Positions 1 to 64,000 of a DNA stretch of 64,000 nt are shown here, piece by piece. Source of the DNA: Clostridia bacterium (GTDB taxonomy: Bacteria; Bacillota; Clostridia; Oscillospirales; CAG-272). The stretch is from the NCBI GenBank assembly GCA_017503105.1, contig JAFVTS010000008.1:206212-270211 (forward strand), written 5' to 3'. Under the pieces are notes generated by a model. That model did no database searches. It saw only the letters and a program-made list of their open reading frames with translations, and had not been told where the DNA came from. The stretch's first letter is position 1, and every line of letters starts with the position of its first letter. The position numbers and the translations under genes are program-made.

Positions 1-1018
1 CCGAAATAAAAACGGAGTCCTCCGCCCCATCTGTCGGAACGGCGTCAAGGATGTCGCACTTATTGTAAGCGTATATGACGGGCTTATCGGCAGCTCCGAG
101 TTGCTCCGCGATCTCCCGCGTTACCTGAAGATGCTCGGAAAGCTCGGGATCTGACGCGTCCGATACGACCAGCAGAATATCCGCGTACTTTACCTCGTCG
201 AGGGTGGATTTGAACGCCTTTACCAAATGGTGCGGCAGCTTACGTATAAAACCGACGGTATCCGTGATAAGCACACACTCTCCCGAAGGAAGCTCCATTT
301 TTCTGGTCGTGGGGTCAAGCGTTGCGAAGAGCTTATTCTCGGAAAGCACGCCCGCGCCCGTAAGAGTATTTAAAAGCGTGGATTTTCCCGCGTTCGTATA
401 TCCTACCACCGCTATTTTCGGAATGCCGCTTCTGTCCCGACTTGCGCGCATTACGGCTCTGTTTCGTTCAAGCTCGGCAAGCCTATGCTCAAGAGCGACG
501 ACACGCTCCTTGAGATGTCTTCTGTCCGTTTCAAGCTTGGATTCACCGGGACCCCTTGAGCCGATCCCGCCGCCTTGACGCGAAAGCTCCGTCCCCTTAC
601 CTATAAGACGGGGCGCGGAATATTTAAGCTGTGCGAGCTCGACCTGAAGCTTCCCCTCTCCGCTCACCGCGTGCTTTGCGAAAATGTCAAGAATGAGCAT
701 ACTTCTGTCGATGACAGCAGGACCGTCAAGATCCTTCTCAAGATTTCTTATCTGTGCGGGAGTAAGTTCAAAATCAAACACGACGAGCTCTGCTTTTTCA
801 TTCTCGCAAAGCGCACGTATCTCCTCGACCTTTCCGCTTCCTATGCACGTGCGCGGATCGAACGTTTCCTTGACCTGTATGACCTTCGCCAAAGCTATAC
901 CGCCCGCGGTGTCGAGCAGACGCTCAAGCTCGTCAAGCGAGCGCTCACATTCGTCGAGTGCCGACGTGCTCGGACATATCCCGACGAGCACGGAGAGGCT
1001 TTTGAGTTCTTCCGTCAT
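1..1018 (-). CDS. hflX: GTPase HflX (N-terminal about 339 aa; C-terminus runs off the left edge)
   Basis: Absent from the ORF track because there is no stop in the window. My translation from ATG 1018..1016 (GGAGGTG 7 nt upstream) reads MTEELKSLSVLVG...GPGESKLETDRR...VVGYTNAGKSTLLN (G1)...DTVGF (G3)...NKCD (G4). Confidence 0.85.
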   Translation of the reverse strand, partial: MTEELKSLSVLVGICPSTSALDECERSLDELERLLDTAGGIALAKVIQVKETFDPRTCIGSGKVEEIRALCENEKAELVVFDFELTPAQIRNLEKDLDGPAVIDRSMLILDIFAKHAVSGEGKLQVELAQLKYSAPRLIGKGTELSRQGGGIGSRGPGESKLETDRRHLKERVVALEHRLAELERNRAVMRASRDRSGIPKIAVVGYTNAGKSTLLNTLTGAGVLSENKLFATLDPTTRKMELPSGECVLITDTVGFIRKLPHHLVKAFKSTLDEVKYADILLVVSDASDPELSEHLQVTREIAEQLGAADKPVIYAYNKCDILDAVPTDGAEDSVFIS

Positions 1019-1032
1019 TAGTATTCACCTCC

Positions 1033-1088
1033 AAAAAGAGAAGAAAAAGAGCGCAGCGACCTTCCATAAAACGGACAGCCCTACGCTC
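1033..1088 (-). terminator. Possible intrinsic terminator after rpmE
   Basis: Imperfect hairpin GAGCGCAG(1049-1056)/CTACGCTC(1081-1088), followed on the minus strand by TTTTTCTTCTCTTTTT. Confidence 0.4.
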
Positions 1089-1104
1089 ATTTTCAATGCA
1101 ATGA

Positions 1105-1314
1105 TTACTTGTTGTTGACCATTGCAAGACGCTTCTTGAACCTGTCAACACGTCCGCCTGCGTCTACAAACTTCTGCTTACCTGTGTAGAAAGGATGGCA
1201 CTTGGAGCAGATTTCGACGTTCATATCACCCTTAACGGAGTGAGTCTTAACAGTCTCGCCGCAAGCGCACTTTATGGTAGCTTCCTTGTATTCGGGATGC
1301 AGTCCTGCCTTCAT
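1105..1314 (-). CDS. rpmE: 50S ribosomal protein L31 (Zn-ribbon type, CxxC...CxxC)
   Basis: [20 protein letters not shown]...[27 protein letters not shown] is the canonical L31 sequence. Confidence 0.95.
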
Positions 1315-1402
1315 TTTAACACCTCACAATAATAATTAAATTTCAAATCTATTAGATTATATCACAAAATTCTTCGTTTTGCAATACTTTTTCAGAAAAA
1401 AA

Positions 1403-2107
1403 TTAAATTTTTTCTTCGATTTTTTTACGAAGCCTTACCATAATCTTTTTTTCGAGCCTTGAGATATAGCTTTGCGATATTCCGAGTGCGTCCGCAACTT
1501 CTTTCTGAGTAAGCTCTTCACCGCCGCCAAGCCCGAAACGCATTTCTATTATAACTCTCTCCCTTGGATTGAGTTCGCTGACCGCATCTATCAGGGCGCG
1601 TCGCTCCTCTTCGTCCTCCATCCTCTTTAAAACGGTATCCCCGTCACCGTCCAGAATATCCGAAAGCAAAAGCTCGTTGCCGTCATAATCTACGCTGAGC
1701 GGCTCGTCGATAGATATCTCTCTGCGCTTTGACGAATGCTTTCTTATGAACATAAGTATCTCGTTTTCTATACATCTTGAGGCATAGGTCGCAAGCTTTA
1801 TATTTTTTTCGCTGTTGAACGTAGAAACAGCCTTCATCAGCCCTACCGTGCCTATTGAGATCAACTCCTCTATTCCCACACCCGTGTTTTCAAATCTTTT
1901 GGCTATATAAACGACGAGTCTCAGATTGTGCTCTATAAGCGCAACACGCGCCTCTTCGGTATCTATCCTTTCTATTATAAGCTCTTCTTCCTCGGCGCTG
2001 AGCGGCGCGGGAAGCATTTCGCTTCCGTTTATGTAAAAAACTCCCTTACGCCCTTTTCCAAAAGACGAAAAAAGGTGTGCGATCTTTTTCAAGAATAATA
2101 CTATCAT
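1403..2107 (-). CDS. sigE: Sporulation sigma factor SigE (pro-sigma-E)
   Basis: Sigma-70 family with an N-terminal pro-sequence ([13 protein letters not shown]) and a region 4.2 HTH ([23 protein letters not shown]). The ATGA start overlaps the spoIIGA stop, which is the classic spoIIG operon arrangement. Confidence 0.85.
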
Positions 2108-2970
2108 AATACCCCATCAAGCACGGCGGCGGGAATGAGAGCTCCAAAGCCGCCGTACGTCCCTCCCTCTTTATCTGCTGCTATAATTACGTCTATCGCC
2201 TGTTCCGAACCGCCCGAAGCGTCGCTTATTTTCACCCCGTCGGCGCGTATACCTACGAGCAAGCCCTTTCCGCCTATCGAATACGCGGGAATTACGGCTA
2301 TACGTTTCAAAATCGCTTTATCAACGTTTCCTATCTCCGAGGTATCGCCCGGAAATTTATCGTAGATCTTTCGCGCGTAAGATAGCTTTAACAGCATAAC
2401 GGGTCGCTCGCTCACGGGCTCGGTCAGAAGATTTCCCGTGTCTACGAGCGCTTCGACCGCCGTTTCTTTTCCAAGCAAGGAAATCTTCACCGTCACGTTT
2501 TTTTGCGTAGCCGTGTGAGTGAAAAACAAAACGAGCAATCTGAAAACGCCCGAGGCAAGCAGTATCAAGAGCGCAAGCGACAAAAGGCGTCTGTTCGGAA
2601 GATCGTCGCTCTCCGAGAAGAGCCCGTTTCCCAAATGACGGTCAAGAAAAGAGTACCCGAAGCTGACGAGCCCGCCCATCAACGCCTCTAAAACGATAAA
2701 TACGGCAGTCAGCTTCATACGTCTGTAAAAGCTCGCGTTCCTGGCGGCAAAAACGAATATCAAAAGAAAATACAGAAGAGATAACCCGATCTCGGATAGA
2801 AGCCCTCCGAAAATCAATGCGTTCGCCAAAGCCAAGCCCGAGCCCACCAACGATAAGAGCATTATTCGAACAAGGCTCGATGTGACCTTCGATAAAGACG
2901 AGGCAAAGCTCAGTGAAAGTATATCAACGGTAAAATTTATAAGAAAATACACATCAATATAAAATATCAA
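2104..2970 (-). CDS. spoIIGA: Sigma-E processing aspartic peptidase SpoIIGA
   Basis: Polytopic N-terminal half plus the [10 protein letters not shown] aspartyl-protease motif. The ORF is open to ATG 3015, but an in-frame TTG at 2970 has GGAGGTG (2977-2983) 6 nt upstream. That start gives (M)[12 protein letters not shown], matching my recollection of the B. subtilis SpoIIGA N-terminus. Confidence 0.8.
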
Positions 2971-3035
2971 AAAGATCACCTCCGCTAATAATAATATCAC
3001 AACGAAAGCGCACATACTGTCAGAAAATAGCGAAG

Positions 3036-3087
3036 GAAAAAATAAATCTCCGAGAAAGCGTATTACTTAAAATACCTCCCTCGGAGA
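3036..3087 (-). terminator. Intrinsic terminator after the mrp-like gene
   Basis: Stem TCTCCGAG(3047-3054)/CTCGGAGA(3080-3087), followed on the minus strand by TTTATTTTTTCC. Confidence 0.5.
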
Positions 3088-3097
3088 CGTGCTCTAT

Positions 3098-3913
3098 TTA
3101 ATTCTTTTCTATGATATCCGCCGCTCTTTCAAGGTAATCGCCCTCAAAGAGCTCTATGACGCCCTTATCGCAAAGAGATGCAAGCTCGGGATCTATCGGA
3201 AGCTCCGCGAGAACCTCGGTGCCGTGCTCCTCTGCAAGAGCCTTGATACGGCTTTCTCCGTAAGGACGAATGACCTTGCCGCAATCGGGACAAAGAATAT
3301 AGCTGTAATTCTCAACGAGGCCTATGACCTTTATGTCCATCATCTTCGCCATATTGACAGCCTTCGCCACGATCATCGAAACGAGCTCCTGAGGGCTCGT
3401 AACGATAACTATGCCGTCAAGCGGTAAGCTCTGGAATACGGTGAGCGGAACGTCACCCGTTCCGGGAGGCATATCGACGAACATATAATCAACGTCATTC
3501 CAGACCACGTCAGACCAGAACTGCTTTACGGTTCCCGCAATTACGGGACCGCGCCATACTACGGGCTTCGTTTCCTCGTCGACGAGAAGATTAAGGCTCA
3601 TTACTTCTATTCCCGTTTTGGTTTGCGGCGGGAACATACCAAGCTCACTTCCCGTGACCGAGCCCGCCTTCAAGCCGAAGGATTTAGGGATAGAGGGACC
3701 CGTGATATCCGCGTCGAGTATAGCGGTCTTATAACCCCTTCTTTGCATCGTTACGGCAAGCATAGAGGTGACGAGTGATTTTCCCACTCCGCCTTTTCCG
3801 CTTACTATGCCGATAACGCGCTTTACGTTACTTGCTTTGTTCTGAGGAACAAGGAGAGATTCTTTAGAACACTTTTCCTTGCAGTTAGAACAGTCGTGTG
3901 AACATTCTGCCAT
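3098..3913 (-). CDS. Mrp/ApbC/NBP35-family Fe-S cluster carrier ATPase
   Basis: Cys-rich N-terminus (CSHDCSNCKEKC), deviant Walker A (GKGGVGKS) and a CPDCG motif. Confidence 0.85.
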   Translation of the reverse strand: MAECSHDCSNCKEKCSKESLLVPQNKASNVKRVIGIVSGKGGVGKSLVTSMLAVTMQRRGYKTAILDADITGPSIPKSFGLKAGSVTGSELGMFPPQTKTGIEVMSLNLLVDEETKPVVWRGPVIAGTVKQFWSDVVWNDVDYMFVDMPPGTGDVPLTVFQSLPLDGIVIVTSPQELVSMIVAKAVNMAKMMDIKVIGLVENYSYILCPDCGKVIRPYGESRIKALAEEHGTEVLAELPIDPELASLCDKGVIELFEGDYLERAADIIEKN

Positions 3914-3939
3914 TTTTTATCTCCGTTTTTTGTAATTTA

Positions 3940-6246
3940 TTAAATTGCATTTATAAGAATTTCGTCTTTCGAAACCGAAATATGAGCTCCGAGGAGCTTG
4001 CTTTCCGCACTTTCGATAATAAGCTCCGCAAGCTTATCCTCAACGTTCTTTTCGATAAATCTGCGCATATTACGCGCTCCGAATTTTTCCGAATACGATT
4101 TATCCGCGATAAGCGTCAAAGCTTTTTCGTCGTACGTTAAGCGTATCCCCTGCTCGTCAAGATGATCTTTAAGCTTTTCAAGCATTATCCGAGCGATCTT
4201 TTCAAAATCGTTTTTATCAAGATGACGGAAGGCGATTATCTCATCTATCCTGTTGATAAATTCGGGTCTTAAGAATGACGCGAGCGCTCTGTTGACACGC
4301 TCCTTGTCTTGAATCTCGCGATTCTCGGCAAAGCCCGATATCGAATTCGACGACTCGCTTCCGGCGTTCGTAGTCATTATAATGATAGTATTTTCGAAAT
4401 TGACCTGTCTGCCCTGCGCGTCGGTGATCTGCCCGTCGTCGAGCACCTGAAGAAGGATATTGAGAACGTCGGGATGAGCCTTCTCTATCTCGTCAAAGAG
4501 CACGACCGAATAAGGACGGCGGCGGATCTTCTCGGTGAGCTGTCCCGCCTCGTCGTAACCGACGTATCCGGGAGGCGCACCCACTATTCTTGAGACCGAG
4601 TGCTTTTCCATAAACTCCGACATATCAAGACGTATCAGAGCTTCGGGCTGCTTGAAAAGATCCTCTGCAAGAACTTTAACGAGCTCGGTCTTTCCGACGC
4701 CCGTCGGACCTGCGAATATCATAGACACGGGATTTTTTCTGTACGAAACGCCCGAGCGCTTGCGTTTTACCGCGCGGACAACGGCGTCTACCGCCTCGTC
4801 CTGTCCTACTATCCTCGTGCGGATACGCTCGGAGAGCCCTTTAAGCTCGCCGACCTCGCCCACCGAGAGCTCGGATGCGGGAATACCCGTCCATATTTCT
4901 ATAACTTTTAAAAGATCGTTTGCTGTGAGCTCAAGGGCTTTGATGACGGGTACGAGAGCCGTTTGTCTTTGCTCGACGTTGAGTCTTTCGACTTTAAGGT
5001 CGGCAAGCTTTTTGTAATTTTCCTCCGTCTGCCCTTCGGGCTTTTCAACGAGCGCCTCGATATCTCCCGCAGTCTTATCAAGCTCGGCGAGGCGTTTCTC
5101 GTTTCTTTTATGCTCGTTGAGCTCAGGCGAGGAAAGCGCCTTTTTGGACGCCGCCTCATCGATAAGATCTATTGCCTTATCGGGCAAAAATCTGTCGGTA
5201 ATATAACGCTCCGAAAGAACGGCGGCAAGCCTTGCTACGGAATCGTTTATGATAACGCCGTGGAAATATTCGTAATATTGCTTTATGCCTTTTATTATTT
5301 CGACGGTTTCCTCAACGGAAGGCTCGTCAACCTTAACGGGTTGGAATCTGCGTTCAAGGGCGCTGTCCTTCTCTATATGCTTGCGGTATTCCTTGAGCGT
5401 CGTAGAGCCTATGACGCGTATTTCTCCGCGAGAGAGCGCGGGCTTCAAAAGATTTGCGGCACTCATACTTCCGTCAGAGGTCTCGCCCGCTCCCGCGATA
5501 TTATGGACCTCGTCTATCATAAGAATGATATTACCCGCGGCTTTTATCTCCTTCAAAAGCGCGAGTATCCTTGACTCGAACTGTCCTCTGAACTGCGTTC
5601 CTGCAACGAGAGAGGTAAGGTCAAGGAGCCATATTTCAAAGCCGACGAGAGCTTCGGGAACGCGACCTTCGACGATCCTGTGAGCAAGCTCCTCGGCTAT
5701 CGCCGTTTTTCCAACGCCCGGCTCTCCTATCAGACACGGATTGTTCTTCTGTCGGCGGCAGAGTATCTGTATTATACGGTCGATCTCTCTGTCCCTGCCG
5801 ACTATTCTGTCTATCTTTCCTTCTATCGCTCTTTGATTAAGATTCGTGCAATAAGTCGAGAGGTTCTTCTTTTGCACCTCTGCTTTTTCAGGGGCACCCT
5901 TTGGAGCGTTCTTCTTTCCTTTCCCCTGCCCAAAGGGCGGCATTCCGAATATCTCACCGAGATTAAGCGTCGGAACGTGTCCGTCCGTGGGAGCATCTGC
6001 CGAGTCTGCAACATCGGGCAGATTCGATTCTATGGATTCCATCATTCCGCCGAGCTGCTCGGAGATATTGGCAAGCTCCTCCTCGCTGATGCCCATATTT
6101 TTTATCATATCGTTTACGGGCTTGATCCCAAGCTCCGAGGCACAGGTAAGACATATTCCCTCGGCTGCTTTTTTTTCATTTTCTATGCGTGTAATAAAGA
6201 CCGCCGCAGGGCGCTTTTTACACCTTGAACAAAGTGGTATCATCAT
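3940..6246 (-). CDS. Clp/Hsp100 AAA+ ATPase (ClpA/ClpC family, two AAA modules) with an N-terminal zinc ribbon
   Basis: Walker A motifs GEPGVGKT and GPTGVGKT. The N-terminus has CSRCKK...CLTCASE in place of Clp_N repeats. Confidence 0.85.
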
Positions 6247-6390
6247 CGTTTTATTATATTACGCCTTTACTGTTTTAAACTTCCGAAAAGCCGAAGAGCC
6301 TTATCACGAAAAAGACGTGAGCGCTTTCGGCAAACGGTAAAATCTCCGTTTGACCTACAAAATAGCCGCAAAGCTTATTTATTACAGCTA

Positions 6391-6419
6391 ATTATACAGT
6401 ATTAAAGAACGAAAGTCAA
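6391..6419 (-). promoter_or_regulatory. Sigma-A-type promoter for the clp ATPase gene
   Basis: Minus strand reads TTGACT (6419-6414), a 17-nt spacer, then TATAAT (6396-6391). This leaves a leader of about 135 nt. Confidence 0.55.
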
Positions 6420-6439
6420 GGGAGAGCATTAAAATATAA

Positions 6440-9400
6440 TTATTTTTTTACATTTCCTTCTCCGAAGAGGGACACGAGCTTTTCTATCGTTTGCTCTTCC
6501 GATGAGACCGTTAAATTTTTCATAGCCCTATACTTTCGCGTGCTCTCGTCGAAAAAGACTACGGGAAGCGTTCCCGGGTGAAGCGTTGCCATACGGACCA
6601 CCGTGGAAATGCGTTTGTCGTTCATATTCGGAACCCTGATAAACAAGCGCTCCTCACGCGGCTTTTCCTGCTTTTTCCGCATTACGGCGTCATACTCCGA
6701 ATCAGTCATCAAAGGCTCCGCGGATTCTAAGATTATCCGCGCGTCCTCACCGTCTTCCGACGATGCCTGCCCTTCTATCAGAACGGCGTTTTCCTCAAGA
6801 AGCTCGGAGGAATATTTCGCATACTGTCTTGCGAAAACGATGACTTCTATTTCCGCGAATTTGTCGTCTACCGTCAAAAAAGCCATAGTGTCGCCGCTTT
6901 TGGTGACCTTCGTACGCTTGGCGTTGATTATACCCGCCACCCTGACGCGGCACTTATCCGTATACTTCGGATCGGAAACCGCGGAATTTTCATCAAGATC
7001 GGATATTATATCCGCGCATCTGTCAACTCCGAGCGTCGCGATATGCTTAGAATAATTATCAAGCATATGACCCGAAAAATACATTCCCGAGCTTTCCTTT
7101 TCGAGAAGCAAAAGCTCTCTGAAAGAAAATTCCTCAACGTCGGGATAGGTATAGCTTGATGAAGCGGCTTCCGCCGCGGTATCCCCCGTAAAGAAATCGA
7201 TCTGACCCGAAACGTTATTGCGCGTTCGGTCGTGCTCCGAATCAAGTATCGACTCATAACAGCGTATCAAAGCACTTCTCGGAACACCGAGAGAATCGAA
7301 CACTCCGCACTTAATGAAGGACTCCACTGTTCTTTTGTTAAGATCCGAGCCCGACATTCGTGAAACGAACTCGTCAAAGGACGCGAACGGTCTGCTCTGC
7401 CTCTTGCGCATTATAGCTTCCGTCAGCACTCTGCCCACGTTTTTTATGGCAAGAAGCCCAAAACGGATATTTCCGTCGGAAACGGCGAAATCCGACGAGC
7501 TCTCGTTGATATCGGGCGGAAGCACCTTCACACCCGCCTTTTGAGCGTCGGCAATATACTCTCTCAGCTTTGCGGTGTTGTCGAGCACGCTCGTGAGAAG
7601 CGCCGCAAAATACTCTGCGGGATAATGCGCCTTGAGATACGCGGTCCTGTAGGAAATAACGCCGTAAGCGGTGGCGTGGCTCTTATTGAACGCGTACTTT
7701 GCGAAGCCAACCATCTCCTCAAATATTTTTTCCGCGTGCTCGGACTTTATACCGCGCTCCGAGCATCCGGACACGAACGCGTCGCGCTCGGCCTGCATAG
7801 CCTCGGTTTTCTTTTTGGACATAGCGCGCCTGACAAGGTCTGCTCCTGCATAAGAATACCCCGCAAGATTTCTGCAGATCTGCATGACCTGCTCCTGATA
7901 AACAATGCAGCCGTAAGTGACGTCAAGAATATCCTTAAGCCCCTCTTCAACGTACACGGTCTTTTCCCGTCCGTGCTTTCTTGCGATAAAGGTGTCTATC
8001 GAATCCATAGGACCCGGGCGGTAAAGAGCTATACACGCTATTATATCTTCAAGAGTAGACGGCATAAGCTTAGTTAAGACCTGCTTCATACCTCCCGACT
8101 CAAGCTGAAAAACGCCGTCCGTACGCGCATCGCAAAGAAGCTCGAAGGTCTTCTTATCGTCAAGCGGTACCGAGCAAATATCAAACTCGGGCACCCTTTT
8201 TCTTATAGCCTTCTCCGTATCGTGTATAACGGTCAGATAACGAAGTCCGAGGAAATCGAACTTAACGAGTCCGAGCGCCGCGTCGGTGTTCATATCAAAC
8301 TGTGTGACGACACCCGTTCCGCTGTATGAAAGCGGCACGTATTCATAGGTAGGCTTTTCCGTTATAACGACGCCCGCCGCGTGGGTCGAGGCGTGACGCG
8401 GCATTCCCTCAAGAGAACGGCTGACGTCTATAAGCTTTGCGGCGTCGGGGTCTTTCAGATATATCTCCTTCAAATCCTTGGTAGCAAGGGCTGAATCGAG
8501 AGTTACCGACATATCGCGCGGTATCAGCTTTGCGATAAGATCGACACGGCTGTAAGGCATTCCGAGAGCTCGTCCGACGTCCCTGACGGCGGCTCTTGCC
8601 GCAAGCGTTCCGAAGGTAACGATCTGTGCCACGTGGTCCTCACCGTACTTTCGTTTTACGTAATCTATGACCTCTTCACGCCTGTTATAGCAAAAATCAA
8701 TATCGAAATCGGGCATCGAAACTCTTTCGGGATTCAGAAATCTCTCAAACAGCAGATCGAACGCTATCGGATCAACGTCCGTTATTCCTATACAAAAGGC
8801 AACGAGGCTTCCCGCTCCCGAGCCACGCCCGGGTCCGACGGGAATGTCACTTCTCTTAGCAAATGACACGAAGTCACTGACGATAAGGAAGTAAGCGTTG
8901 AAGCCCATCCTGTCAATAACGGAAAGCTCGTATTCTATACGCGAAAGATATTCATCCTCCCCGTGACGTGAAAAGTCGAATCTTCCGTCCGCCTTGCGCT
9001 TTTCGTAACCCGAATAAGCGTCTTTTCTTAGCTGTTCTTTGTGAGTAAGACCGTGCTCGGGCTTAAAATCGGGCAAATGCAACTTGTCAAAATCAAAATC
9101 AAAATTGCATTTTTCGGCAATCTCAACGCTGTTTTCAAGAGCTCCTTCAAACGAAGAAAAAAGAACGCGCATCTGCTCTGTCGTCTTAAAATAAAACTCG
9201 TCGGTTTCGAAGCCTAAAGGCCTTCCCTCCGTTATCACGTTGTTCGTCTGAATACACATAAGGGTCGCCTGAATATCGGCGTCCGAGCGCTCAAGGTAAT
9301 GAACGTCGTTAGTCGCGACCATCGGTATTCCGAGCTTTTGAGATATGGTCTTTATACCGTAAGCGACCTTGCGCTCTTCATCAAGTCCGTGGTTTTGAAT

Positions 9401-9919
9401 TTCAAGGTAAAAATCATCACCGAAGATCTTGCGCATCTCCTCAGCTTCGCGTTCTGCCTCGGAAATACTGCCCGAAATTATAAGTTTTGGTATTTTACCC
9501 GCAATGCATCCCGAGAGAGCCACAAGTCCTTCGGAATGCTCTCTGATAAGATCCATATCAACGCGCGGCTTGGAATAAAAACCGTCTATAAAGCTCTTTG
9601 AGACCATATAACAAAGATTTTTATATCCTTCGGCGTTCTTACAAAGCAAAATGAGATGGTTGCCCGATGAATCCGCGCGACCGTCCTTGTCAAGCCTTGA
9701 TCTTGCCGCGACGTAAACCTCGCAGCCGATGATCGGCTTTACCCCCTTGCTTTTCAGAGCATTATAAAATTCGACCGCACCGTACATAACGCCGTGGTCG
9801 GTGATAGCGACTGCCTTTTGTCCGCACTCGATAGCCTTGTCAGCGATCTTCGATATTTTCGTTGCTCCGTCAAGCAAGCTGTATTCGGTATGAAGATGCA
9901 AATGTACAAAATCAGCCAT
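6440..9919 (-). CDS. dnaE: DNA polymerase III alpha subunit
   Basis: 1159 aa with a PHP-domain start (HLHLHTEYSLLDG), a pol III alpha core and an OB fold. Confidence 0.95.
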   Translation of the reverse strand: MADFVHLHLHTEYSLLDGATKISKIADKAIECGQKAVAITDHGVMYGAVEFYNALKSKGVKPIIGCEVYVAARSRLDKDGRADSSGNHLILLCKNAEGYKNLCYMVSKSFIDGFYSKPRVDMDLIREHSEGLVALSGCIAGKIPKLIISGSISEAEREAEEMRKIFGDDFYLEIQNHGLDEERKVAYGIKTISQKLGIPMVATNDVHYLERSDADIQATLMCIQTNNVITEGRPLGFETDEFYFKTTEQMRVLFSSFEGALENSVEIAEKCNFDFDFDKLHLPDFKPEHGLTHKEQLRKDAYSGYEKRKADGRFDFSRHGEDEYLSRIEYELSVIDRMGFNAYFLIVSDFVSFAKRSDIPVGPGRGSGAGSLVAFCIGITDVDPIAFDLLFERFLNPERVSMPDFDIDFCYNRREEVIDYVKRKYGEDHVAQIVTFGTLAARAAVRDVGRALGMPYSRVDLIAKLIPRDMSVTLDSALATKDLKEIYLKDPDAAKLIDVSRSLEGMPRHASTHAAGVVITEKPTYEYVPLSYSGTGVVTQFDMNTDAALGLVKFDFLGLRYLTVIHDTEKAIRKRVPEFDICSVPLDDKKTFELLCDARTDGVFQLESGGMKQVLTKLMPSTLEDIIACIALYRPGPMDSIDTFIARKHGREKTVYVEEGLKDILDVTYGCIVYQEQVMQICRNLAGYSYAGADLVRRAMSKKKTEAMQAERDAFVSGCSERGIKSEHAEKIFEEMVGFAKYAFNKSHATAYGVISYRTAYLKAHYPAEYFAALLTSVLDNTAKLREYIADAQKAGVKVLPPDINESSSDFAVSDGNIRFGLLAIKNVGRVLTEAIMRKRQSRPFASFDEFVSRMSGSDLNKRTVESFIKCGVFDSLGVPRSALIRCYESILDSEHDRTRNNVSGQIDFFTGDTAAEAASSSYTYPDVEEFSFRELLLLEKESSGMYFSGHMLDNYSKHIATLGVDRCADIISDLDENSAVSDPKYTDKCRVRVAGIINAKRTKVTKSGDTMAFLTVDDKFAEIEVIVFARQYAKYSSELLEENAVLIEGQASSEDGEDARIILESAEPLMTDSEYDAVMRKKQEKPREERLFIRVPNMNDKRISTVVRMATLHPGTLPVVFFDESTRKYRAMKNLTVSSEEQTIEKLVSLFGEGNVKK

Positions 9920-9937
9920 ATCTAATGCTCCTTTCCT

Positions 9938-10828
9938 TTAATTTTTACCGTCCGCGAGCAGCTTTTTTGCAAGCTCCTCTATTTTATTAAGTCTGTGAGA
10001 AAGCCCCGGCTTGGATATCGACGGGGTAAATTTTGTCGCAAGCTGCGAGAGCGACAAAGAATTATATTCAAGACGCAGTCTTGCCGTCATAGCAAGCTCA
10101 TCGGGCAATGAACCGAGAAGCCCTGCTTCCTCAAGTCGGGAGATCACTCCGATCTGTCTCATCGCCGTTCCTACGGCTTTATTTATATTACTCATTTCGC
10201 AATTCGCTATTCTGTTAGCCTCGTTGCGAAGCTCGCTCTTGATCTTCGAATTCATTATGGAAAAAGCGGTCGTGTTCATCGCGGCAAGTCCAAAGAAATC
10301 CTCGATACAAACGCTGTTTTTGGTATATAAAATTTTCGTGTCGGCTCTTTTGGTCACCTTCATCTCTATTCCGACGTCGGCAAAGAAGCGAAGAAAGTGC
10401 TCCGTAAGATCGTCGGGTACGGTAAATTCAAGCGAATACTGCTTCTGCGGCTCCGAGACCCGCCCCGACGCGAGAAATACTCCGCGCAAGAAAGCACTTC
10501 TGCAAAAGTTACAACGCGGAGTGTACATAAGTCCGTCGTTTTTTCTTAAATCCGTTATATATTTCTTGGCAGAATTAGAGTCGAAGAACAAAACCTTACC
10601 GCGTCCGCCTTTTGATCCCGACGTCTCCTGCGTCCTTTTTGAATATATTTCCAAGATGGATTCCGAGACAAAACTACGCGCATCGGGATCGCCGAGCCGA
10701 ATAAATATACGCCCCTCGGAGAGCTCGCCCTTTGCCGCGAGAATACCCGAAAGAAGGGCTCGCCTGCAGCAAGCACTTTTATATTGCTCCCGAATTATTT
10801 CTCTTTTCTGCTCTTGACAAAAAGACAC
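9938..10828 (-). CDS. whiA: DNA-binding protein WhiA
   Basis: MSFCQEQKREI...ACCRRALLSGIL, LAGLIDADG-like middle region and a C-terminal HTH (LSLSQLATKF...GLSHRLNKI). Confidence 0.9.
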   Translation of the reverse strand: MSFCQEQKREIIREQYKSACCRRALLSGILAAKGELSEGRIFIRLGDPDARSFVSESILEIYSKRTQETSGSKGGRGKVLFFDSNSAKKYITDLRKNDGLMYTPRCNFCRSAFLRGVFLASGRVSEPQKQYSLEFTVPDDLTEHFLRFFADVGIEMKVTKRADTKILYTKNSVCIEDFFGLAAMNTTAFSIMNSKIKSELRNEANRIANCEMSNINKAVGTAMRQIGVISRLEEAGLLGSLPDELAMTARLRLEYNSLSLSQLATKFTPSISKPGLSHRLNKIEELAKKLLADGKN

Positions 10829-10852
10829 GTAAGCGCCCTCCTTCCTTTAAAA

Positions 10853-11770
10853 TTAAAGATATTCTATCTCTTCTTCAAGCTTGACGCCAAAGCTGTCAAA
10901 GACCGCAGCTTTAGCGATTTCAACGATCTTCCGATAATCCGCAGCGGTCGCTCCTCCGCGGTTTACGATAAACCCCGCGTGCTTTTCCGATATTGCGGCG
11001 CCTCCGATACAGTATCCTTTAAGCCCACATTCGTCGATCAAAGCAGCGGCGCTTATGCCATTTGACCTTTTAAAAACGCTTCCGAGAGACGGAAGCGTGA
11101 GCGGTTGGTTCGCCCGTCTTTTGGCAGATAGCTTTGATATCTTTTCATATATAGCACCGCTCGGCAATCTGCGCGTATCAAAAGCCGCTGAAGCAACGTA
11201 CATTTCCGAGTCTTGAAACACACTGTGCCTATACGAAAAATCCAACTCGTTCTTATGAAGCTCGCGAAAGACCGACGCATTCATATCAAAGACTCTTACC
11301 GAGCTGAGCACGTCGCAAATTTCACGCCCGTACGCGCCCGCGTTCATATATATCGCACCGCCGACCGAAGCCGGTATTCCCGAGAGCTCCTCCGTCGCGG
11401 AGAGAGAGTTTTTGGCAAGATACGAGGAAAGCGCGGGCAAGGAGCAGCCGCACTCCGCTCTGACGAGCGTCCCCTCGGCGCTGATGTGATTCATAAGCGA
11501 CGTAGATATGAGTACCCCTGCAAAAATCCCGTCGGGCGGAAGAATATTGCTCATTCTGCCCACTACTTTAAATTTAACGCGCAAGCCTCTCGCTTTAAGG
11601 AGAGCGGCGGAAAATTCGCTTTCACTTCTTGGATAAACGACAAGGGGGCAGATCCCGCCAAGCTTCAAAAACGATATTTTTTTAAATGAAACGTCCTTTC
11701 GGTATTTTATGTTTCTTTCCGTTAAGAAATCTTGCATTTCGTCTAAAGAACGCTCCACGTTACCTCGCAA
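10853..11770 (-). CDS. murB: UDP-N-acetylenolpyruvoylglucosamine reductase
   Basis: FAD-binding N-terminal domain; C-terminal GGAAISEKHAGFIVN. Confidence 0.9.
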   Translation of the reverse strand: MRGNVERSLDEMQDFLTERNIKYRKDVSFKKISFLKLGGICPLVVYPRSESEFSAALLKARGLRVKFKVVGRMSNILPPDGIFAGVLISTSLMNHISAEGTLVRAECGCSLPALSSYLAKNSLSATEELSGIPASVGGAIYMNAGAYGREICDVLSSVRVFDMNASVFRELHKNELDFSYRHSVFQDSEMYVASAAFDTRRLPSGAIYEKISKLSAKRRANQPLTLPSLGSVFKRSNGISAAALIDECGLKGYCIGGAAISEKHAGFIVNRGGATAADYRKIVEIAKAAVFDSFGVKLEEEIEYL

Positions 11771-11780
11771 ATTATTAAAA

Positions 11781-13478
11781 TTATTTTACCGCATAAACGG
11801 ATTTTTCTTTCAGCATATCAACGGCAGCCGCCCTTTGAGCATCCGTTATATTTATTCCGCCGAGGATTCTTGAAAGCTCGTCGATGCGTCCGTCATCGTC
11901 AAGCAAACGAACGGAGGTCTCCGTTTCTTCCCCGACGTCCGACTTCTTGATAAGATAATGACTGTCTGCCAAAGACGCGATCTGAGCACTGTGCGTCACG
12001 CAGAATATCTGCATATCGCGAGCCAAAGAAAGCATCTTTATTCCGATCTTTCTCGCAGTCTTTCCGGAAACACCCGCATCTATCTCGTCAAAAACAACGG
12101 TAAGCGTTCCGTCCTTGTCAGCGAGAACGCACTTCAGTGCAAGCATAATTCTGGCAAGCTCGCCGCCCGAGGCTATCTTTCCTATCGGTTGGGCGTCAGC
12201 ACCTTTGTTAGCACTTATGAAGAACTCGACCCTGTCTGCGCCGTATCTGTCGAGCACAAGCTCACCGTTCTTATATTCCGTCTTCACCGAAACGAAAAAT
12301 ACGACCTTCGGCATATCGAGAAACTCAAGTATTTCACAAACGCGACTTTCGAGCATCTTTGCGGAAGAAGCCCGTTTTTCGTGCAGCTCAAGAGCGACGT
12401 CCGAAGCCTCTTTATAAAGGCGACTTTCGCTTTCTGCCAAGGTTTTTATTAGGTTTTCGGAATTATTCAGCTCTTCAAGCTCACGCTTTGCCTTGTCGCA
12501 AAATTCTATAACGGCTTCAAGAGTAGCTCCGTATTTGCGTTTGAGTTTAGATAGTTTGTCAAGGCGCGATTCTATTTTATTAAGAGATTCCGTCGGGTCC
12601 GTTTCATCATCCATAACGGCGTAGACGTCCTCTGCTATGGAATCCGTTTCGTAAAGAAAATCTCTGAGCTTTTCGGCGTATTCCGCAAACTCGGGCACAA
12701 CGTCCGATATCTGCATAAGCGCGCTTATACTGCGGTCGAGCAGATAAGAAACGCTGCCCTTTTCGCTCCCCTTCAGCGCTTTAAACACGAAGTCTGCGTG
12801 TCTTGCTATCTTCTCTCTGTTCTTTAACTTCAATTTTTTCTCGATAAGATCGTCTTCCTCCGAAGGCTTCGGTGCGACCGATTCTATATCTTTTATCTGG
12901 TATTCAAGTATTTCCTTGAGCCTCTCGCCTTCGGCTTCACGCTCCTTTGCTTCGGCTATCCGCTTGCGTATCTCAACGAGTTCTGAATAAAGAGCCAGAT
13001 ATTTTTCTCTCAATTCCCCGCACCCCGCATAAACGTCAAGAAGCTCAAGGTGGCGTACGGGCTCCGAGAGCTCGCGCGTATCGCTTTGTCCGTGTATGCT
13101 GACGAGCAAAGGGGTAACTTCTTTGATAACGGAAAGGCTGACCGTCCTTCCGTTGATTTTAACGGAAGACCTGCCGTCACGTCCGACGCTTCTTTGTATA
13201 AATATATTCCCCTCTTCGTCGGCAAATACACCGATTTCGGAAAGTCCTTTAAGAACGTCGTCGGAAAGCGCCGAAAAAAGCCCGCTGACCATAAGTCCGT
13301 CGGCACCTCTTCTTATAAGCTCCTTATCAGCCTTAGCTCCGAGCAAAAGATTCACGCTGTCGATAATTATGGATTTTCCCGCGCCCGTCTCACCCGTCAA
13401 GACCGTAAAGCCTTGAGAAAAATCTATATCGACGCTTTTAATTACCGCCACGTTTTCTATGTGTAAAGAAACAAGCAT
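11781..13478 (-). CDS. recN: DNA repair protein RecN
   Basis: Walker A GETGAGKS, long coiled coil, SGGELARIML signature and VVFDEIDAG. Confidence 0.95.
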   Translation of the reverse strand: MLVSLHIENVAVIKSVDIDFSQGFTVLTGETGAGKSIIIDSVNLLLGAKADKELIRRGADGLMVSGLFSALSDDVLKGLSEIGVFADEEGNIFIQRSVGRDGRSSVKINGRTVSLSVIKEVTPLLVSIHGQSDTRELSEPVRHLELLDVYAGCGELREKYLALYSELVEIRKRIAEAKEREAEGERLKEILEYQIKDIESVAPKPSEEDDLIEKKLKLKNREKIARHADFVFKALKGSEKGSVSYLLDRSISALMQISDVVPEFAEYAEKLRDFLYETDSIAEDVYAVMDDETDPTESLNKIESRLDKLSKLKRKYGATLEAVIEFCDKAKRELEELNNSENLIKTLAESESRLYKEASDVALELHEKRASSAKMLESRVCEILEFLDMPKVVFFVSVKTEYKNGELVLDRYGADRVEFFISANKGADAQPIGKIASGGELARIMLALKCVLADKDGTLTVVFDEIDAGVSGKTARKIGIKMLSLARDMQIFCVTHSAQIASLADSHYLIKKSDVGEETETSVRLLDDDGRIDELSRILGGINITDAQRAAAVDMLKEKSVYAVK

Positions 13479-13505
13479 TTTTCTAAATCCTCAACGTTTT
13501 ATGCA

Positions 13506-13961
13506 TCAAAAGCTAAAGGCTTCTTTAAGATTTTTTTCAACCTCTATGGCATCCTTAACGGTTTTGATAACGAGTAAAACCGTATCGTCGCCCGCAACGC
13601 TTCCGACGAGCTTTTCAATTTCAAGAGAATCTATGCAAACGGCTATCGCGTTAGCCATTCCTGCAAGAGTTTTGACAACTATAACGTTCTCCGCCGCTTC
13701 TATCTTTACTATGGAATCCGTCAGAGCCGTGCTGAGCACGGGAGCTCCTCCCACCTTTTTAAGCTCGGGGAGCACGTATTTATACGTGCCTCTTTCGGTA
13801 ATTCCCTTTGCAAGCTGAAGCTGTCTTATATCTCTCGATATCGTCGTTTGCGTCGTTTCGATTCCCGCCTCCGAGAGGCGCTGTATCAAGGTTTCCTGCG
13901 TATCTATGTCATACTGCTCAATAAGCTCGAGTATTTTCCTCTGTCTTGCGTTTTTCATCAC
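13506..13961 (-). CDS. argR: Arginine repressor
   Basis: Winged-helix N-terminus (RQRKILELI...TLIQRL) and C-terminal GSVAGDDTVLLV. Confidence 0.9.
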   Translation of the reverse strand: MMKNARQRKILELIEQYDIDTQETLIQRLSEAGIETTQTTISRDIRQLQLAKGITERGTYKYVLPELKKVGGAPVLSTALTDSIVKIEAAENVIVVKTLAGMANAIAVCIDSLEIEKLVGSVAGDDTVLLVIKTVKDAIEVEKNLKEAFSF

Positions 13962-14824
13962 TTGATATCCTCCAAAATGCGCATTTTTTTGAACAAGGTC
14001 GAGAACATATTATTTTCCGAAAACGTGATCATTTTCAGTTTTTTCTTGCTCGCGCTTACGATACAGCTCTCACCGTTAGCCATCGTCGCAAAGCTTCTTC
14101 CGTCTACGCTGATCTTTAAATTCTGCTCACAGATGTTCCGTACGGTCAAGGATTCACTCGCGTCAAAAATGATCGATCTGTTAAAGAACGAGTGAGGGCA
14201 AACGGGGGTTACGAGCATAGAGTTTACGTTGTGCGCAACTATCGGTCCGCCCGCAGAAAGCGAATATGCCGTCGAACCCGCGGGAGTTGAGATGATCACG
14301 CTGTCCGCTCTGTACTTTACCCTGTCGCCAAGGTCGTTCTCAAGAGTGAAATCTGCAATTCCGAAATAATCGTCGTGCGAAATTACGACGTCGTTGACCG
14401 CGAGATGCTCACAACGCAGCACCCTGTCATCGGATCTCAGCTCTGCCGAGAGCAAAAGCTTTTCCACTATTTTATAGTCCCCGTCAAGAAGTCTGTCCAA
14501 TACGTCAAGATTATCGGGCTCCACCTCCGAAAGATATCCGACCTTTCCGAGATTTACACCGAGAATGGGTACGTCGTGTAAAACGGCGTATTTCGACGCG
14601 TCTATTACGGAGCCGTCTCCGCCAACGACGATAATGAGCTCCGCATCCTCGGGAAAATCGGAATAAACGATAGCCCCCTTAGGTACAAGATACGAGCCGT
14701 AATCGGAATCTATGTACGGTACTATGCCTATTTTAAAAAGCTTTTCCGCAAGGATCGCGCTGACACGAAGCTCCGCGTCTTTTTTGGGATTAGGGATTAT
14801 TACCGCTTTTTTCAAAACTATCAC
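13958..14824 (-). CDS. nadK: NAD kinase
   Basis: GGDGS and GVNLGKVGYL motifs. GTG 14824 is the ORF maximum; TTG 14815 is 6 nt after GAGGTG and is an alternative start. Confidence 0.88.
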   Translation of the reverse strand: MIVLKKAVIIPNPKKDAELRVSAILAEKLFKIGIVPYIDSDYGSYLVPKGAIVYSDFPEDAELIIVVGGDGSVIDASKYAVLHDVPILGVNLGKVGYLSEVEPDNLDVLDRLLDGDYKIVEKLLLSAELRSDDRVLRCEHLAVNDVVISHDDYFGIADFTLENDLGDRVKYRADSVIISTPAGSTAYSLSAGGPIVAHNVNSMLVTPVCPHSFFNRSIIFDASESLTVRNICEQNLKISVDGRSFATMANGESCIVSASKKKLKMITFSENNMFSTLFKKMRILEDIK

Positions 14825-15546
14825 CTCGCCTTAAAATGAACAAGATATTCCGTATTTCCATCTCCGCCTTTGATAGGAGATTCTATATTATCCACCGCCG
14901 AAAAACCGACGCTTTTCGCAAAATCCACCACTTTTTTCAAGGCAGATTCTCTCGCCGCCTGGCTTTTCACGATTCCGCCCTTACCGAGCGCCGAGCGCCC
15001 GACCTCAAACTGAGGCTTAACGAGGCAAATAAAATCCGCCTCCTCCGAAAGGACCTCTCGCAGCGCGGGAATTATATACGTTGCCGAGATAAAGGAAACG
15101 TCCATCACCGCCATATCGAACGGCTCGCCGAAATCGTCCTTCGACATATATCGCGCATTGAAATTTTCTATGCAATTCACTCTTGCATCCGCCCTGAGCG
15201 ACGCCGCCATTTGCCCGCTGCCCGAGTCCACCGCCGTAACGCTCTCTGCTCCGTTTTGCAAAAGACAATCCGTGAATCCGCCGCTTGACGCTCCGACGTC
15301 GATGCATCTTTTCCCTCTCGGGGATACGTCAAAAGCCCCAAGCGCCGCCTCAAGCTTAAAGCCGCCGCGGCTCACGTATTTTTTCGAGCTCTTGTCAACC
15401 TCTATCACGTCACTTTCGTTAACTTCAAACGAAGGCTTGGTCACAGTCCTTCCGTTTACCTTGACGTGACCTCCGACGATAAAGCCCTTTGCCTCCGTCC
15501 TGCTCTCGGCATATCCGCGCTCAAAAATAAATAAGTCAATCCTCAT
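14821..15546 (-). CDS. tlyA: TlyA-family rRNA 2'-O-methyltransferase
   Basis: S4-like N-terminus (MRIDLFIFERGYAESRTEAK) and SAM motif DVGASSGGFTDCL. The ATG at 15546 is preferred over GTG 15558. Confidence 0.85.
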   Translation of the reverse strand: MRIDLFIFERGYAESRTEAKGFIVGGHVKVNGRTVTKPSFEVNESDVIEVDKSSKKYVSRGGFKLEAALGAFDVSPRGKRCIDVGASSGGFTDCLLQNGAESVTAVDSGSGQMAASLRADARVNCIENFNARYMSKDDFGEPFDMAVMDVSFISATYIIPALREVLSEEADFICLVKPQFEVGRSALGKGGIVKSQAARESALKKVVDFAKSVGFSAVDNIESPIKGGDGNTEYLVHFKAR

Positions 15547-15781
15547 CGCGCTTAACACCGAAAGGCGCGTCGGTCACGGTACCGTCTTCGCTTTCCGTAA
15601 GAATGCGAACCTTCGCCTCTGCTTTTTCAAGCTTATCGTCACATATTTTGACAAGACGTACCGCCTCTTCAAACGTCTTGATGGACTCGTCGAGTCCAAG
15701 CTCGGGCGACTCAAGGCGCTTAACGCACTCTTCAAGCCTATCAAGTGCCTCTTCAAATTTTATATCTTTTTTTGCTGCCAT
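15536..15781 (-). CDS. xseB: Exodeoxyribonuclease VII small subunit
   Basis: 81 aa, FEEALDRLEECVKRLE...LDESIKTFEEA, directly downstream of xseA. Confidence 0.9.
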   Translation of the reverse strand: MAAKKDIKFEEALDRLEECVKRLESPELGLDESIKTFEEAVRLVKICDDKLEKAEAKVRILTESEDGTVTDAPFGVKRDED

Positions 15782-15787
15782 ATGCTA

Positions 15788-17011
15788 TCAAACCTCTTTT
15801 ATAATCTTTGCATTCACCCTGCCGTCGCTCATTCGCACGGTAACGGAATCGCCGTTTTTCACATCACCGACGCGTCTTACCGCCGCGCCGTCCTTTTCTA
15901 CAACGGAAAAGCCCCTCATAAGAACGGAAAGCGGATTCAGCGCGTTTGCCCGCTCAGATCTAAGCAGAAGCGCGTTTTTCAGTGAATCTATCTTATCTCT
16001 AATATTGTCTGCCGCCTCACGGCTCCTGTCGGCGACCTTCTGCCTTTTAGCCATAAAAACAGAGGACGGATCCCGCAGCACCGACTCGGCTTTTATACGT
16101 TCCAAACGGTCACGGGAATTGCGCGAAGCCTTCACCAACGCGCCAAAGGAGCGTTCTCTCAGCGTATCAACGCGCTCGACGAGCTCCTTGATATCGGGGA
16201 CGGCGATTTCCGCCGCAGCCGACGGCGTGGGGGCACGTCTGTCCGCCACGAAATCACAAATGGTAAAATCCGTTTCGTGACCGACTGCCGAGATTATGGG
16301 CACGCGATGCGAAAAAATGCGCCTTGCGAGAGCCTCGGAATTAAACGCCCAAAGATCCTCTATCGAACCGCCGCCTCTTCCTATTATTATCACGTCTGCA
16401 AGATTTGAGACGTCAAAGTAATCAAGAGCTTTGATAAGGTCAGCCTCAGCTCCCTCTCCTTGGACGAGCGCAGGATAAATATATATCTTAGCCGTGGGGT
16501 ATCTGCGTCCCACGACGTTTATTATATCCCTGACTGCCGCACCGGTGGGCGAGGTTATAACTCCGATGGACGACGGAAAACGCGGGAGCGCTTTTTTACG
16601 GCTCACGTCAAACAGCCCCTCAGCGTCAAGCTTTGCCTTCAAACGCTCGTACATCATATAAAGCGTTCCCACGCCGTCGGGCATCATAGCATTAACGTAC
16701 AACTGATACGAGCCGCCTTGAGTATAAACCGAAACGGAGCCGCGAACGCTGACCTTCATTCCGTTTTCGGGAAGGAATTTCAGCTTTTGTGCCGCCGTTT
16801 TGAACATAACCGCTTTTATTTGCCCGCCCTCGTCCTTCAAGGAAAAATACATATGTCCGCTGCTGTGAGCCGTGAAGTTGGATATTTCACCTTTTACACT
16901 CACCGCACCGAGCACTCTGTCAGAGTCCAATATGCTTTTAACGTAACCGTTGAGCTCGCTTACGGTAAATTCGGACGAGCCCTTTCTTTCTCTAAGCGAA
17001 GAAATATCCAT
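15788..17011 (-). CDS. xseA: Exodeoxyribonuclease VII large subunit
   Basis: 407 aa with an N-terminal OB fold (VSVKGEISNF...SGHMYFSLKD) and a catalytic core (IIGRGGGSIEDLWAFN). Confidence 0.95.
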   Translation of the reverse strand: MDISSLRERKGSSEFTVSELNGYVKSILDSDRVLGAVSVKGEISNFTAHSSGHMYFSLKDEGGQIKAVMFKTAAQKLKFLPENGMKVSVRGSVSVYTQGGSYQLYVNAMMPDGVGTLYMMYERLKAKLDAEGLFDVSRKKALPRFPSSIGVITSPTGAAVRDIINVVGRRYPTAKIYIYPALVQGEGAEADLIKALDYFDVSNLADVIIIGRGGGSIEDLWAFNSEALARRIFSHRVPIISAVGHETDFTICDFVADRRAPTPSAAAEIAVPDIKELVERVDTLRERSFGALVKASRNSRDRLERIKAESVLRDPSSVFMAKRQKVADRSREAADNIRDKIDSLKNALLLRSERANALNPLSVLMRGFSVVEKDGAAVRRVGDVKNGDSVTVRMSDGRVNAKIIKEV

Positions 17012-17967
17012 TATACTTTTCTTTCTCCATCGTAAGTATGCGCGTTTTTAGCAAGCACGGCGATCCCCACCGCGTTATCGCAGGACAAGGCGGGCTCGGC
17101 AAAGCTTGAATCAAAATGAGCCTCAAGCTTGCTTCTTATCAGCTTGTTCGACATAACACCGCCCGCAAAGACGAACGGCATATCGCCGTACTCCGATCTG
17201 TACCCCTCGCACATCATCTTTACGGCGTCCGCTAAATAATTGAAGATAAACGCGCTGACAAGGGCTTTGTCGGAAGTTTCGTCGTAAAGCTTTACCGCTA
17301 TATTTTCAAGCCCCGACAAATTTATCTCAGTTCCGTGCACGGTCGGCTTTTTTTTCGGAAGCGGTTTAGTGTTCGCGAGCGCCGCCTCTTCCATATATTT
17401 TCCCGACGGAAAAGGAAAGCCCATATAAACGCCGAGTCTGTCTATTATCTGCCCCGCGTTCAGATCCTTAGTACCGCCGACGGTATCGCAGACAAAGCCG
17501 TTGTCAGCCGAACGGGCGCGGACGAGCTCGGTCGTGCCGCCCGATATATGAAAAGCGGCAAACTCTCGGGGGATATCGCGCCCCGCGGAATAGAGAGCTG
17601 CCATTATATGCCCGCATTGGTGCGAAAACTCGTAAAGCGGCGCTCCCGCTCCGAGTGCCGCGGCGTGAGAGGCGCTCACCCCCGCGAGAAAGCACGGCAT
17701 ATACGAGCCCTCTCTCTTCCTCGGTCTTGTGCTGACTCCGACGGCGGCTATCACGCCGTCTGACGTAAAGCTCTTCGCCTCCTCAAGAAGCGCGGGAAGA
17801 TTCTTCGTATGAGCAAAAAGAGCATCGGACTGTCTGAGTCCGCGCTCTCCCGGCTTTACAGGCAAAAGATTCTTTAAATTAGCTATCAGCTCTCCGTTTT
17901 CGTCAATTACGGCAACGGAGGTGGTGTAATTACTCGTGTCTATTCCGAGAAAATACTCTTTTTTCAT
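17011..17967 (-). CDS. Kae1/TsaD (M22, ASKHA-fold) family protein, TsaD paralogue
   Basis: GIDTSNYTTSVAV N-terminus and an HQCGH metal motif. At 318 aa it is shorter than canonical TsaD. Confidence 0.6.
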   Translation of the reverse strand: MKKEYFLGIDTSNYTTSVAVIDENGELIANLKNLLPVKPGERGLRQSDALFAHTKNLPALLEEAKSFTSDGVIAAVGVSTRPRKREGSYMPCFLAGVSASHAAALGAGAPLYEFSHQCGHIMAALYSAGRDIPREFAAFHISGGTTELVRARSADNGFVCDTVGGTKDLNAGQIIDRLGVYMGFPFPSGKYMEEAALANTKPLPKKKPTVHGTEINLSGLENIAVKLYDETSDKALVSAFIFNYLADAVKMMCEGYRSEYGDMPFVFAGGVMSNKLIRSKLEAHFDSSFAEPALSCDNAVGIAVLAKNAHTYDGERKV

Positions 17968-18383
17968 TTTCTGCCAAGATATTCGGCAACGCCGTTCAGA
18001 ACGCCGTTGACAAACGTATAGGTCTTTTCGTCATCGTACTTCTTTGAAAGTTCTATTCCCTCGTTTATGGAAACCTTCGGCGGAATATCATCCATAAACA
18101 TAAGCTCGTACGACGCAAGTCTTAAGATCGCCTTAGAAGCGAAGGATATACGCTTTTTATTCCACCCTTGCAAATTCTTTTCGATAGCGTCGTCTATGAC
18201 CGTCAGGTTCTCACGCACTCCGAAAAATACGCGTTTTACGTATTCGTCGCACTCAAGCTCTCTGCAAGAAACGGCTTTTTCGAATATTTCTTCCGCCGTT
18301 TCATCCGTTTTGCACGCCTGCTCAAAAAGAAGTATAAACGCATTTTCTCTGGCTGTCTTTCTGTTCATTTTTATGATCTCCAA
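17964..18383 (-). CDS. nusB: Transcription antitermination factor NusB
   Basis: 139 aa, RKTARENAFILLFE...ILRLASYELMF. Confidence 0.9.
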   Translation of the reverse strand: MEIIKMNRKTARENAFILLFEQACKTDETAEEIFEKAVSCRELECDEYVKRVFFGVRENLTVIDDAIEKNLQGWNKKRISFASKAILRLASYELMFMDDIPPKVSINEGIELSKKYDDEKTYTFVNGVLNGVAEYLGRK

Positions 18384-18515
18384 ACATAATACTTTGCTGT
18401 AATTTAATTATACATTTTATTTTAAAGAATGTCAACCGCTTTTGAATAAAAATATTCCTTTTTTGAATTTTTATGCGAATGTTCTTTTTTATTCTTGCTT
18501 TTTTATATTTTTGTC

Positions 18516-18544
18516 TTGAAAAAAAGCAAATTATATGGTATCAT
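18516..18544 (+). promoter_or_regulatory. Candidate sigma-A promoter
   Basis: TTGAAA (18516-18521), 17-nt spacer, TATCAT (18539-18544), upstream of the membrane-protein gene. Confidence 0.45.
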
Positions 18545-18578
18545 ATATTGTAATGATGATTTTAAGGAAGGAAAAAAT

Positions 18579-19043
18579 ATGAAACTTTTTGAAAAAACCT
18601 TCGTGCGAGGCGGATGTTATTCTTTTTTCATAATTCTCGCTTTGCTTTTGATTTCAAGCGCTATGGGCTTTGACGAGCACGGCAACTCCCTTATCGTGCT
18701 TGACGTGCCGCAGGTTCTTTTTTGCTCCGTCAGCGGATACGCCGTAGCTTTGGCGGGTCTTATTTTCGAAACTAAGCTCGACCCTATATTCAAAAGGCTC
18801 ATTCACTTTATAGTTCTGCTCGCCGCATTCATATTCATCTTTGCCACGGGAGCGTTCGGCGGAAATTCTCTTTCCACGAAGATACTTGCGGGTATCGTTC
18901 TTTTCACGTTTGCGTATATCGCCGTATCCCTTTTACTCTTGGGAGTCAAAAAGCTTTTCGCGCTCGTAGAGAAAAAATACAGCGCAAAGAGCGAAGCCGA
19001 AAAAAACGACACTCAAAAACCGTATACTCCCAGGTATAAGTGA
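18579..19043 (+). CDS. Hypothetical integral membrane protein (about 4 TM)
   Basis: ATG 18579 after AAGGAAGGA. Hydrophobic segments; no family recognised. Confidence 0.5.
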   Translation: MKLFEKTFVRGGCYSFFIILALLLISSAMGFDEHGNSLIVLDVPQVLFCSVSGYAVALAGLIFETKLDPIFKRLIHFIVLLAAFIFIFATGAFGGNSLSTKILAGIVLFTFAYIAVSLLLLGVKKLFALVEKKYSAKSEAEKNDTQKPYTPRYK

Positions 19044-19234
19044 TGAAAATTATTCGTTTTAACGCAGGAGACGTCCTGGTTTTGAAAAAAAAGCACCCCT
19101 GCTCCTCGGACACCTTCAAGGTGATGAGGATAGGAAGCGACGTGCGTATCGTATGCACGGGATGCGGACGCGATTTGACACTAAGCCGCGAGACGCTTGA
19201 AAAATCCATCAAGCAAGTAAGACCCGCGGAATGA
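19043..19234 (+). CDS. DUF951-family small protein
   Basis: MKIIRFNAGDVLVLKKKHPCSSDTFKVMRIGSDVRIVCTGCGRDL. The ATG overlaps the upstream TGA. Confidence 0.7.
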   Translation: MKIIRFNAGDVLVLKKKHPCSSDTFKVMRIGSDVRIVCTGCGRDLTLSRETLEKSIKQVRPAE

Positions 19235-19247
19235 AACGGAGAAATTT

Positions 19248-19856
19248 ATGTTTTACTATTTAAACGGAATGCTCGCTCACAGAGAAGCAAACGTCTGCGT
19301 GATCGATTGCGGCGGCGTAGGATACAAGCTCACCGTCAGTCTTACGACCTCCGAGGCGCTGGCAACGAAGCTTGAGAAAACTGTTAAACTATATACGCAC
19401 TTAGCCGTAAGAGAAGACGGAATGGAACTCTTCGGCTTTGCCACCCTCGAAGAAAGAGAAGCGTTTAACCTTCTTATCGGCGTAAGCGGTGTCGGTCCCA
19501 AGGCGGCAACGAACATTCTTTCGGTAATGACGCCCGACAAGCTCGCGCTCGCGATCTGCACGGAGGACGTAAAAGCCATTTCCAAAGCTCCGAACGTCGG
19601 AACGAAAACGGCGGCAAGAATAGTTCTTGAGCTTAAAGATAAGATATCCAAGGACGTAATGACCGCCACCCCCACCGCATCAGGTACCCACAGCGCGGCG
19701 GCGCCCGTTATGAACGGTGCACTTTCGGAGGCAGCCGAGGCACTCACCGTTTTGGGATACGACAAAAACTCCGTTCTCTCCGCACTCAAGGGGATCGACA
19801 CGTCACTTGATGCGGGCTCTATGATCAAAGCCGCACTTCAAAAGCTTGCAAGGTAA
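19248..19856 (+). CDS. ruvA: Holliday junction helicase subunit RuvA
   Basis: MFYYLNG...GVGYKL...[12 protein letters not shown]. Confidence 0.95.
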
Positions 19857-19882
19857 AATCACGAAAGGATCACGCTACGGTT

Positions 19883-20959
19883 ATGGTTGAAGAAGTAAAT
19901 GAATTTGATTTTGAGAACCGAATAGTTGCAAGTGAATATAGCGAGGAGCACGACGCAGACGTCGAAAATCCTTTAAGACCGAAATATCTTGACGATTACG
20001 TCGGTCAAACGGTAGCAAAATCAAATCTGAAGGTCTATATAGAAAGCGCGAAGCTCAGGTGTGAAGCCCTCGATCACGTCCTTCTCTACGGGCCTCCCGG
20101 TCTTGGAAAGACCACGCTCTCGGGAATTATCGCAAACGAGATGGGAGTCAATATCAGAACGACGTCGGGACCCGCTATCGAAAAGCAGGGCGACCTTGCG
20201 GCGATACTCACGAATCTCAACGAAGGTGACGTTTTATTTATCGACGAGATACACCGTCTGTCACGCGCAGTCGAGGAAATACTCTACCCCGCGATGGAAG
20301 ACTACTCGCTTGATATAATAATCGGAAAAGGTCCGAGCGCACGCTCCATACGCCTTCCTATCCCTAAATTCACGCTGATAGGCGCTACGACGAGGGCGGG
20401 TCAGCTCACCTCCCCCCTGCGCGACAGATTCGGAGTTCTTCTGAAGCTTGAGCTCTATACCACCGAGGAGCTTGCCACGATAGTAAAGCGCTCTGCAAAA
20501 ATTCTCGGCATCGATATAACCGAGGACGGAGCGGCTCAGATCGCCTCCCGCTCACGCGGAACGCCGAGAATAGCAAACCGCCTTCTGAAAAGAGTGAGAG
20601 ATTTCGCGCTCGTTAAAGGAAACGGCAGCATCACCTCGGAAATAGCAAGCTTCGCCCTTGACGCGCTTGAGATAGACCATCTCGGACTTGACAACACCGA
20701 CAGAAAGATGCTTGAGGCTATAATCAAGTTCTATTCGGGCGGCCCCGTAGGTCTTGAAACGCTTGCGGCGACTATCGGAGAGGAAGCTGTCACTATCGAG
20801 GACGTTTACGAGCCGTATCTTATGCAGATAGGTTTTCTTTCACGAACCCCGCGCGGAAGATGCGCGACGAAGCTCGCATACGACCACCTCGGAATAAAGT
20901 TTGCAACAAACGCAAATTTTCAGCACTCGTCAGACCAAAAATCTTTCTTTGAAGAGTAA
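19883..20959 (+). CDS. ruvB: Holliday junction helicase subunit RuvB
   Basis: [12 protein letters not shown], Walker [11 protein letters not shown] and LFIDEIHRL. Confidence 0.95.
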
Positions 20960-20980
20960 ATTCAAGGCAGAACGTATAAA

Positions 20981-21017
20981 AGCAGGAATATCTCACTCGG
21001 AGGTATTCCTGCTTTTT
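20981..21017 (+). terminator. Intrinsic terminator after ruvB (also placed to stop the convergent ogl)
   Basis: Stem AGCAGGAATA(20981-20990)/TATTCCTGCT(21004-21013), then TTTTT. Confidence 0.75.
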
Positions 21018-21027
21018 GCTTGAAAAA

Positions 21028-22212
21028 TTATTTCATTTTTACCATATAGAGCTGAGGATATCCCTCGGCATCGCGATCGGATGCAAAGAGTATCTTGTCG
21101 TTAGACCAGCTCCAGCACGGATGACAATGCACCTCTTGCCAGCGCCAGGACGTGTCGTGCTCGCACAGAATTTTAAACTCTGCTTTTTCGCCGGAGATGT
21201 CAATGAGAACTATATCCTCCACGGCATCTGCAACGAGTAACGAGTTATCTGTATTTGCGTGATAATGGTTACAATAATAAGGTACCTCAAGACTGCGAAC
21301 GAGGTTGCAATCCTTGTCGGCAAAGCCCACCCAAGGAATCGCGTCGCCCGAGTCCTCGGTAACAGTGACAGCTTGCGTTTTATTCGATGTTATAGTTCCG
21401 TCGTGTCCTTTTCCGCGATTATCAAAGAATACAAGACCGTCGCGCGTCCAGAATTCGTGACCTATGCTGTCATCCTCAGCTTGAACGAAGCACGGCTTTA
21501 CCGTTCTGGTGATGGTGTTGAGCATCCATATCCTCTGCTGAACGTAGTTCCAAGGTCCTTCGTGACAATAGGTTATAAACTCGTTAGTGTCGGGAGCGAA
21601 CTGTATATGCCCCACCCAATGAGTGTCTTTGAAAACGACCTCGCCGCCCGAGCCGTCCATATTGGCAATTATAATATTTCCGTTTTTGTGAGCATAAAAC
21701 GCCTCTTTAAATCCGCCGTAATTCTCGTGCGAATACCGGCTTCTTACACGATCGCCCTCTTCATCGTTGGCAACGATAGCAACGTAGCGACAGTCGTGGC
21801 TTATACTGGGGCTGCCGAGCGAAAATCCGAAGGGACATCTGTAAAGAAGGCGGGTTTCGTTCATCTTTCTGTCTATAACGTAAAGATCTCCGTCACCGAT
21901 AAAAGTTATGTAACGCGAATCCGGACTTTTAGTTACCCAATCAACTTTTTTAAAGCGGGATCCAAAATCGGTCAGCTGAACGCTGACTCCCGTGGTAAGA
22001 TCCATTGCGAAAAGCTCGTACGCATCTTTATCCATAACGCCGCCTTCTTTTCTTTTGTATATTATCTCATTGTCACCGAGAGTGAAAGAGTTGTCCGTAA
22101 AATACAAGTGAACGTTGGTGCCGCTGTTCGTAAGCTTCGTTATTTCAATCCCGCTTTTTTTATCAATATAAGTCGTCATTTCCGACGGAATGACCGTTCC
22201 TATTCCTGCCAT
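21028..22212 (-). CDS. ogl: Oligogalacturonide lyase (PL22, beta-propeller)
   Basis: HWVGHIQFAPDTNEFITYCHEGPW, GHEFWTRDG and TSWRWQEVHCHPCWSWSNDKILFASDRD...PQLYMV align with my recollection of Dickeya Ogl. Start is ATG 22212 after AGAGAGGA. Confidence 0.8.
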   Translation of the reverse strand: MAGIGTVIPSEMTTYIDKKSGIEITKLTNSGTNVHLYFTDNSFTLGDNEIIYKRKEGGVMDKDAYELFAMDLTTGVSVQLTDFGSRFKKVDWVTKSPDSRYITFIGDGDLYVIDRKMNETRLLYRCPFGFSLGSPSISHDCRYVAIVANDEEGDRVRSRYSHENYGGFKEAFYAHKNGNIIIANMDGSGGEVVFKDTHWVGHIQFAPDTNEFITYCHEGPWNYVQQRIWMLNTITRTVKPCFVQAEDDSIGHEFWTRDGLVFFDNRGKGHDGTITSNKTQAVTVTEDSGDAIPWVGFADKDCNLVRSLEVPYYCNHYHANTDNSLLVADAVEDIVLIDISGEKAEFKILCEHDTSWRWQEVHCHPCWSWSNDKILFASDRDAEGYPQLYMVKMK

Positions 22213-22229
22213 ATTCTTATTCCTCTCTT

Positions 22230-22571
22230 TTATTTCAAAAAATCTTTTCTGCACGGGGTAAAGGTGTCAAGCAAAACACCTTTCTCGAGGCAAACGCATC
22301 CGTGAACGATGCCCGGAAGCTTAAAAAGCGTGTCTCCCGCTCTGACAGTCTTCGTAACACCGTCTATGTTAAATTCAAAGGCTCCCGAGAGAACGTAAGT
22401 GAGTTGAGTGTGAGGATGAGAATGCATAGCGCCGACGGCACCCTTTTCAAAATGAACCTCCACTTGCATCAAATCGTCACCGTAAGCGAGTATCTTTCTC
22501 TTAACGCCTCCGCCGAGCTCCTCAAAATCAAGCTCTTGCCCAAAAACAAACTTTTCGTCTTTTCTTTCCAT
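22230..22571 (-). CDS. Cupin-2 protein, KdgF-like (unsaturated uronate processing)
   Basis: 113 aa with the cupin motif GAMHSHPHTQLTYVLSG, immediately upstream of ogl. Confidence 0.6.
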   Translation of the reverse strand: MERKDEKFVFGQELDFEELGGGVKRKILAYGDDLMQVEVHFEKGAVGAMHSHPHTQLTYVLSGAFEFNIDGVTKTVRAGDTLFKLPGIVHGCVCLEKGVLLDTFTPCRKDFLK

Positions 22572-22606
22572 TCTTTTTCTCCTAAAAAATATTCAAAACA
22601 TCAATA

Positions 22607-23248
22607 TCATCTGAGTGCGTCGATAGCAGCTTTTCTGTCAGGCGCTTTAAACACTGAGCTGCCCGCGACGAGAACGTTAGCTCCCGCAGCTTTAGCCGCC
22701 TCTGCGTTTTCGGGCTTGATCCCACCGTCAACCTGAATATCAAGGTCAAGTCCGCGTTTTTCAATTTCTGCCTTGAGTTTTCTTACTTTTTCAAGCGTTT
22801 CCGGTATCAGAGACTGCCCGCCGTAACCGGGTTCGACGGTCATAACGAGAATCATATCGCATTTATCGAGATAAGGATATACATCTTCTATGGGCGTGTT
22901 CGGTTTTACGGATACTGCCGCTTTTTTTCCTCTGTTTTTGATAATTTCAATACAACGGTGGGCGTCGTTCGTTGCTTCGGTATGGAACGTGACGATATCA
23001 GCTCCCGCATCTATGAAGCGTTCTATGTAGACCTCGGGAGAATCTATCATAAGATGAACGTCAAATATCATTCCGCTCTTTTTACGGAGCGCTTCTATCA
23101 CGGGAAGACCGAAGGAAATATTCGTGACGAATTTTCCGTCCATAACGTCGAGGTGCACCATATCTGCACCCGCTCTTTCAATGTCGTTTACCTCCTCGCC
23201 AAGCTTTGTGAAGTCGCACGCGAGAACAGACGGGGATATTTTTACCAT
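22607..23248 (-). CDS. rpe: Ribulose-phosphate 3-epimerase
   Basis: MVKISPSVLACDF, HLDVMDG and MTVEPGYGGQ. ATG 23248 is preferred; the upstream extension is hydrophobic junk starting from TTG. Confidence 0.9.
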   Translation of the reverse strand: MVKISPSVLACDFTKLGEEVNDIERAGADMVHLDVMDGKFVTNISFGLPVIEALRKKSGMIFDVHLMIDSPEVYIERFIDAGADIVTFHTEATNDAHRCIEIIKNRGKKAAVSVKPNTPIEDVYPYLDKCDMILVMTVEPGYGGQSLIPETLEKVRKLKAEIEKRGLDLDIQVDGGIKPENAEAAKAAGANVLVAGSSVFKAPDRKAAIDALR

Positions 23249-23409
23249 TTTATACCTCTCTATATATAATATAATAATGTAACAAAAAATCAGCTGACCG
23301 AATAAAATAACATATATAAGAACTAACAACGTAGAGGCTTTTCACGCAAAGACAACGAAGTGTGCGGATGTGTGACCTAAGGCGTGAAGGTCTTTACGAT
23401 TTCCAAGAA

Positions 23410-23427
23410 AGGCGAAGAAATTCGCCT
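23410..23427 (-). terminator. Small hairpin just after the ispF stop
   Basis: AGGCGAA-GAAA-TTCGCCT. The U-tract is weak on the minus strand and strong on the plus strand. Confidence 0.35.
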
Positions 23428-23429
23428 TT

Positions 23430-23912
23430 TTATTCTTTTGAAAGCAAGACCACGCAGTGCGCCGCAGCGCCCTCTTCTCTGCCCGTAAAGCCGAGATGCT
23501 CCTCCGTAGTTGCTTTGATATTTACGTTTGCGGCATCCGTCCCGAGCCCGAAAGCGATATTCTCGCGCATCTTCTCGATATACGGAGCGACCTTAGGTCT
23601 TTGCAATATCAAGGTCGCGTCAATATTTGAAACGCCGTAACCGCTTTCCTTCATCATTTTGGCGACTCTCGTGAGCAGATGCATACTTGAGATGCCCGAG
23701 AATTCTTCCGACGTATCGGGAAAATGCCGTCCTATATCACCGAGAGCTAACGCTCCGAGCACGGCGTCCATAACGGCGTGAACGAGCACGTCCGCATCCG
23801 AATGTCCGAGAAGCCCGAGCGTGTGCGGTATCTCAACTCCGCCTATTATAAGCTTTCTTTTCGGAACGAGCTTATGAACGTCATAACCGTGTCCTATTCT
23901 GAAACTACTCAT
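23430..23912 (-). CDS. ispF: 2-C-methyl-D-erythritol 2,4-cyclodiphosphate synthase
   Basis: FRIGHGYDVHKL...GHSDADVLVHA. Confidence 0.95.
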   Translation of the reverse strand: MSSFRIGHGYDVHKLVPKRKLIIGGVEIPHTLGLLGHSDADVLVHAVMDAVLGALALGDIGRHFPDTSEEFSGISSMHLLTRVAKMMKESGYGVSNIDATLILQRPKVAPYIEKMRENIAFGLGTDAANVNIKATTEEHLGFTGREEGAAAHCVVLLSKE

Positions 23913-24600
23913 TTATATCCCCTTTTTGAAGCAGGAATTCTGCGTATTCGATATCTTTCTTCGTTGTTATTTTAAAATTATATTCCTCGTTTTCAACGGC
24001 GAAAATGGGCGCGCCTGTCAGCTCCACCATCATATTATCGTCGGTAACGTCCGCTTTTTTCGAGGCAGAAAGCGCATGCGCATACAAATTCCTCTCAAAT
24101 ATCTGAGGAGTTTGCGCAAAACGCAGCGTATCCCGAGAAACGGTATCAACTATCATTCCCTCTCGGTCTATTCGCTTCACCGTGTCGGTTACGGGGGAAA
24201 CGGCGCTCGCCGCAAGATGAAAGTACGCCGCATCAGCCACTCTGCCGATAAGAGTGGGAGAAACGAGACATCTTGCCGCATCGTGTATCGCCACGAATTC
24301 GGACTGCTCGGAAATAGCGGAAAAACCGCATTCCGCAGAGCCGCGGCGACTTTTACCGCCCACGACGATAGCTTTGATCTTCGAAATCCCTGCCAGCTCC
24401 GCTTTGGCAAAATCAATTTCTTCTTTACGGCAAACCACTACTATCTCATCTATCGTCTCTGCGGACTCAAATGCCGAAACCGCGCGGTAAAGCACGCTTT
24501 TCGAACCGATCTTCATTTTTTGTTTTGTCATATTCGAGCGCATCCTCGAACCTACCCCCGCGGCAAGAATGATAGCGGAGGTGAAAAAAGCTTTGCTCAT
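23905..24600 (-). CDS. ispD: 2-C-methyl-D-erythritol 4-phosphate cytidylyltransferase
   Basis: ILAAGVGSRM...IHDAARC; overlaps ispF. Confidence 0.9.
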   Translation of the reverse strand: MSKAFFTSAIILAAGVGSRMRSNMTKQKMKIGSKSVLYRAVSAFESAETIDEIVVVCRKEEIDFAKAELAGISKIKAIVVGGKSRRGSAECGFSAISEQSEFVAIHDAARCLVSPTLIGRVADAAYFHLAASAVSPVTDTVKRIDREGMIVDTVSRDTLRFAQTPQIFERNLYAHALSASKKADVTDDNMMVELTGAPIFAVENEEYNFKITTKKDIEYAEFLLQKGDINE

Positions 24601-24609
24601 ATAAAACCG

Positions 24610-24948
24610 TCACTTTCTGTAATATACGAAATGCGCAGTAAGCGTTCTCTCGCGACCGTCTTCCAAAAGGTTGGGCCCCTTTATGACAACACCGTCACCG
24701 CTCATCAGATAGCTCGCATCCATCATCCCGACGTCGCATACGAAAAGGCGGTCACCCGACGTGTCAACGATGAATTTGTCATCCTTAAGACACAGCGCTC
24801 CACCGCGACCCACGACGTCCTCGTTTCCGTCTCTTTGCTCGGTCACGTATTTTATGACCTGTCCGTGAAGCTCACGCGCTCTTGCAAGGCGGAAGGCGTA
24901 GCTGTCCGTTTTTTCTTTTCCACCGAATATTTTTTTTAAAAAAGACAT
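24610..24948 (-). CDS. Hypothetical protein (112 aa)
   Basis: Clean ORF 9 nt upstream of ispD. No family recognised. Confidence 0.5.
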   Translation of the reverse strand: MSFLKKIFGGKEKTDSYAFRLARARELHGQVIKYVTEQRDGNEDVVGRGGALCLKDDKFIVDTSGDRLFVCDVGMMDASYLMSGDGVVIKGPNLLEDGRERTLTAHFVYYRK

Positions 24949-25060
24949 TATAACACCTCACATATATAATGATTTTACCACAAAACTAAAGAAAATGGAA
25001 GAGCTTTTTCGTTTTTTTGTGCATTTTGAAAAATTTTTTTATATTTTTTTCAAAAACCTA

Positions 25061-25089
25061 TTGCATTTTTCTAAATTTTATATTATAAT
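25061..25089 (+). promoter_or_regulatory. Sigma-A promoter of the dcw (mraZ) operon
   Basis: TTGCAT (25061-25066), 17-nt spacer, TATAAT (25084-25089). Confidence 0.55.
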
Positions 25090-25098
25090 AGTAGCAAG

Positions 25099-25124
25099 GT
25101 GGGGCAAAATGGAGCTTTGTGAAG
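25099..25124 (+). promoter_or_regulatory. Candidate MraZ operator (three direct repeats with 10-bp period)
   Basis: TGGGG at 25100, TGGAG at 25110 and TGAAG at 25120, exactly 10 bp apart and just downstream of the -10 element. Confidence 0.4.
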
Positions 25125-25191
25125 CAAAAAACCGCATTTTCCCGCTTCAAAACCCCAAAAACATCAAAAATACAGCAAAGGAGGTACGGTC

Positions 25192-25614
25192 GTGTCATTC
25201 GTCGGTTCATACACACATTCGCTCGACGCAAAGAAGCGTGTTTTCATTCCGTCGAAGTTCAGAGAAGAACTTGGCGAAGTTTTCTATATAACGAGAAAAT
25301 TTGACACCTACCTCTCGGTTTATACAGCAGATGAATGGGAGGCATTCGTGGACAAGATCGAGCGCCTGCCCGAATCCGACGCAGAGGAGATACAGGATTT
25401 CATTCTCGGCGCCGCGCAAAAATGCACTCCCGACGCAAGCGGAAGAATAATCCTTGACGAAAAGCTTGCCTCCCACGCAGGAATAGAAAAGAACATCGTA
25501 TTCGTAGGTGCCGGACGGCAGATAAGGATCTGGTCCGAAGAGCTTTGGAACGAGCGCGAATCGAAGCGCGACTTCGCGAAGATGCGCGATATAATGCGTC
25601 AATACGGGCTTTAA
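25192..25614 (+). CDS. mraZ: Transcriptional regulator MraZ
   Basis: GTG start after AAGGAGGT; SLDAKKRVFIPSKFRE and a second DASGRIILDEKL repeat. Confidence 0.95.
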   Translation: MSFVGSYTHSLDAKKRVFIPSKFREELGEVFYITRKFDTYLSVYTADEWEAFVDKIERLPESDAEEIQDFILGAAQKCTPDASGRIILDEKLASHAGIEKNIVFVGAGRQIRIWSEELWNERESKRDFAKMRDIMRQYGL

Positions 25615-25640
25615 CGATTCTTATATAAAGGAGAGCTCAA

Positions 25641-26585
25641 ATGCCAGAGTTCACGTTTTCCCATACGTCGGTGTTGCTCGGTGAATGTATCGACTCCCTC
25701 AACATTCGTGACGGTTACACCTACATAGACGCAACGGCAGGCGGCGGAGGACACTCCCTCGAGATCGCAAAAAGGCTTGGCAAGAATTCAAGACTCATCG
25801 CCTTCGACAGGGACAAAAACGCAATCAAAGCCGCGAGTGAGCGTCTTAAAGACTATTCCGATAAAGTAATATTCGTAAACGATAATTTTTCTTCGATAGA
25901 CCGTGTCCTTAAGGAATATCGGGTGGACAACCTCGGCGGCGTTCTTGCCGATCTCGGATGCAGCTCGCATCAGTTCGATACCCCCGAGCGAGGCTTCAGC
26001 TATATGCACGACGCTCCGCTTGATATGAGAATGGACACCGATTCCCCGCTCTGCGCTTTCAACGTGATCAACGAATATCCCGAAGAGCGGCTGAGAAAAA
26101 TCATTTTCGACTACGGAGAAGAGCGCTTCGCACCGCGAATAGCCGCAAAGATAGCCGAAGCGAGAGCCAAGCGTCCTATCGAAACGACCTACGAGCTCTC
26201 AGAGATAATAAAATCCGCAATTCCCGCCGCGGCAAGAGTGAGCGGTCCACACCCTGCGAAAAGAACGTTCCAGGCGATCAGGATAGAAGTCAACTCAGAG
26301 CTTGACGCGATAGAGCCGCTGATTAGAATTTCGTCCTCGGCTTTAGTTAAAAGCGGAAGAATAGCAATTATATCCTTCCATTCCTTAGAGGACAGAATAG
26401 TCAAGCAAACGTACAAAAAGCTCTCGGAGGGCTGTACTTGCCCGCGCGACTTCCCCGTCTGTGTTTGCGGCAACAAGCCTACGGTAAAAGAAATAACGAA
26501 AAAACCAATACTTCCTTCGGAAGAAGAATTAAATAACAATCCGCGTTCAAGAAGCGCAAAGCTTCGCGTGGCAGAAAAAATATAA
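25641..26585 (+). CDS. rsmH: 16S rRNA (cytosine1402-N4)-methyltransferase
   Basis: HTSVLLGE...DATAGGGGHS...SFHSLEDR. Confidence 0.95.
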   Translation: MPEFTFSHTSVLLGECIDSLNIRDGYTYIDATAGGGGHSLEIAKRLGKNSRLIAFDRDKNAIKAASERLKDYSDKVIFVNDNFSSIDRVLKEYRVDNLGGVLADLGCSSHQFDTPERGFSYMHDAPLDMRMDTDSPLCAFNVINEYPEERLRKIIFDYGEERFAPRIAAKIAEARAKRPIETTYELSEIIKSAIPAAARVSGPHPAKRTFQAIRIEVNSELDAIEPLIRISSSALVKSGRIAIISFHSLEDRIVKQTYKKLSEGCTCPRDFPVCVCGNKPTVKEITKKPILPSEEELNNNPRSRSAKLRVAEKI

Positions 26586-26600
26586 AGGAGAACTAAAAAG

Positions 26601-27044
26601 ATGGCTTACAATACTACTTACGACAATCTCTACGAAAATCTTAAGAACAGGTTCACCGTTGAGAACGACAACTTCGAATACACTCTCGGAGAGTATATGC
26701 TCGCGAAGGCAAACGAAATCGATGAAGTCTCCTCCCTGCCCGTCAGCGTCAACGATAACGCAATGAACAAAAGCTTGGTTCTCAGCATCGCCTCGTTCGT
26801 AAATGAGAAACTGACGATAAAAAAGGCACCCGTGAAGGACAAGACTCTGCGCTCGTTCCCCTTCCGTACCACGGTGGCGTCGCTTCTGTCCGCGTTCTTG
26901 CTTTGCACGATCGTTGTGACCTACGGTCTTCTCGGCAATTCAAGCCCCGCGACCGAAGCAGAAACCGCGAATGCGTCTTACGAGGTAGAGAACATAGATT
27001 CTTTTGAGGATATCGAAGCTACCGACACCACGCATCAAGCTTAA
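26601..27044 (+). CDS. Hypothetical single-pass membrane protein in the ftsL slot
   Basis: 147 aa with its only TM near residue 95-115 (VASLLSAFLLCTIVVTYGLLG) and an acidic tail. Only the position, not the sequence, suggests FtsL. Confidence 0.45.
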   Translation: MAYNTTYDNLYENLKNRFTVENDNFEYTLGEYMLAKANEIDEVSSLPVSVNDNAMNKSLVLSIASFVNEKLTIKKAPVKDKTLRSFPFRTTVASLLSAFLLCTIVVTYGLLGNSSPATEAETANASYEVENIDSFEDIEATDTTHQA

Positions 27045-27096
27045 TTTTTGTTTATATTTTAATTTCCTTTCATATTTTTATTTTGGCAACAATAAG

Positions 27097-27147
27097 ATAT
27101 AGCGATAGTCCTATTTGCGAGGGGCTGTCGCTATATTTTATTTTTTT
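27097..27147 (+). terminator. Strong intrinsic terminator or attenuator inside the dcw cluster
   Basis: 11-bp stem ATATAGCGATA(27097-27107)/TGTCGCTATAT(27126-27136), then TTTTATTTTTTT. Confidence 0.65.
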
Positions 27148-27164
27148 AAGGATATTTATAATAA

Positions 27165-29420
27165 ATGAAGAAAAACGAGCTTCGATCGGATGTAACGGAA
27201 AGAATTTGCAAAAAACGCATAATAGCAGTCGGGTGCGCCTTTTGCGTTTTTCTCACCTATCTTTTCGGGAATCTCTTTTATTTACAATACGTAAAGCACG
27301 ATTACTATAAACAAAAAACATACGATCAGATAACGACCTCTTCCCTTCTGAAAGCGGAACGCGGTAAAATATACGACTCGGGTATGAACGTTCTTGCAAC
27401 GGACAAAACCGTTTGGCGCATATTCGTGTCTACGAGAAACATTAAGATGGCGGAGAAAAACGGATATACGGGCTGCGCGGAATTTATAGCAAAAGGGCTT
27501 TCCGAAATTCTCGGCACGGATGAAGACGTCCTTTTCAAAAAAATAAAAAACACGAGCCAGCTTGACGTCACCGTAAAAAAGGCGGCAGACGAAGAAACTT
27601 ATAATCGGGTCTTGCGATTCATTATCGAAAATTCGCTTGAGGATCTCGTCTTCACGGAAGCGCAAGGCTCCCGTTATTACCCTGCGGGAACACTCGCGGC
27701 ACACGTCCTCGGCTTCACGGGCAGCGACAACGACGGGCTTTTCGGGCTTGAATACTATTACGACGAAACGCTTTCGGGCAAAGACGGCTACTACCTTTAC
27801 GCAAAGGATGCGAACGGAAACACCCTCCCTACGGAATACTCGGAGATTTCGCCCGCCGTGGACGGCAATTCGATCGTTACGACCATTGATTCATTCTTAC
27901 AGGAGGCACTCGAAACTCAGCTTGAGAATATTCGGATAAACCACGACGTTCAGAACAGAGTTACGGGAATAGTTATGGACACGTCGACAGGCGCCATTCT
28001 CGCTATGGCAACATCGTCCCCCTTCGACCCCAACTCTCCGTTCGTACTCGATTCGGAATCAAGCGCGAAACTTGCAGCGAGCGGCTATTCCGAGGATAGC
28101 GAAAATTATAAAGCGTATAAAAACGAGCTGCTTCAGGAAATGTGGTCAAATAAAGCCGTAAGTCAGCTGTACGAGCCCGGGTCGACCTTTAAAATAGTCA
28201 CCGTGTCGGCAGCGTTAGATTCGGGAGCCGCAAAAATCACCGACACCTTCTCCTGCAAGGGATATCACGAGGTCGGCGGCTGGCGGATAAAATGCCACAA
28301 GGTCACGGGGCACGGATCGGGGTTTTCTCTTGCTTACGGGCTCCAAATGTCCTGCAACCCAACTATGATGACAATAGCGGAGCGCATAGGTGCGCAAAGA
28401 TTTTATTCTTACGTTGAGAAATTCGGTTACTTTGAAAAAACGGGAATCGACCTGCCCGGCGAGGCGTCAACGATATTTCACAAGCCCGAAAACATCGGCT
28501 CGACGGAGCTTGCTACCGCCTCCTTCGGTCAGCGATTCAAGGTGTCCGTAATAAATCAACTGAGGGCAATATCTTGCGTGGCAAACGGCGGTCAGCTCGT
28601 AACGCCTTACTTGGTGGAAAAAATAATAGATCCCTCGGGAAATACCGTGTCCGAGCACACGCCCGAGATACGCGCTCAGGTAATAGACAAGGAAGTCGCG
28701 GATCTTGTAGCTAAAGTCCTCGAGGAAGGCGTGAGCGGTGACGGCGGCGCGAAAAACGCTCACGTCCTCGGATACAGCGTTGCGGCAAAAACGGGCACGT
28801 CGCAGAAGTTTGACGTTCTTGACGAAAACGGAAACTCATATCTGAGAATAGGCTCGACCGTTGCTTTCACGACCGGATACGAAAGAAATATTTCTATGAT
28901 ACTCGTCGTCGATGAGCCGATGACGAGCGTAAAATACGGGAGCGTCGTTGCCGCGCCTTACGTCTCTGCGTTTCTTGAAACCGCTCTTCCCTACTTAGAA
29001 TATAAATCGACTCGGGAAGAAGAGCTCGTCACAGTCGGGAATTACGTCGGTATGAACGTAAATTCCGCCGTGAAAGAGCTGACGGGCGCATCCGTTTCTT
29101 ATAAAATTATCGGTGACGGAAAAACGGTTATAAGCCAAATGCCCGCCGCAAACGACAAAGTCAGCTTACAAAGCACCGTCGTTTACCTATACACAGAAGA
29201 TGAGGAAAACGAGCTCACGATGCCGAATCTTCTCGGTCTTGACGCACACTCGGCAAGCGTTGCCGCGATAAACCTCGGCTTGAACGTACAGATATCGGGG
29301 CCGTCCGATATGGGCGCCTTTTCCCTCTCGGTAAGCGAACAGTCTATCCCACCGGGAGAGAAGATCAAGCGAGGACAGATACTTATACTAAGACTCGTAT
29401 CAACGAGCTTCGAAGATTAG
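27165..29420 (+). CDS. Class B penicillin-binding protein (FtsI/PBP2B/SpoVD type, C-terminal PASTA)
   Basis: N-terminal TM, transpeptidase motifs STFK, SCN and KTGT, and a C-terminal PASTA-like repeat. Confidence 0.9.
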   Translation: MKKNELRSDVTERICKKRIIAVGCAFCVFLTYLFGNLFYLQYVKHDYYKQKTYDQITTSSLLKAERGKIYDSGMNVLATDKTVWRIFVSTRNIKMAEKNGYTGCAEFIAKGLSEILGTDEDVLFKKIKNTSQLDVTVKKAADEETYNRVLRFIIENSLEDLVFTEAQGSRYYPAGTLAAHVLGFTGSDNDGLFGLEYYYDETLSGKDGYYLYAKDANGNTLPTEYSEISPAVDGNSIVTTIDSFLQEALETQLENIRINHDVQNRVTGIVMDTSTGAILAMATSSPFDPNSPFVLDSESSAKLAASGYSEDSENYKAYKNELLQEMWSNKAVSQLYEPGSTFKIVTVSAALDSGAAKITDTFSCKGYHEVGGWRIKCHKVTGHGSGFSLAYGLQMSCNPTMMTIAERIGAQRFYSYVEKFGYFEKTGIDLPGEASTIFHKPENIGSTELATASFGQRFKVSVINQLRAISCVANGGQLVTPYLVEKIIDPSGNTVSEHTPEIRAQVIDKEVADLVAKVLEEGVSGDGGAKNAHVLGYSVAAKTGTSQKFDVLDENGNSYLRIGSTVAFTTGYERNISMILVVDEPMTSVKYGSVVAAPYVSAFLETALPYLEYKSTREEELVTVGNYVGMNVNSAVKELTGASVSYKIIGDGKTVISQMPAANDKVSLQSTVVYLYTEDEENELTMPNLLGLDAHSASVAAINLGLNVQISGPSDMGAFSLSVSEQSIPPGEKIKRGQILILRLVSTSFED

Positions 29421-29428
29421 GAGAAAAA

Positions 29429-30913
29429 ATGAAGATCAAAGATATTCTTTCGTCCCAAAAGCACGTCGCCCCCAAGAGAGTCCTCGAGCTTGATTTCAAA
29501 AAAATATCGTATAAAAAAGAAAAAATAGAGCAAGACAGCGTATATTTTCATTTAAATCCGAAGAAATACAGCATCGGCAGTATATTCGAAAATGAGGAGC
29601 AAATAAAGCCCGTCGCTATAATCGGCGATGGCGATGAATCGGAGGAGATCTTCGGAATACCGTACATAAAAACCGAAAACGCAAGAGCCGCGCTTTCACA
29701 CGCCTATTCAGCGTTTTGCGGAATTGATTATTCAAGTCTGAAATTCATAGGAATAACGGGAACGAACGGAAAAACAACGACCGCTCATTTGATAAACGAA
29801 ATACTGAAATCGGAGGGCAAGCGCACGGGCGTTATCGGAACGGGTAAGATCGAAATTCTCGGAGAGACGGTAAGCTCGTTCGATTACTCGATGACGACCC
29901 CTGACCCCGACGTTCTTTTTCCGAGCATAAAAAGAATGCAAGCAGACGGATGCGAATACGTAATTATGGAGGTCTCAAGCCACGCGCTGAGTTTTGAAAA
30001 GGTTTGTCCCATTACGTTCGATATCGGAATATTTACCAACCTCTCACACGAGCATTTGGACTTCCATATCACGATGGAAGAATACTATAAATCAAAGCTG
30101 AAGCTTTTCGGGCGGTGCAAGCTCGGCATTTTCAATATAGACGACGAATACGGAAGACGGGCTTATACGGAGGCTCCTTGCAAAAAGGAAAGCGTTGGCG
30201 TTTTATGGGATGCAGACGCCGTCGCAAAGGAACCGAAGCTGAAAGGTTTTTCGGGTTCAAGCTATCTCTACCGAGAAAAAGATTTTATTTTCAAAATGAA
30301 TTTACCGCTCGTGGGGGCGCATAATATATATAATTCGCTTTGCGCGATAAAAGCAGCCGTCGCTTCAGGCTGCCGCCCCTGCGTTGCCAAGCGTACTCTT
30401 GAAAAGGTAGCGCCGCCCGACGGAAGATTCTTCGTGATAGACGACGAAATAAGCGTAATAATTGATTATGCCCACACGCCCGCCGCGATGGAAAACACTC
30501 TCAAAATCATAAATACGGCAAAAAAAGCAGAGCAGAAATTGATTTGCGTCTTTGGATGCGGAGGAGAGCGGGATAAAGCCAAGCGACCGCTTATGGGCAG
30601 TATCGGAGAGCGTCTTGCGGACTTCGTAATACTTACGGAAGATAACTCAAGGGGCGAAGACGCGATAAACATTTTAAACGAAATAGCGTCGGGAATCAGC
30701 GATAAGAGCAAAACGGCTACTATTCCGAAAAGAACGGACGCGATAGAAAACGCCGTACTGAACGCAGATAAAGGCACCGTCATAGCCATACTCGGTAAGG
30801 GTGCGGAAAAATACAATATAGATTCAAAAGGAATCCGCGCTTACAGTGACGAAGATACTGTGAGAAAAGCGCTTCTCAGGCGAAAGGAGTTGACCCGACG
30901 GAATGAAGGTTGA
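29429..30913 (+). CDS. murE: UDP-MurNAc-L-Ala-D-Glu--2,6-diaminopimelate ligase
   Basis: GITGTNGKTTT and a Mur ligase middle and C-terminal domain (EDNSRGE). Confidence 0.9.
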   Translation: MKIKDILSSQKHVAPKRVLELDFKKISYKKEKIEQDSVYFHLNPKKYSIGSIFENEEQIKPVAIIGDGDESEEIFGIPYIKTENARAALSHAYSAFCGIDYSSLKFIGITGTNGKTTTAHLINEILKSEGKRTGVIGTGKIEILGETVSSFDYSMTTPDPDVLFPSIKRMQADGCEYVIMEVSSHALSFEKVCPITFDIGIFTNLSHEHLDFHITMEEYYKSKLKLFGRCKLGIFNIDDEYGRRAYTEAPCKKESVGVLWDADAVAKEPKLKGFSGSSYLYREKDFIFKMNLPLVGAHNIYNSLCAIKAAVASGCRPCVAKRTLEKVAPPDGRFFVIDDEISVIIDYAHTPAAMENTLKIINTAKKAEQKLICVFGCGGERDKAKRPLMGSIGERLADFVILTEDNSRGEDAINILNEIASGISDKSKTATIPKRTDAIENAVLNADKGTVIAILGKGAEKYNIDSKGIRAYSDEDTVRKALLRRKELTRRNEG

Positions 30914-32261
30914 TCTTAGTATTCCCCTGCTTTTGAGCGAGATAGCTGAAGCCACGGGCGGAGTCGTCGGAGCCGAAGATAAGTACGTGGATTTCATTTG
31001 CACGGATTCAAGAGAGCTTACTAAGGACGGGGTATTTTTCGCGTTAGATAAGGCGGAAATATACGTCAAAGAAGCACTATCGGCGGGCGCGGTCGTCAGC
31101 CGTGACCCCTTGGCGACCGTAGCGGTCGACGATGCGGGAGAAGCGCTCTTAAAGCTTGCCGCATATTACAAAACAAGGCTTCCGCATTTAAAGAAGACCG
31201 TAGCCGTAACGGGAAGCGTCGGAAAGACCTGCGTAAAAGATTATACGGCAGCTATACTGTCGGGAAAATACAATACTCACAAAACCTCCGAAAACCGCAA
31301 TAACGACATCGGTCTTCCTCTCAGCATACTCTCAGCGCCGAGCGGCACCGAAATATTAGTGCTTGAAATGGGCACGAATCACCCGGGGGAGATCCGCCGT
31401 CTTTCTCTTTGCGCAAAACCCGATCTTGCGATAATAACGGGGATAGGCACCTCCCACATCGGGAATTTCGGGTCTAAAAAAATAATAGCAAAAGAAAAAT
31501 CCGAAATACGGGAGGGTATGACCGATCCGAACGCTCTCATCATCCCCTGCGGCGAGCCTCTGCTTGACGGTCTTCCCTGCCTTTTCAAGGTGGGAAACGG
31601 CGGTGACGTTGACTTTTCCGTAATCAAAAGCAACGCCGACGAATGCGTTTTTGTTTGCACGACTCCGATAGGAAGCACGAAGGAAATAAGGTTTCCGTTC
31701 GGTGGCGAGCATTACGTAAGAAATCTGGCGTTTGCCGTGTCGGCAGCCGTAGTGCTCGGTATAGATATTGACGGTATCAACGAAAGGCTCTCCGAGTGCG
31801 AGCAATTTCTTCCGCGGCAAAAGAGGATCAGGGTCGGCAACGCCACGTTCATCGACGACAGCTACAACGCCTCTTTAGAAGCTTACGAATCGGCTCTTTC
31901 CGTCCTTTCCGAGTGTCAAGGCACGAGAAGCGCAGTCATAGGCGACGTATTGGAGCTCGGCGTATATTCGGAGAGAATACACAGAGCCATAGGCGAGCTT
32001 TGCGTAAAATCAAAAGCGGATAAGATCTATCCCTTCGGCAAGTATGCCCACGACGTCGCGGAGGGCGCTGTAAGAGCGGGCTTCAATCAAAAAAATGTTT
32101 TTATTAACGATGACCCCTGCGACCACGCGCGTACAGCCGCGCTTATTCTTGAAAACCTCGTGTCGGGCGAAACGGTTCTCGTCAAAGGCTCACACGCTCT
32201 ACATACAGAAAAAATAATAGACTGCGTAAAAGAAATGCAAGGAGCGAAAAACGATGTTTGA
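30903..32261 (+). CDS. murF: UDP-MurNAc-tripeptide--D-Ala-D-Ala ligase
   Basis: VTGSVGKT, EMGTNHPGEI and DSYNAS. Confidence 0.9.
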   Translation: MKVDLSIPLLLSEIAEATGGVVGAEDKYVDFICTDSRELTKDGVFFALDKAEIYVKEALSAGAVVSRDPLATVAVDDAGEALLKLAAYYKTRLPHLKKTVAVTGSVGKTCVKDYTAAILSGKYNTHKTSENRNNDIGLPLSILSAPSGTEILVLEMGTNHPGEIRRLSLCAKPDLAIITGIGTSHIGNFGSKKIIAKEKSEIREGMTDPNALIIPCGEPLLDGLPCLFKVGNGGDVDFSVIKSNADECVFVCTTPIGSTKEIRFPFGGEHYVRNLAFAVSAAVVLGIDIDGINERLSECEQFLPRQKRIRVGNATFIDDSYNASLEAYESALSVLSECQGTRSAVIGDVLELGVYSERIHRAIGELCVKSKADKIYPFGKYAHDVAEGAVRAGFNQKNVFINDDPCDHARTAALILENLVSGETVLVKGSHALHTEKIIDCVKEMQGAKNDV

Positions 32262-33237
32262 ATCCCCACTCATCTACATTTTAATATTTATTTTCACGTT
32301 TACGGTATCTGCCTTCACCGTATCCAAGCTGATACCCCTTTTCGCAAAAGGCGCGACGCAGCCGATCTACGAGGAAGGTCCTTCGTGGCATATAAAGAAA
32401 GCAGGAACGCCTACTATGGGTGGCTTGGGATTTATCATTCCTTTCACAGCGGCAACGCTCATTCTTTGTCTTCCGCTCCACAAATTCGTCGGTGAGAAAG
32501 AGGCGATATCGCTTTTTATCACCGTCATATTCGTTCTTTTAAATGCGGTCATAGGGATAATCGATGACGCTACAAAGCTGAGTCACAAGGAAAACAAGGG
32601 GCTGAAAGCGGGAGAAAAGTTCTTCTTGCAACTTACCGCAGTTATAATCTTTCTTGCCGCAAGAGCGCTTTTATTAGATCAAAAAACAAGCGTATCATTC
32701 TCGTTCGGAACGGTAGATCTCGGTATTTTTTACTACTTTATAACTGCCTTTATCCTTCTCGGAATAATAAATTCCGCCAATCTTACGGACGGTATCGACG
32801 GTCTTGCGAGTGTGGTCGCTTTTGCCGCCGCGGTATCGCTCTTCTACGTATCTTACAAAACGAGCGCGGAATGCTCCGTTATTTCCGCGTCGCTCATAGG
32901 CGTATCGGTCGGATTTATGATCTTCAACGTTCATCCCGCAAAAATTTTTATGGGCGATACGGGTTCGCTTTTTCTCGGTGCAGCAGTTGCCTCCTCAGCG
33001 CTCTCCTTGAATAACCCCTTCATTCTTCTCGGTGTGGGCGGCGTATACGTTCTGGAGGGCACGAGCGTGGTTATCCAAGTCCTCGTATACAAGCTTACGG
33101 GCAAGAGAGTTTTTAAAATGGCGCCCGTTCATCATCATCTTGAAAAAAGCGGCTGGAGCGAAAACAAGATCTGCATTACGGCGATTCTTTTGACCTTCTT
33201 GCTTTCCTTGCTCGTGTTCGCTGTATGTCCCGTATGA
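32254..33237 (+). CDS. mraY: Phospho-MurNAc-pentapeptide translocase
   Basis: Polytopic; NLTDGIDGLA, MGDTGSL and HHHLE. Confidence 0.95.
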   Translation: MFESPLIYILIFIFTFTVSAFTVSKLIPLFAKGATQPIYEEGPSWHIKKAGTPTMGGLGFIIPFTAATLILCLPLHKFVGEKEAISLFITVIFVLLNAVIGIIDDATKLSHKENKGLKAGEKFFLQLTAVIIFLAARALLLDQKTSVSFSFGTVDLGIFYYFITAFILLGIINSANLTDGIDGLASVVAFAAAVSLFYVSYKTSAECSVISASLIGVSVGFMIFNVHPAKIFMGDTGSLFLGAAVASSALSLNNPFILLGVGGVYVLEGTSVVIQVLVYKLTGKRVFKMAPVHHHLEKSGWSENKICITAILLTFLLSLLVFAVCPV

Positions 33238-34406
33238 AAAAAAAGAATTTCTTTTTGAAAGCACCGAAGTCAAAGCTTTTCCAAATAAGTAAAAAATCAT
33301 CGCACCCCGACGCGATCTATCTCGCACTTTCTCTTTTGCTGGCGGTGCTCGGCTCGCTCGCGGTCTTCACCGCGGGACGGGCGTACGCCGAATTCAGATA
33401 CGACGACGGAACGTATTTTATAAAAAAACAAATAATATGGTTAGCGATGGGCGTCGCGGTAATGATAGCCGCCTCAAGGCTTCCCGTATCCTTTTACAAA
33501 AGCGTTACGCCTTTTCTCTACGTATTAACGATAGTTCTTCTGATAATGGTGCTTGCCATAGGATTCGTCGGAAACGGAGCGCAACGCTGGATCTCCATCG
33601 GACCTTTAACGATTCAGCCCTCCGAAATATGCAAGCTCGTCCTCGTTCTTGCGCTTGCGAAATATTTCTCGGACAATTCGGACAAAATATCCGACAGAAG
33701 CAATACGAAAAAGGTTCTCGTGTTCGGCACGCTTATCCCCTTCGCAATAATGCTCTTGCCCATAATACTCGTTATGCTCCAAAAGCATTTATCGTGCATC
33801 ATAATACTCGGCACGATAGGAATTCTCGTTATTTTTATATCGGGAATTAACCCTAAATTCCTTTATATCTTTCTTCTTGTCGGCATTCTTGCGGTGGCGG
33901 CTCTCGCCCTCTTTACCGATTATACGAAGGAACGCATCACCGTTTGGCGCGACCCCGAAGCGTATAGCTTAACGGGAGGTTGGCAAACGCTCCAAGGACT
34001 TATGGCTATCGGAAGCGGCGGACTTTTCGGAGTCGGGATAGGAAAAAGCGTGCTGAAGCACTGTTACGTTTCCGAGCCTGCCAACGATATGATCTTTGCC
34101 ATAGTGTGCGAGGAATGCGGATTCGTCGGAGCCGTTCTCATACTGTTGCTCTTCGCTGCGGTTTGTCAAAGAGGATTCTTGATAGGGCTACGCTCAAAGG
34201 ATACATACTCAAGGATAGTCGCGTGCGGAATAAGCATAAAAACCGCCGTGCAAGTTCTTCTGAACGTAGGAGTAGTCACCAACACCATACCGAACACGGG
34301 CATCTCGCTGCCGTTTTTCAGCTACGGCGGCTCGTCGCTTCTTATGATGTTTCTTGAGGTGGGAATAATGCTTTCGATCTCACGGGATTCCAAAATAATA
34401 AAATAA
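33225..34406 (+). CDS. ftsW: SEDS-family peptidoglycan polymerase FtsW/SpoVE
   Basis: QPSEICKL...GISLPFFSYGGSS. Confidence 0.9.
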   Translation: MSRMKKKNFFLKAPKSKLFQISKKSSHPDAIYLALSLLLAVLGSLAVFTAGRAYAEFRYDDGTYFIKKQIIWLAMGVAVMIAASRLPVSFYKSVTPFLYVLTIVLLIMVLAIGFVGNGAQRWISIGPLTIQPSEICKLVLVLALAKYFSDNSDKISDRSNTKKVLVFGTLIPFAIMLLPIILVMLQKHLSCIIILGTIGILVIFISGINPKFLYIFLLVGILAVAALALFTDYTKERITVWRDPEAYSLTGGWQTLQGLMAIGSGGLFGVGIGKSVLKHCYVSEPANDMIFAIVCEECGFVGAVLILLLFAAVCQRGFLIGLRSKDTYSRIVACGISIKTAVQVLLNVGVVTNTIPNTGISLPFFSYGGSSLLMMFLEVGIMLSISRDSKIIK

Positions 34407-34451
34407 ATCAAAGCAATACGCGTTTTATAACGAAACGGAAAGGTCTATAAA

Positions 34452-35558
34452 ATGAAGTTACTCTTGGCAGGCGGAGGCACGGGAGGTCACGTAAATCCCG
34501 CGATAGCTATCGCACAAGCAATGGAAAAACGGTATAAGGATTTTGAATGCGCCTTCGTCGGAAGACGCGGCGGCGAAGAAAACCAAGCGATAACGTCGCG
34601 CGGATATAAGCTTTACACTCTTGACGTAAAGGGGCTTGACCGAAAGCTCGGTCTTGATATGCTGAAAAGCGTTTACCTCGCCGTTCGCTCACTTAAGGAA
34701 GCGAGAGAAATCCTTCTTGACTTTGCCCCCGACGTAACTCTTGGCACGGGCGGATACGTTTGTTGGCCCATTATAAAAGAAAGCATTAAAGCAGGCATTC
34801 CGACTCTTATGCACGAATCAAATATATACCCGGGGCTCGTGACTCGCACGTTAGGTAAAAAATGCACCGCTCTTTTCTTGAATTCGGAGCAAACGAAAAA
34901 GTTTTTAAAGGACGGTAAAAATTGCATAGTGACGGGAAACCCTCTGAGAGGCGAGTTCTGTCAAAAAACGCGAAAAAGCGCAAGGGCTGCGCTTGGAATC
35001 AAGGAGAGCGATTTTTTCGTCGTTTCGTTCGGCGGAAGCTTAGGATCGAAAAAAATAAACGACACGGTGATCGAAATGATGGCGGATAAGAGCAGCCGTA
35101 TACAGGGGCTCAGACACGTTCACGCGACGGGCACGCGCTATTTTGAAGAAATAAAGAACGAGCACGGTAGTCTTGCAGACGAGTCAGACTTAAGCTTTTC
35201 GATAAAGCCGTATATCGACGATATGCCCTCCGTCCTCACGGCGGCGGATCTTGTAATATGCCGAAGCGGAGCCATAACGCTCAGCGAAATTTCCAAAGCG
35301 GGAGTCGCTGCCATACTGATCCCCTCTCCAAACGTTGCGGACGACCATCAAAGAAAAAATGCCGAGGCGCTCGCGGATGCAAACGCCGCTGTGATGATCA
35401 CAGAGGAAGAGCTAAACGCAAGGACCTTAAGAAAAAAAGTTTTTGAGCTTATGTCAGACGGCAGAAAACGTCGTAAGCTTCAAGAAAACATCAGAAAATT
35501 TCACGTTCCGAATTCCGAGGAGATCATATGCTCTCAGATCAGACGTTCAATTCGGTAA
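34452..35558 (+). CDS. murG: UDP-GlcNAc--lipid I GlcNAc transferase
   Basis: GGGTGGHVNPAIA...HESN...CRSGAITLSE. Confidence 0.95.
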   Translation: MKLLLAGGGTGGHVNPAIAIAQAMEKRYKDFECAFVGRRGGEENQAITSRGYKLYTLDVKGLDRKLGLDMLKSVYLAVRSLKEAREILLDFAPDVTLGTGGYVCWPIIKESIKAGIPTLMHESNIYPGLVTRTLGKKCTALFLNSEQTKKFLKDGKNCIVTGNPLRGEFCQKTRKSARAALGIKESDFFVVSFGGSLGSKKINDTVIEMMADKSSRIQGLRHVHATGTRYFEEIKNEHGSLADESDLSFSIKPYIDDMPSVLTAADLVICRSGAITLSEISKAGVAAILIPSPNVADDHQRKNAEALADANAAVMITEEELNARTLRKKVFELMSDGRKRRKLQENIRKFHVPNSEEIICSQIRRSIR

Positions 35559-35656
35559 AAATCACATCTGCCTCAAAATAATTAGCGTTTTATAGCGATA
35601 CGCTTAATTTTTGACGGGTATTTTAAAGCGAAAAAACAGGCAAAAAAGGCAAAAAG

Positions 35657-35686
35657 CGCGTTTTTAAGCAAAAAAACGCGTTTTTT
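35657..35686 (+). terminator. Intrinsic terminator after murG
   Basis: CGCGTTTTT(35657-35665)/AAAAACGCG(35672-35680), then TTTTTT. An A-run upstream makes it symmetric. Confidence 0.7.
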
Positions 35687-35792
35687 CATTTGAAAACGGC
35701 GTATTCAAAGCAAGAATTTTGTGTTTCTGCTCTATATTATTATATGAATTTTACATATAATTGTAAACAAAAATATTTATCTTTAAAATCTA

Positions 35793-35820
35793 TTGCTTTT
35801 AAATAAAAATAATGTATAAT
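35793..35820 (+). promoter_or_regulatory. Candidate ftsZ promoter
   Basis: TTGCTT (35793-35798), 16-nt spacer, TATAAT (35815-35820), 65 nt before the ftsZ ATG. Confidence 0.45.
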
Positions 35821-35884
35821 ATTATTAGATGATATTTTCGATACTTATTCGAATTTTCAAAAAATTAAAAGTGAGGATTTTAAA

Positions 35885-37153
35885 ATGGAATTTGATTTTG
35901 AGCCCGTATATGACAGTGGCGTGAACATTAAAGTTATCGGAGTAGGCGGTGGCGGAAATAACGCCGTAAACCGTATGATATCTACCAACATCCGCGGCGT
36001 TGAATTTATCGCGGTGAATACCGACAGCCAGATCCTTAAATCCTCTTGCGCGGCTACCAAGCTCGTTATCGGAGAAAAGATCACGAAGGGTCTTGGCGCA
36101 GGCGCTACCCCCGACGTAGGTAAAAGAAGTGCCGAAGAGTCCATCGACGCTATCAAGGATATGATTAAGGGCGCGGATATGGTATTCATTACTGCCGGAA
36201 TGGGCGGCGGAACGGGTACCGGTGCAGCTCCCGTTATCGCAAAGGTTGCAAAGGAGCTTGACATACTCACCGTCGGTATCGTTACCAAGCCCTTCGCATT
36301 CGAAGGAAGAAAGCGTATGGCTCAGGCTGAGGACGGTATAGCAGAGCTTTCCAAGTACGTTGACTCGCTCATCGTTATCCCCAACGAAAGACTTAAGCAG
36401 ATCGAGGATACCCACATCACCCTTACGAACGCATTTGAAATTGCCGACGACGTCCTTCGCCGCGGAGTTCAGTCCGTTTCCGAGCTTATCAACGTTCCCG
36501 GTCTTATCAACCTTGATTTCGCTGACGTTACTACGATTATGAAGAACGCAGGAAACGCTCATATGGGTGTTGGTATAGCAAAGGGCACCGACAAGGCTCA
36601 GCTCGCTGCTATGGCAGCTATCACCTCCCCCCTTCTTGAGACGAGCATCGCAGGTGCAACGGGCGTTCTCGTTTGCGTTACCGCATCTCAGGATATTCAG
36701 CTTGAAGAGGTCGAGGCGGCTTGCGCAATGATCCACGACGAGGTTCATCCCGACGCTCAGAACATCTTCGGTGTAAACCTTGATCCTACTATGGACGACG
36801 AGATCAGAGTAACGATCATAGCAACAGGTTTCGATAAAGTACATAAGGACGAAAGAGATTTGCGCGCAGAGCGCGCTGCTGAACGCACGCTCGAAAGACC
36901 CGCAAGAGCAGCAGCATACGCCGAGCCCGCTCCCGTAAGAGAACCCGCTTATACCGCGGCAGCTCAGCCTAAGCTCACGGACGCAGACCTCGACAGAATC
37001 CTCGCAGTTGACGCTCAGGAGCCCGCTCCCGCTCCTGTAGTACCCGAGGTTCGCGAAGCGGCTCCCGCTCCCGAAGCTCCCGCAACGGCAAAGGATATTT
37101 TCAACGATTACGATTCGGAATTCAAGACCATCAGAAGAGCACACAAGAAGTAA
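35885..37153 (+). CDS. ftsZ: Cell division protein FtsZ
   Basis: [17 protein letters not shown] and tubulin signature [11 protein letters not shown]. Long Pro/Ala-rich linker and a basic C-terminal tail. Confidence 0.97.
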
Positions 37154-37256
37154 TTCAACGTCTGAATTTTGATTTTTTCATCAGTCTTGACGAAGACGAA
37201 AAGCTGTTCCTTGGAGAACGGAATTTACAATCGAGCTCTCTCTGACAGCACGAAAA

Positions 37257-37290
37257 GCGCTTATTGCAACAAAGCAATAAGCGCTTTTTT
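37257..37290 (+). terminator. Intrinsic terminator after ftsZ
   Basis: GCGCTTATTGC(37257-37267)/GCAATAAGCGC(37274-37284), then TTTTTT. Confidence 0.8.
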
Positions 37291-37840
37291 ATTCTCGTTT
37301 TATGCATAAAAATTCATACGAACTTTAAGGTACTCACAGACCGAATCGGAGCATCTCAAATTCAGAGGCGGTATTTATTTCAACGAAGCCGAACAAAAAA
37401 ACTCACAGACTTGTCGCATTCAAAATAAAATAGCCCTCTCCGCTCAGCTCAAAATCATAAGTGTTTTTCAACCTACACAAAAGCTTTTGCAAAAGCGAGC
37501 GCATATATTAAGTCAACATTAAGTCAAAGCCCTTCGTCTTGGCTCTACACAATTCCGTTGTCAATATTTTTGTCGGTTTTTCACACGTATGTTTTTCCGT
37601 TATTACATTTTTACCATATTATGTCATTTTATAGCCTTTTTGGGGCACTTTTTGAACAAAATATCGGAATTATGTAGTATCGGACGGGTGGTTTTCGACA
37701 CTGCGGATTTGTGTAATTCTCTTTTTGAACAGTTACAAACGCTTTTTTATGCCGAGAACGGATTTGTGTATTTTTGAAAAAACGCAAAAAAACCGCGCTT
37801 TTCGCAAGTTTTTAACTCCCTGCAAAAAGCGCAGCTTTTT

Positions 37841-37963
37841 TTATTCGAACGACTGTATAAAGTACATAACGGTTGCGATAACCGCACCAAGTACCATAGC
37901 TCCGAGGAGCACGAACGCAACGAGGCGCGTGGCAAGCCCGCTGTTTTTTTTGTTCTGTTTCAT
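37841..37963 (-). CDS. Candidate 40-aa single-TM peptide (below the ORF-track cutoff)
   Basis: My translation is MKQNKKNSGLATRLVAFVLLGAMVLGAVIATVMYFIQSFE. The AAGGAAG SD is 7 nt upstream, and the start lies 15 nt after the MreB-like gene stop. Confidence 0.4.
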   Translation of the reverse strand: MKQNKKNSGLATRLVAFVLLGAMVLGAVIATVMYFIQSFE

Positions 37964-37978
37964 TTTATCTTCCTTCTT

Positions 37979-39004
37979 TTATTTATTTTTATCTGCATAA
38001 TATTTCGCAAGCATTTCGGTTACGTTTTTATTCCCTGCCCTGACCTTTGCAGGAATAATATTATTAACTCGCGAAAGTCCCTTGGCAACGCAGTCGATGG
38101 CGTCAAGAGGCTTAGTGACGTTCACACCGAGAACCTTTTGCATCATGATCTCTATTCCGAAAAGCTCGGCTCCTCCGCCCGTCAGGACTATTCCGTTTTC
38201 AAAAATCTCTTTAACGGATTCGTATGGGATCTTTTTCACAACGTCGGCAATAGAGCTTAACACCGCGTGAAGCGGCTTCTCAAACACTCCCGCAATATCC
38301 TCGGTGGTAATAGTCATCCTGACCTTATTACCCGTCAAGGAAAGCGTGCCTTCAATATCAATACTTGAGTTCTCGCGCCCCGGCCAAACAGCGCCGAGCT
38401 TTTCTTTAATAGCCCTGGCAACCGACAAAGAAACCGTCACGTCACCCTGATCATATATGTACTGCTTAACAGCCTTATCAAAATCCTCGCCGCCGACCAT
38501 TGAACGTCCGCAAAGAATGATCTCGCCGCCGTGAAGAACCGACACCTCCGTGCACGAAGCTCCTATATTTACGGAGATTGCGCTGATGCTCGGAGAATAT
38601 CCCGCACCGATCAAAGCCGCAACCGAGCGGTTGACCGAGAAGCACTCGTGAACGCCGACGGACGTCAGAATAGCAAAGAGCTCGCGCTCTTGCTTCACGT
38701 GCAGATCGGACGGCACTCCGACAACGCAGCGAAGATGCTCAACGGGCAAAATACCGCCGATAGCATTTTCAACTATTCCCTGCGTGATCTTCGAATCGAA
38801 GAGCAGACCGTTTTTAAAAGGTCTTACAAGCATAGCGCCGGGGTTCTCTCCCCCCTCGCCTGCCGCGGCAGCATTTCCCACAGAAAGAACGGCACGCGTA
38901 TTCTTATTTACAAGAGCAACCGACGGTTCGCGATAAACGCCTGCGGTGATATCGCTGAGAGTTATATTCGCATAGCCGAGATCCAAGCCGATTTTAGTTA
39001 CCAT
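37979..39004 (-). CDS. Divergent MreB-like actin-fold protein
   Basis: Collinear with MreB (IGLDLGYANI, REPSVAL, VRPFKNG, GIVLTGGGAELF, DCVAKG). The phosphate-2 motif is NIGASCTEV rather than DIGGGTTEV. Confidence 0.7.
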   Translation of the reverse strand: MVTKIGLDLGYANITLSDITAGVYREPSVALVNKNTRAVLSVGNAAAAGEGGENPGAMLVRPFKNGLLFDSKITQGIVENAIGGILPVEHLRCVVGVPSDLHVKQERELFAILTSVGVHECFSVNRSVAALIGAGYSPSISAISVNIGASCTEVSVLHGGEIILCGRSMVGGEDFDKAVKQYIYDQGDVTVSLSVARAIKEKLGAVWPGRENSSIDIEGTLSLTGNKVRMTITTEDIAGVFEKPLHAVLSSIADVVKKIPYESVKEIFENGIVLTGGGAELFGIEIMMQKVLGVNVTKPLDAIDCVAKGLSRVNNIIPAKVRAGNKNVTEMLAKYYADKNK

Positions 39005-39046
39005 GCCGCTTCCTTTCTTTTTATTGAAATATTACCCTTATATTAC

Positions 39047-39075
39047 ATTATACTATATTTATTGAAGAATTTCAA
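39047..39075 (-). promoter_or_regulatory. Sigma-A promoter for the MreB-like gene
   Basis: Minus strand reads TTGAAA (39075-39070), 17-nt spacer, TATAAT (39052-39047). Confidence 0.55.
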
Positions 39076-39094
39076 GTACATTTTGCAATTTATC

Positions 39095-41311
39095 TTAGCA
39101 ATAATCAAAAATTCTGCTCTTTAAAGTAGTATATCTGAGTATTTCTCTGTTATTGCCGACCATTCTCGCAGGAATATCGCTCCGTCCGACGAGCACGACC
39201 ATCTTTTTCGCCCTCGTTACGGCAGTGTAAAGAAGGTTTCTCGAAAGCAACATCGGCGCACACGAATACATTGGAATTATAACAACGGGATATTCACTAC
39301 CTTGGCTTTTATGCACCGTTATCGCGTAAGCAAGATCAAGCTCGTCAAGTATATCGAAGCCGTACTTCGCGAGTCTGTCGTCAAACCTTACGTACAGCGC
39401 TGAGTTCTGGTTATCTATATGCTCAATAACGCCGATATCTCCGTTGAAAACTCCGATACCCACCTCGTCACCGCGCTCCCACTCGATCTCGTAATCGTTT
39501 GCGATCTGCATAACCTTATCTCCCTCTCGGAAGACGACGCCGTGACTCTGCTTTTCCTTTTTGAATTTTGCGGGTGGATTCATACAGCTCTGCAACACCG
39601 AGTTAAGAATCTCGACACCTCCCGCGCCTTTTTTCGAAGGGGTAATGACCTGGATCTTTTGCCTTATGTCCCGACCGTACGCCCTTGGAAGTCTTTCCAT
39701 AACCAAGGATGCCACGGTATTCGCAATATCCCGCTCGTTTTCTCTTTTTACAAAGAAGAAATCGTTATCCGTGACGTTAAGAACGGGCGCCTCTCCCGCG
39801 TTTATCCTGTGCGCGTTCGTGACTATCAGACTCTCCTTTGCTTGCCTGAATATCTCGGTCAGGCGAACGGTCGCTATCGCCTCGGAAGCGATGAGATCCG
39901 AAAGCACGTTGCCCGCGCCGACGCTCGGAAGCTGATCGGAATCTCCTATAAGTATAAGATGCGCCCCCGGTCTTACGGCACGAAGAAGCGACGTCATAAG
40001 TGCAAGGTCCATCATAGACGCCTCGTCGATTATTATGACGTTTTCATCTATCGGATTTCTCTCGTTCCTTCCGTAGCGCATCTCGGACGAAGCCGTACCT
40101 CTTTCCGTTTCAAGAAGACGGTGCACGGTCCGCGCCTTTTCGCTCGTCGCCTCGCTCATTCTTTTCGCGGCTCTGCCCGTAGGTGCGGCAAGAGCCGTTT
40201 TCATACCGATACCCGAGAATATCGAAATAAGAGCCTTTACGACAGTCGTCTTTCCCGTGCCCGGTCCTCCCGTAAGAATAAAAACGCCGTGGTCAAGGGC
40301 TTCGAACAAGGCTTCCCTTTGCCGTCTTTCGTACGTTATTCCCGACTGAAGCTCAACCTTTTCTATAAGAGCGGCAATATCCATTCTCGTGAACTTAGCC
40401 GCCGTGTTTTCAAGAAGCCTCAGCTTCTTCGCGATGAAGTCCTCTGAATTTGCCGTTTCGTTCGTCATAATAAAGTCAACGCCGTCCGTACGGTAGAGTG
40501 AGAGCTCGCCGTTATCAAGCGCGTTTTCTATAAAATCGGAAACGACAGCAGAGTCGAGCGAAAGAGCCTCCGACGCCGCGAGGGTAAGCTTTTCTCTTGG
40601 CAGGCAGGTGTGACCGTTGACGGAAGCGTTATAGGAAAGAACGAAATCTATCCCCGCGAGAAGTCTGAACTCGGATTCGGGGTCAAAACCAAGTGAGCGT
40701 GCTATCTCATCCGCCTTTTCAAAGGGAATACCGAACTCGCCCGCGCAAAGAACGTAAGGATTCTCCTTTATCACGCCGACGGCGCCCGCGCCGAGCGATT
40801 TATATACTCTCGTTATCTCGGAAACGCTCATAAACTCCGAGCAAAACATCATAACGCCGCGTATTCCCGTCTGCTCCTTGAACGAAGCGGAAATAACGGC
40901 CGCCTTTTTCATAGTGATACCGGGAACGTCTGCAAGCCACTCGGGGTGATTTTCGATAACCTCAAAGGTGTCGGTGCCAAACCTGTTTACTATCTTTAGC
41001 GCGGTCACAGGACCGACGCCCTTTACGGTACGGGACGAGAGATACTGAAGTATTCCGTCAACCTCCTTCGGCAAGGTCTTCTCAAAGCTGTCGAAGCTGA
41101 ACTGCTTTCCGAATTCCTTATGGAAGGTCCACCGCCCCTGAAGAACGACGCACTCTCCCTCAAACGCCATAGGTATCACTCCGACGGCGGTGATAAGCGA
41201 ATTCTCGGAGTCGGAAATTTCCATTACGGTATAGTCGTTTTCTTCGTTTCTGTAAACTACGTTTTCAATAGTGCCCTTGACCGTGTCGGCAAGGCTATTC
41301 TTGTTTTCCAT
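39095..41311 (-). CDS. recD2: RecD2-type (RecD/TraA family) SF1 DNA helicase
   Basis: Walker A GGPGTGKTT, IIIDEASM and a C-terminal SH3-like/UvrD_C region (AITVHKSQGSE). ATG 41311 follows AAGGAGGAG. Confidence 0.85.
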   Translation of the reverse strand: MENKNSLADTVKGTIENVVYRNEENDYTVMEISDSENSLITAVGVIPMAFEGECVVLQGRWTFHKEFGKQFSFDSFEKTLPKEVDGILQYLSSRTVKGVGPVTALKIVNRFGTDTFEVIENHPEWLADVPGITMKKAAVISASFKEQTGIRGVMMFCSEFMSVSEITRVYKSLGAGAVGVIKENPYVLCAGEFGIPFEKADEIARSLGFDPESEFRLLAGIDFVLSYNASVNGHTCLPREKLTLAASEALSLDSAVVSDFIENALDNGELSLYRTDGVDFIMTNETANSEDFIAKKLRLLENTAAKFTRMDIAALIEKVELQSGITYERRQREALFEALDHGVFILTGGPGTGKTTVVKALISIFSGIGMKTALAAPTGRAAKRMSEATSEKARTVHRLLETERGTASSEMRYGRNERNPIDENVIIIDEASMMDLALMTSLLRAVRPGAHLILIGDSDQLPSVGAGNVLSDLIASEAIATVRLTEIFRQAKESLIVTNAHRINAGEAPVLNVTDNDFFFVKRENERDIANTVASLVMERLPRAYGRDIRQKIQVITPSKKGAGGVEILNSVLQSCMNPPAKFKKEKQSHGVVFREGDKVMQIANDYEIEWERGDEVGIGVFNGDIGVIEHIDNQNSALYVRFDDRLAKYGFDILDELDLAYAITVHKSQGSEYPVVIIPMYSCAPMLLSRNLLYTAVTRAKKMVVLVGRSDIPARMVGNNREILRYTTLKSRIFDYC

Positions 41312-41427
41312 AACTCTCCTCCTTCGCTTTTTTATTATTTTATCACTTTTTCGCCGAAGATTCAATATATAAATTAAAAACAATGAAAAAACGGTCAAAA
41401 CAGACCGTTTTTTCTAAAAAGCAAATC

Positions 41428-42609
41428 TTACTTGCAAAGAGCGCGAAGCTCATCGGCAATATCGCAGATCTCCCACTTAACGCCAAGCTCTTCTCTGCCC
41501 ATATGTCCGTAAGCGGCAAGCTGCTTGTATATCGGCTTGCGAAGATCAAACTTTTTGATTATAGCGGCAGGACGAAGGTCAACGAGCTTATCGACCGCCG
41601 CCGCGATCTTCTCTTCTGCCACGGTTGCCGTGCCGAAGGTCTCTATCATTACCGAAACGGGCTTTGCCACGCCTATTGCGTAAGCTATCTGAACCTCGCA
41701 TTTTTTAGCAAGTCCTGCTTTTACGATATTCTTCGCAACGTATCTTGCGGCGTAGGACGCGCTTCTGTCGACCTTGGTCGGGTCTTTACCGGAGAAGGCA
41801 CCGCCGCCGTGACGGGAATAACCGCCGTAAGTATCAACTATTATCTTTCTTCCCGTAAGTCCCGTGTCACCCTGCGGACCGCCGATAACGAATCTGCCCG
41901 TGGGGTTTACGTGGATATTGACCTTTCCGTCCATAAGCTCTTTAGGAACGATGGGAAGAATGACCTCTTCTATAATATCCTTTCTGATAGTCGCGGCGTC
42001 TATCTCCGCGCTGTGCTGAGAGGATATAACTATCGTGTCGACTCTCTTGGGTGCTCCGTCAACGTACTCGACCGTTACCTGCGTCTTGCCGTCGGGGCGA
42101 AGGTATGAGAGCTTGCCCGATTTTCTGACCTCGGTGAGTCTTTTTGCAAGCTTGTGAGCCAAGGATATGGGGAGCGGCATAAGCTCAGGCGTTTCGTCAC
42201 AAGCAAAGCCGAACATAAGCCCCTGGTCGCCCGCACCCGTATCAAACTCATCGGTGTCGGTTCCCTCTTTAGCTTCAAGGGACTTGTCAACGCCGAGAGC
42301 TATGTCCGCGCTCTGCTCGTGAATGGAGCTGAGAACGGCGCAGGTCGTAGCGTCAAAGCCGTACTTTGCTCTGTCGTATCCTATCTCCTTTACGGTATCT
42401 CTGACTATCTTCTGAACGTCGTACTTCGCGTTCGTCGTTATCTCACCCATAACGGTGATGATGCCCGTGGTGGCAAAGGTCTCGCAAGCAACGCGGCTCA
42501 TAGGATCCTCTGCGATTATAGCGTCAAGGATGGCGTCGGAGATCTTGTCACAAATTTTGTCGGGATGTCCTTCCGTTACGGACTCGGATGTAAAGAGAAA
42601 TTTATTCAT
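41428..42609 (-). CDS. metK: S-adenosylmethionine synthase
   Basis: [13 protein letters not shown]...[12 protein letters not shown]...GGGAFSGKD. Confidence 0.97.
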
Positions 42610-42635
42610 TTAAGTATCCTTTCTTTTATCAAATC

Positions 42636-42764
42636 AAAGGCGGAAAGCCGCAAAAGCTCCCCGCCATTTAAGAAGATCTCATCTGTCGGGAATTAGCACC
42701 TTGTCACAAAAAAACAGGTTGCCGGGCTTCACAGGGCCAGTCCCTCCGCCACTCTTGATAAGTT
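42636..42764 (-). ncRNA. SAM-I (S-box) riboswitch in the metK leader
   Basis: Minus strand reads CTTATCAAGAGTGGCGGAGGGACTGGCCCTGTGAAGCCCGGCAACC...AAGGTGCTAATTCCCGACAGATGAGATC. A GC-rich hairpin and TTTGATTTG follow, before the metK SD. Confidence 0.85.
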
Positions 42765-42785
42765 GTATTTAATTTTACCTATAAC

Positions 42786-42814
42786 AGTATAGCATACCGC
42801 GAGCGAAAAATCAA
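42786..42814 (-). promoter_or_regulatory. Sigma-A promoter of the metK riboswitch transcript
   Basis: Minus strand reads TTGATT (42814-42809), 17-nt spacer, TATACT (42791-42786), with a TGc extended -10. It lies about 20 nt before the riboswitch. Confidence 0.6.
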
Positions 42815-42984
42815 GTGCTTTTCGCCATTTTTCGAGAAAAATATAAAAAGGTATCGGTATAGCGCGGCTCCCCGTCGAAGAAAACTAAGATAGCAAGCCC
42901 ACGCCCTACGGGAAAGTCTTAATATTGCTTATTTCACTGTTTTTTCTCTTTTTCAGCTTTGGCAACTTTCGTGCGAGCTTCCGC

Positions 42985-43017
42985 ACAAAAAAACTTCCGC
43001 CCTATCGAGAGCGGAAG
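42985..43017 (-). terminator. Intrinsic terminator after pyk
   Basis: CTTCCGC(43017-43011 on minus)/GCGGAAG, then TTTTTTT on the minus strand (A-run 42985-42993 on plus). Confidence 0.75.
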
Positions 43018-43038
43018 TTAAAGCAAAATTTTATATTT

Positions 43039-44451
43039 TTAAACCGTTTCTACTTTTATGAGATTGGTATTTCCCGTCGTGCCGTCGGTGACGCCGCCCG
43101 TGATGACCATTCTGTCGCCCGAGGACAGAGAGAAAGTGCTCTTCGCAAGCTTCGTCGCGGTGTAGAAGAGGACGTCAAGGGATTTAAAGGTCTCGCTCAT
43201 CACGGGGGTGACGCCCCAGGAAAGAGCGAGCTTGCGCCACGTGTCCTCCGACGTTGTGACGCCGAGAATATCAATGGGACAGCGGAAGCGGGAGACCATT
43301 CGCGCGGTCATACCCGAGAGTGAGCAAACGGCAATTGCCTTTGCTTTTATATCTATCGCCATACCGCAGGTCGCGTGCGAGATAGCGTCAACGGTATTGC
43401 GGATAATGAAATCGGAATCGCGGAAGAATTTTGCGTAATCAATATTCTCCTCGGTCTTTTTGACGATCTTCGACATTGCCTTGACGGCAAGGACGGGATA
43501 CTTGCCCGCTGCCGTTTCACCCGAGAGCATAACGGCGCTCGTGCCGTCGTAGACCGCGTTTGCAACGTCGGATATTTCTGCTCGCGTCGGTCTTGGGTTA
43601 TGGATCATCGACTCAAGCATTTCCGTCGCGGTGATAACTCTTTTACCGAGAAGGCGGCAGGTGGTTATCAGGTGCTTTTGAATGGCGGGAAGCTCCTCGT
43701 ATGGTATCTCGACGCCCATATCGCCTCTGCCAATCATAATTCCGTCGCATTCACGGCAGATGTCCTTGATATTGTCGACGCCCGCGCGGTTTTCGATCTT
43801 CGCGATAATATCAATATCGGCGCCACCGTGCTCTGCGAGAAAGGCTTTGACGTCGATGAGATCCTGCTTGACCGAAACGAAGGAGCAAGCGATAAAGTCA
43901 ACGCCCTGCTCTATTCCGAAAAGAAGATCGGATTTATCGTAATCGCTGAGATAGACCTGCTTCAAGACCTTATCGGGGAAGCTCATACTCTTTCTGTTTG
44001 AAACCTCACCGCCCTCAAGGACGCGGCACTTGATCTCCGTGCCCTCGACCTCTTCGACCTCGAATATGACGAGCCCGTTATTGAGAAGTATCTTGTCCCC
44101 TGCCGACATCTCGGACGGAAGGTCTTTATAGTTTACGGAAACTCTGTGCTCATCCCCCTCGATATCCTCGGAGGTGAACGTAAAGACGTCGCCCGAGTTC
44201 AAGAATACTTTACCGTCGCGGAAGGTCTTTATTCTGTATTCGGGGCCCTTGGTGTCAAGGAGAATGGCGATGGGAAGCCCGAGTTTTTCTCTGACGCTTT
44301 TTATCAGATTTATATTTTTCAAATGGTCCTCGTGCGTTCCGTGGGAGAAGTTGAGCCTTGCGACGTTCATTCCCGCAAGGCAAAGCTCCGTGAGCGTCTT
44401 CTCGTCGTTACAGGCAGGACCTATGGTACATACGATTTTTGTTTTCCTCAT
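43039..44451 (-). CDS. pyk: Pyruvate kinase
   Basis: MRKTKIVCTIGPA...NFSHG...MIGRGDMGVEIP. Confidence 0.95.
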   Translation of the reverse strand: MRKTKIVCTIGPACNDEKTLTELCLAGMNVARLNFSHGTHEDHLKNINLIKSVREKLGLPIAILLDTKGPEYRIKTFRDGKVFLNSGDVFTFTSEDIEGDEHRVSVNYKDLPSEMSAGDKILLNNGLVIFEVEEVEGTEIKCRVLEGGEVSNRKSMSFPDKVLKQVYLSDYDKSDLLFGIEQGVDFIACSFVSVKQDLIDVKAFLAEHGGADIDIIAKIENRAGVDNIKDICRECDGIMIGRGDMGVEIPYEELPAIQKHLITTCRLLGKRVITATEMLESMIHNPRPTRAEISDVANAVYDGTSAVMLSGETAAGKYPVLAVKAMSKIVKKTEENIDYAKFFRDSDFIIRNTVDAISHATCGMAIDIKAKAIAVCSLSGMTARMVSRFRCPIDILGVTTSEDTWRKLALSWGVTPVMSETFKSLDVLFYTATKLAKSTFSLSSGDRMVITGGVTDGTTGNTNLIKVETV

Positions 44452-44507
44452 CTTTTTCTCCGATATTTGCTGTTTGATATTTTGCCCGTATGTCCGCGTT
44501 TTAGTAG

Positions 44508-45737
44508 TTAAATAACGTAGTGCTTCGGCATTCCGTCCACGTAAATTTGAGAAATCTCGCCTTTAATCAAGGGCAGAAGATAATTTATGCCTTCTTTCGT
44601 TATTCCGTTGCCTTCTTCGTTTATGTACTCAGCAGGAACTTTCCTTATCTCGTTTGCGATGCCCTTTATTGACTCCGTGCGAACAGAAACGCCGTACTCT
44701 TCTCCGTCAGAGCGCTCGAATATCATCATAACGCCGCTTGAGCCCTCCGCGGCACTCTTGACAGCCGCGGCTCCTATCGTAAGCGATTCGGAAATATCCG
44801 TGCCCGACGCTATGTGCGCCGCGCATCTTTGAGTAAGGCTGAGCTCACAGGAGCGGACCTTGCATCCTATCCTGTTCTTCACCATCTCTTCAAGCACCTT
44901 TCCCGTGCCCGCAAGATACTTATGTCCGAAAACGTCGACCGCGCCCGATTGCGTTCCCTCACCTACGTATCTGCCGTCGGAGAAACGTATCCCCTCGGAA
45001 ACCGCCACAAGCACCGCGGGATGGTCGTCAAGCGCCTTTTTCAAGGAAGATATGAACTCTTCCTCATCGAAGGTGCGTTCGGGAAGATATACGAGATCGG
45101 GGCCGTCTCCCGTTACGGACGGAAGAGCCGCGGCGGCGGTAAGCCAGCCCGCATCTCTGCCCATTATCTCAACGATGGTGACCGCCTTGACGGTATATAC
45201 GGAGATATCGCGTTTGAACTCCTTGACGGTAGTGGCAACGAACTTCGCAGCCGAGCCGAAGCCCGGAGTGTGATCCGTGGCGGCAAGGTCGTTGTCGATA
45301 GTCTTGGGAACTCCGACGACGCGCATTTCATAATCCGCGCCCTTTGCATACTCGGAGAGCTTGAGGACGGTGTCCATCGAATCGTTTCCGCCTATATAGA
45401 AGAAATAGCGAATGTTGTATTTTTTGAAGATCTCAAAAAGCTTTTCGTAAGTTTCCCCGTCCTTATCGGGTGCACCGAGCTTTTTTCTGCACGAGCCGAG
45501 AGCTGCCGCAGGTGTCAGGGAAAGCGTTTCAAGATCCTCTTCCTTGCCTTCAAAAAGAGCCGTAAGATCGACGAGATCCTCTCTGAGAAGCCCCTCGACG
45601 CCGTTCTTCATTCCGTAAAGAACGTCGATATCGGAGCAGAAGAGCGCCCCCTTGATAACTCCCGCAAGCGTTGCGTTGATTGCCGCTGTGGGTCCTCCCG
45701 ACTGACCTACGACCGCGTTTCCGTGTAAAATACCCAT
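44508..45737 (-). CDS. pfp: 6-phosphofructokinase, predicted PPi-dependent (diphosphate--fructose-6-phosphate 1-phosphotransferase)
   Basis: PFK fold (GQSGGPTAAINA). The nucleotide discriminator positions read GGNDS and PKTIDND (Asp and Lys) rather than GGDGS and PGTIDND. Confidence 0.75.
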   Translation of the reverse strand: MGILHGNAVVGQSGGPTAAINATLAGVIKGALFCSDIDVLYGMKNGVEGLLREDLVDLTALFEGKEEDLETLSLTPAAALGSCRKKLGAPDKDGETYEKLFEIFKKYNIRYFFYIGGNDSMDTVLKLSEYAKGADYEMRVVGVPKTIDNDLAATDHTPGFGSAAKFVATTVKEFKRDISVYTVKAVTIVEIMGRDAGWLTAAAALPSVTGDGPDLVYLPERTFDEEEFISSLKKALDDHPAVLVAVSEGIRFSDGRYVGEGTQSGAVDVFGHKYLAGTGKVLEEMVKNRIGCKVRSCELSLTQRCAAHIASGTDISESLTIGAAAVKSAAEGSSGVMMIFERSDGEEYGVSVRTESIKGIANEIRKVPAEYINEEGNGITKEGINYLLPLIKGEISQIYVDGMPKHYVI

Positions 45738-45867
45738 ATTTTAGACCTCCATACGTCAAGGCAAAGCCTTGAAACATTTTTTCTCTATCAATTATACACC
45801 CAAAATCGCTAAAAGTCAACCGAATATAAGCCATCTTCTGTTAAATATAAAACTTTTATGTTAAATG

Positions 45868-45917
45868 TAAGTTTTATTTTTACCGTTTTCTTTAAGTTTT
45901 ATTTTTACCGTTTTCCC
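45868..45917. repeat. 25-bp tandem duplication spanning the stop codon of the SOD-like gene
   Basis: TAAGTTTTATTTTTACCGTTTTC occurs at 45868-45890 and again at 45893-45915 (23/23 identical, period 25). More degenerate GTTAAAT.TAA..TTTTAT copies lie at 45840-45877. Confidence 0.9.
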
Positions 45918-46437
45918 TTTCGTTTATCCTTGAGAAGTCAAGATGGGCAAGTGCCGCTCTGACGTAAGCGTCTTTTTTAAAGCCGTAATCCCTGAAAAAC
46001 GCGTGCTCAAAGAGGTCTATCGCAAGGTATATCTCCGCATCCCGAGAGAGCTCGCGCGAATCCGAAAAAGAGAGCCGCCCTCTTCCGTCCGACCAAACGC
46101 AAACGAAGCCGTCCGCCATTTTCTCCGCATAACGGGAAACAAGGTAAGCGAAATTGTTCTCCGAGCCGAAGCGCTCCTTTATTTTCGGACAAGGTATAAA
46201 CGACCGCCCGAAGGACGAAAAATATATTTCGTGCATTTTTATATCGTGCAAGAGCTTTTCTATCTCAGAGCGCTCTTTACCGTCAAGAGGCACTCCGCAA
46301 CGTCCGCCCCTCGCCGCCTTTTCAAGTTCAATACCGCTTTTCTTCAAAATGGACGCCTTATGCTTGAGCTCACAAAGATATTCCTTATGCTCTCTTATCG
46401 CGCCCTCCGACAAAAAAAGTTCCATACCGTTTTTCAT
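45892..46437 (-). CDS. Divergent Fe/Mn-superoxide-dismutase-like protein
   Basis: C-terminal DLFEHAFFRDYGFKKDAYV resembles the SOD D-x-W-E-H-A-Y-Y block, and MHEIYFSSF resembles NHxxFW. ATG 46437 is 7 nt after GGGAG; the longer ORF would overlap hslO. Confidence 0.5.
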   Translation of the reverse strand: MKNGMELFLSEGAIREHKEYLCELKHKASILKKSGIELEKAARGGRCGVPLDGKERSEIEKLLHDIKMHEIYFSSFGRSFIPCPKIKERFGSENNFAYLVSRYAEKMADGFVCVWSDGRGRLSFSDSRELSRDAEIYLAIDLFEHAFFRDYGFKKDAYVRAALAHLDFSRINERENGKNKT

Positions 46438-46505
46438 AAAACCGCTCCCAAAAAAATAAAATCTCCCTACCATATTATTCGGCAGAGAGATTTTCGGTTT
46501 ATGAT

Positions 46506-47393
46506 TTATTTGGTAAGCTCTTCCTCCGAGAAGGTGTACTCGCTGTTGCAGAAGCGGCAAACGGCGGTGAGCTCGCGCGGCTTTCCTTCAGCCACTTGTT
46601 CATCGAGCATTTTGAGTATCTCGGATTTACCGAGGCTCTTGATCTTTTTGTTCATTCTTTCGCGTGAGCAATCGCACTTATACTCGACCTCAAGCTCATC
46701 AAAAAGATCGTAAGGAACGTCGCGGAGCGCTATTTCCGCTATCTCCTCATTGGTAAGCCCCTTCTCGAAATAACGCGAGATATTGGAAAGATCGGCGGCG
46801 TTTCGCTCTATAAGATCGACCGTCGCGTCGTCGGGAAAAGGCATAAGCTGGATCAGGACTCCTCCCGCAGCAAGGCAGGAATAATCACGGTCAACGAGCA
46901 CGCCGAGCGAAAGCACGGTCGGGACCTGCTCACTTTTCGCAAAGTACGCCGCTATATCCTCGGCGATCTCGCCGCTGACTATCTCTGTCATTCCCATCTG
47001 AGGCTCCTTGCCGCCCATATCGCGGATGAACGAAAGCATACCCGCGCCGACAGCCGCACCGACGTCAAGCTTGCCGTTTGGCTTCTTTGGAGGATTCGCA
47101 AGAGGATTTTCAACGTATCCCTTTACGTTGCCGTAGTAATCGGCAACGGCTATAAGCTTTCCTATCGGTCCGTCGCCCGAGAAAGAAACGGTCACCCTGT
47201 CATCCTTTTCGGGGAGCATCGTTCCTATCATCGAAGCCGCGCTCACGAGCCTTCCGAGTGCCGCCGTCGCGGTAGGTGTCGTCCTATGCTTATCTATCAT
47301 AGCATTTACGATTTCTCTCGAATTTATAACTAAAATTCGGGCAGAACCGTCTTTTGTCATTCCTCTTAAAATAGTAGACGTCTTTTTTTCCAT
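46506..47393 (-). CDS. hslO: Redox-regulated chaperone Hsp33
   Basis: C-terminal zinc centre CDCSRERM...CRFCNSEY. Confidence 0.9.
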   Translation of the reverse strand: MEKKTSTILRGMTKDGSARILVINSREIVNAMIDKHRTTPTATAALGRLVSAASMIGTMLPEKDDRVTVSFSGDGPIGKLIAVADYYGNVKGYVENPLANPPKKPNGKLDVGAAVGAGMLSFIRDMGGKEPQMGMTEIVSGEIAEDIAAYFAKSEQVPTVLSLGVLVDRDYSCLAAGGVLIQLMPFPDDATVDLIERNAADLSNISRYFEKGLTNEEIAEIALRDVPYDLFDELEVEYKCDCSRERMNKKIKSLGKSEILKMLDEQVAEGKPRELTAVCRFCNSEYTFSEEELTK

Positions 47394-47414
47394 TTCATTT
47401 TCCTCTCTTTCGGG

Positions 47415-48176
47415 TCAAGTATTTTTCTTGCAGCGCGCCACGATATAAATGCGCTCAGATGCGTCGGTGGCGGCGTTAAATTCAAAATCGGAATAAGCAC
47501 CGACAAATTCAAATCCGCACTCCCCAAGTGCCCTTTTCAAGGACGCAAGCGTGTACATACGCTCCCTGCCCACGTCATCGAAGCGCTCGTATCTTCCGTC
47601 GTCGCACTCCGTCATAAGCGTTATATAAAAATCGCATATTTTCGTGCGCCCGTTATAATCGTTCTGCCAGATGCAAAGAGCTCCGTCCTCTTCCATAACG
47701 TACGAGCGATCGGCGTATATATTCTCAAACTTATATTTGCCGTTGACGTCAAATATAAACAATCCGTCGGGCGAAAGATAATTGTGAACGAGCGAGAAGC
47801 AACGCCCAAGATCGGAGCTGCTTACCAAATGGTTCACACAGTCAAGACAGCTGACCGTCACGTCCACGGTGCCGTAAAGCTCAAACTCCCGCATATCCTG
47901 ACAAAGCCAGAGCATCCTGTCCGAAAGGCCCGCTCTCTCCGCCGCGTCCCTCGCCGCGTCAAGCATCTCGGGCGAGGAGTCAACCCCCGTCATATCGTAT
48001 CCCCTCTTGGCAAGCTCAAGGGTCATTCTTCCCGTCCCGCATCCGAGATCGAGCCAAAGCTCAGGTGTGCCCGAATACTCTTTTTTCACTATTTTCTCAA
48101 TAAAATCAGCCCACGCCGAATAGTCGAGCGATCCGTTTATCTCATCGTAAAACGGCGCGATCAAATCATAAAACAT
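47415..48176 (-). CDS. Class I SAM-dependent methyltransferase (small-molecule/RNA type)
   Basis: Motif I LDLGCGTGRMT. No (D/N/S)PP(Y/F) DNA-methyltransferase motif. The SD GGTGGTGG begins 5 nt after the helicase stop. Confidence 0.8.
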   Translation of the reverse strand: MFYDLIAPFYDEINGSLDYSAWADFIEKIVKKEYSGTPELWLDLGCGTGRMTLELAKRGYDMTGVDSSPEMLDAARDAAERAGLSDRMLWLCQDMREFELYGTVDVTVSCLDCVNHLVSSSDLGRCFSLVHNYLSPDGLFIFDVNGKYKFENIYADRSYVMEEDGALCIWQNDYNGRTKICDFYITLMTECDDGRYERFDDVGRERMYTLASLKRALGECGFEFVGAYSDFEFNAATDASERIYIVARCKKNT

Positions 48177-48194
48177 ATATCCACCACCTAAGAA

Positions 48195-50429
48195 TTATTC
48201 AAACCGTTCTATCACCTCGGACGCCGAAAGCCTGTCCTTGGCGTAAGCGAGCCGCAAAAGATTCGGAGGAATAAAGTCGTCAAACTTATCGAACAAAGGA
48301 CACTCGCCGTCAAATACGAGCTTTTCGACGTCAAGGTCACCGCGCTCGATGATTGAACGTATTCCGTAAATAAGGTTTCTTCCCGCGTCTTCCTTTGCTT
48401 TGAAGGTAATATAATGGCAAAGCTCACTCTGAATATCGAATATACCAAGCTCTGCCGAATATTTTTGCATAGTGCGCTTTAGCGTTCTGAACGCCCTCGT
48501 TCCGAGCCACGGGAACAGTACGTAGCTCTGTCCGCCAAGATGCACGACCATATTGTCCTTCATCCCCGCGTTAGCGGCAACGCGTCTTGCGTTATCAAGG
48601 CGCTCTTTCGCATTCTCGCCAAGGAACTTATATTCCCTCGCTCCGAATAAAACGTCGTACATAGCAACGAGCAGACGCGTGTGTATCTCACCGCCGTCAC
48701 CCGGCCACGAGACCTCCATTTTTCCTTCAACAGCCTTCACGAAGATGAGTCTTCTCGGAATGTCGATCTCCTTGACCTCCCATACCCTGCCCGCAAGAGC
48801 AAATCTGTCACCTACGGGCGGCGGTGTCGTTATCGTTCCGATCTCCTCGCTGTCACACCTTACGGTATAATCCTCGCTATCCTTGAACACAGCGTAAAAC
48901 TTATACGAGTTTATCAGGCGCTCACCCTTTAATCCTATTATAAGCCCACGCTCTTCCGTCATTTCTATATAGTCGTTATTTATCATAGAAACCAGAAGCT
49001 CTCGGTATACGGTTTTGTCAAGCAATGCGAGCGGAGGCAGATCGAGCACTCTCGAAGCGAGAGCCTTCGGTGTAAGCTCGCCCGAAGAAGCAAGAATGCT
49101 GAGAGTCTGGTGGAAGGCAAGGCTCAGCGGCATAGTTTTCACCCTCGGCGGCTCTATAAAGCGCTCGCGCGAATAAAGGTCGATTATCGCGATGCCTCTT
49201 AAAAGCTCCCACGGAATGATCTCGTGAAGCGGCGCGTTCGGAAGTGCCGTTTCTTCCCTGTATACCATTATCATCTCGGGCGGATCGCCGCGTCTTCCCG
49301 AGCGCCCGAGCCTTTGAAGAAAGCCCGAAACGGTAGTCGGGGCGCCCATTTGCGCAACGCGAGAGAGCCGTCCTATATCTATACCGAGCTCCATCGTAAC
49401 GGTAGCGCAGGTCACGGCTTCAAGAACCGTTTCGTCCTTCATCTTTTCCTCCGCGTCCTCACGCAGCGACGCCGAAAGATTTCCGTGATGGATAAGAAAG
49501 ACGTCCTTGTCCGAGCGTTTCTTCGCGATCTGCCTGAGCGTTGCCGTAACGTACTCCGTTTCTTCCCTCGAATTTGAAAACACCAAGGATTTCGTACCGT
49601 AAACTGCGTCGTAAAGATACTCGTACCCGGGATCAAGCTCTGCCTGCCCGCCTCTGTCGCGCCTCTCTGACGTTGCGAGAGACGGATTTTTGGTCTGCGC
49701 CTCGTCCGCGTTCTGAATATAAAAATGCTCAAGCCCAAGCCGCCATTTGAGAGGTAGGTGCGGTGGGACGGGCGCTTCCGTTTCTCTGCCGCTGCCCGCT
49801 CCGAGCCAATCGGCAGCGATCTTCAGATCCCCTACCGTCGCGCTGAGTCCTATCCTCCTTGGAGAATGACCGATAAGGCGCGATATCCTTGACAAAAGAC
49901 AGAGCACCTGACTGCCTCTGTCAGCGCCTATCATCGTGTGTATCTCGTCTATGACAACATAGCGAAGTCCCGAAAACAGGCGAGGTACGTCGTTTGAGCG
50001 ATTCATAAGCATCGACTCAAGCGACTCAGGCGTTATCTGCAGTATTCCGTCGGGATCTTTTAAAAGCTTATCCTTATGTGACGCTCCTACGTCGCCGTGC
50101 CAATGAGTTACGGGAATGCCCGACGCGTCAAGGAGCTCGTCAAGTCTTGAAAACTGATCGTTTATAAGCGATTTCAGAGGCGCTATATAAAGAACGCTGA
50201 CGGAGCGTTCGGCGGGCGGACGGTCAAAAATATCGGCAATGATGGGAAAGAAGGCGGCTTCGGTTTTCCCCGACGCGGTAGACGACGAGATCAAAAGATT
50301 AGACTCAGTCTCAAATATCACCCGTGCCGCCTCAAGCTGGACCTCGCGAAGCTCGGTCCAACCGCGAGAATAAATATATTCCTTTATAAAATCGGGAAAA
50401 CGAGCAAAAACTCTATCCGCACTCGTCAC
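48195..50429 (-). CDS. Lhr/BrxHI-like SF2 (DEAH-type) helicase; third gene of the TerB-ATPase-helicase cassette (SngC-like)
   Basis: Motif I STASGKTEA, II VIDEIH, III LSATVG, HHGNLS and VI QRLGRSGRR, plus a C-terminal domain of about 300 aa. GTG 50429 is 8 nt after GGAGGTG (50438-50444) and is preferred. The ORF maximum is TTG 50474, which would overlap the ATPase stop by 11 nt. Confidence 0.8.
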   Translation of the reverse strand: MTSADRVFARFPDFIKEYIYSRGWTELREVQLEAARVIFETESNLLISSSTASGKTEAAFFPIIADIFDRPPAERSVSVLYIAPLKSLINDQFSRLDELLDASGIPVTHWHGDVGASHKDKLLKDPDGILQITPESLESMLMNRSNDVPRLFSGLRYVVIDEIHTMIGADRGSQVLCLLSRISRLIGHSPRRIGLSATVGDLKIAADWLGAGSGRETEAPVPPHLPLKWRLGLEHFYIQNADEAQTKNPSLATSERRDRGGQAELDPGYEYLYDAVYGTKSLVFSNSREETEYVTATLRQIAKKRSDKDVFLIHHGNLSASLREDAEEKMKDETVLEAVTCATVTMELGIDIGRLSRVAQMGAPTTVSGFLQRLGRSGRRGDPPEMIMVYREETALPNAPLHEIIPWELLRGIAIIDLYSRERFIEPPRVKTMPLSLAFHQTLSILASSGELTPKALASRVLDLPPLALLDKTVYRELLVSMINNDYIEMTEERGLIIGLKGERLINSYKFYAVFKDSEDYTVRCDSEEIGTITTPPPVGDRFALAGRVWEVKEIDIPRRLIFVKAVEGKMEVSWPGDGGEIHTRLLVAMYDVLFGAREYKFLGENAKERLDNARRVAANAGMKDNMVVHLGGQSYVLFPWLGTRAFRTLKRTMQKYSAELGIFDIQSELCHYITFKAKEDAGRNLIYGIRSIIERGDLDVEKLVFDGECPLFDKFDDFIPPNLLRLAYAKDRLSASEVIERFE

Positions 50430-50463
50430 TAAGATCTCACCTCCACGTTCGTTCTGCCCCGAA

Positions 50464-51834
50464 TTAAATGTCAATATCGAACAATCCTACCTTAGGCTTG
50501 GCAGCAAGCGTCACGTCTTCCGCCGTGATCTCACGCTCTTCGGACTCCGGCACGGACAGCGTTATCTCGCCTATCAGCTTATCAAAGGTCGCATCGGGAT
50601 TATCTCTGAGTATATTCATAAGCGCAAGAAGATCGCGCATTATCTCTCTCGGCGTTACCATCTCGGACGCTCCCGCTCTTGAGAGCTCCTTGGCAAGGAA
50701 TTTTTCGGTCTGTGCGTCCGTTATTATCGGTTCGTCAAGCCCCTCCCTTTGAGCGTAGAGCTTTGAGAGGCGTCTGACAAGCGCTAAGAGCTCGTTATCC
50801 GACAAACGGCGTAATCTTATTACGGGCGATGACAGATTCTGATAGCCGAGCTCGGAATATTTAGAATCGGCAAGACGGCTTTTTAAAGCATCGTAGCTGA
50901 AAAGTCCGCGCCTCGTGTCCTCAAGGAATTGCGGCGTTCCTCCGAAAACGACACCGAGCCTGCGGGCCTTGCCCTGAAGGGTATCGTTGAATATCGCAAG
51001 TATTTTTTCATAGTTCGCTTCCCTTGAGATCCTGTTAGGTATTTTATAAAGATTAACACACTCGTCTATAAAAATAATGAGTCCCGAATAACCGAGCTTT
51101 TCGGAAAGAGCGGCGAACAGCTTTATGAAGTTATACCAATTATCGTCGTCTATAATAGCGCTGACTCTGAAGCCGAGAGCGGCTTTAGCCTCGGTCTTAG
51201 TCGAAAATTCACCGCGAAGCCACCTGAGACAAGCGGTCTTTTTCTCCGTGTCATCACGAAGCGACGCCATATAGTACTCACCGAGCACGCTCGCGAAGTC
51301 AAAGCCTCCAACGTCCCCTTCAAGCTCGGAGAGCGTAAGATACACTCTTCTTTTCAGCTCCGCCTCAAAATTCTCATCGGAAGGAAGTATTCCTTCCGAA
51401 ACAAGGTCCGTTTTCAGCTTTGTAAAATGGCGGGAAAGGACCGTGGGCAAAGCTCCTCCGTCGGGGCTCGCCTTGCTCGACATATTTATCATAAGCTCCT
51501 TATACGTTGCAAGGCCTGCGCCGTTACCGCCCGTCAGCCTTCTTTCGGGAGAAAGGTCTGCGTCTGCGCAAATAAATCCGCGCTCAAGAGCGTAACCGCG
51601 AATAAGCTGAATAAGAAAGCTCTTACCGCTTCCGTATCTTCCGATAATAAATCTGCAAGCCGCGCCGCCCTCGGCAACGTCGTCAAGATTGTCAAGCAAG
51701 GAGTTTATCTCCTCGGCCCTGCCTATCGCTATATAAGGAGCTCCGCTTCTCGGCACGACGCCCGCGCTGACGGACGAAAGAAGCGCGCTGAGTATTCTTT
51801 TCGGAACTTTTACATCGTTATTTTCTTGAGCCAT
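50464..51834 (-). CDS. BrxD-like (DUF2791-type) P-loop ATPase; second gene of the cassette (SngB-like)
   Basis: Walker A GRYGSGKS and Walker B LIIFIDE. The overall layout (N-terminal helical region, P-loop core, C-terminal helical region) is as I recall for BREX BrxD. The ATG overlaps the upstream gene by 25 nt. Confidence 0.72.
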   Translation of the reverse strand: MAQENNDVKVPKRILSALLSSVSAGVVPRSGAPYIAIGRAEEINSLLDNLDDVAEGGAACRFIIGRYGSGKSFLIQLIRGYALERGFICADADLSPERRLTGGNGAGLATYKELMINMSSKASPDGGALPTVLSRHFTKLKTDLVSEGILPSDENFEAELKRRVYLTLSELEGDVGGFDFASVLGEYYMASLRDDTEKKTACLRWLRGEFSTKTEAKAALGFRVSAIIDDDNWYNFIKLFAALSEKLGYSGLIIFIDECVNLYKIPNRISREANYEKILAIFNDTLQGKARRLGVVFGGTPQFLEDTRRGLFSYDALKSRLADSKYSELGYQNLSSPVIRLRRLSDNELLALVRRLSKLYAQREGLDEPIITDAQTEKFLAKELSRAGASEMVTPREIMRDLLALMNILRDNPDATFDKLIGEITLSVPESEEREITAEDVTLAAKPKVGLFDIDI

Positions 51835-53447
51835 TCCTTTATTTCCTCCGTATAATCGTCGTATATCCCGTATTTTTCTCCGTCGTTATAAAGAACGACG
51901 TCGCCCATCGCATCGGAAAACGCTTCGTTAATGCGTTCTGCCGCGGAAAAAGCGTCGAATTCATCAATTTCCACTTGTTCGTCGTCGTTTACAAGCGCAG
52001 CTAAAAACGCTACGTCACCGTCCGAGAGCCCGTAGCGATCAACGCCGTCAGAGCGTGGTACTTCCACGTCCGAGAAGCCGACACGCGCGGGTGCTTCATC
52101 TCGTATCTCCGTTTTCTGACGCGCGTTCTCTTCCTTCGTTTCCTCTTCTTCCTCGACGACGAGCCTTTGCGTAACCTGCCAGGACGCGCGTTCTATCTCG
52201 TCAGCTCCCGCAAACGAAAGCTTTTCGTCGGGAGCGTCGTACAGCTTTTCGTATTCGGGGACGTCCGCCTTCACGCGAACGCGCTCTTCCCTCTTGCTTA
52301 TGAGATCAAAATACGTGTCTATCAGCGATCTGTAAGAATCGGGAAGGTCTTTGACCGAAAGACGGCTCTTGATGCCCATCAGCGCTCGAAGCTTATTTTC
52401 GGTATAGCGAACAGCCGCCGTTATACCTGCGCGAAGCCTGTCCGCGTTCATAAGCGAAACGTACTCTATTTCTATTCTGCATTTAACGCTGTGCGTACAA
52501 AGCGAATTCGGAAAAGCGTTTCTCACCAAGGTCCGAGTGCCGCCCGACGTATCGTAAAGCTCTCCGCACTCGTCAAGGCTCAGGAAAAGTCCGCGCATAG
52601 CGGTATACATATGCTTTTTATAGGCATCCGTATCGGAACCCTCGATGAATTTTCCGCGCCGCCAATCGTAATCGGAGAGGAAGGCTATCATAGCGCCTAT
52701 GCTCTCCCCGTCAGCCTCCTTTATATCGGCGAGATAATATTCCTTGAAGGAGGACGCGGCTATGACCTCGTGCATAAAACCGCGAAGCTCTGCCGTAGGA
52801 CACGGAATGCGGTGTATCAGGCAATAATCCTGTATCCACACGGCAAAATTGGCACCTATCCTCGGCAGGTCATTTTTGTATTCCCGCCAAAGAGAAGCAA
52901 GTATCCGAGCCCCTTCCGAAGCGGGGATCTTATCGGGAAGATTCAGGATCTCATAAACGTAAAGATAAAGATAGGAATAATCGGTTTTTACAAATCTGCC
53001 TCGCCTTATCTCCCATCTCCAATAAAAATAGTAATTTTTCTGCTCGGTATTCATTTGAGAATACTGCGGCATATACGAGAAGAAAGGAACGTAATCGCAC
53101 TTTTCGGTCTTGTGGTCGTAATAGACGAGTGCCGCCTTTCTGAAGTTGCCGTAAAAATCGTATTTATCATTCGTTCGCTTGACCGTAACGCGCTTGATAA
53201 GACGGTTTCCGTCGGGGACGTAAGATTCATCGGCAAGGGGCAAGTTTTCCACCTCTTCGCTCTTTTGAAACGTCAGCCTTCTGTCAGACGCCTCGCCGCT
53301 TACAGCGTCGGACGGCTTTTGCGAATCGGGCTCGTAAACCGTCGTTACAGGCTTTGTGGCAAAGGGGCGCAAGGTGCTTTTTTTCTTCGGTATCAGCTTT
53401 TCTATATCCCAAAAATCGTCCTTTTCGTCAAAAGAACCGCCACTCAT
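51810..53447 (-). CDS. TerB-N / TerB-C domain protein; first gene of the cassette (SngA-like)
   Basis: PFFSYMPQYSQMNTEQKNYYFYWRWEIRRGRFVKTDYSYLYLYVYEILN is a TerB-N hallmark. It is followed by an acidic linker (VVEEEEETKEEN) and a C-terminal LSDGDVAFLAALV...AAERINEAFSDAMGDVVL (TerB-C-like). There is no TM and no catalytic motif. Confidence 0.7.
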   Translation of the reverse strand: MSGGSFDEKDDFWDIEKLIPKKKSTLRPFATKPVTTVYEPDSQKPSDAVSGEASDRRLTFQKSEEVENLPLADESYVPDGNRLIKRVTVKRTNDKYDFYGNFRKAALVYYDHKTEKCDYVPFFSYMPQYSQMNTEQKNYYFYWRWEIRRGRFVKTDYSYLYLYVYEILNLPDKIPASEGARILASLWREYKNDLPRIGANFAVWIQDYCLIHRIPCPTAELRGFMHEVIAASSFKEYYLADIKEADGESIGAMIAFLSDYDWRRGKFIEGSDTDAYKKHMYTAMRGLFLSLDECGELYDTSGGTRTLVRNAFPNSLCTHSVKCRIEIEYVSLMNADRLRAGITAAVRYTENKLRALMGIKSRLSVKDLPDSYRSLIDTYFDLISKREERVRVKADVPEYEKLYDAPDEKLSFAGADEIERASWQVTQRLVVEEEEETKEENARQKTEIRDEAPARVGFSDVEVPRSDGVDRYGLSDGDVAFLAALVNDDEQVEIDEFDAFSAAERINEAFSDAMGDVVLYNDGEKYGIYDDYTEEIKEWLKKITM

Positions 53448-53484
53448 TTCTGCCCCTCCATTTTATCATTTTCTGTAATAACTT

Positions 53485-53513
53485 ATTATATCATAAAAAC
53501 CGTTACTTGTCAA
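53485..53513 (-). promoter_or_regulatory. Near-consensus sigma-A promoter of the TerB-ATPase-helicase cassette
   Basis: Minus strand reads TTGACA (53513-53508), 17-nt spacer, TATAAT (53490-53485), with a TGa extended -10. GGAGGGG SD (53459-53453) lies 5 nt before ATG 53447. Confidence 0.6.
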
Positions 53514-53550
53514 GAAAAAAACGCGAGCTAACTGTCAAAACCGAAGAAAA

Positions 53551-53597
53551 AAGATAAAAAAATATCACCGAGGTACTGCCTAAGCAACACCTCGGCG
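53551..53597 (-). terminator. Intrinsic terminator after ispE
   Basis: Minus strand GCCGAGGT...ACCTCGGT (53596-53589 / 53574-53567), followed by GATATTTTTTTATCTTTTTT. Confidence 0.7.
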
Positions 53598-53620
53598 TTT
53601 TATTCGTTTACGCTCTATTA

Positions 53621-54499
53621 TCAAACGGATAGCGCCAAAAACGCGCCGTATCCTTCTTTTTCAAGAGCGGCTCTTGCAGCCGTCGCCGTTTTTTCATCCG
53701 AGAAAACTCCGAAAACGGTAGGGCCGCTTCCGCTCATCATAGCACCGTCAGCCCCAAGGTCGAGCAAGCGCGTCTTTGCCTTTTCCGACTCGGGAACGAG
53801 AGGAAAAACAGCCGACTCAAACACGTTGTACATTTCTCCGACGGCAAGCTTTCCCGATTTCAACGACTCAAGCAAGCCGTCAAGCGAGCCCGCGTGTCCG
53901 TGCGGTGCTTTGAAATCTCCGTAGAGTCCGTCAAGCGCCGTGTATGCAACAGGCGTTGAAACGTGCGCGTTTACTTTAACTATAACAAAGCAAACGCCAT
54001 CAAGGTCGTTGAGCCTCGTCATTATTTCTCCCCTGCCCGTGCAAAGCGCCGTCTTTCCTATAAGACAGTACGGCACGTCGCTGCCAAGCTCCGCAGCCAT
54101 TGAAAGCATCACCTTTTCGCCAAACGGCCTTGAGAAAATACGGTTCATCGCCCGAAGAACCGCTGCCGCGTCGGACGATCCGCCCGCAAGCCCCGCCGCA
54201 ACGGGAATGTTTTTCTTTAATTTTATATTGACGTTAGCTGACGTGCCAAGACGGGCGAGGAACGTCTGTGCCGCCCTAACCGCAAGATTACGTCCGTCCG
54301 TCGGAAGGAAATCAGCCCCGCCTACGGAGAGCCTGACCTGACCGCCCGAGCGCACGCACTCAGCGCTCACAGTTATCTCATCGGCAAGAGAGACCGTATG
54401 CATCACCGTTTCTATCTCGTGAAATCCGTCATCGCGTTTTTTCGTTACGTCAAGATATAAATTTATCTTAGCGTAAGCCTTTTCCTTTACCGAGTTCAT
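53621..54499 (-). CDS. ispE: 4-diphosphocytidyl-2-C-methyl-D-erythritol kinase
   Basis: AYAKINLYLDV...PVAAGLAGGSSDAAA. Confidence 0.9.
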   Translation of the reverse strand: MNSVKEKAYAKINLYLDVTKKRDDGFHEIETVMHTVSLADEITVSAECVRSGGQVRLSVGGADFLPTDGRNLAVRAAQTFLARLGTSANVNIKLKKNIPVAAGLAGGSSDAAAVLRAMNRIFSRPFGEKVMLSMAAELGSDVPYCLIGKTALCTGRGEIMTRLNDLDGVCFVIVKVNAHVSTPVAYTALDGLYGDFKAPHGHAGSLDGLLESLKSGKLAVGEMYNVFESAVFPLVPESEKAKTRLLDLGADGAMMSGSGPTVFGVFSDEKTATAARAALEKEGYGAFLALSV

Positions 54500-54521
54500 A
54501 ATTTCGACCCCGTGACTTGTA

Positions 54522-55268
54522 TTACTGCTTCGTTGCCTCTTCGCACATACTTATATCTTCCATACTCTTCTCGTTTTCATCGCCGAGGATTATATCAAAG
54601 ATCTTCTCGGCAAAGAGCTTGTGCATTTCCCTGTTGGGATGATTGATCCTGTTTGCAAGCAGCATAGTGGTATCAACGCCCGATTCGTAAAGCTTTTTCC
54701 ATTCCGAATAACAGTCAGCTACGGGAACACCCATCGAGCTTGCCACTTCCTTTGCCGCATTCATATACTTATCCACGAGTCCGCTTTTTTGCATTTCTAC
54801 GGTTTTCGCGGCGTACTCTCTTAATCCTTCGGGAGTGTCATCGGCAACGTAAGTATTAAACATATTTTCCGTCATAAAAACGACTTCTGCGCCTATGGAT
54901 TGGCATTTTTCAAAAATCTCTCTAAGTGAGGCACAGTATGCGTCCGTGCCCTTGTTTTTGCTTATGTCATTGAGTGCGAACGCCACTATTACAAGATCGG
55001 GCGAGTGCGACAAGACCTGGGACTCGAGCCTCGCAAGAGAGTTGGTTGCGTTCGTTCCACCGATGCCCGAGTTTATCACGTTCACGGGGATCGCGGGATT
55101 TACACCGTTTATCATTTTCCTGAGCACGTTCCAATAGACGTTTTCGAAATCTACAGCCCCGTGCTCAAAAGCTCCGTACGTAAGACTGTCACCGAATGCA
55201 ACTATGGTTATCGCACCGTTTTCGATGAACGCTTTTAGGTTCATTTTAATTTTTTCTCTGATTTTCAT
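54522..55268 (-). CDS. SGNH/GDSL-family hydrolase
   Basis: Block I AFGDSLTYG, block III GINDI-like ALNDI and block V NHPN. ATG 55268 is 7 nt after GAGGTG. Confidence 0.8.
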   Translation of the reverse strand: MKIREKIKMNLKAFIENGAITIVAFGDSLTYGAFEHGAVDFENVYWNVLRKMINGVNPAIPVNVINSGIGGTNATNSLARLESQVLSHSPDLVIVAFALNDISKNKGTDAYCASLREIFEKCQSIGAEVVFMTENMFNTYVADDTPEGLREYAAKTVEMQKSGLVDKYMNAAKEVASSMGVPVADCYSEWKKLYESGVDTTMLLANRINHPNREMHKLFAEKIFDIILGDENEKSMEDISMCEEATKQ

Positions 55269-55505
55269 TGTAACCCACCTCGCAGTTAAAGCAGATTTGC
55301 ATTTGCACAAGCATAATTTGCTTTAAAAATTATATCATAAATGCTGACGCTTGTCAAGTTTTTTGCCAAGTTTTAAGGATAGGAGCATTCCGTGCGCTTA
55401 TCGTTTTAAAAGCTTAATACCCGCTCGAATTTTAAGAGCCGCGGCTTTTCGTCTTGCTTCTAAAAACGTTTTTGATAACGCTTGGAAATATTTTGCTAAA
55501 AGGTA

Positions 55506-55534
55506 TTGACATTTAAGAAAAGCTGTGATATAAT
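55506..55534 (+). promoter_or_regulatory. Sigma-A promoter of rpsF-ssb-rpsR
   Basis: TTGACA (55506-55511), 17-nt spacer, TATAAT (55529-55534), with a TGa extended -10. Confidence 0.65.
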
Positions 55535-55540
55535 ACTTTA

Positions 55541-55605
55541 GTGCCCGAGTTATGAGGACTCGGCTCCTTGCCACCGGGAAACGGCGGCCATAATGACCAT
55601 AAGGA
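55541..55605 (+). promoter_or_regulatory. Structured rpsF 5' leader (possible S6:S18 autoregulatory motif)
   Basis: Two hairpins, CCGAGT(55545-55550)/ACTCGG(55558-55563) and GCCACCG...CGGCGGC (about 55570-55588), lie just before the SD AAGGAGG. Confidence 0.35.
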
Positions 55606-55616
55606 GGTAAATTCAG

Positions 55617-55985
55617 ATGGAGAAGAAGATTTGTTCTTACGAGACTCTCTTTGCTGTGAACGGCAATCTTCCCGAGGAAGAGTTCAAGGCTATCGAAGAG
55701 AAGTTCGTTAATCTCATTAACGAGAACGCTGAAGACGTTTCTGTTAACGAGTGGGGCAAGAGAAGATTCGCGTATCCTATCAACTACGTAACCGAAGGAT
55801 ACTACGTTCTTGTCACCTTTAAGAGCGAAAGCAGCTTCCCCCTCGAGCTTGAGCGTGTGTTCGGCATCACCGAAAGTGTGCTTCGTTTCATCACGACTAC
55901 CAAGATCGAGAAAGCTGCAAAGGCTGAAGCTGTAGCAGAAGCTACGGAAGAAGCTGTCGAAGCCGCAGAAACAACTGAGGCGTAA
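55617..55985 (+). CDS. rpsF: 30S ribosomal protein S6 (acidic C-terminal extension)
   Basis: YETLFAV...NEWGKRRFAYPI...GYYVLVTF. Confidence 0.95.
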   Translation: MEKKICSYETLFAVNGNLPEEEFKAIEEKFVNLINENAEDVSVNEWGKRRFAYPINYVTEGYYVLVTFKSESSFPLELERVFGITESVLRFITTTKIEKAAKAEAVAEATEEAVEAAETTEA

Positions 55986-56005
55986 ATTTTTGAGGAGGCG
56001 AAAAA

Positions 56006-56464
56006 ATGGCAAGTTTCAACAAGGTTATTCTTATAGGTAATATGACGGCAGATCCCGAGCTCAAGCAGACTACGGGCGGCATCTCGGTGTGCAGCTTTTC
56101 TATCGCTGTAAACCGCCGTTTTGCAAAAGCCGATCAGGGTCAGCAGAGCGTTGACTTCATCAATATCGTTACCTGGAGACAACAGGCTGAATTTGTTGCT
56201 CGCTACTTTAAAAAAGGAAATCCCATTCTCATCTGCGGACAGATACAGACGAGATCGTGGAGTGATAACCAAGGACAGAAGAGATACGCGACCGAGGTCG
56301 TTGCGGACGAGGTTTCCTTCGTTGCACCCGCATCGCAGAATGCTCAGGGCACAGGGACGGGTGGCAGCACCTACACGCCCGATGCTTACGCATCTCCTTC
56401 CTTTGGCAGCGCCGGCGGCGCAAGCTTTGAAGAAATACCTAACGACGAGAGCCTTCCCTTCTGA
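56006..56464 (+). CDS. ssb: Single-stranded DNA-binding protein
   Basis: MASFNKVILIGNMTADPELK...; C-terminal acidic tip DESLPF. Confidence 0.95.
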   Translation: MASFNKVILIGNMTADPELKQTTGGISVCSFSIAVNRRFAKADQGQQSVDFINIVTWRQQAEFVARYFKKGNPILICGQIQTRSWSDNQGQKRYATEVVADEVSFVAPASQNAQGTGTGGSTYTPDAYASPSFGSAGGASFEEIPNDESLPF

Positions 56465-56563
56465 TTTTCGGAAAGTGCGAAGCTCGTCCGCCCGAGCGTA
56501 AGACTCACTGCGTCGGGTGAAATACAGAAACCGTGAGTCGGAAAGGTTTTGGAACTATTCAAA

Positions 56564-56815
56564 ATGGATAGAAACGATACTCAGCGTCCTGCATTCCGTC
56601 CTATGCACAGAAGAAAGAAGGTTTGCATCTTCTGCCAGGACAAGGTTGCAGAGATTGATTACAAGGACGTTGCAAAGCTCAGAAAGTTCATTTCCGAGAG
56701 AGCAAAGATCCTCCCTAGACGTGTTTCCGGCAACTGTGCTCTTCACCAGAGACAGCTCACCACCGCTGTTAAGGTAGCACGCCAGATGGCACTTCTTCCC
56801 TACGTATCCAACTAA
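56564..56815 (+). CDS. rpsR: 30S ribosomal protein S18
   Basis: [49 protein letters not shown] 56564 is preferred; the ORF maximum is TTG 56549. Confidence 0.93.
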
Positions 56816-56832
56816 TAAGTTGATTTTGTTAT

Positions 56833-56891
56833 AAGACAATATCAAATTAAACGAAAACGACAAAAGCTTTCGACTTGATATATATTGTCTT
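56833..56891. repeat. Imperfect long inverted repeat downstream of rpsR
   Basis: AAGACAATATCAA (56833-56845) pairs with TTGATATATATTGTCTT (56875-56891), with a 3-nt bulge and a 29-nt loop containing an AAAGCTTT palindrome. Confidence 0.8.
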
Positions 56892-56921
56892 TAGCAACGA
56901 AAAAACAATTTAAAAGCATTA

Positions 56922-56956
56922 AAGCACTCTGCCTTAAACAGCAAAGTGCTTTTTTC
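56922..56956 (+). terminator. Intrinsic terminator of the rpsF-ssb-rpsR operon
   Basis: AAGCACT(56922-56928)/AGTGCTT(56945-56951) with an inner TGC/GCA pair, then TTTTT. Confidence 0.7.
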
Positions 56957-57061
56957 TTTCCCCACAACTATTATTATAGGCTAACGCTCTCATCCCTTGC
57001 CTCTACACAAATCGCCAATTTACGCTTGATACGTATTTCAGAACAGTTTTATTACACACGG

Positions 57062-57814
57062 TTACCTGTATGCATTTGGTGTGCATCCCACTGTTTTTTT
57101 GAACTGATTGATAAAATGAGCGGTATCATAATATCCAAGCTTTTCCGCGATTTCCCCAACTGATAATTTGGAGTTTAGCAAAAGGATCTTTGCGTAATTG
57201 ATTCGTGCGTTTAAGAGATAACCTGAAAAACTGATGCCAACATTTTTGTGAAACAGCTTTCCGAGATAGGTTGCCGAATACCCATATTCCGTTGCCAATT
57301 CCGAAAGGACGTGCTTGCCTTCCGGAGATGCGTTTATTCTGTCGCAGATCTCGGTAACGTATTTTTGATGTGCCGCGCTATCCGGTGTTTGTTTGGTATT
57401 GGCGGCATCGGGAGAGGAGAAGAATTCGTTTAAAAGAACCTCAAGATATGAATTTACGAGGGCTATTCTGTTCATATTGTAAAAAAGGATCACTCGGGAG
57501 AAAAGTTCTTTGAAAAAAGACACGTTTGATATTCGTTTGTGATCAATTTCAAAAGAGCTGCCGTCTGCACTAAAGTGTACTGCATAGACGAAAAGGCGAT
57601 TATCGTGGTTGTGAGTACCGTACGTAAGTGTTTTTGGTGGAATCAGAAAACAAGAGCCGATCTTTACACTGTACTGCACGCTGTCGAGCGAAAGCGATCC
57701 TTCGCCACGGAAAACCGCCCACAGGGTATAATCCTTGCTCCCACCCGTTTTCCAGCTCCAATCGGCGTCGCAATCGTAAATTCCGCAAGAGTTTACCGTG
57801 TATTTAGTTGACAT
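57062..57814 (-). CDS. AraC-family transcriptional regulator (cupin sensor plus HTH)
   Basis: N-terminal cupin-like domain and a C-terminal double HTH (SELATEYGYSATYLGKLFHK...GYYDTAHFINQFKK). Confidence 0.85.
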   Translation of the reverse strand: MSTKYTVNSCGIYDCDADWSWKTGGSKDYTLWAVFRGEGSLSLDSVQYSVKIGSCFLIPPKTLTYGTHNHDNRLFVYAVHFSADGSSFEIDHKRISNVSFFKELFSRVILFYNMNRIALVNSYLEVLLNEFFSSPDAANTKQTPDSAAHQKYVTEICDRINASPEGKHVLSELATEYGYSATYLGKLFHKNVGISFSGYLLNARINYAKILLLNSKLSVGEIAEKLGYYDTAHFINQFKKTVGCTPNAYR

Positions 57815-57917
57815 CTTCGAATTACACCTCCTTTTAGATCTTTTTTATTATATAACATTTTTATATACAAATCAATAGATATGTCGTAATTTTACAATTA
57901 CAGGTCGAAAAAACACA

Positions 57918-57946
57918 TTGTAACAGGACGTTATTTTTGATAAAAT
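57918..57946 (+). promoter_or_regulatory. Candidate promoter for the URO-D-family/M55 gene pair
   Basis: TTGTAA (57918-57923), 17-nt spacer, TAAAAT (57941-57946), with a TGa extended -10. It is divergent from the araC-family gene. Confidence 0.45.
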
Positions 57947-57987
57947 GAATAAGGTAAAATCATATTTCAAAATTTGAGGTGATGAGA

Positions 57988-59103
57988 ATGAAGTGGGATA
58001 GAGAAAGATACATTGCGCACTCCCTCTTTGAAGATACCGGGCGCGAAATGTTTTGTGAACTGTTTGGACCTCTTCACGTATTGGAAAAGGAATGGCGGAT
58101 GCAGGGGGCTTCCGAAAAAGAGATAGGAATGTCTGCTTTTGATTGGGACTACGTTCCCTCCGCTTTTCTGGCAGGCGAAACACGTGCTAAAACCGATATC
58201 GCGGTGCAGATCCTTGAAGACACACCGGAAATGACGCTGGCAATCGATACAATGGGACGGCACACCAAGCTTATCAAAAAAACAGCTACTATTCCTCTGC
58301 CCCTTGATTATCCGGTTGCTACGCCTGACGACTGGGAAAAAGTTAAGCATTGGTACACCTTCACGGAAGACCGAGTAAACCGTGAAAAACTTCTCGAACA
58401 AAAAAAGAGATGGGAAAACGGAGAACTGACGATGATCGGAATTCTCGGCGCGTTTGACGAGCCGCGTCAGCTTCTTGGCGAGGCGGAAGTATGTCTGGCT
58501 TGCTATGAATATCCGGAAATGCTGCACGATATGCTAGACACTTTTGCGGATACGGCAATAAAAGTGATCGAAAGGGTTGGAGAAACCGTGCCCATCGACT
58601 GTCTGGTCGTACACGAAGATATGGCAGGAAAATCAGGGCCGTTATTTGGGCCTGCCCAGATTCGCGAATTTTTCAAGCCCTATTACAGCCGCGTATGGGA
58701 AGCCGCAAAGGCATACGGAGCCAAGCTTTTTTCTATGGACAGTGACGGGGATATGTCACCCATTTACGGTGAACTTATTGAATGCGGATTGAACTGCATC
58801 CACCCGGTTGAACCCGTTGGGGGCAATGATATGGTTGAATTGCGAAAAAAATACGGAAAATCGCTTTGCTTTAAGGGAGGCATCGACAAGCACGCGCTCA
58901 TTAAGGGAAAAGAAGCTGTCCGACGGGAGTTGGAATACCGTCTTTCTTCCAATTTAATGGGAGGCGGAACGATTTTCGGATTAGATCACCGTATTCCCAA
59001 CGGCGTACATATTGATACGTACCGCTATTACGTTGATCTCGGGCGTGAAATGCTTGGTTTGGAACCGATTTGTGCCGAAGGTTGGGCAAGAATGGCTTTT
59101 TGA
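57988..59103 (+). CDS. Uroporphyrinogen-decarboxylase (URO-D) family protein, MtaA/CmuA-like
   Basis: The C-terminal half (VVHEDMAGKSGPLF...SMDSDGDMSPIYGELIECGLNCIHPVEP...LCFKGGID) fits the URO-D fold family. ATG 57988 is 6 nt after GAGGTG. Confidence 0.65.
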   Translation: MKWDRERYIAHSLFEDTGREMFCELFGPLHVLEKEWRMQGASEKEIGMSAFDWDYVPSAFLAGETRAKTDIAVQILEDTPEMTLAIDTMGRHTKLIKKTATIPLPLDYPVATPDDWEKVKHWYTFTEDRVNREKLLEQKKRWENGELTMIGILGAFDEPRQLLGEAEVCLACYEYPEMLHDMLDTFADTAIKVIERVGETVPIDCLVVHEDMAGKSGPLFGPAQIREFFKPYYSRVWEAAKAYGAKLFSMDSDGDMSPIYGELIECGLNCIHPVEPVGGNDMVELRKKYGKSLCFKGGIDKHALIKGKEAVRRELEYRLSSNLMGGGTIFGLDHRIPNGVHIDTYRYYVDLGREMLGLEPICAEGWARMAF

Positions 59104-59222
59104 TCTTTTTTCATAAGGCGAATGCAAGCAAAGTTTGCAGCATAATTACAAAAGCAGCCTTCGTTAAAACAAAAATCCGCGTCGATTGCAGTATAACAAA
59201 TATCAGTCAAAGAAGGAGAAAA

Positions 59223-60059
59223 ATGAGAATGTATGAACGTGTATTACTCGCTTTAGATCTCGAGGGCGTTAACAACGTGGCGGGAGAACCCTATAGCGGA
59301 CTTGCTCGTGATACGGAAGGGTGGTTTGTTGCAAAGGAACAGGCGGTACTTGAGATCAACGCAGCGGCAAAAGCGATCTTCGAAGCAGGGGCGCGGAAAG
59401 TTGGTCTTTGGGATAATCACGGAGGCGGAAATAATATTGACAAGACCGCTTTAGATCCTCGAATCACGTTGATTCCTTATGATTTCGGGTTGTCTGAACG
59501 TATGAGCTTTGCAGATGGAGAATACGACTGCATTTGCTTCTTTGGATATCACGCAATGGAAGGAACGCTCGGCGGTGTTTTGGCGCACACTATAAACAGC
59601 AAGATCGTGCAATATTATAAATTAAACGGTCGTTATATTGGTGAGGTTGATATGGATGCGTATATTGCCGCTTCGAAAGGTATGCCCTCGCGTTTCTTTG
59701 CCGGAGGCAATATTGCTTGTGAGCAGGCAAAACGCGCAGTTGGGCAAATTGTAACGGTAGAAACAAAAAAAGAGATTTCGCGTAATGAAGCAATTTTTCG
59801 TAACAACGAAGAGCTTTTGGCGGAAATAGGTAAAAAAATCGTAGAGGCGGTTGAAACCGAGGCTTCTCCCTTCCCTTTACAATTTCCGTCCGTTTGGGAA
59901 AAATCCTTCAAGCGTACGGAGGATGCGGCTAAATATTTGTTAAAATTACGTTCTTTGGGAATGGATTCCAAGCATCCTGATGATGAGGTTCTCGGCAAGG
60001 ATGCTCATACCGTAGTGTCAACGATTTATAATATTGATGATTTGATAAAGTGTATTTAA
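59223..60059 (+). CDS. Peptidase M55 (DppA-type D-aminopeptidase) family protein
   Basis: LDLEGV, WDNHGGG and FFGYHAMEGTLGGVLAHT...LNGRYIGEVDMDAYIAA are collinear with B. subtilis DppA as I recall it. ATG 59223 follows AGAAGGAGA. Confidence 0.65.
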   Translation: MRMYERVLLALDLEGVNNVAGEPYSGLARDTEGWFVAKEQAVLEINAAAKAIFEAGARKVGLWDNHGGGNNIDKTALDPRITLIPYDFGLSERMSFADGEYDCICFFGYHAMEGTLGGVLAHTINSKIVQYYKLNGRYIGEVDMDAYIAASKGMPSRFFAGGNIACEQAKRAVGQIVTVETKKEISRNEAIFRNNEELLAEIGKKIVEAVETEASPFPLQFPSVWEKSFKRTEDAAKYLLKLRSLGMDSKHPDDEVLGKDAHTVVSTIYNIDDLIKCI

Positions 60060-60125
60060 TTCATAGATATTATTTAGATAGCTAAACGTTCCTTAACAGC
60101 ATCAAAGTACTTTGATAATTGATAT

Positions 60126-60167
60126 GCACCCCAAAAGTTAAACACTTTTTTGGGGTGCATTTTTTTA
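60126..60167 (+). terminator. Intrinsic terminator after the M55 gene
   Basis: GCACCCCAAAA(60126-60136)/TTTTGGGGTGC(60148-60158), then ATTTTTTTATTTT. Confidence 0.8.
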
Positions 60168-60265
60168 TTTTAACAAAACGGAAACAAAAGTTAAAAGAGG
60201 CTAAAACAAGAATTACGTATAATTAAGCCAGAGGCTTAATTTTTAAAAAGGAGGCTTTTCGGGAC

Positions 60266-61828
60266 GTGAAAAGAACACTCGAATACAAAGCGGGAGATAA
60301 GACTGTCACAAGACAGATAAACTACATTCCCGTCAGGTATATTATAGCGATAATCATAACGGTTCTTGAGGTGCTCGCGGTAATTTCGGCGGTCGTCGTT
60401 TGCTGTTATTTCATTCCTTATTTTTATATAGCGGCGTGGCTTACGGAAATTTTCTGCGTCGTCAAGATCGCCTCGTCGGACGATCCGCCCGAATATAAGG
60501 TGCCGTGGATGCTCGTCGTGCTGATTATTCCGATTGCGGGCTTTATGCTCTACTTTATGTTCTACTCAAGAAAGCTTAAGGGAAAGTTTGTAAAACGCCT
60601 CGGTGAGCTTGAAAGATATAATTACGGTATTGACACAAAAAGCGCGGAGGAACAGCTTTACAAAGAAGACCCGCTCGCCGCGTCTTCTGCGAAAATGCTC
60701 ACGGACATCTCGGGCTCAAAGCTTTTCGAAAACACTGCCCTTACCTACTTTCCAAACGGTGCTTCGTATTTTGAGAGTGTAAAAAAAGACCTTGAGTGTG
60801 CTGAAAAATTCATCTTTCTTGAATACTTTATAATAGAAAAAGGAAGGTTTTGGGACGGAATACTCGAAATACTTGAAAGAAAAGCAAAGGCAGGCGTAAA
60901 AGTCCGCGTGCTCTACGACGACATCGGCTGTATGTCAACTCTGCCGGGCAATTATTCAAAGGAGCTCGGAAGGCTCGGAATAGACGCACTTCCCTTCTCT
61001 AAGCTTCGCGGAAACGCCGATTCCGAGTTCAACAACAGAAGCCACAGAAAGATACTCGTCATCGACGGCAAGATCGGATATACGGGCGGCATAAATATTG
61101 CCGATGAATATATCGGAGAGGTCCTGCGCTTCGGAGAATGGAAGGACACGGGAATCAGGCTCTCGGGCGACGGTGTCAAGGAGCTTACGAGACTCTTCCT
61201 TAACGATTACGGTATAAACGCGAAGAAGCTTCCCGATGATGGGTTTGATTACTACCCCGAGTGCCGTGCCGAGGGCGGCGGTTACGTTATTCCCTTCGGT
61301 GACGGGCCGCGACCGATATACGAAAAGCGCGTTGGAAAAAGCGCGATAAAGAATATGCTGAGCTCCGCCACACGGTACGTTTATATAAGCACGCCCTATC
61401 TGATTATCGACAACGACCTTTGCGTGAGCATTGAGAGTGCCGCTTTGAGGGGCGTCGACGTGCGCATCATCGTCCCGCACGTTCCCGACAAAAAGATGGT
61501 ATTCGGAATAACGAGAAGCTTCTACAAGCGCCTTATCGATTCGGGTGTTAAAATTTACGAGTTCACCCCCGGATTTATCCACGCAAAAAATTACGTGGCA
61601 GACGACAAATACGCTATAACGGGAACGGTAAATCTTGATTACCGCAGTCTTGTGCACCATTTTGAAAACGGAATATGGATGTACGGCTGCGGCGCCGTTG
61701 CCGATATAAAGCGCGATCTTGACGAAACGATAGCACGCTCCGAAAAGATAGAAGCGAGTAGCTTGAAAACAAATATCATCACTCGCGTGCTCCGCTCGGT
61801 TATAAGAATTTTTTCGCCTATGCTTTGA
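60266..61828 (+). CDS. cls: Cardiolipin synthase (PLD superfamily, two HKD motifs)
   Basis: Two N-terminal TM segments; HRKILVID and HAKNYVAD HKD motifs; GTG start after AGGAGG. Confidence 0.9.
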   Translation: MKRTLEYKAGDKTVTRQINYIPVRYIIAIIITVLEVLAVISAVVVCCYFIPYFYIAAWLTEIFCVVKIASSDDPPEYKVPWMLVVLIIPIAGFMLYFMFYSRKLKGKFVKRLGELERYNYGIDTKSAEEQLYKEDPLAASSAKMLTDISGSKLFENTALTYFPNGASYFESVKKDLECAEKFIFLEYFIIEKGRFWDGILEILERKAKAGVKVRVLYDDIGCMSTLPGNYSKELGRLGIDALPFSKLRGNADSEFNNRSHRKILVIDGKIGYTGGINIADEYIGEVLRFGEWKDTGIRLSGDGVKELTRLFLNDYGINAKKLPDDGFDYYPECRAEGGGYVIPFGDGPRPIYEKRVGKSAIKNMLSSATRYVYISTPYLIIDNDLCVSIESAALRGVDVRIIVPHVPDKKMVFGITRSFYKRLIDSGVKIYEFTPGFIHAKNYVADDKYAITGTVNLDYRSLVHHFENGIWMYGCGAVADIKRDLDETIARSEKIEASSLKTNIITRVLRSVIRIFSPML

Positions 61829-61925
61829 TTTTCAAGGATTAACAAAACGCAAACAATTCTAAAAAAACTCAAAAACACCGCTATGTTATAATGTGCTCAC
61901 AAACAAAGAAACAAGGAGATACGTT

Positions 61926-62273
61926 ATGAACAGAAACGACCAAGAGTTTATAGCACAAAAAATACGCACGCAGTACGTAGAAGAAGAGCAAAACGAGCTT
62001 TCCGAGCTCAGAAGGCTTGACAAAGAGGTAAAGCGCCCTGCAAAGCTTTTCGCTTACATCTTTGGCACGGCAGGTGCGCTCGTTCTCGGTACCGGAATGT
62101 CGCTTGCAATGAAGATCATAGGTAACGCTATGATACCGGGCATCGTAATCGGTCTTCTCGGCATCGCAATGGTAAGTGTTAATTACAAGCTTTACAGCGT
62201 GATACTTGCAAAGCGCCGTGCAAAATATGCGGATAGAATTATCAGACTCAGTGATAAAATAATCAATAATTAA
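61926..62273 (+). CDS. Hypothetical 2-TM membrane protein
   Basis: ATG 61926 after AAGGAGA. An extended -10 TGtTATAAT lies at 61884-61892. No family recognised. Confidence 0.5.
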   Translation: MNRNDQEFIAQKIRTQYVEEEQNELSELRRLDKEVKRPAKLFAYIFGTAGALVLGTGMSLAMKIIGNAMIPGIVIGLLGIAMVSVNYKLYSVILAKRRAKYADRIIRLSDKIINN

Positions 62274-62291
62274 AAGTAGGAGATAAACGAA

Positions 62292-62549
62292 ATGGGACTT
62301 ATCAATTTCTTTAAAAAATCGTTCAGCGATATGAAGGAGAGCGCAAAGGCGCAGCACGAGGTCGACAAGGCTAATTTCAGCGCGGCAAAGGCCGAGTCTC
62401 ACGCCGGATGGGAAGAGGCAAAGGCTATGGGCGATCCCAAAAGACGCGGCGCTGTAATGCAGGCGAAGAGAGATGAACAGATAGCCGAGGCAAACGAGAG
62501 AAAGGCAGCCGCCGAAGCTCGCATCGACGCCGTCCGCGGTAATGAATGA
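62292..62549 (+). CDS. Hypothetical charged/helical 85-aa protein
   Basis: AGGAGA SD; Ala/Lys/Glu-rich. No family recognised. Confidence 0.45.
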   Translation: MGLINFFKKSFSDMKESAKAQHEVDKANFSAAKAESHAGWEEAKAMGDPKRRGAVMQAKRDEQIAEANERKAAAEARIDAVRGNE

Positions 62550-62568
62550 TAAAGCTTACGATAACTAT

Positions 62569-62604
62569 GCGAGGCGGTTCGATCACCGCCTCGTCATTAT
62601 TTAT
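62569..62604 (+). terminator. Possible terminator after the two small genes
   Basis: 10-bp stem CGAGGCGGT(62570-62578)/ACCGCCTCG(62585-62593); weak U-tract (ATTATTTAT). Confidence 0.45.
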
Positions 62605-62711
62605 GATAAAACTTCGATTTTTTCATAAAAGCATCTCGGCGCAAACAAAATATTAACATTTATGTGTTATAATTAAAGAAAACGTATTATTTATCCGAGA
62701 GAGGTTGCCAT

Positions 62712-63383
62712 ATGTTTAAGATCTTGGTAGTTGAAGACGACAGGGATTTGAATCGCAGCGTGTGCTCATTTTTAAACAACAGCGGATACGAAGCAACGGG
62801 CTGTCTTAACGCTGAGGGAGCGTACGACGAGATGTACAAAACCACCTTCGACCTGATCGTTTCCGATATTATGATGCCGGGGATCGACGGCTTTGAATTT
62901 GCGAGAACGGTCAGAGAACTGAATAAAGATATACCCATTCTTTTTATGAGCGCGAGAGACGACTTTGCCTCAAAGCAAAGAGGCTTCAGGGTCGGTATTG
63001 ACGACTATATGGTAAAGCCCATAGATCTCGACGAGCTGTTCTTGAGAATAGGCGCCCTGCTCCGTCGGGCAAAAATAGCTTCCAGCCGCAGAATAGAGAT
63101 AGGAAGCTTCATAATGGACGCGGACGAGCGCACCGCATATCTTTCCGAAGAGGAGATAGCTCTTACCGCGCGCGAGTTCGATATACTTTATAAGCTTCTG
63201 TCATATCCTAAAAAAACGTTCACGAGAACTCAGCTTATGGATGAGTTCTGGGACGTCGATACGCAAACGGGCACTCGCTCCGTCGACGTTTATATGACCA
63301 AGTTAAGAGCAAAGCTTGCCGATTGCGACGATTTTGAGATACTGACCGTACACGGTCTTGGATATAAGGCGGTAATAAAATGA
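62712..63383 (+). CDS. OmpR/PhoB-family response regulator
   Basis: Receiver domain (DLIVSDIMMPGIDG) plus a winged-helix C-terminus (TVHGLGYK). Confidence 0.9.
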   Translation: MFKILVVEDDRDLNRSVCSFLNNSGYEATGCLNAEGAYDEMYKTTFDLIVSDIMMPGIDGFEFARTVRELNKDIPILFMSARDDFASKQRGFRVGIDDYMVKPIDLDELFLRIGALLRRAKIASSRRIEIGSFIMDADERTAYLSEEEIALTAREFDILYKLLSYPKKTFTRTQLMDEFWDVDTQTGTRSVDVYMTKLRAKLADCDDFEILTVHGLGYKAVIK

Positions 63384-64000
63384 AGAGCGACAGACGTACA
63401 AAAAGGCTCCTTGCCGCTATAAATCACTACGTGATTTTCTTTCTTCTGATAGCCTTCGTCGTTACTTGCTGTACTATGCTGTTCGTTACGACGCTTTCAA
63501 AGAGCCTTGGGGTAACCTTGACGAGCGAGAATATAAGCACCGCGGCAAAACTGACCTTCGGAAACGTGGTGCTGGTAAGTATTCTCTTCACCGTTATCGA
63601 CGCCCTTCGCAGAAAATGGACGCTTGAGCGCCCCGCAAAAGAGATAGCCGCCGCAACGGAAAAGATGATCAGAGGCGATTTCAACGTAAGGATCCCCGAG
63701 ACCTCAAAGCTTGCCACGGATGAGAATTTCGGGAACATAATAGACTGCATAAATAAAATGGCGGAGGAGCTGTCAGGCGTTGAAACTCTGCGCACGGATT
63801 TCATAGCAAACGTTTCGCACGAGATGAAAACGCCGCTTTCCGTAATACAAAATTACGGAAAGCTCTTGCAGGACCCCGCACTTGACGAAGAAAAGCGTAT
63901 TGAATACGCAAAGGCGCTTACCGACTCGTCAAAAAAGCTCTCGGATATGGTAACGAATATACTAAGACTCAGTCGCCTTGAAAATCAAAAGATTTATACA
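63380..64000 (+). CDS. Sensor histidine kinase (N-terminal part; runs off the right edge)
   Basis: Absent from the ORF track. ATG 63380 overlaps the RR stop (ATGA). My translation is MKSDRRTKRLL..., with two TM segments, a HAMP-like linker and the H-box FIANVSHEMKTPL. Confidence 0.85.
   Translation, partial: MKSDRRTKRLLAAINHYVIFFLLIAFVVTCCTMLFVTTLSKSLGVTLTSENISTAAKLTFGNVVLVSILFTVIDALRRKWTLERPAKEIAAATEKMIRGDFNVRIPETSKLATDENFGNIIDCINKMAEELSGVETLRTDFIANVSHEMKTPLSVIQNYGKLLQDPALDEEKRIEYAKALTDSSKKLSDMVTNILRLSRLENQKIYT

Follow-up and report, generated by a model that had tools for sequence, protein, structure and literature searches.

Gene organization of the locus

The minus strand of positions 48195–53513 of the window (the whole 64,000-nucleotide stretch of clostridial DNA analyzed here) carries three consecutive, co-oriented ORFs of 545, 456 and 744 aa, located between ispE and a methyltransferase-hslO pair. 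The ORF coordinates and translations confirm this arrangement as described in a first-pass annotation of the DNA, together with all of the motifs quoted there for the three genes, which we refer to as sngA, sngB and sngC. The first gene, sngA (51810–53447), overlaps sngB (50464–51834) by 25 nt. The ORF of sngC is open from a TTG at 50474, corresponding to 759 aa, and a GTG at 50429 gives a protein of 744 aa (48195–50429). The GTG is likely the true start, because a GGAGGTG ribosome-binding site precedes it and 744 aa is the length in all homologues. With this start, 34 nt separate sngB from sngC, while use of the TTG would produce an 11-nt overlap.

The flanking genes lie on the same strand. 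Upstream is ispE, encoding a GHMP kinase (53621–54499). Downstream, a class I SAM-dependent methyltransferase of 253 aa (47415–48176) starts 18 nt past sngC and is followed after 21 nt by hslO (46506–47393), which encodes the Hsp33 redox chaperone and closes the predicted transcription unit. Also nearby are PFK, PK, a Sod_Fe_C-like gene and a gene resembling GDSL lipases. The larger ORFs that were scanned in the rest of the window have housekeeping functions too, in agreement with the earlier description of a cassette embedded in housekeeping DNA.

A predicted promoter at 53485–53513 (minus strand), 37 nt upstream of the sngA ATG, has the arrangement TTGACA-17-TATAAT with a TG extension and is a perfect consensus (12/12). 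It scores 11–12 of 12 in eight of ten related loci. The position at which the first-pass annotation ended the region, 53513, coincides with the -35 hexamer of this promoter. An intrinsic-terminator-like hairpin with a 14-bp stem and a T run (53566–53597, minus strand) lies directly past the ispE stop codon and separates ispE from the cassette. A second terminator-like hairpin with a 15-bp stem and a T run (46458–46494, minus strand) lies directly past the hslO stop codon, at the predicted end of an sngABC-methyltransferase-hslO operon. Between sngC, the methyltransferase gene and hslO there is no space for a terminator, and the sngA promoter apparently also drives the two downstream genes. This operon structure is a prediction from consensus scans.

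Assignment to the Shango family

All three proteins match the PADLOC Shango profiles at full length (E values of 8.2e-44 for SngA, 3.7e-161 for SngB and 1.3e-233 for SngC), so that standard tools would call a Shango system. The PADLOC Brx profiles match more weakly (1.5e-42 for BrxD and 1.2e-121 for BrxHI), and the Sng profiles score 2–4 times higher. The gene order A-B-C, overlapping or tightly packed behind one upstream promoter, is the adjacency expected of a Shango operon. By their sequences, the three genes form a complete operon (sngA-sngB-sngC) that truly belongs to the known Shango anti-phage family, as the first-pass annotation had proposed. Its domain calls (TerB_N and TerB_C, a BrxD-like P-loop ATPase and an Lhr-like SF2 helicase) are also upheld by PADLOC and Pfam. 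The Pfam families that it expected were found for TerB_N (7.9e-16), TerB_C (1e-7), BrxC_BrxD (5e-147), DEAD (9e-28) and Helicase_C (7e-15), while DEAD_assoc (PF08494) gave no match in SngC at E<=0.01, and DUF1998 had no Pfam match there either. No nuclease or toxin domain is visible by Pfam in any of the three proteins, again as noted earlier. Protection by Shango is known for E. coli and P. aeruginosa homologues only (10.1101/2022.05.11.491447; PMC10250203), and its mechanism is not known in the literature up to 2025–26 (10.1101/2025.09.30.679545). Shango itself is thus already known; what is unusual here is a vertically inherited, conserved operon among housekeeping genes, not a new kind of system.

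The suggestion that the second and third genes are homologous to the brxD/brxHI pair of type 2 BREX is supported by PADLOC and NCBIfam, and it raises the question of whether the adjacent methyltransferase is a fourth component. The cassette would then depend on modification in the manner of BREX or RM systems, or would be what remains of a type 2 BREX. The close spacing to sngC, which becomes an 11-nt overlap in locus L138, fits this idea. However, the methyltransferase-hslO pair is kept in at least 13 loci without the cassette, down to 50% Hsp33 identity, and the enzyme is a generic class I SAM methyltransferase (Methyltransf_25/11, UbiE-like) that matches no DNA N6-methylase family. PglX, PglZ, BrxC and PglW are absent from the vicinity, SngB scores only 145.8 bits against the NCBIfam BREX_BrxD equivalog (NF033438; cut-off 350), and plasmid-borne Shango has no such methyltransferase neighbor. 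We consider a fourth component very improbable; the methyltransferase is predicted to be co-transcribed and is not a Shango component.

Features of the three proteins

Residues 92–540 of SngA align to positions 81–527 of the 528-position PADLOC profile, and both TerB_N and TerB_C score above the Pfam gathering thresholds. The N-terminus carries a D-x-F-W-D motif at residues 10–14, followed by a disordered linker (residues 23–68), a helical core with TerB_N (approximately residues 69–430), an acidic disordered linker (residues 431–470) and TerB_C (residues 471–545). The motif PFFSYMPQYSQ occupies residues 121–131. TerB_N and TerB_C are the only TerB-type matches, the TerB domain proper (PF05099) giving none in Pfam at E<=0.01. 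No transmembrane helix is predicted, and no solved structural relative of SngA was found.

SngB belongs to the BrxC_BrxD family of ORC/Cdc6-like AAA+ ATPases. Its Walker A motif GRYGSGKS spans residues 65–72 with Lys71, and LIIFIDE at residues 252–258 includes the Walker B motif FIDE with Asp257 and Glu258. Both motifs are invariant among relatives.

SngC is an SF2 Lhr/BrxHI-like helicase. The PADLOC alignment spans residues 22–755 of the 759-aa form, with the motifs ASGKTEA at residues 52–58, DEIH at 161–164, SAT at 196–198 and QRLGRSGRR at 372–380. Across 50 homologues, motifs I (Lys55), II (DEIH), III (SAT) and VI do not vary. By sequence the nearest solved structures are YprA/MrfA (2.5e-27) and then Lhr (1.6e-25). 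By fold the top Foldseek match is Lhr (PDB entry 5v9x; E 9e-21, about 838 columns, TM 0.31), obtained with a model of low confidence (pLDDT 63), for which reason the C-terminal domains of SngC are not established. Lhr is a 3'-to-5' ssDNA translocase. SngC is not an Lhr-core equivalog by NCBIfam, with 102 bits against a cut-off of 1496 for PRK09751 and 190 bits against 849 for PRK13767.

Conservation and inheritance of the cassette

The cassette occupies the identical junction in 20 of the 22 informative loci of the clade. The 20 loci cover saturated synonymous divergence, and the position stays fixed down to about 65–70% identity of the housekeeping neighbors. The synteny cassette-methyltransferase-HSP33-SodFeC-PFK is shared by loci L081–L089 and L138–L140 and by 11 metagenome loci. 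The named relatives are all Clostridia, Oscillospiraceae or Ruminococcaceae MAGs. SngC is 76–97% and SngB 74–93% identical among relatives, compared with 70–95% for PFK and 54–91% for ispE, so that the conservation of SngB and SngC is that of PFK and Hsp33. Relative to L081, dN/dS is 0.17 for SngA, 0.074 for SngB and 0.029 for SngC, and dS of the cassette (0.49–0.52) equals that of the flanks (0.43–0.60). Pairwise cassette distances track those of PFK and Hsp33 (r 0.80–0.93).

SngA evolves fastest of the three, with dN 2–6 times that of SngB or SngC. Against the Shango copy on a Clostridium estertheticum plasmid, just 77 residues of SngA can be aligned (34% identity), whereas identity is 47% for both SngB and SngC. 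Fast divergence of SngA beside conserved SngB and SngC is what one would expect if SngA were a specificity or sensor subunit.

In a tree of the methyltransferase and Hsp33, the cassette clade is monophyletic (200/200 bootstraps), and cassette-bearing L107 is its sister (163/200). Every cassette-less locus with other upstream genes falls outside the clade; these outgroups keep the methyltransferase-hslO pair. In L106 and L129, ispE directly abuts the methyltransferase gene. This empty-site lineage is nested within the cassette clade (200/200), which indicates loss of the cassette. The pattern is one of a single old gain, then vertical descent with rare loss.

These data bear on the first-pass reading, in which the cassette is a mobile defence islet, a recent insertion that some close relatives carry and others lack. 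In other settings the family is mobile: 695 plasmids, of which 542 are conjugative, carry SngB homologues, the C. estertheticum plasmid copy adjoins a relaxase gene and IS110, and the E. coli copies are found in tRNA-linked genomic islands (PMC11096173), those of P. aeruginosa in the variable cDHS1 hotspot (PMC10250203). The empty site in L106 and L129 could also suggest such an islet. At the present locus, however, comparison of the ispE-hslO interval found the cassette in essentially all relatives with core-gene-like conservation, the outcome that the first-pass annotation itself had named as speaking against its reading. Presence/absence variation is limited to the one nested lineage and to outgroup absence, and the patchy distribution on islands and mobile elements that is expected of Shango, but does not define it, was not seen at the 20 loci. 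The GC content of the cassette is about the same as that of its surroundings, and no integrase, transposase, tRNA, repeat signature or other defence gene was found in the examined parts of the window. Together with the equal dS of cassette and flanks and the single insertion point, this largely refutes a recent mobile insertion, which we regard as highly unlikely.

Possible role of the cassette

Our slightly preferred explanation is that a Shango operon entered the junction between ispE and methyltransferase-hslO once, in the ancestor of a deep clade of uncultured Oscillospiraceae-like Clostridia, and has been inherited vertically since under strong purifying selection. It would still act against phages or plasmids and would now belong to the core gene set, with constitutive expression of the cassette from the conserved consensus promoter. 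By homology, SngB as an ORC/Cdc6-type AAA+ ATPase may oligomerize and load or activate SngC, and the helicase, as an Lhr-like translocase, may then work on invading or aberrant DNA. A loader role has been proposed for BrxD/BrxHI (PMC12839542). The faster-evolving SngA, a soluble protein that combines flexible linkers with a conserved docking motif at its N-terminus, might serve as the adaptor or sensor controlling the time and place at which the motor is engaged. The cassette encodes neither a nuclease nor a toxin, so interference would work through the unwinding or stripping of replication intermediates at the expense of ATP, or by handing DNA over to host nucleases. A defence role of the cassette is plausible on this analysis. 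Immune genes are not typically conserved so deeply, with an ω no higher than that of glycolytic enzymes, nor are they usually read from a strong constitutive promoter together with a stress chaperone gene; this pattern suits a housekeeping role equally well.

A less probable but serious alternative is that the trio is no longer, or never was mainly, immune, and acts as a constitutive nucleic-acid maintenance machine on damaged DNA, R-loops or stalled forks, like Lhr and MrfA. Co-expression with hslO may also link it to oxidative or chalcogen stress. The core-like conservation agrees with this (ω 0.03–0.07 for SngC and SngB, mean divergence below that of PFK, Hsp33 and the methyltransferase, and co-divergence with housekeeping genes), as does the retention of the consensus promoter across relatives. 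Predicted co-transcription with Hsp33, the adjoining Sod_Fe_C-like gene, the DNA-repair function of the closest solved helicases, and the lack of mobile-element, tRNA or other defence genes in the examined parts of the window and of toxin or nuclease domains in Pfam point in the same direction. On the other hand, the profiles matched at full length derive from Shango systems for which protection was shown by experiment, all outgroups lack the cassette while retaining methyltransferase-hslO, and SngA diverges rapidly. The clean loss in one nested lineage shows that the cassette is dispensable, and the linkage to hslO is older than the cassette and may be incidental. Domestication of a Shango module into a constitutive core machine for nucleic-acid surveillance or repair, co-expressed with the Hsp33 stress chaperone, is a tentative proposal, less probable than retained defence. 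If it is true, what Shango does biochemically would be to act on aberrant DNA or RNA:DNA structures through a loader-driven helicase, without being toxic, and protection against phages would be a by-product of that activity.

Comparison with known systems

The BrxD-BrxHI pair of type 2 BREX/Pgl, reportedly described by Goldfarb and colleagues in 2015, is a tightly linked dyad of an ORC/Cdc6-like AAA+ ATPase and an Lhr/Ski2-like helicase, homologous to SngB and SngC. Type 2 BREX also contains PglX, PglZ, BrxC and PglW; the cassette instead pairs the dyad with a TerB_N/TerB_C protein. The DNA-repair helicases Lhr and MrfA/YprA (PDB entries 5v9x and 6znp) share SF2 motifs I, II (DEIH), III and VI with SngC. 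Unlike them, SngC is far below the NCBIfam cut-offs for Lhr and ligase-associated helicase equivalogs and has no DEAD_assoc or DUF1998 match, and Lhr and MrfA work without TerB or BrxD-like partners.

Bunzi and Dionysus are other TerB-associated defence systems. They have in common with SngA the 'TerB' label and a role that has been proposed to lie in sensing or membrane surveillance (10.1101/2022.05.11.491447; 10.1101/2025.09.30.679545). They carry transmembrane or pore-forming partners, whereas SngA contains TerB_N and TerB_C only; since it lacks PF05099 and a transmembrane helix, a membrane role is unsupported here.

The closest likeness is to Shango of E. coli and P. aeruginosa PA14 (Millman et al. 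2022, 10.1101/2022.05.11.491447; Johnson et al. 2023, PMC10250203), which has the same three-gene composition and order and likewise no nuclease or toxin. Validated systems are found at hotspots of variable content or on genomic islands (PMC10250203, PMC11096173), while the present predicted one is chromosomal and at a fixed site. The copy on C. estertheticum pCF002-344 (NZ_CP086238.1) shares genes, order and a clostridial host, but adjoins a relaxase gene and IS110 transposases, with an ABC-ATPase gene after it, a mobile context as opposed to the fixed one here. The present cassette differs from validated Shango in its vertical inheritance across a deep clostridial clade, its housekeeping-like purifying selection and a consensus promoter shared with methyltransferase-hslO.

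Gene layout and identity of the cassette

The three genes of the cassette lie on the minus strand between ispE and the MTase-hslO pair. The sngA frame (51810–53447) encodes 545 aa and overlaps sngB (50464–51834, 456 aa) by 25 nt. The sngC frame (48195–50474) opens with a TTG at 50474, but we favor the GTG at 50429 as the start, because GGAGGTG precedes it at a spacing of 8 nt and the resulting protein of 744 aa has the length of essentially all homologues. The upstream flank is ispE (GHMP kinase, 53621–54499). On the downstream side the minus strand carries the 253-aa class I SAM methyltransferase (MTase, 47415–48176) and then hslO, the gene of Hsp33 (46506–47393). A weak match of the MTase to TehB, the tellurite methyltransferase, covers the SAM-binding motif only and was set aside as a generic SAM-binding-site match. 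A 454-aa ORF antisense to sngA (52167–53531, plus strand) was likewise rejected as a chance shadow ORF; the longest antisense frame reaches only 167–295 codons in eight of nine relatives. Just 3' of hslO is a Sod_Fe_C-only protein (45892–46560, minus strand), which is kept in every related locus (L081–L140). It is fast-evolving (34–82% identity) and about 175–195 aa long in the relatives; the true start of the ORF in the window is probably downstream of the TTG at 46560.

Among the larger ORFs scanned, the rest of the window is housekeeping DNA, including dnaE, a Clp ATPase, recN, the dcw cluster, recD2, metK with its SAM riboswitch, PK, PFK, the rpsF-ssb-rpsR region and cardiolipin synthase. 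The riboswitch (RF00162, 78.6 bits) is located at 42676–42764 on the minus strand, upstream of metK (41428–42609). GC content stays near 0.5 throughout with no dip. The scan of the window found no tRNA genes and, among the larger ORFs, no mobile-element genes.

The motifs quoted in the first-pass annotation are all present in the translations, the flanks are where it had placed them, and its domain calls are right. SngA matches Pfam TerB_N (7.9e-16) and TerB_C (1e-7), with no Pfam match to the TerB domain proper. SngB matches BrxC_BrxD (5e-147), and SngC matches DEAD (9e-28) and Helicase_C (7e-15). All three proteins lack transmembrane segments. The Shango assignment made there also agrees with PADLOC, in which the Shango models match over full length (SngA 8.2e-44, SngB 3.7e-161, SngC 1.3e-233) and the BREX models come clearly second (BrxD 1.5e-42, BrxHI 1.2e-121). 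SngB scores 146 bits with the NCBIfam model BREX_BrxD, whose cut-off is 350. The scores of SngC with the Lhr-type NCBIfam equivalogs are far under the cut-offs. By the criteria of annotation tools the cassette is a complete Shango (SngABC) system, and every Shango feature that can be judged from sequence is found. Curated thresholds exclude the cassette from BREX and SngC from the Lhr orthologues.

One chromosomal site across the clade

Full-length homologues of SngA number more than 849, and most are unnamed proteins of Clostridia, Oscillospiraceae or Ruminococcaceae MAGs. We inspected the contexts of SngA homologues at 84, 67, 62, 50 and 48% identity, along with those of three SngC homologues at 78–79%. 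All of them contain one block, with the TerB_N protein, the BrxD-like ATPase, the helicase, the class I methyltransferase, HSP33, the Sod_Fe_C-like protein and PFK. On the upstream side of the cassette there is usually ispE, sometimes along with extra genes such as EamA, a beta-lactamase-fold protein or a PadR cluster, and once a cation ATPase.

A scan of metagenomes by Hsp33 alignment gave 47 further loci. In the inner clade, where Hsp33 is at least 68% identical, the cassette is immediately 5' of the MTase in all informative loci except L106 and L129. At these two loci ispE abuts the MTase, with a 4-nt overlap in L106 (64–1712) and a 10-nt gap in L129 (708–2304), and neither empty site shows any trace of the cassette. 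In the more distant locus L107 (Hsp33 65%, ispE 43%) the cassette also lies between ispE and the MTase and has diverged in proportion (SngB 67%, SngC 63%, SngA 35% identity). Loci with Hsp33 at 50–64% keep MTase-hslO, have murC/spoVG, topoisomerase or other genes upstream, and do not carry the cassette. The MTase-hslO pair (46506–48176, minus strand; L108–L128) thus reaches far outside the cassette clade, with Hsp33 down to 50%. A genome scan for the syntenic interval with ispE returned distant ispE only (identity up to 41.7%), and the species of the window seems absent from that collection; in L001, an Oscillospiraceae MAG, there is no cassette within 10 kb.

In a neighbor-joining tree of concatenated MTase and Hsp33 with 200 bootstraps, all outgroups without the cassette fall outside the cassette-bearing inner clade in 200 of 200 replicates. 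The empty-site locus L106 is nested inside this clade, again in 200 of 200, and L107 branches as sister to the clade in 163 of 200. Most simply, the cassette was inserted once long ago, passed on vertically and lost cleanly a single time. The first-pass annotation had expected a defense islet with presence/absence polymorphism between ispE and hslO. An empty site does exist, but otherwise the cassette occupies the same site across the clade. Defense genes are usually patchy, mobile and fast-evolving, and the empty site would fit a recently mobile islet; with one site held across the clade and no mobile-element genes among the larger ORFs of the window, we disfavor such an islet as highly improbable. 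The reading of the MTase, which adjoins sngC wherever the cassette is kept in the inner clade, as a fourth, BREX-like component is disfavored too, with very little probability left to it; the candidate was ruled out as MTase-hslO is older and wider-spread than the cassette.

Selection on the three genes

In the loci L081, L082, L084, L086 and L088, in that order, identity to the window is 97, 86, 86, 76 and 76% for SngC, 93, 84, 82, 74 and 74% for SngB, and 84, 67, 62, 50 and 48% for SngA. The corresponding values are 96, 87, 88, 69 and 77% for Hsp33, 95, 84, 81, 70 and 70% for PFK, and 91, 73, 71 and 54% for ispE, which is not present in L086. We computed dN/dS between the window and L081, where dS is unsaturated. 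It is 0.17 for SngA, 0.074 for SngB and 0.029 for SngC, and 0.10 for ispE, 0.065 for the MTase, 0.047 for Hsp33, 0.055 for PFK and 0.019 for PK. The dS of the cassette in this pair (0.49–0.52) equals that of the flanks (0.43–0.60). For all three Sng proteins, pairwise distances rise together with those of PFK and Hsp33 (r = 0.80–0.93), a correlation as tight as that among housekeeping genes; SngB and SngC have on average diverged less than PFK, Hsp33 and the MTase. At a 90% identity threshold SngC falls into at least 120 distinct clusters, with 76–95% identity and nearly all 739–753 aa long. The cassette is under strong purifying selection, and SngA evolves faster than its partners. This contrast with the conserved SngB and SngC points to SngA as the specificity subunit.

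Transcription signals

A terminator-like hairpin with a 14-bp stem follows ispE (53597–53566, minus strand). The consensus scan places a perfect TG-extended TTGACA-17-TATAAT promoter upstream of sngA (53513–53485, minus strand), and the ribosome-binding site GGAGGGG is ahead of the sngA ATG. The promoter scores 11–12 of 12 in 8 of 10 relatives, despite synonymous saturation between many of them. The gaps of 18 nt between sngC and the MTase and of 21 nt between the MTase and hslO leave no room for a terminator before either gene, and the next strong hairpin is after hslO (46494–46458, minus strand). We therefore predict sngA-sngB-sngC-MTase-hslO to be one transcription unit. In the empty-site lineage ispE, MTase and hslO are contiguous, so the insertion is predicted to have brought its own terminator-promoter and to have taken over transcription of MTase-hslO. 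In the related locus L138, sngC overlaps the MTase start by 11 nt (8246–8256), suggesting that the cassette is translationally coupled to the older downstream genes. Another perfect TG-extended TTGACA-17-TATAAT promoter (55329–55357, minus strand) is upstream of a GDSL-like lipase gene (54522–55310) with ispE next in line, which suggests that the GDSL gene and ispE form a separate unit ending at the hairpin at 53566–53597.

Conservation, the predicted constitutive promoter and the linkage to hslO fit a domesticated role in housekeeping, be it surveillance of DNA or R-loops or a stress response, at least as well as they fit action against mobile genetic elements (MGEs). Such a role is nevertheless rather unlikely in our estimate, since one lineage has lost the cassette cleanly, all outgroups lack it and SngA evolves fast. 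On balance the cassette is probably still an anti-MGE system, turned core gene set.

Protein anatomy and proposed working

Near its N-terminus SngA carries a D-x-F-W-D motif (residues 10–14; 53406–53420, minus strand), 76% identical within the clade and kept in 128–132 of 137 family representatives (about 95%). It looks like a docking peptide for some partner. A disordered linker (23–68, 24% identity) leads to the structured core including TerB_N (69–430, 47–65%), and an acidic disordered linker (431–470, 15%) leads to TerB_C (471–545, 45%). Clustered at 50% identity, the family has about 2,257 representatives, and its invariant residues include P127, Y140, R144, Y159, E166, N351, R354, E419, N507 and D516. 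A Cys/His metal site (C209, C216, C317, H319) was considered and rejected; it looks conserved in the clade only, and family-wide C216 is found in 40 and H319 in 45 of 137. The fairly confident SngA model (pLDDT 79) has no significant Foldseek match (best E 2.1), and its weak winged-helix-like matches have probability of at most 0.28. PDB sequence searches found no solved relatives of SngA or SngB.

Walker A (K71) and Walker B (D257/E258) of SngB are invariant, the plasmid homologue included, and motifs I, II (DEIH), III and VI of SngC are invariant in 50 homologues. In sequence, the solved helicases closest to SngC are MrfA/YprA (2.5e-27) and next Lhr (1.6e-25). The top Foldseek match is Lhr (5v9x), obtained with a poor query model (pLDDT 63) from which the C-terminal domain architecture is not readable; the model is weak because the alignment is shallow (76–95% identity). 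The composition of the cassette is computationally established, its catalytic motifs are intact and its operon organization is tight.

We found no published mechanism of Shango in the literature. Lhr moves 3'-to-5' on ssDNA, and SngC may act as an Lhr-like translocase. SngB, an ORC/Cdc6-type AAA+ ATPase, would oligomerize and load or activate SngC, by analogy with BrxD and BrxHI, for which such loading or activation has been proposed (PMC12839542). SngA could be an adaptor or sensor that uses its docking motif and flexible linkers. As no nuclease or toxin is encoded, interference might consist of unwinding or stripping foreign replication intermediates, or of passing DNA to host nucleases. The idea of membrane surveillance rests on TerB proper (10.1101/2022.05.11.491447) and is unsupported for this cassette, since SngA has neither TerB proper nor a transmembrane segment. 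The large, evenly diverged orthologue set, which amounts to hundreds of clusters at 90% identity, can serve studies of covariation, interfaces and structure in the putative SngA-SngB-SngC complex, and is a useful lead toward the Shango mechanism.

Comparison with Shango elsewhere

Shango is an experimentally validated defense system, and the cassette is not a new kind of system. Its unusual side is evolutionary: a defense-type operon stays at one site across genus-to-family-level divergence under housekeeping-like constraint, with helicase and ATPase constrained like glycolytic enzymes, and is predicted to be wired into a chaperone (hslO) operon under a conserved consensus promoter. Here an immune-type module behaves like a core gene in nature, a case relevant to the fixation and domestication of defense systems.

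Plasmids with a SngB homologue number 695, and 542 of these are conjugative. The Shango of the C. estertheticum plasmid pCF002-344 (L137) adjoins a relaxase and IS110 transposases. An 848-aa ABC-ATPase-domain gene (9578–12124 of that locus) lies 18 nt 3' of it and may be an accessory fourth gene of that variant. Compared with this plasmid system, SngB and SngC of the window are 47% identical, while SngA is alignable over 77 residues only. Copies in E. coli are in tRNA-linked islands (PMC11096173) and those in P. aeruginosa in the variable cDHS1 hotspot (PMC10250203). Shango elsewhere is thus mobile, on plasmids, in islands and in a hotspot, whereas the cassette of the window keeps one fixed chromosomal site.
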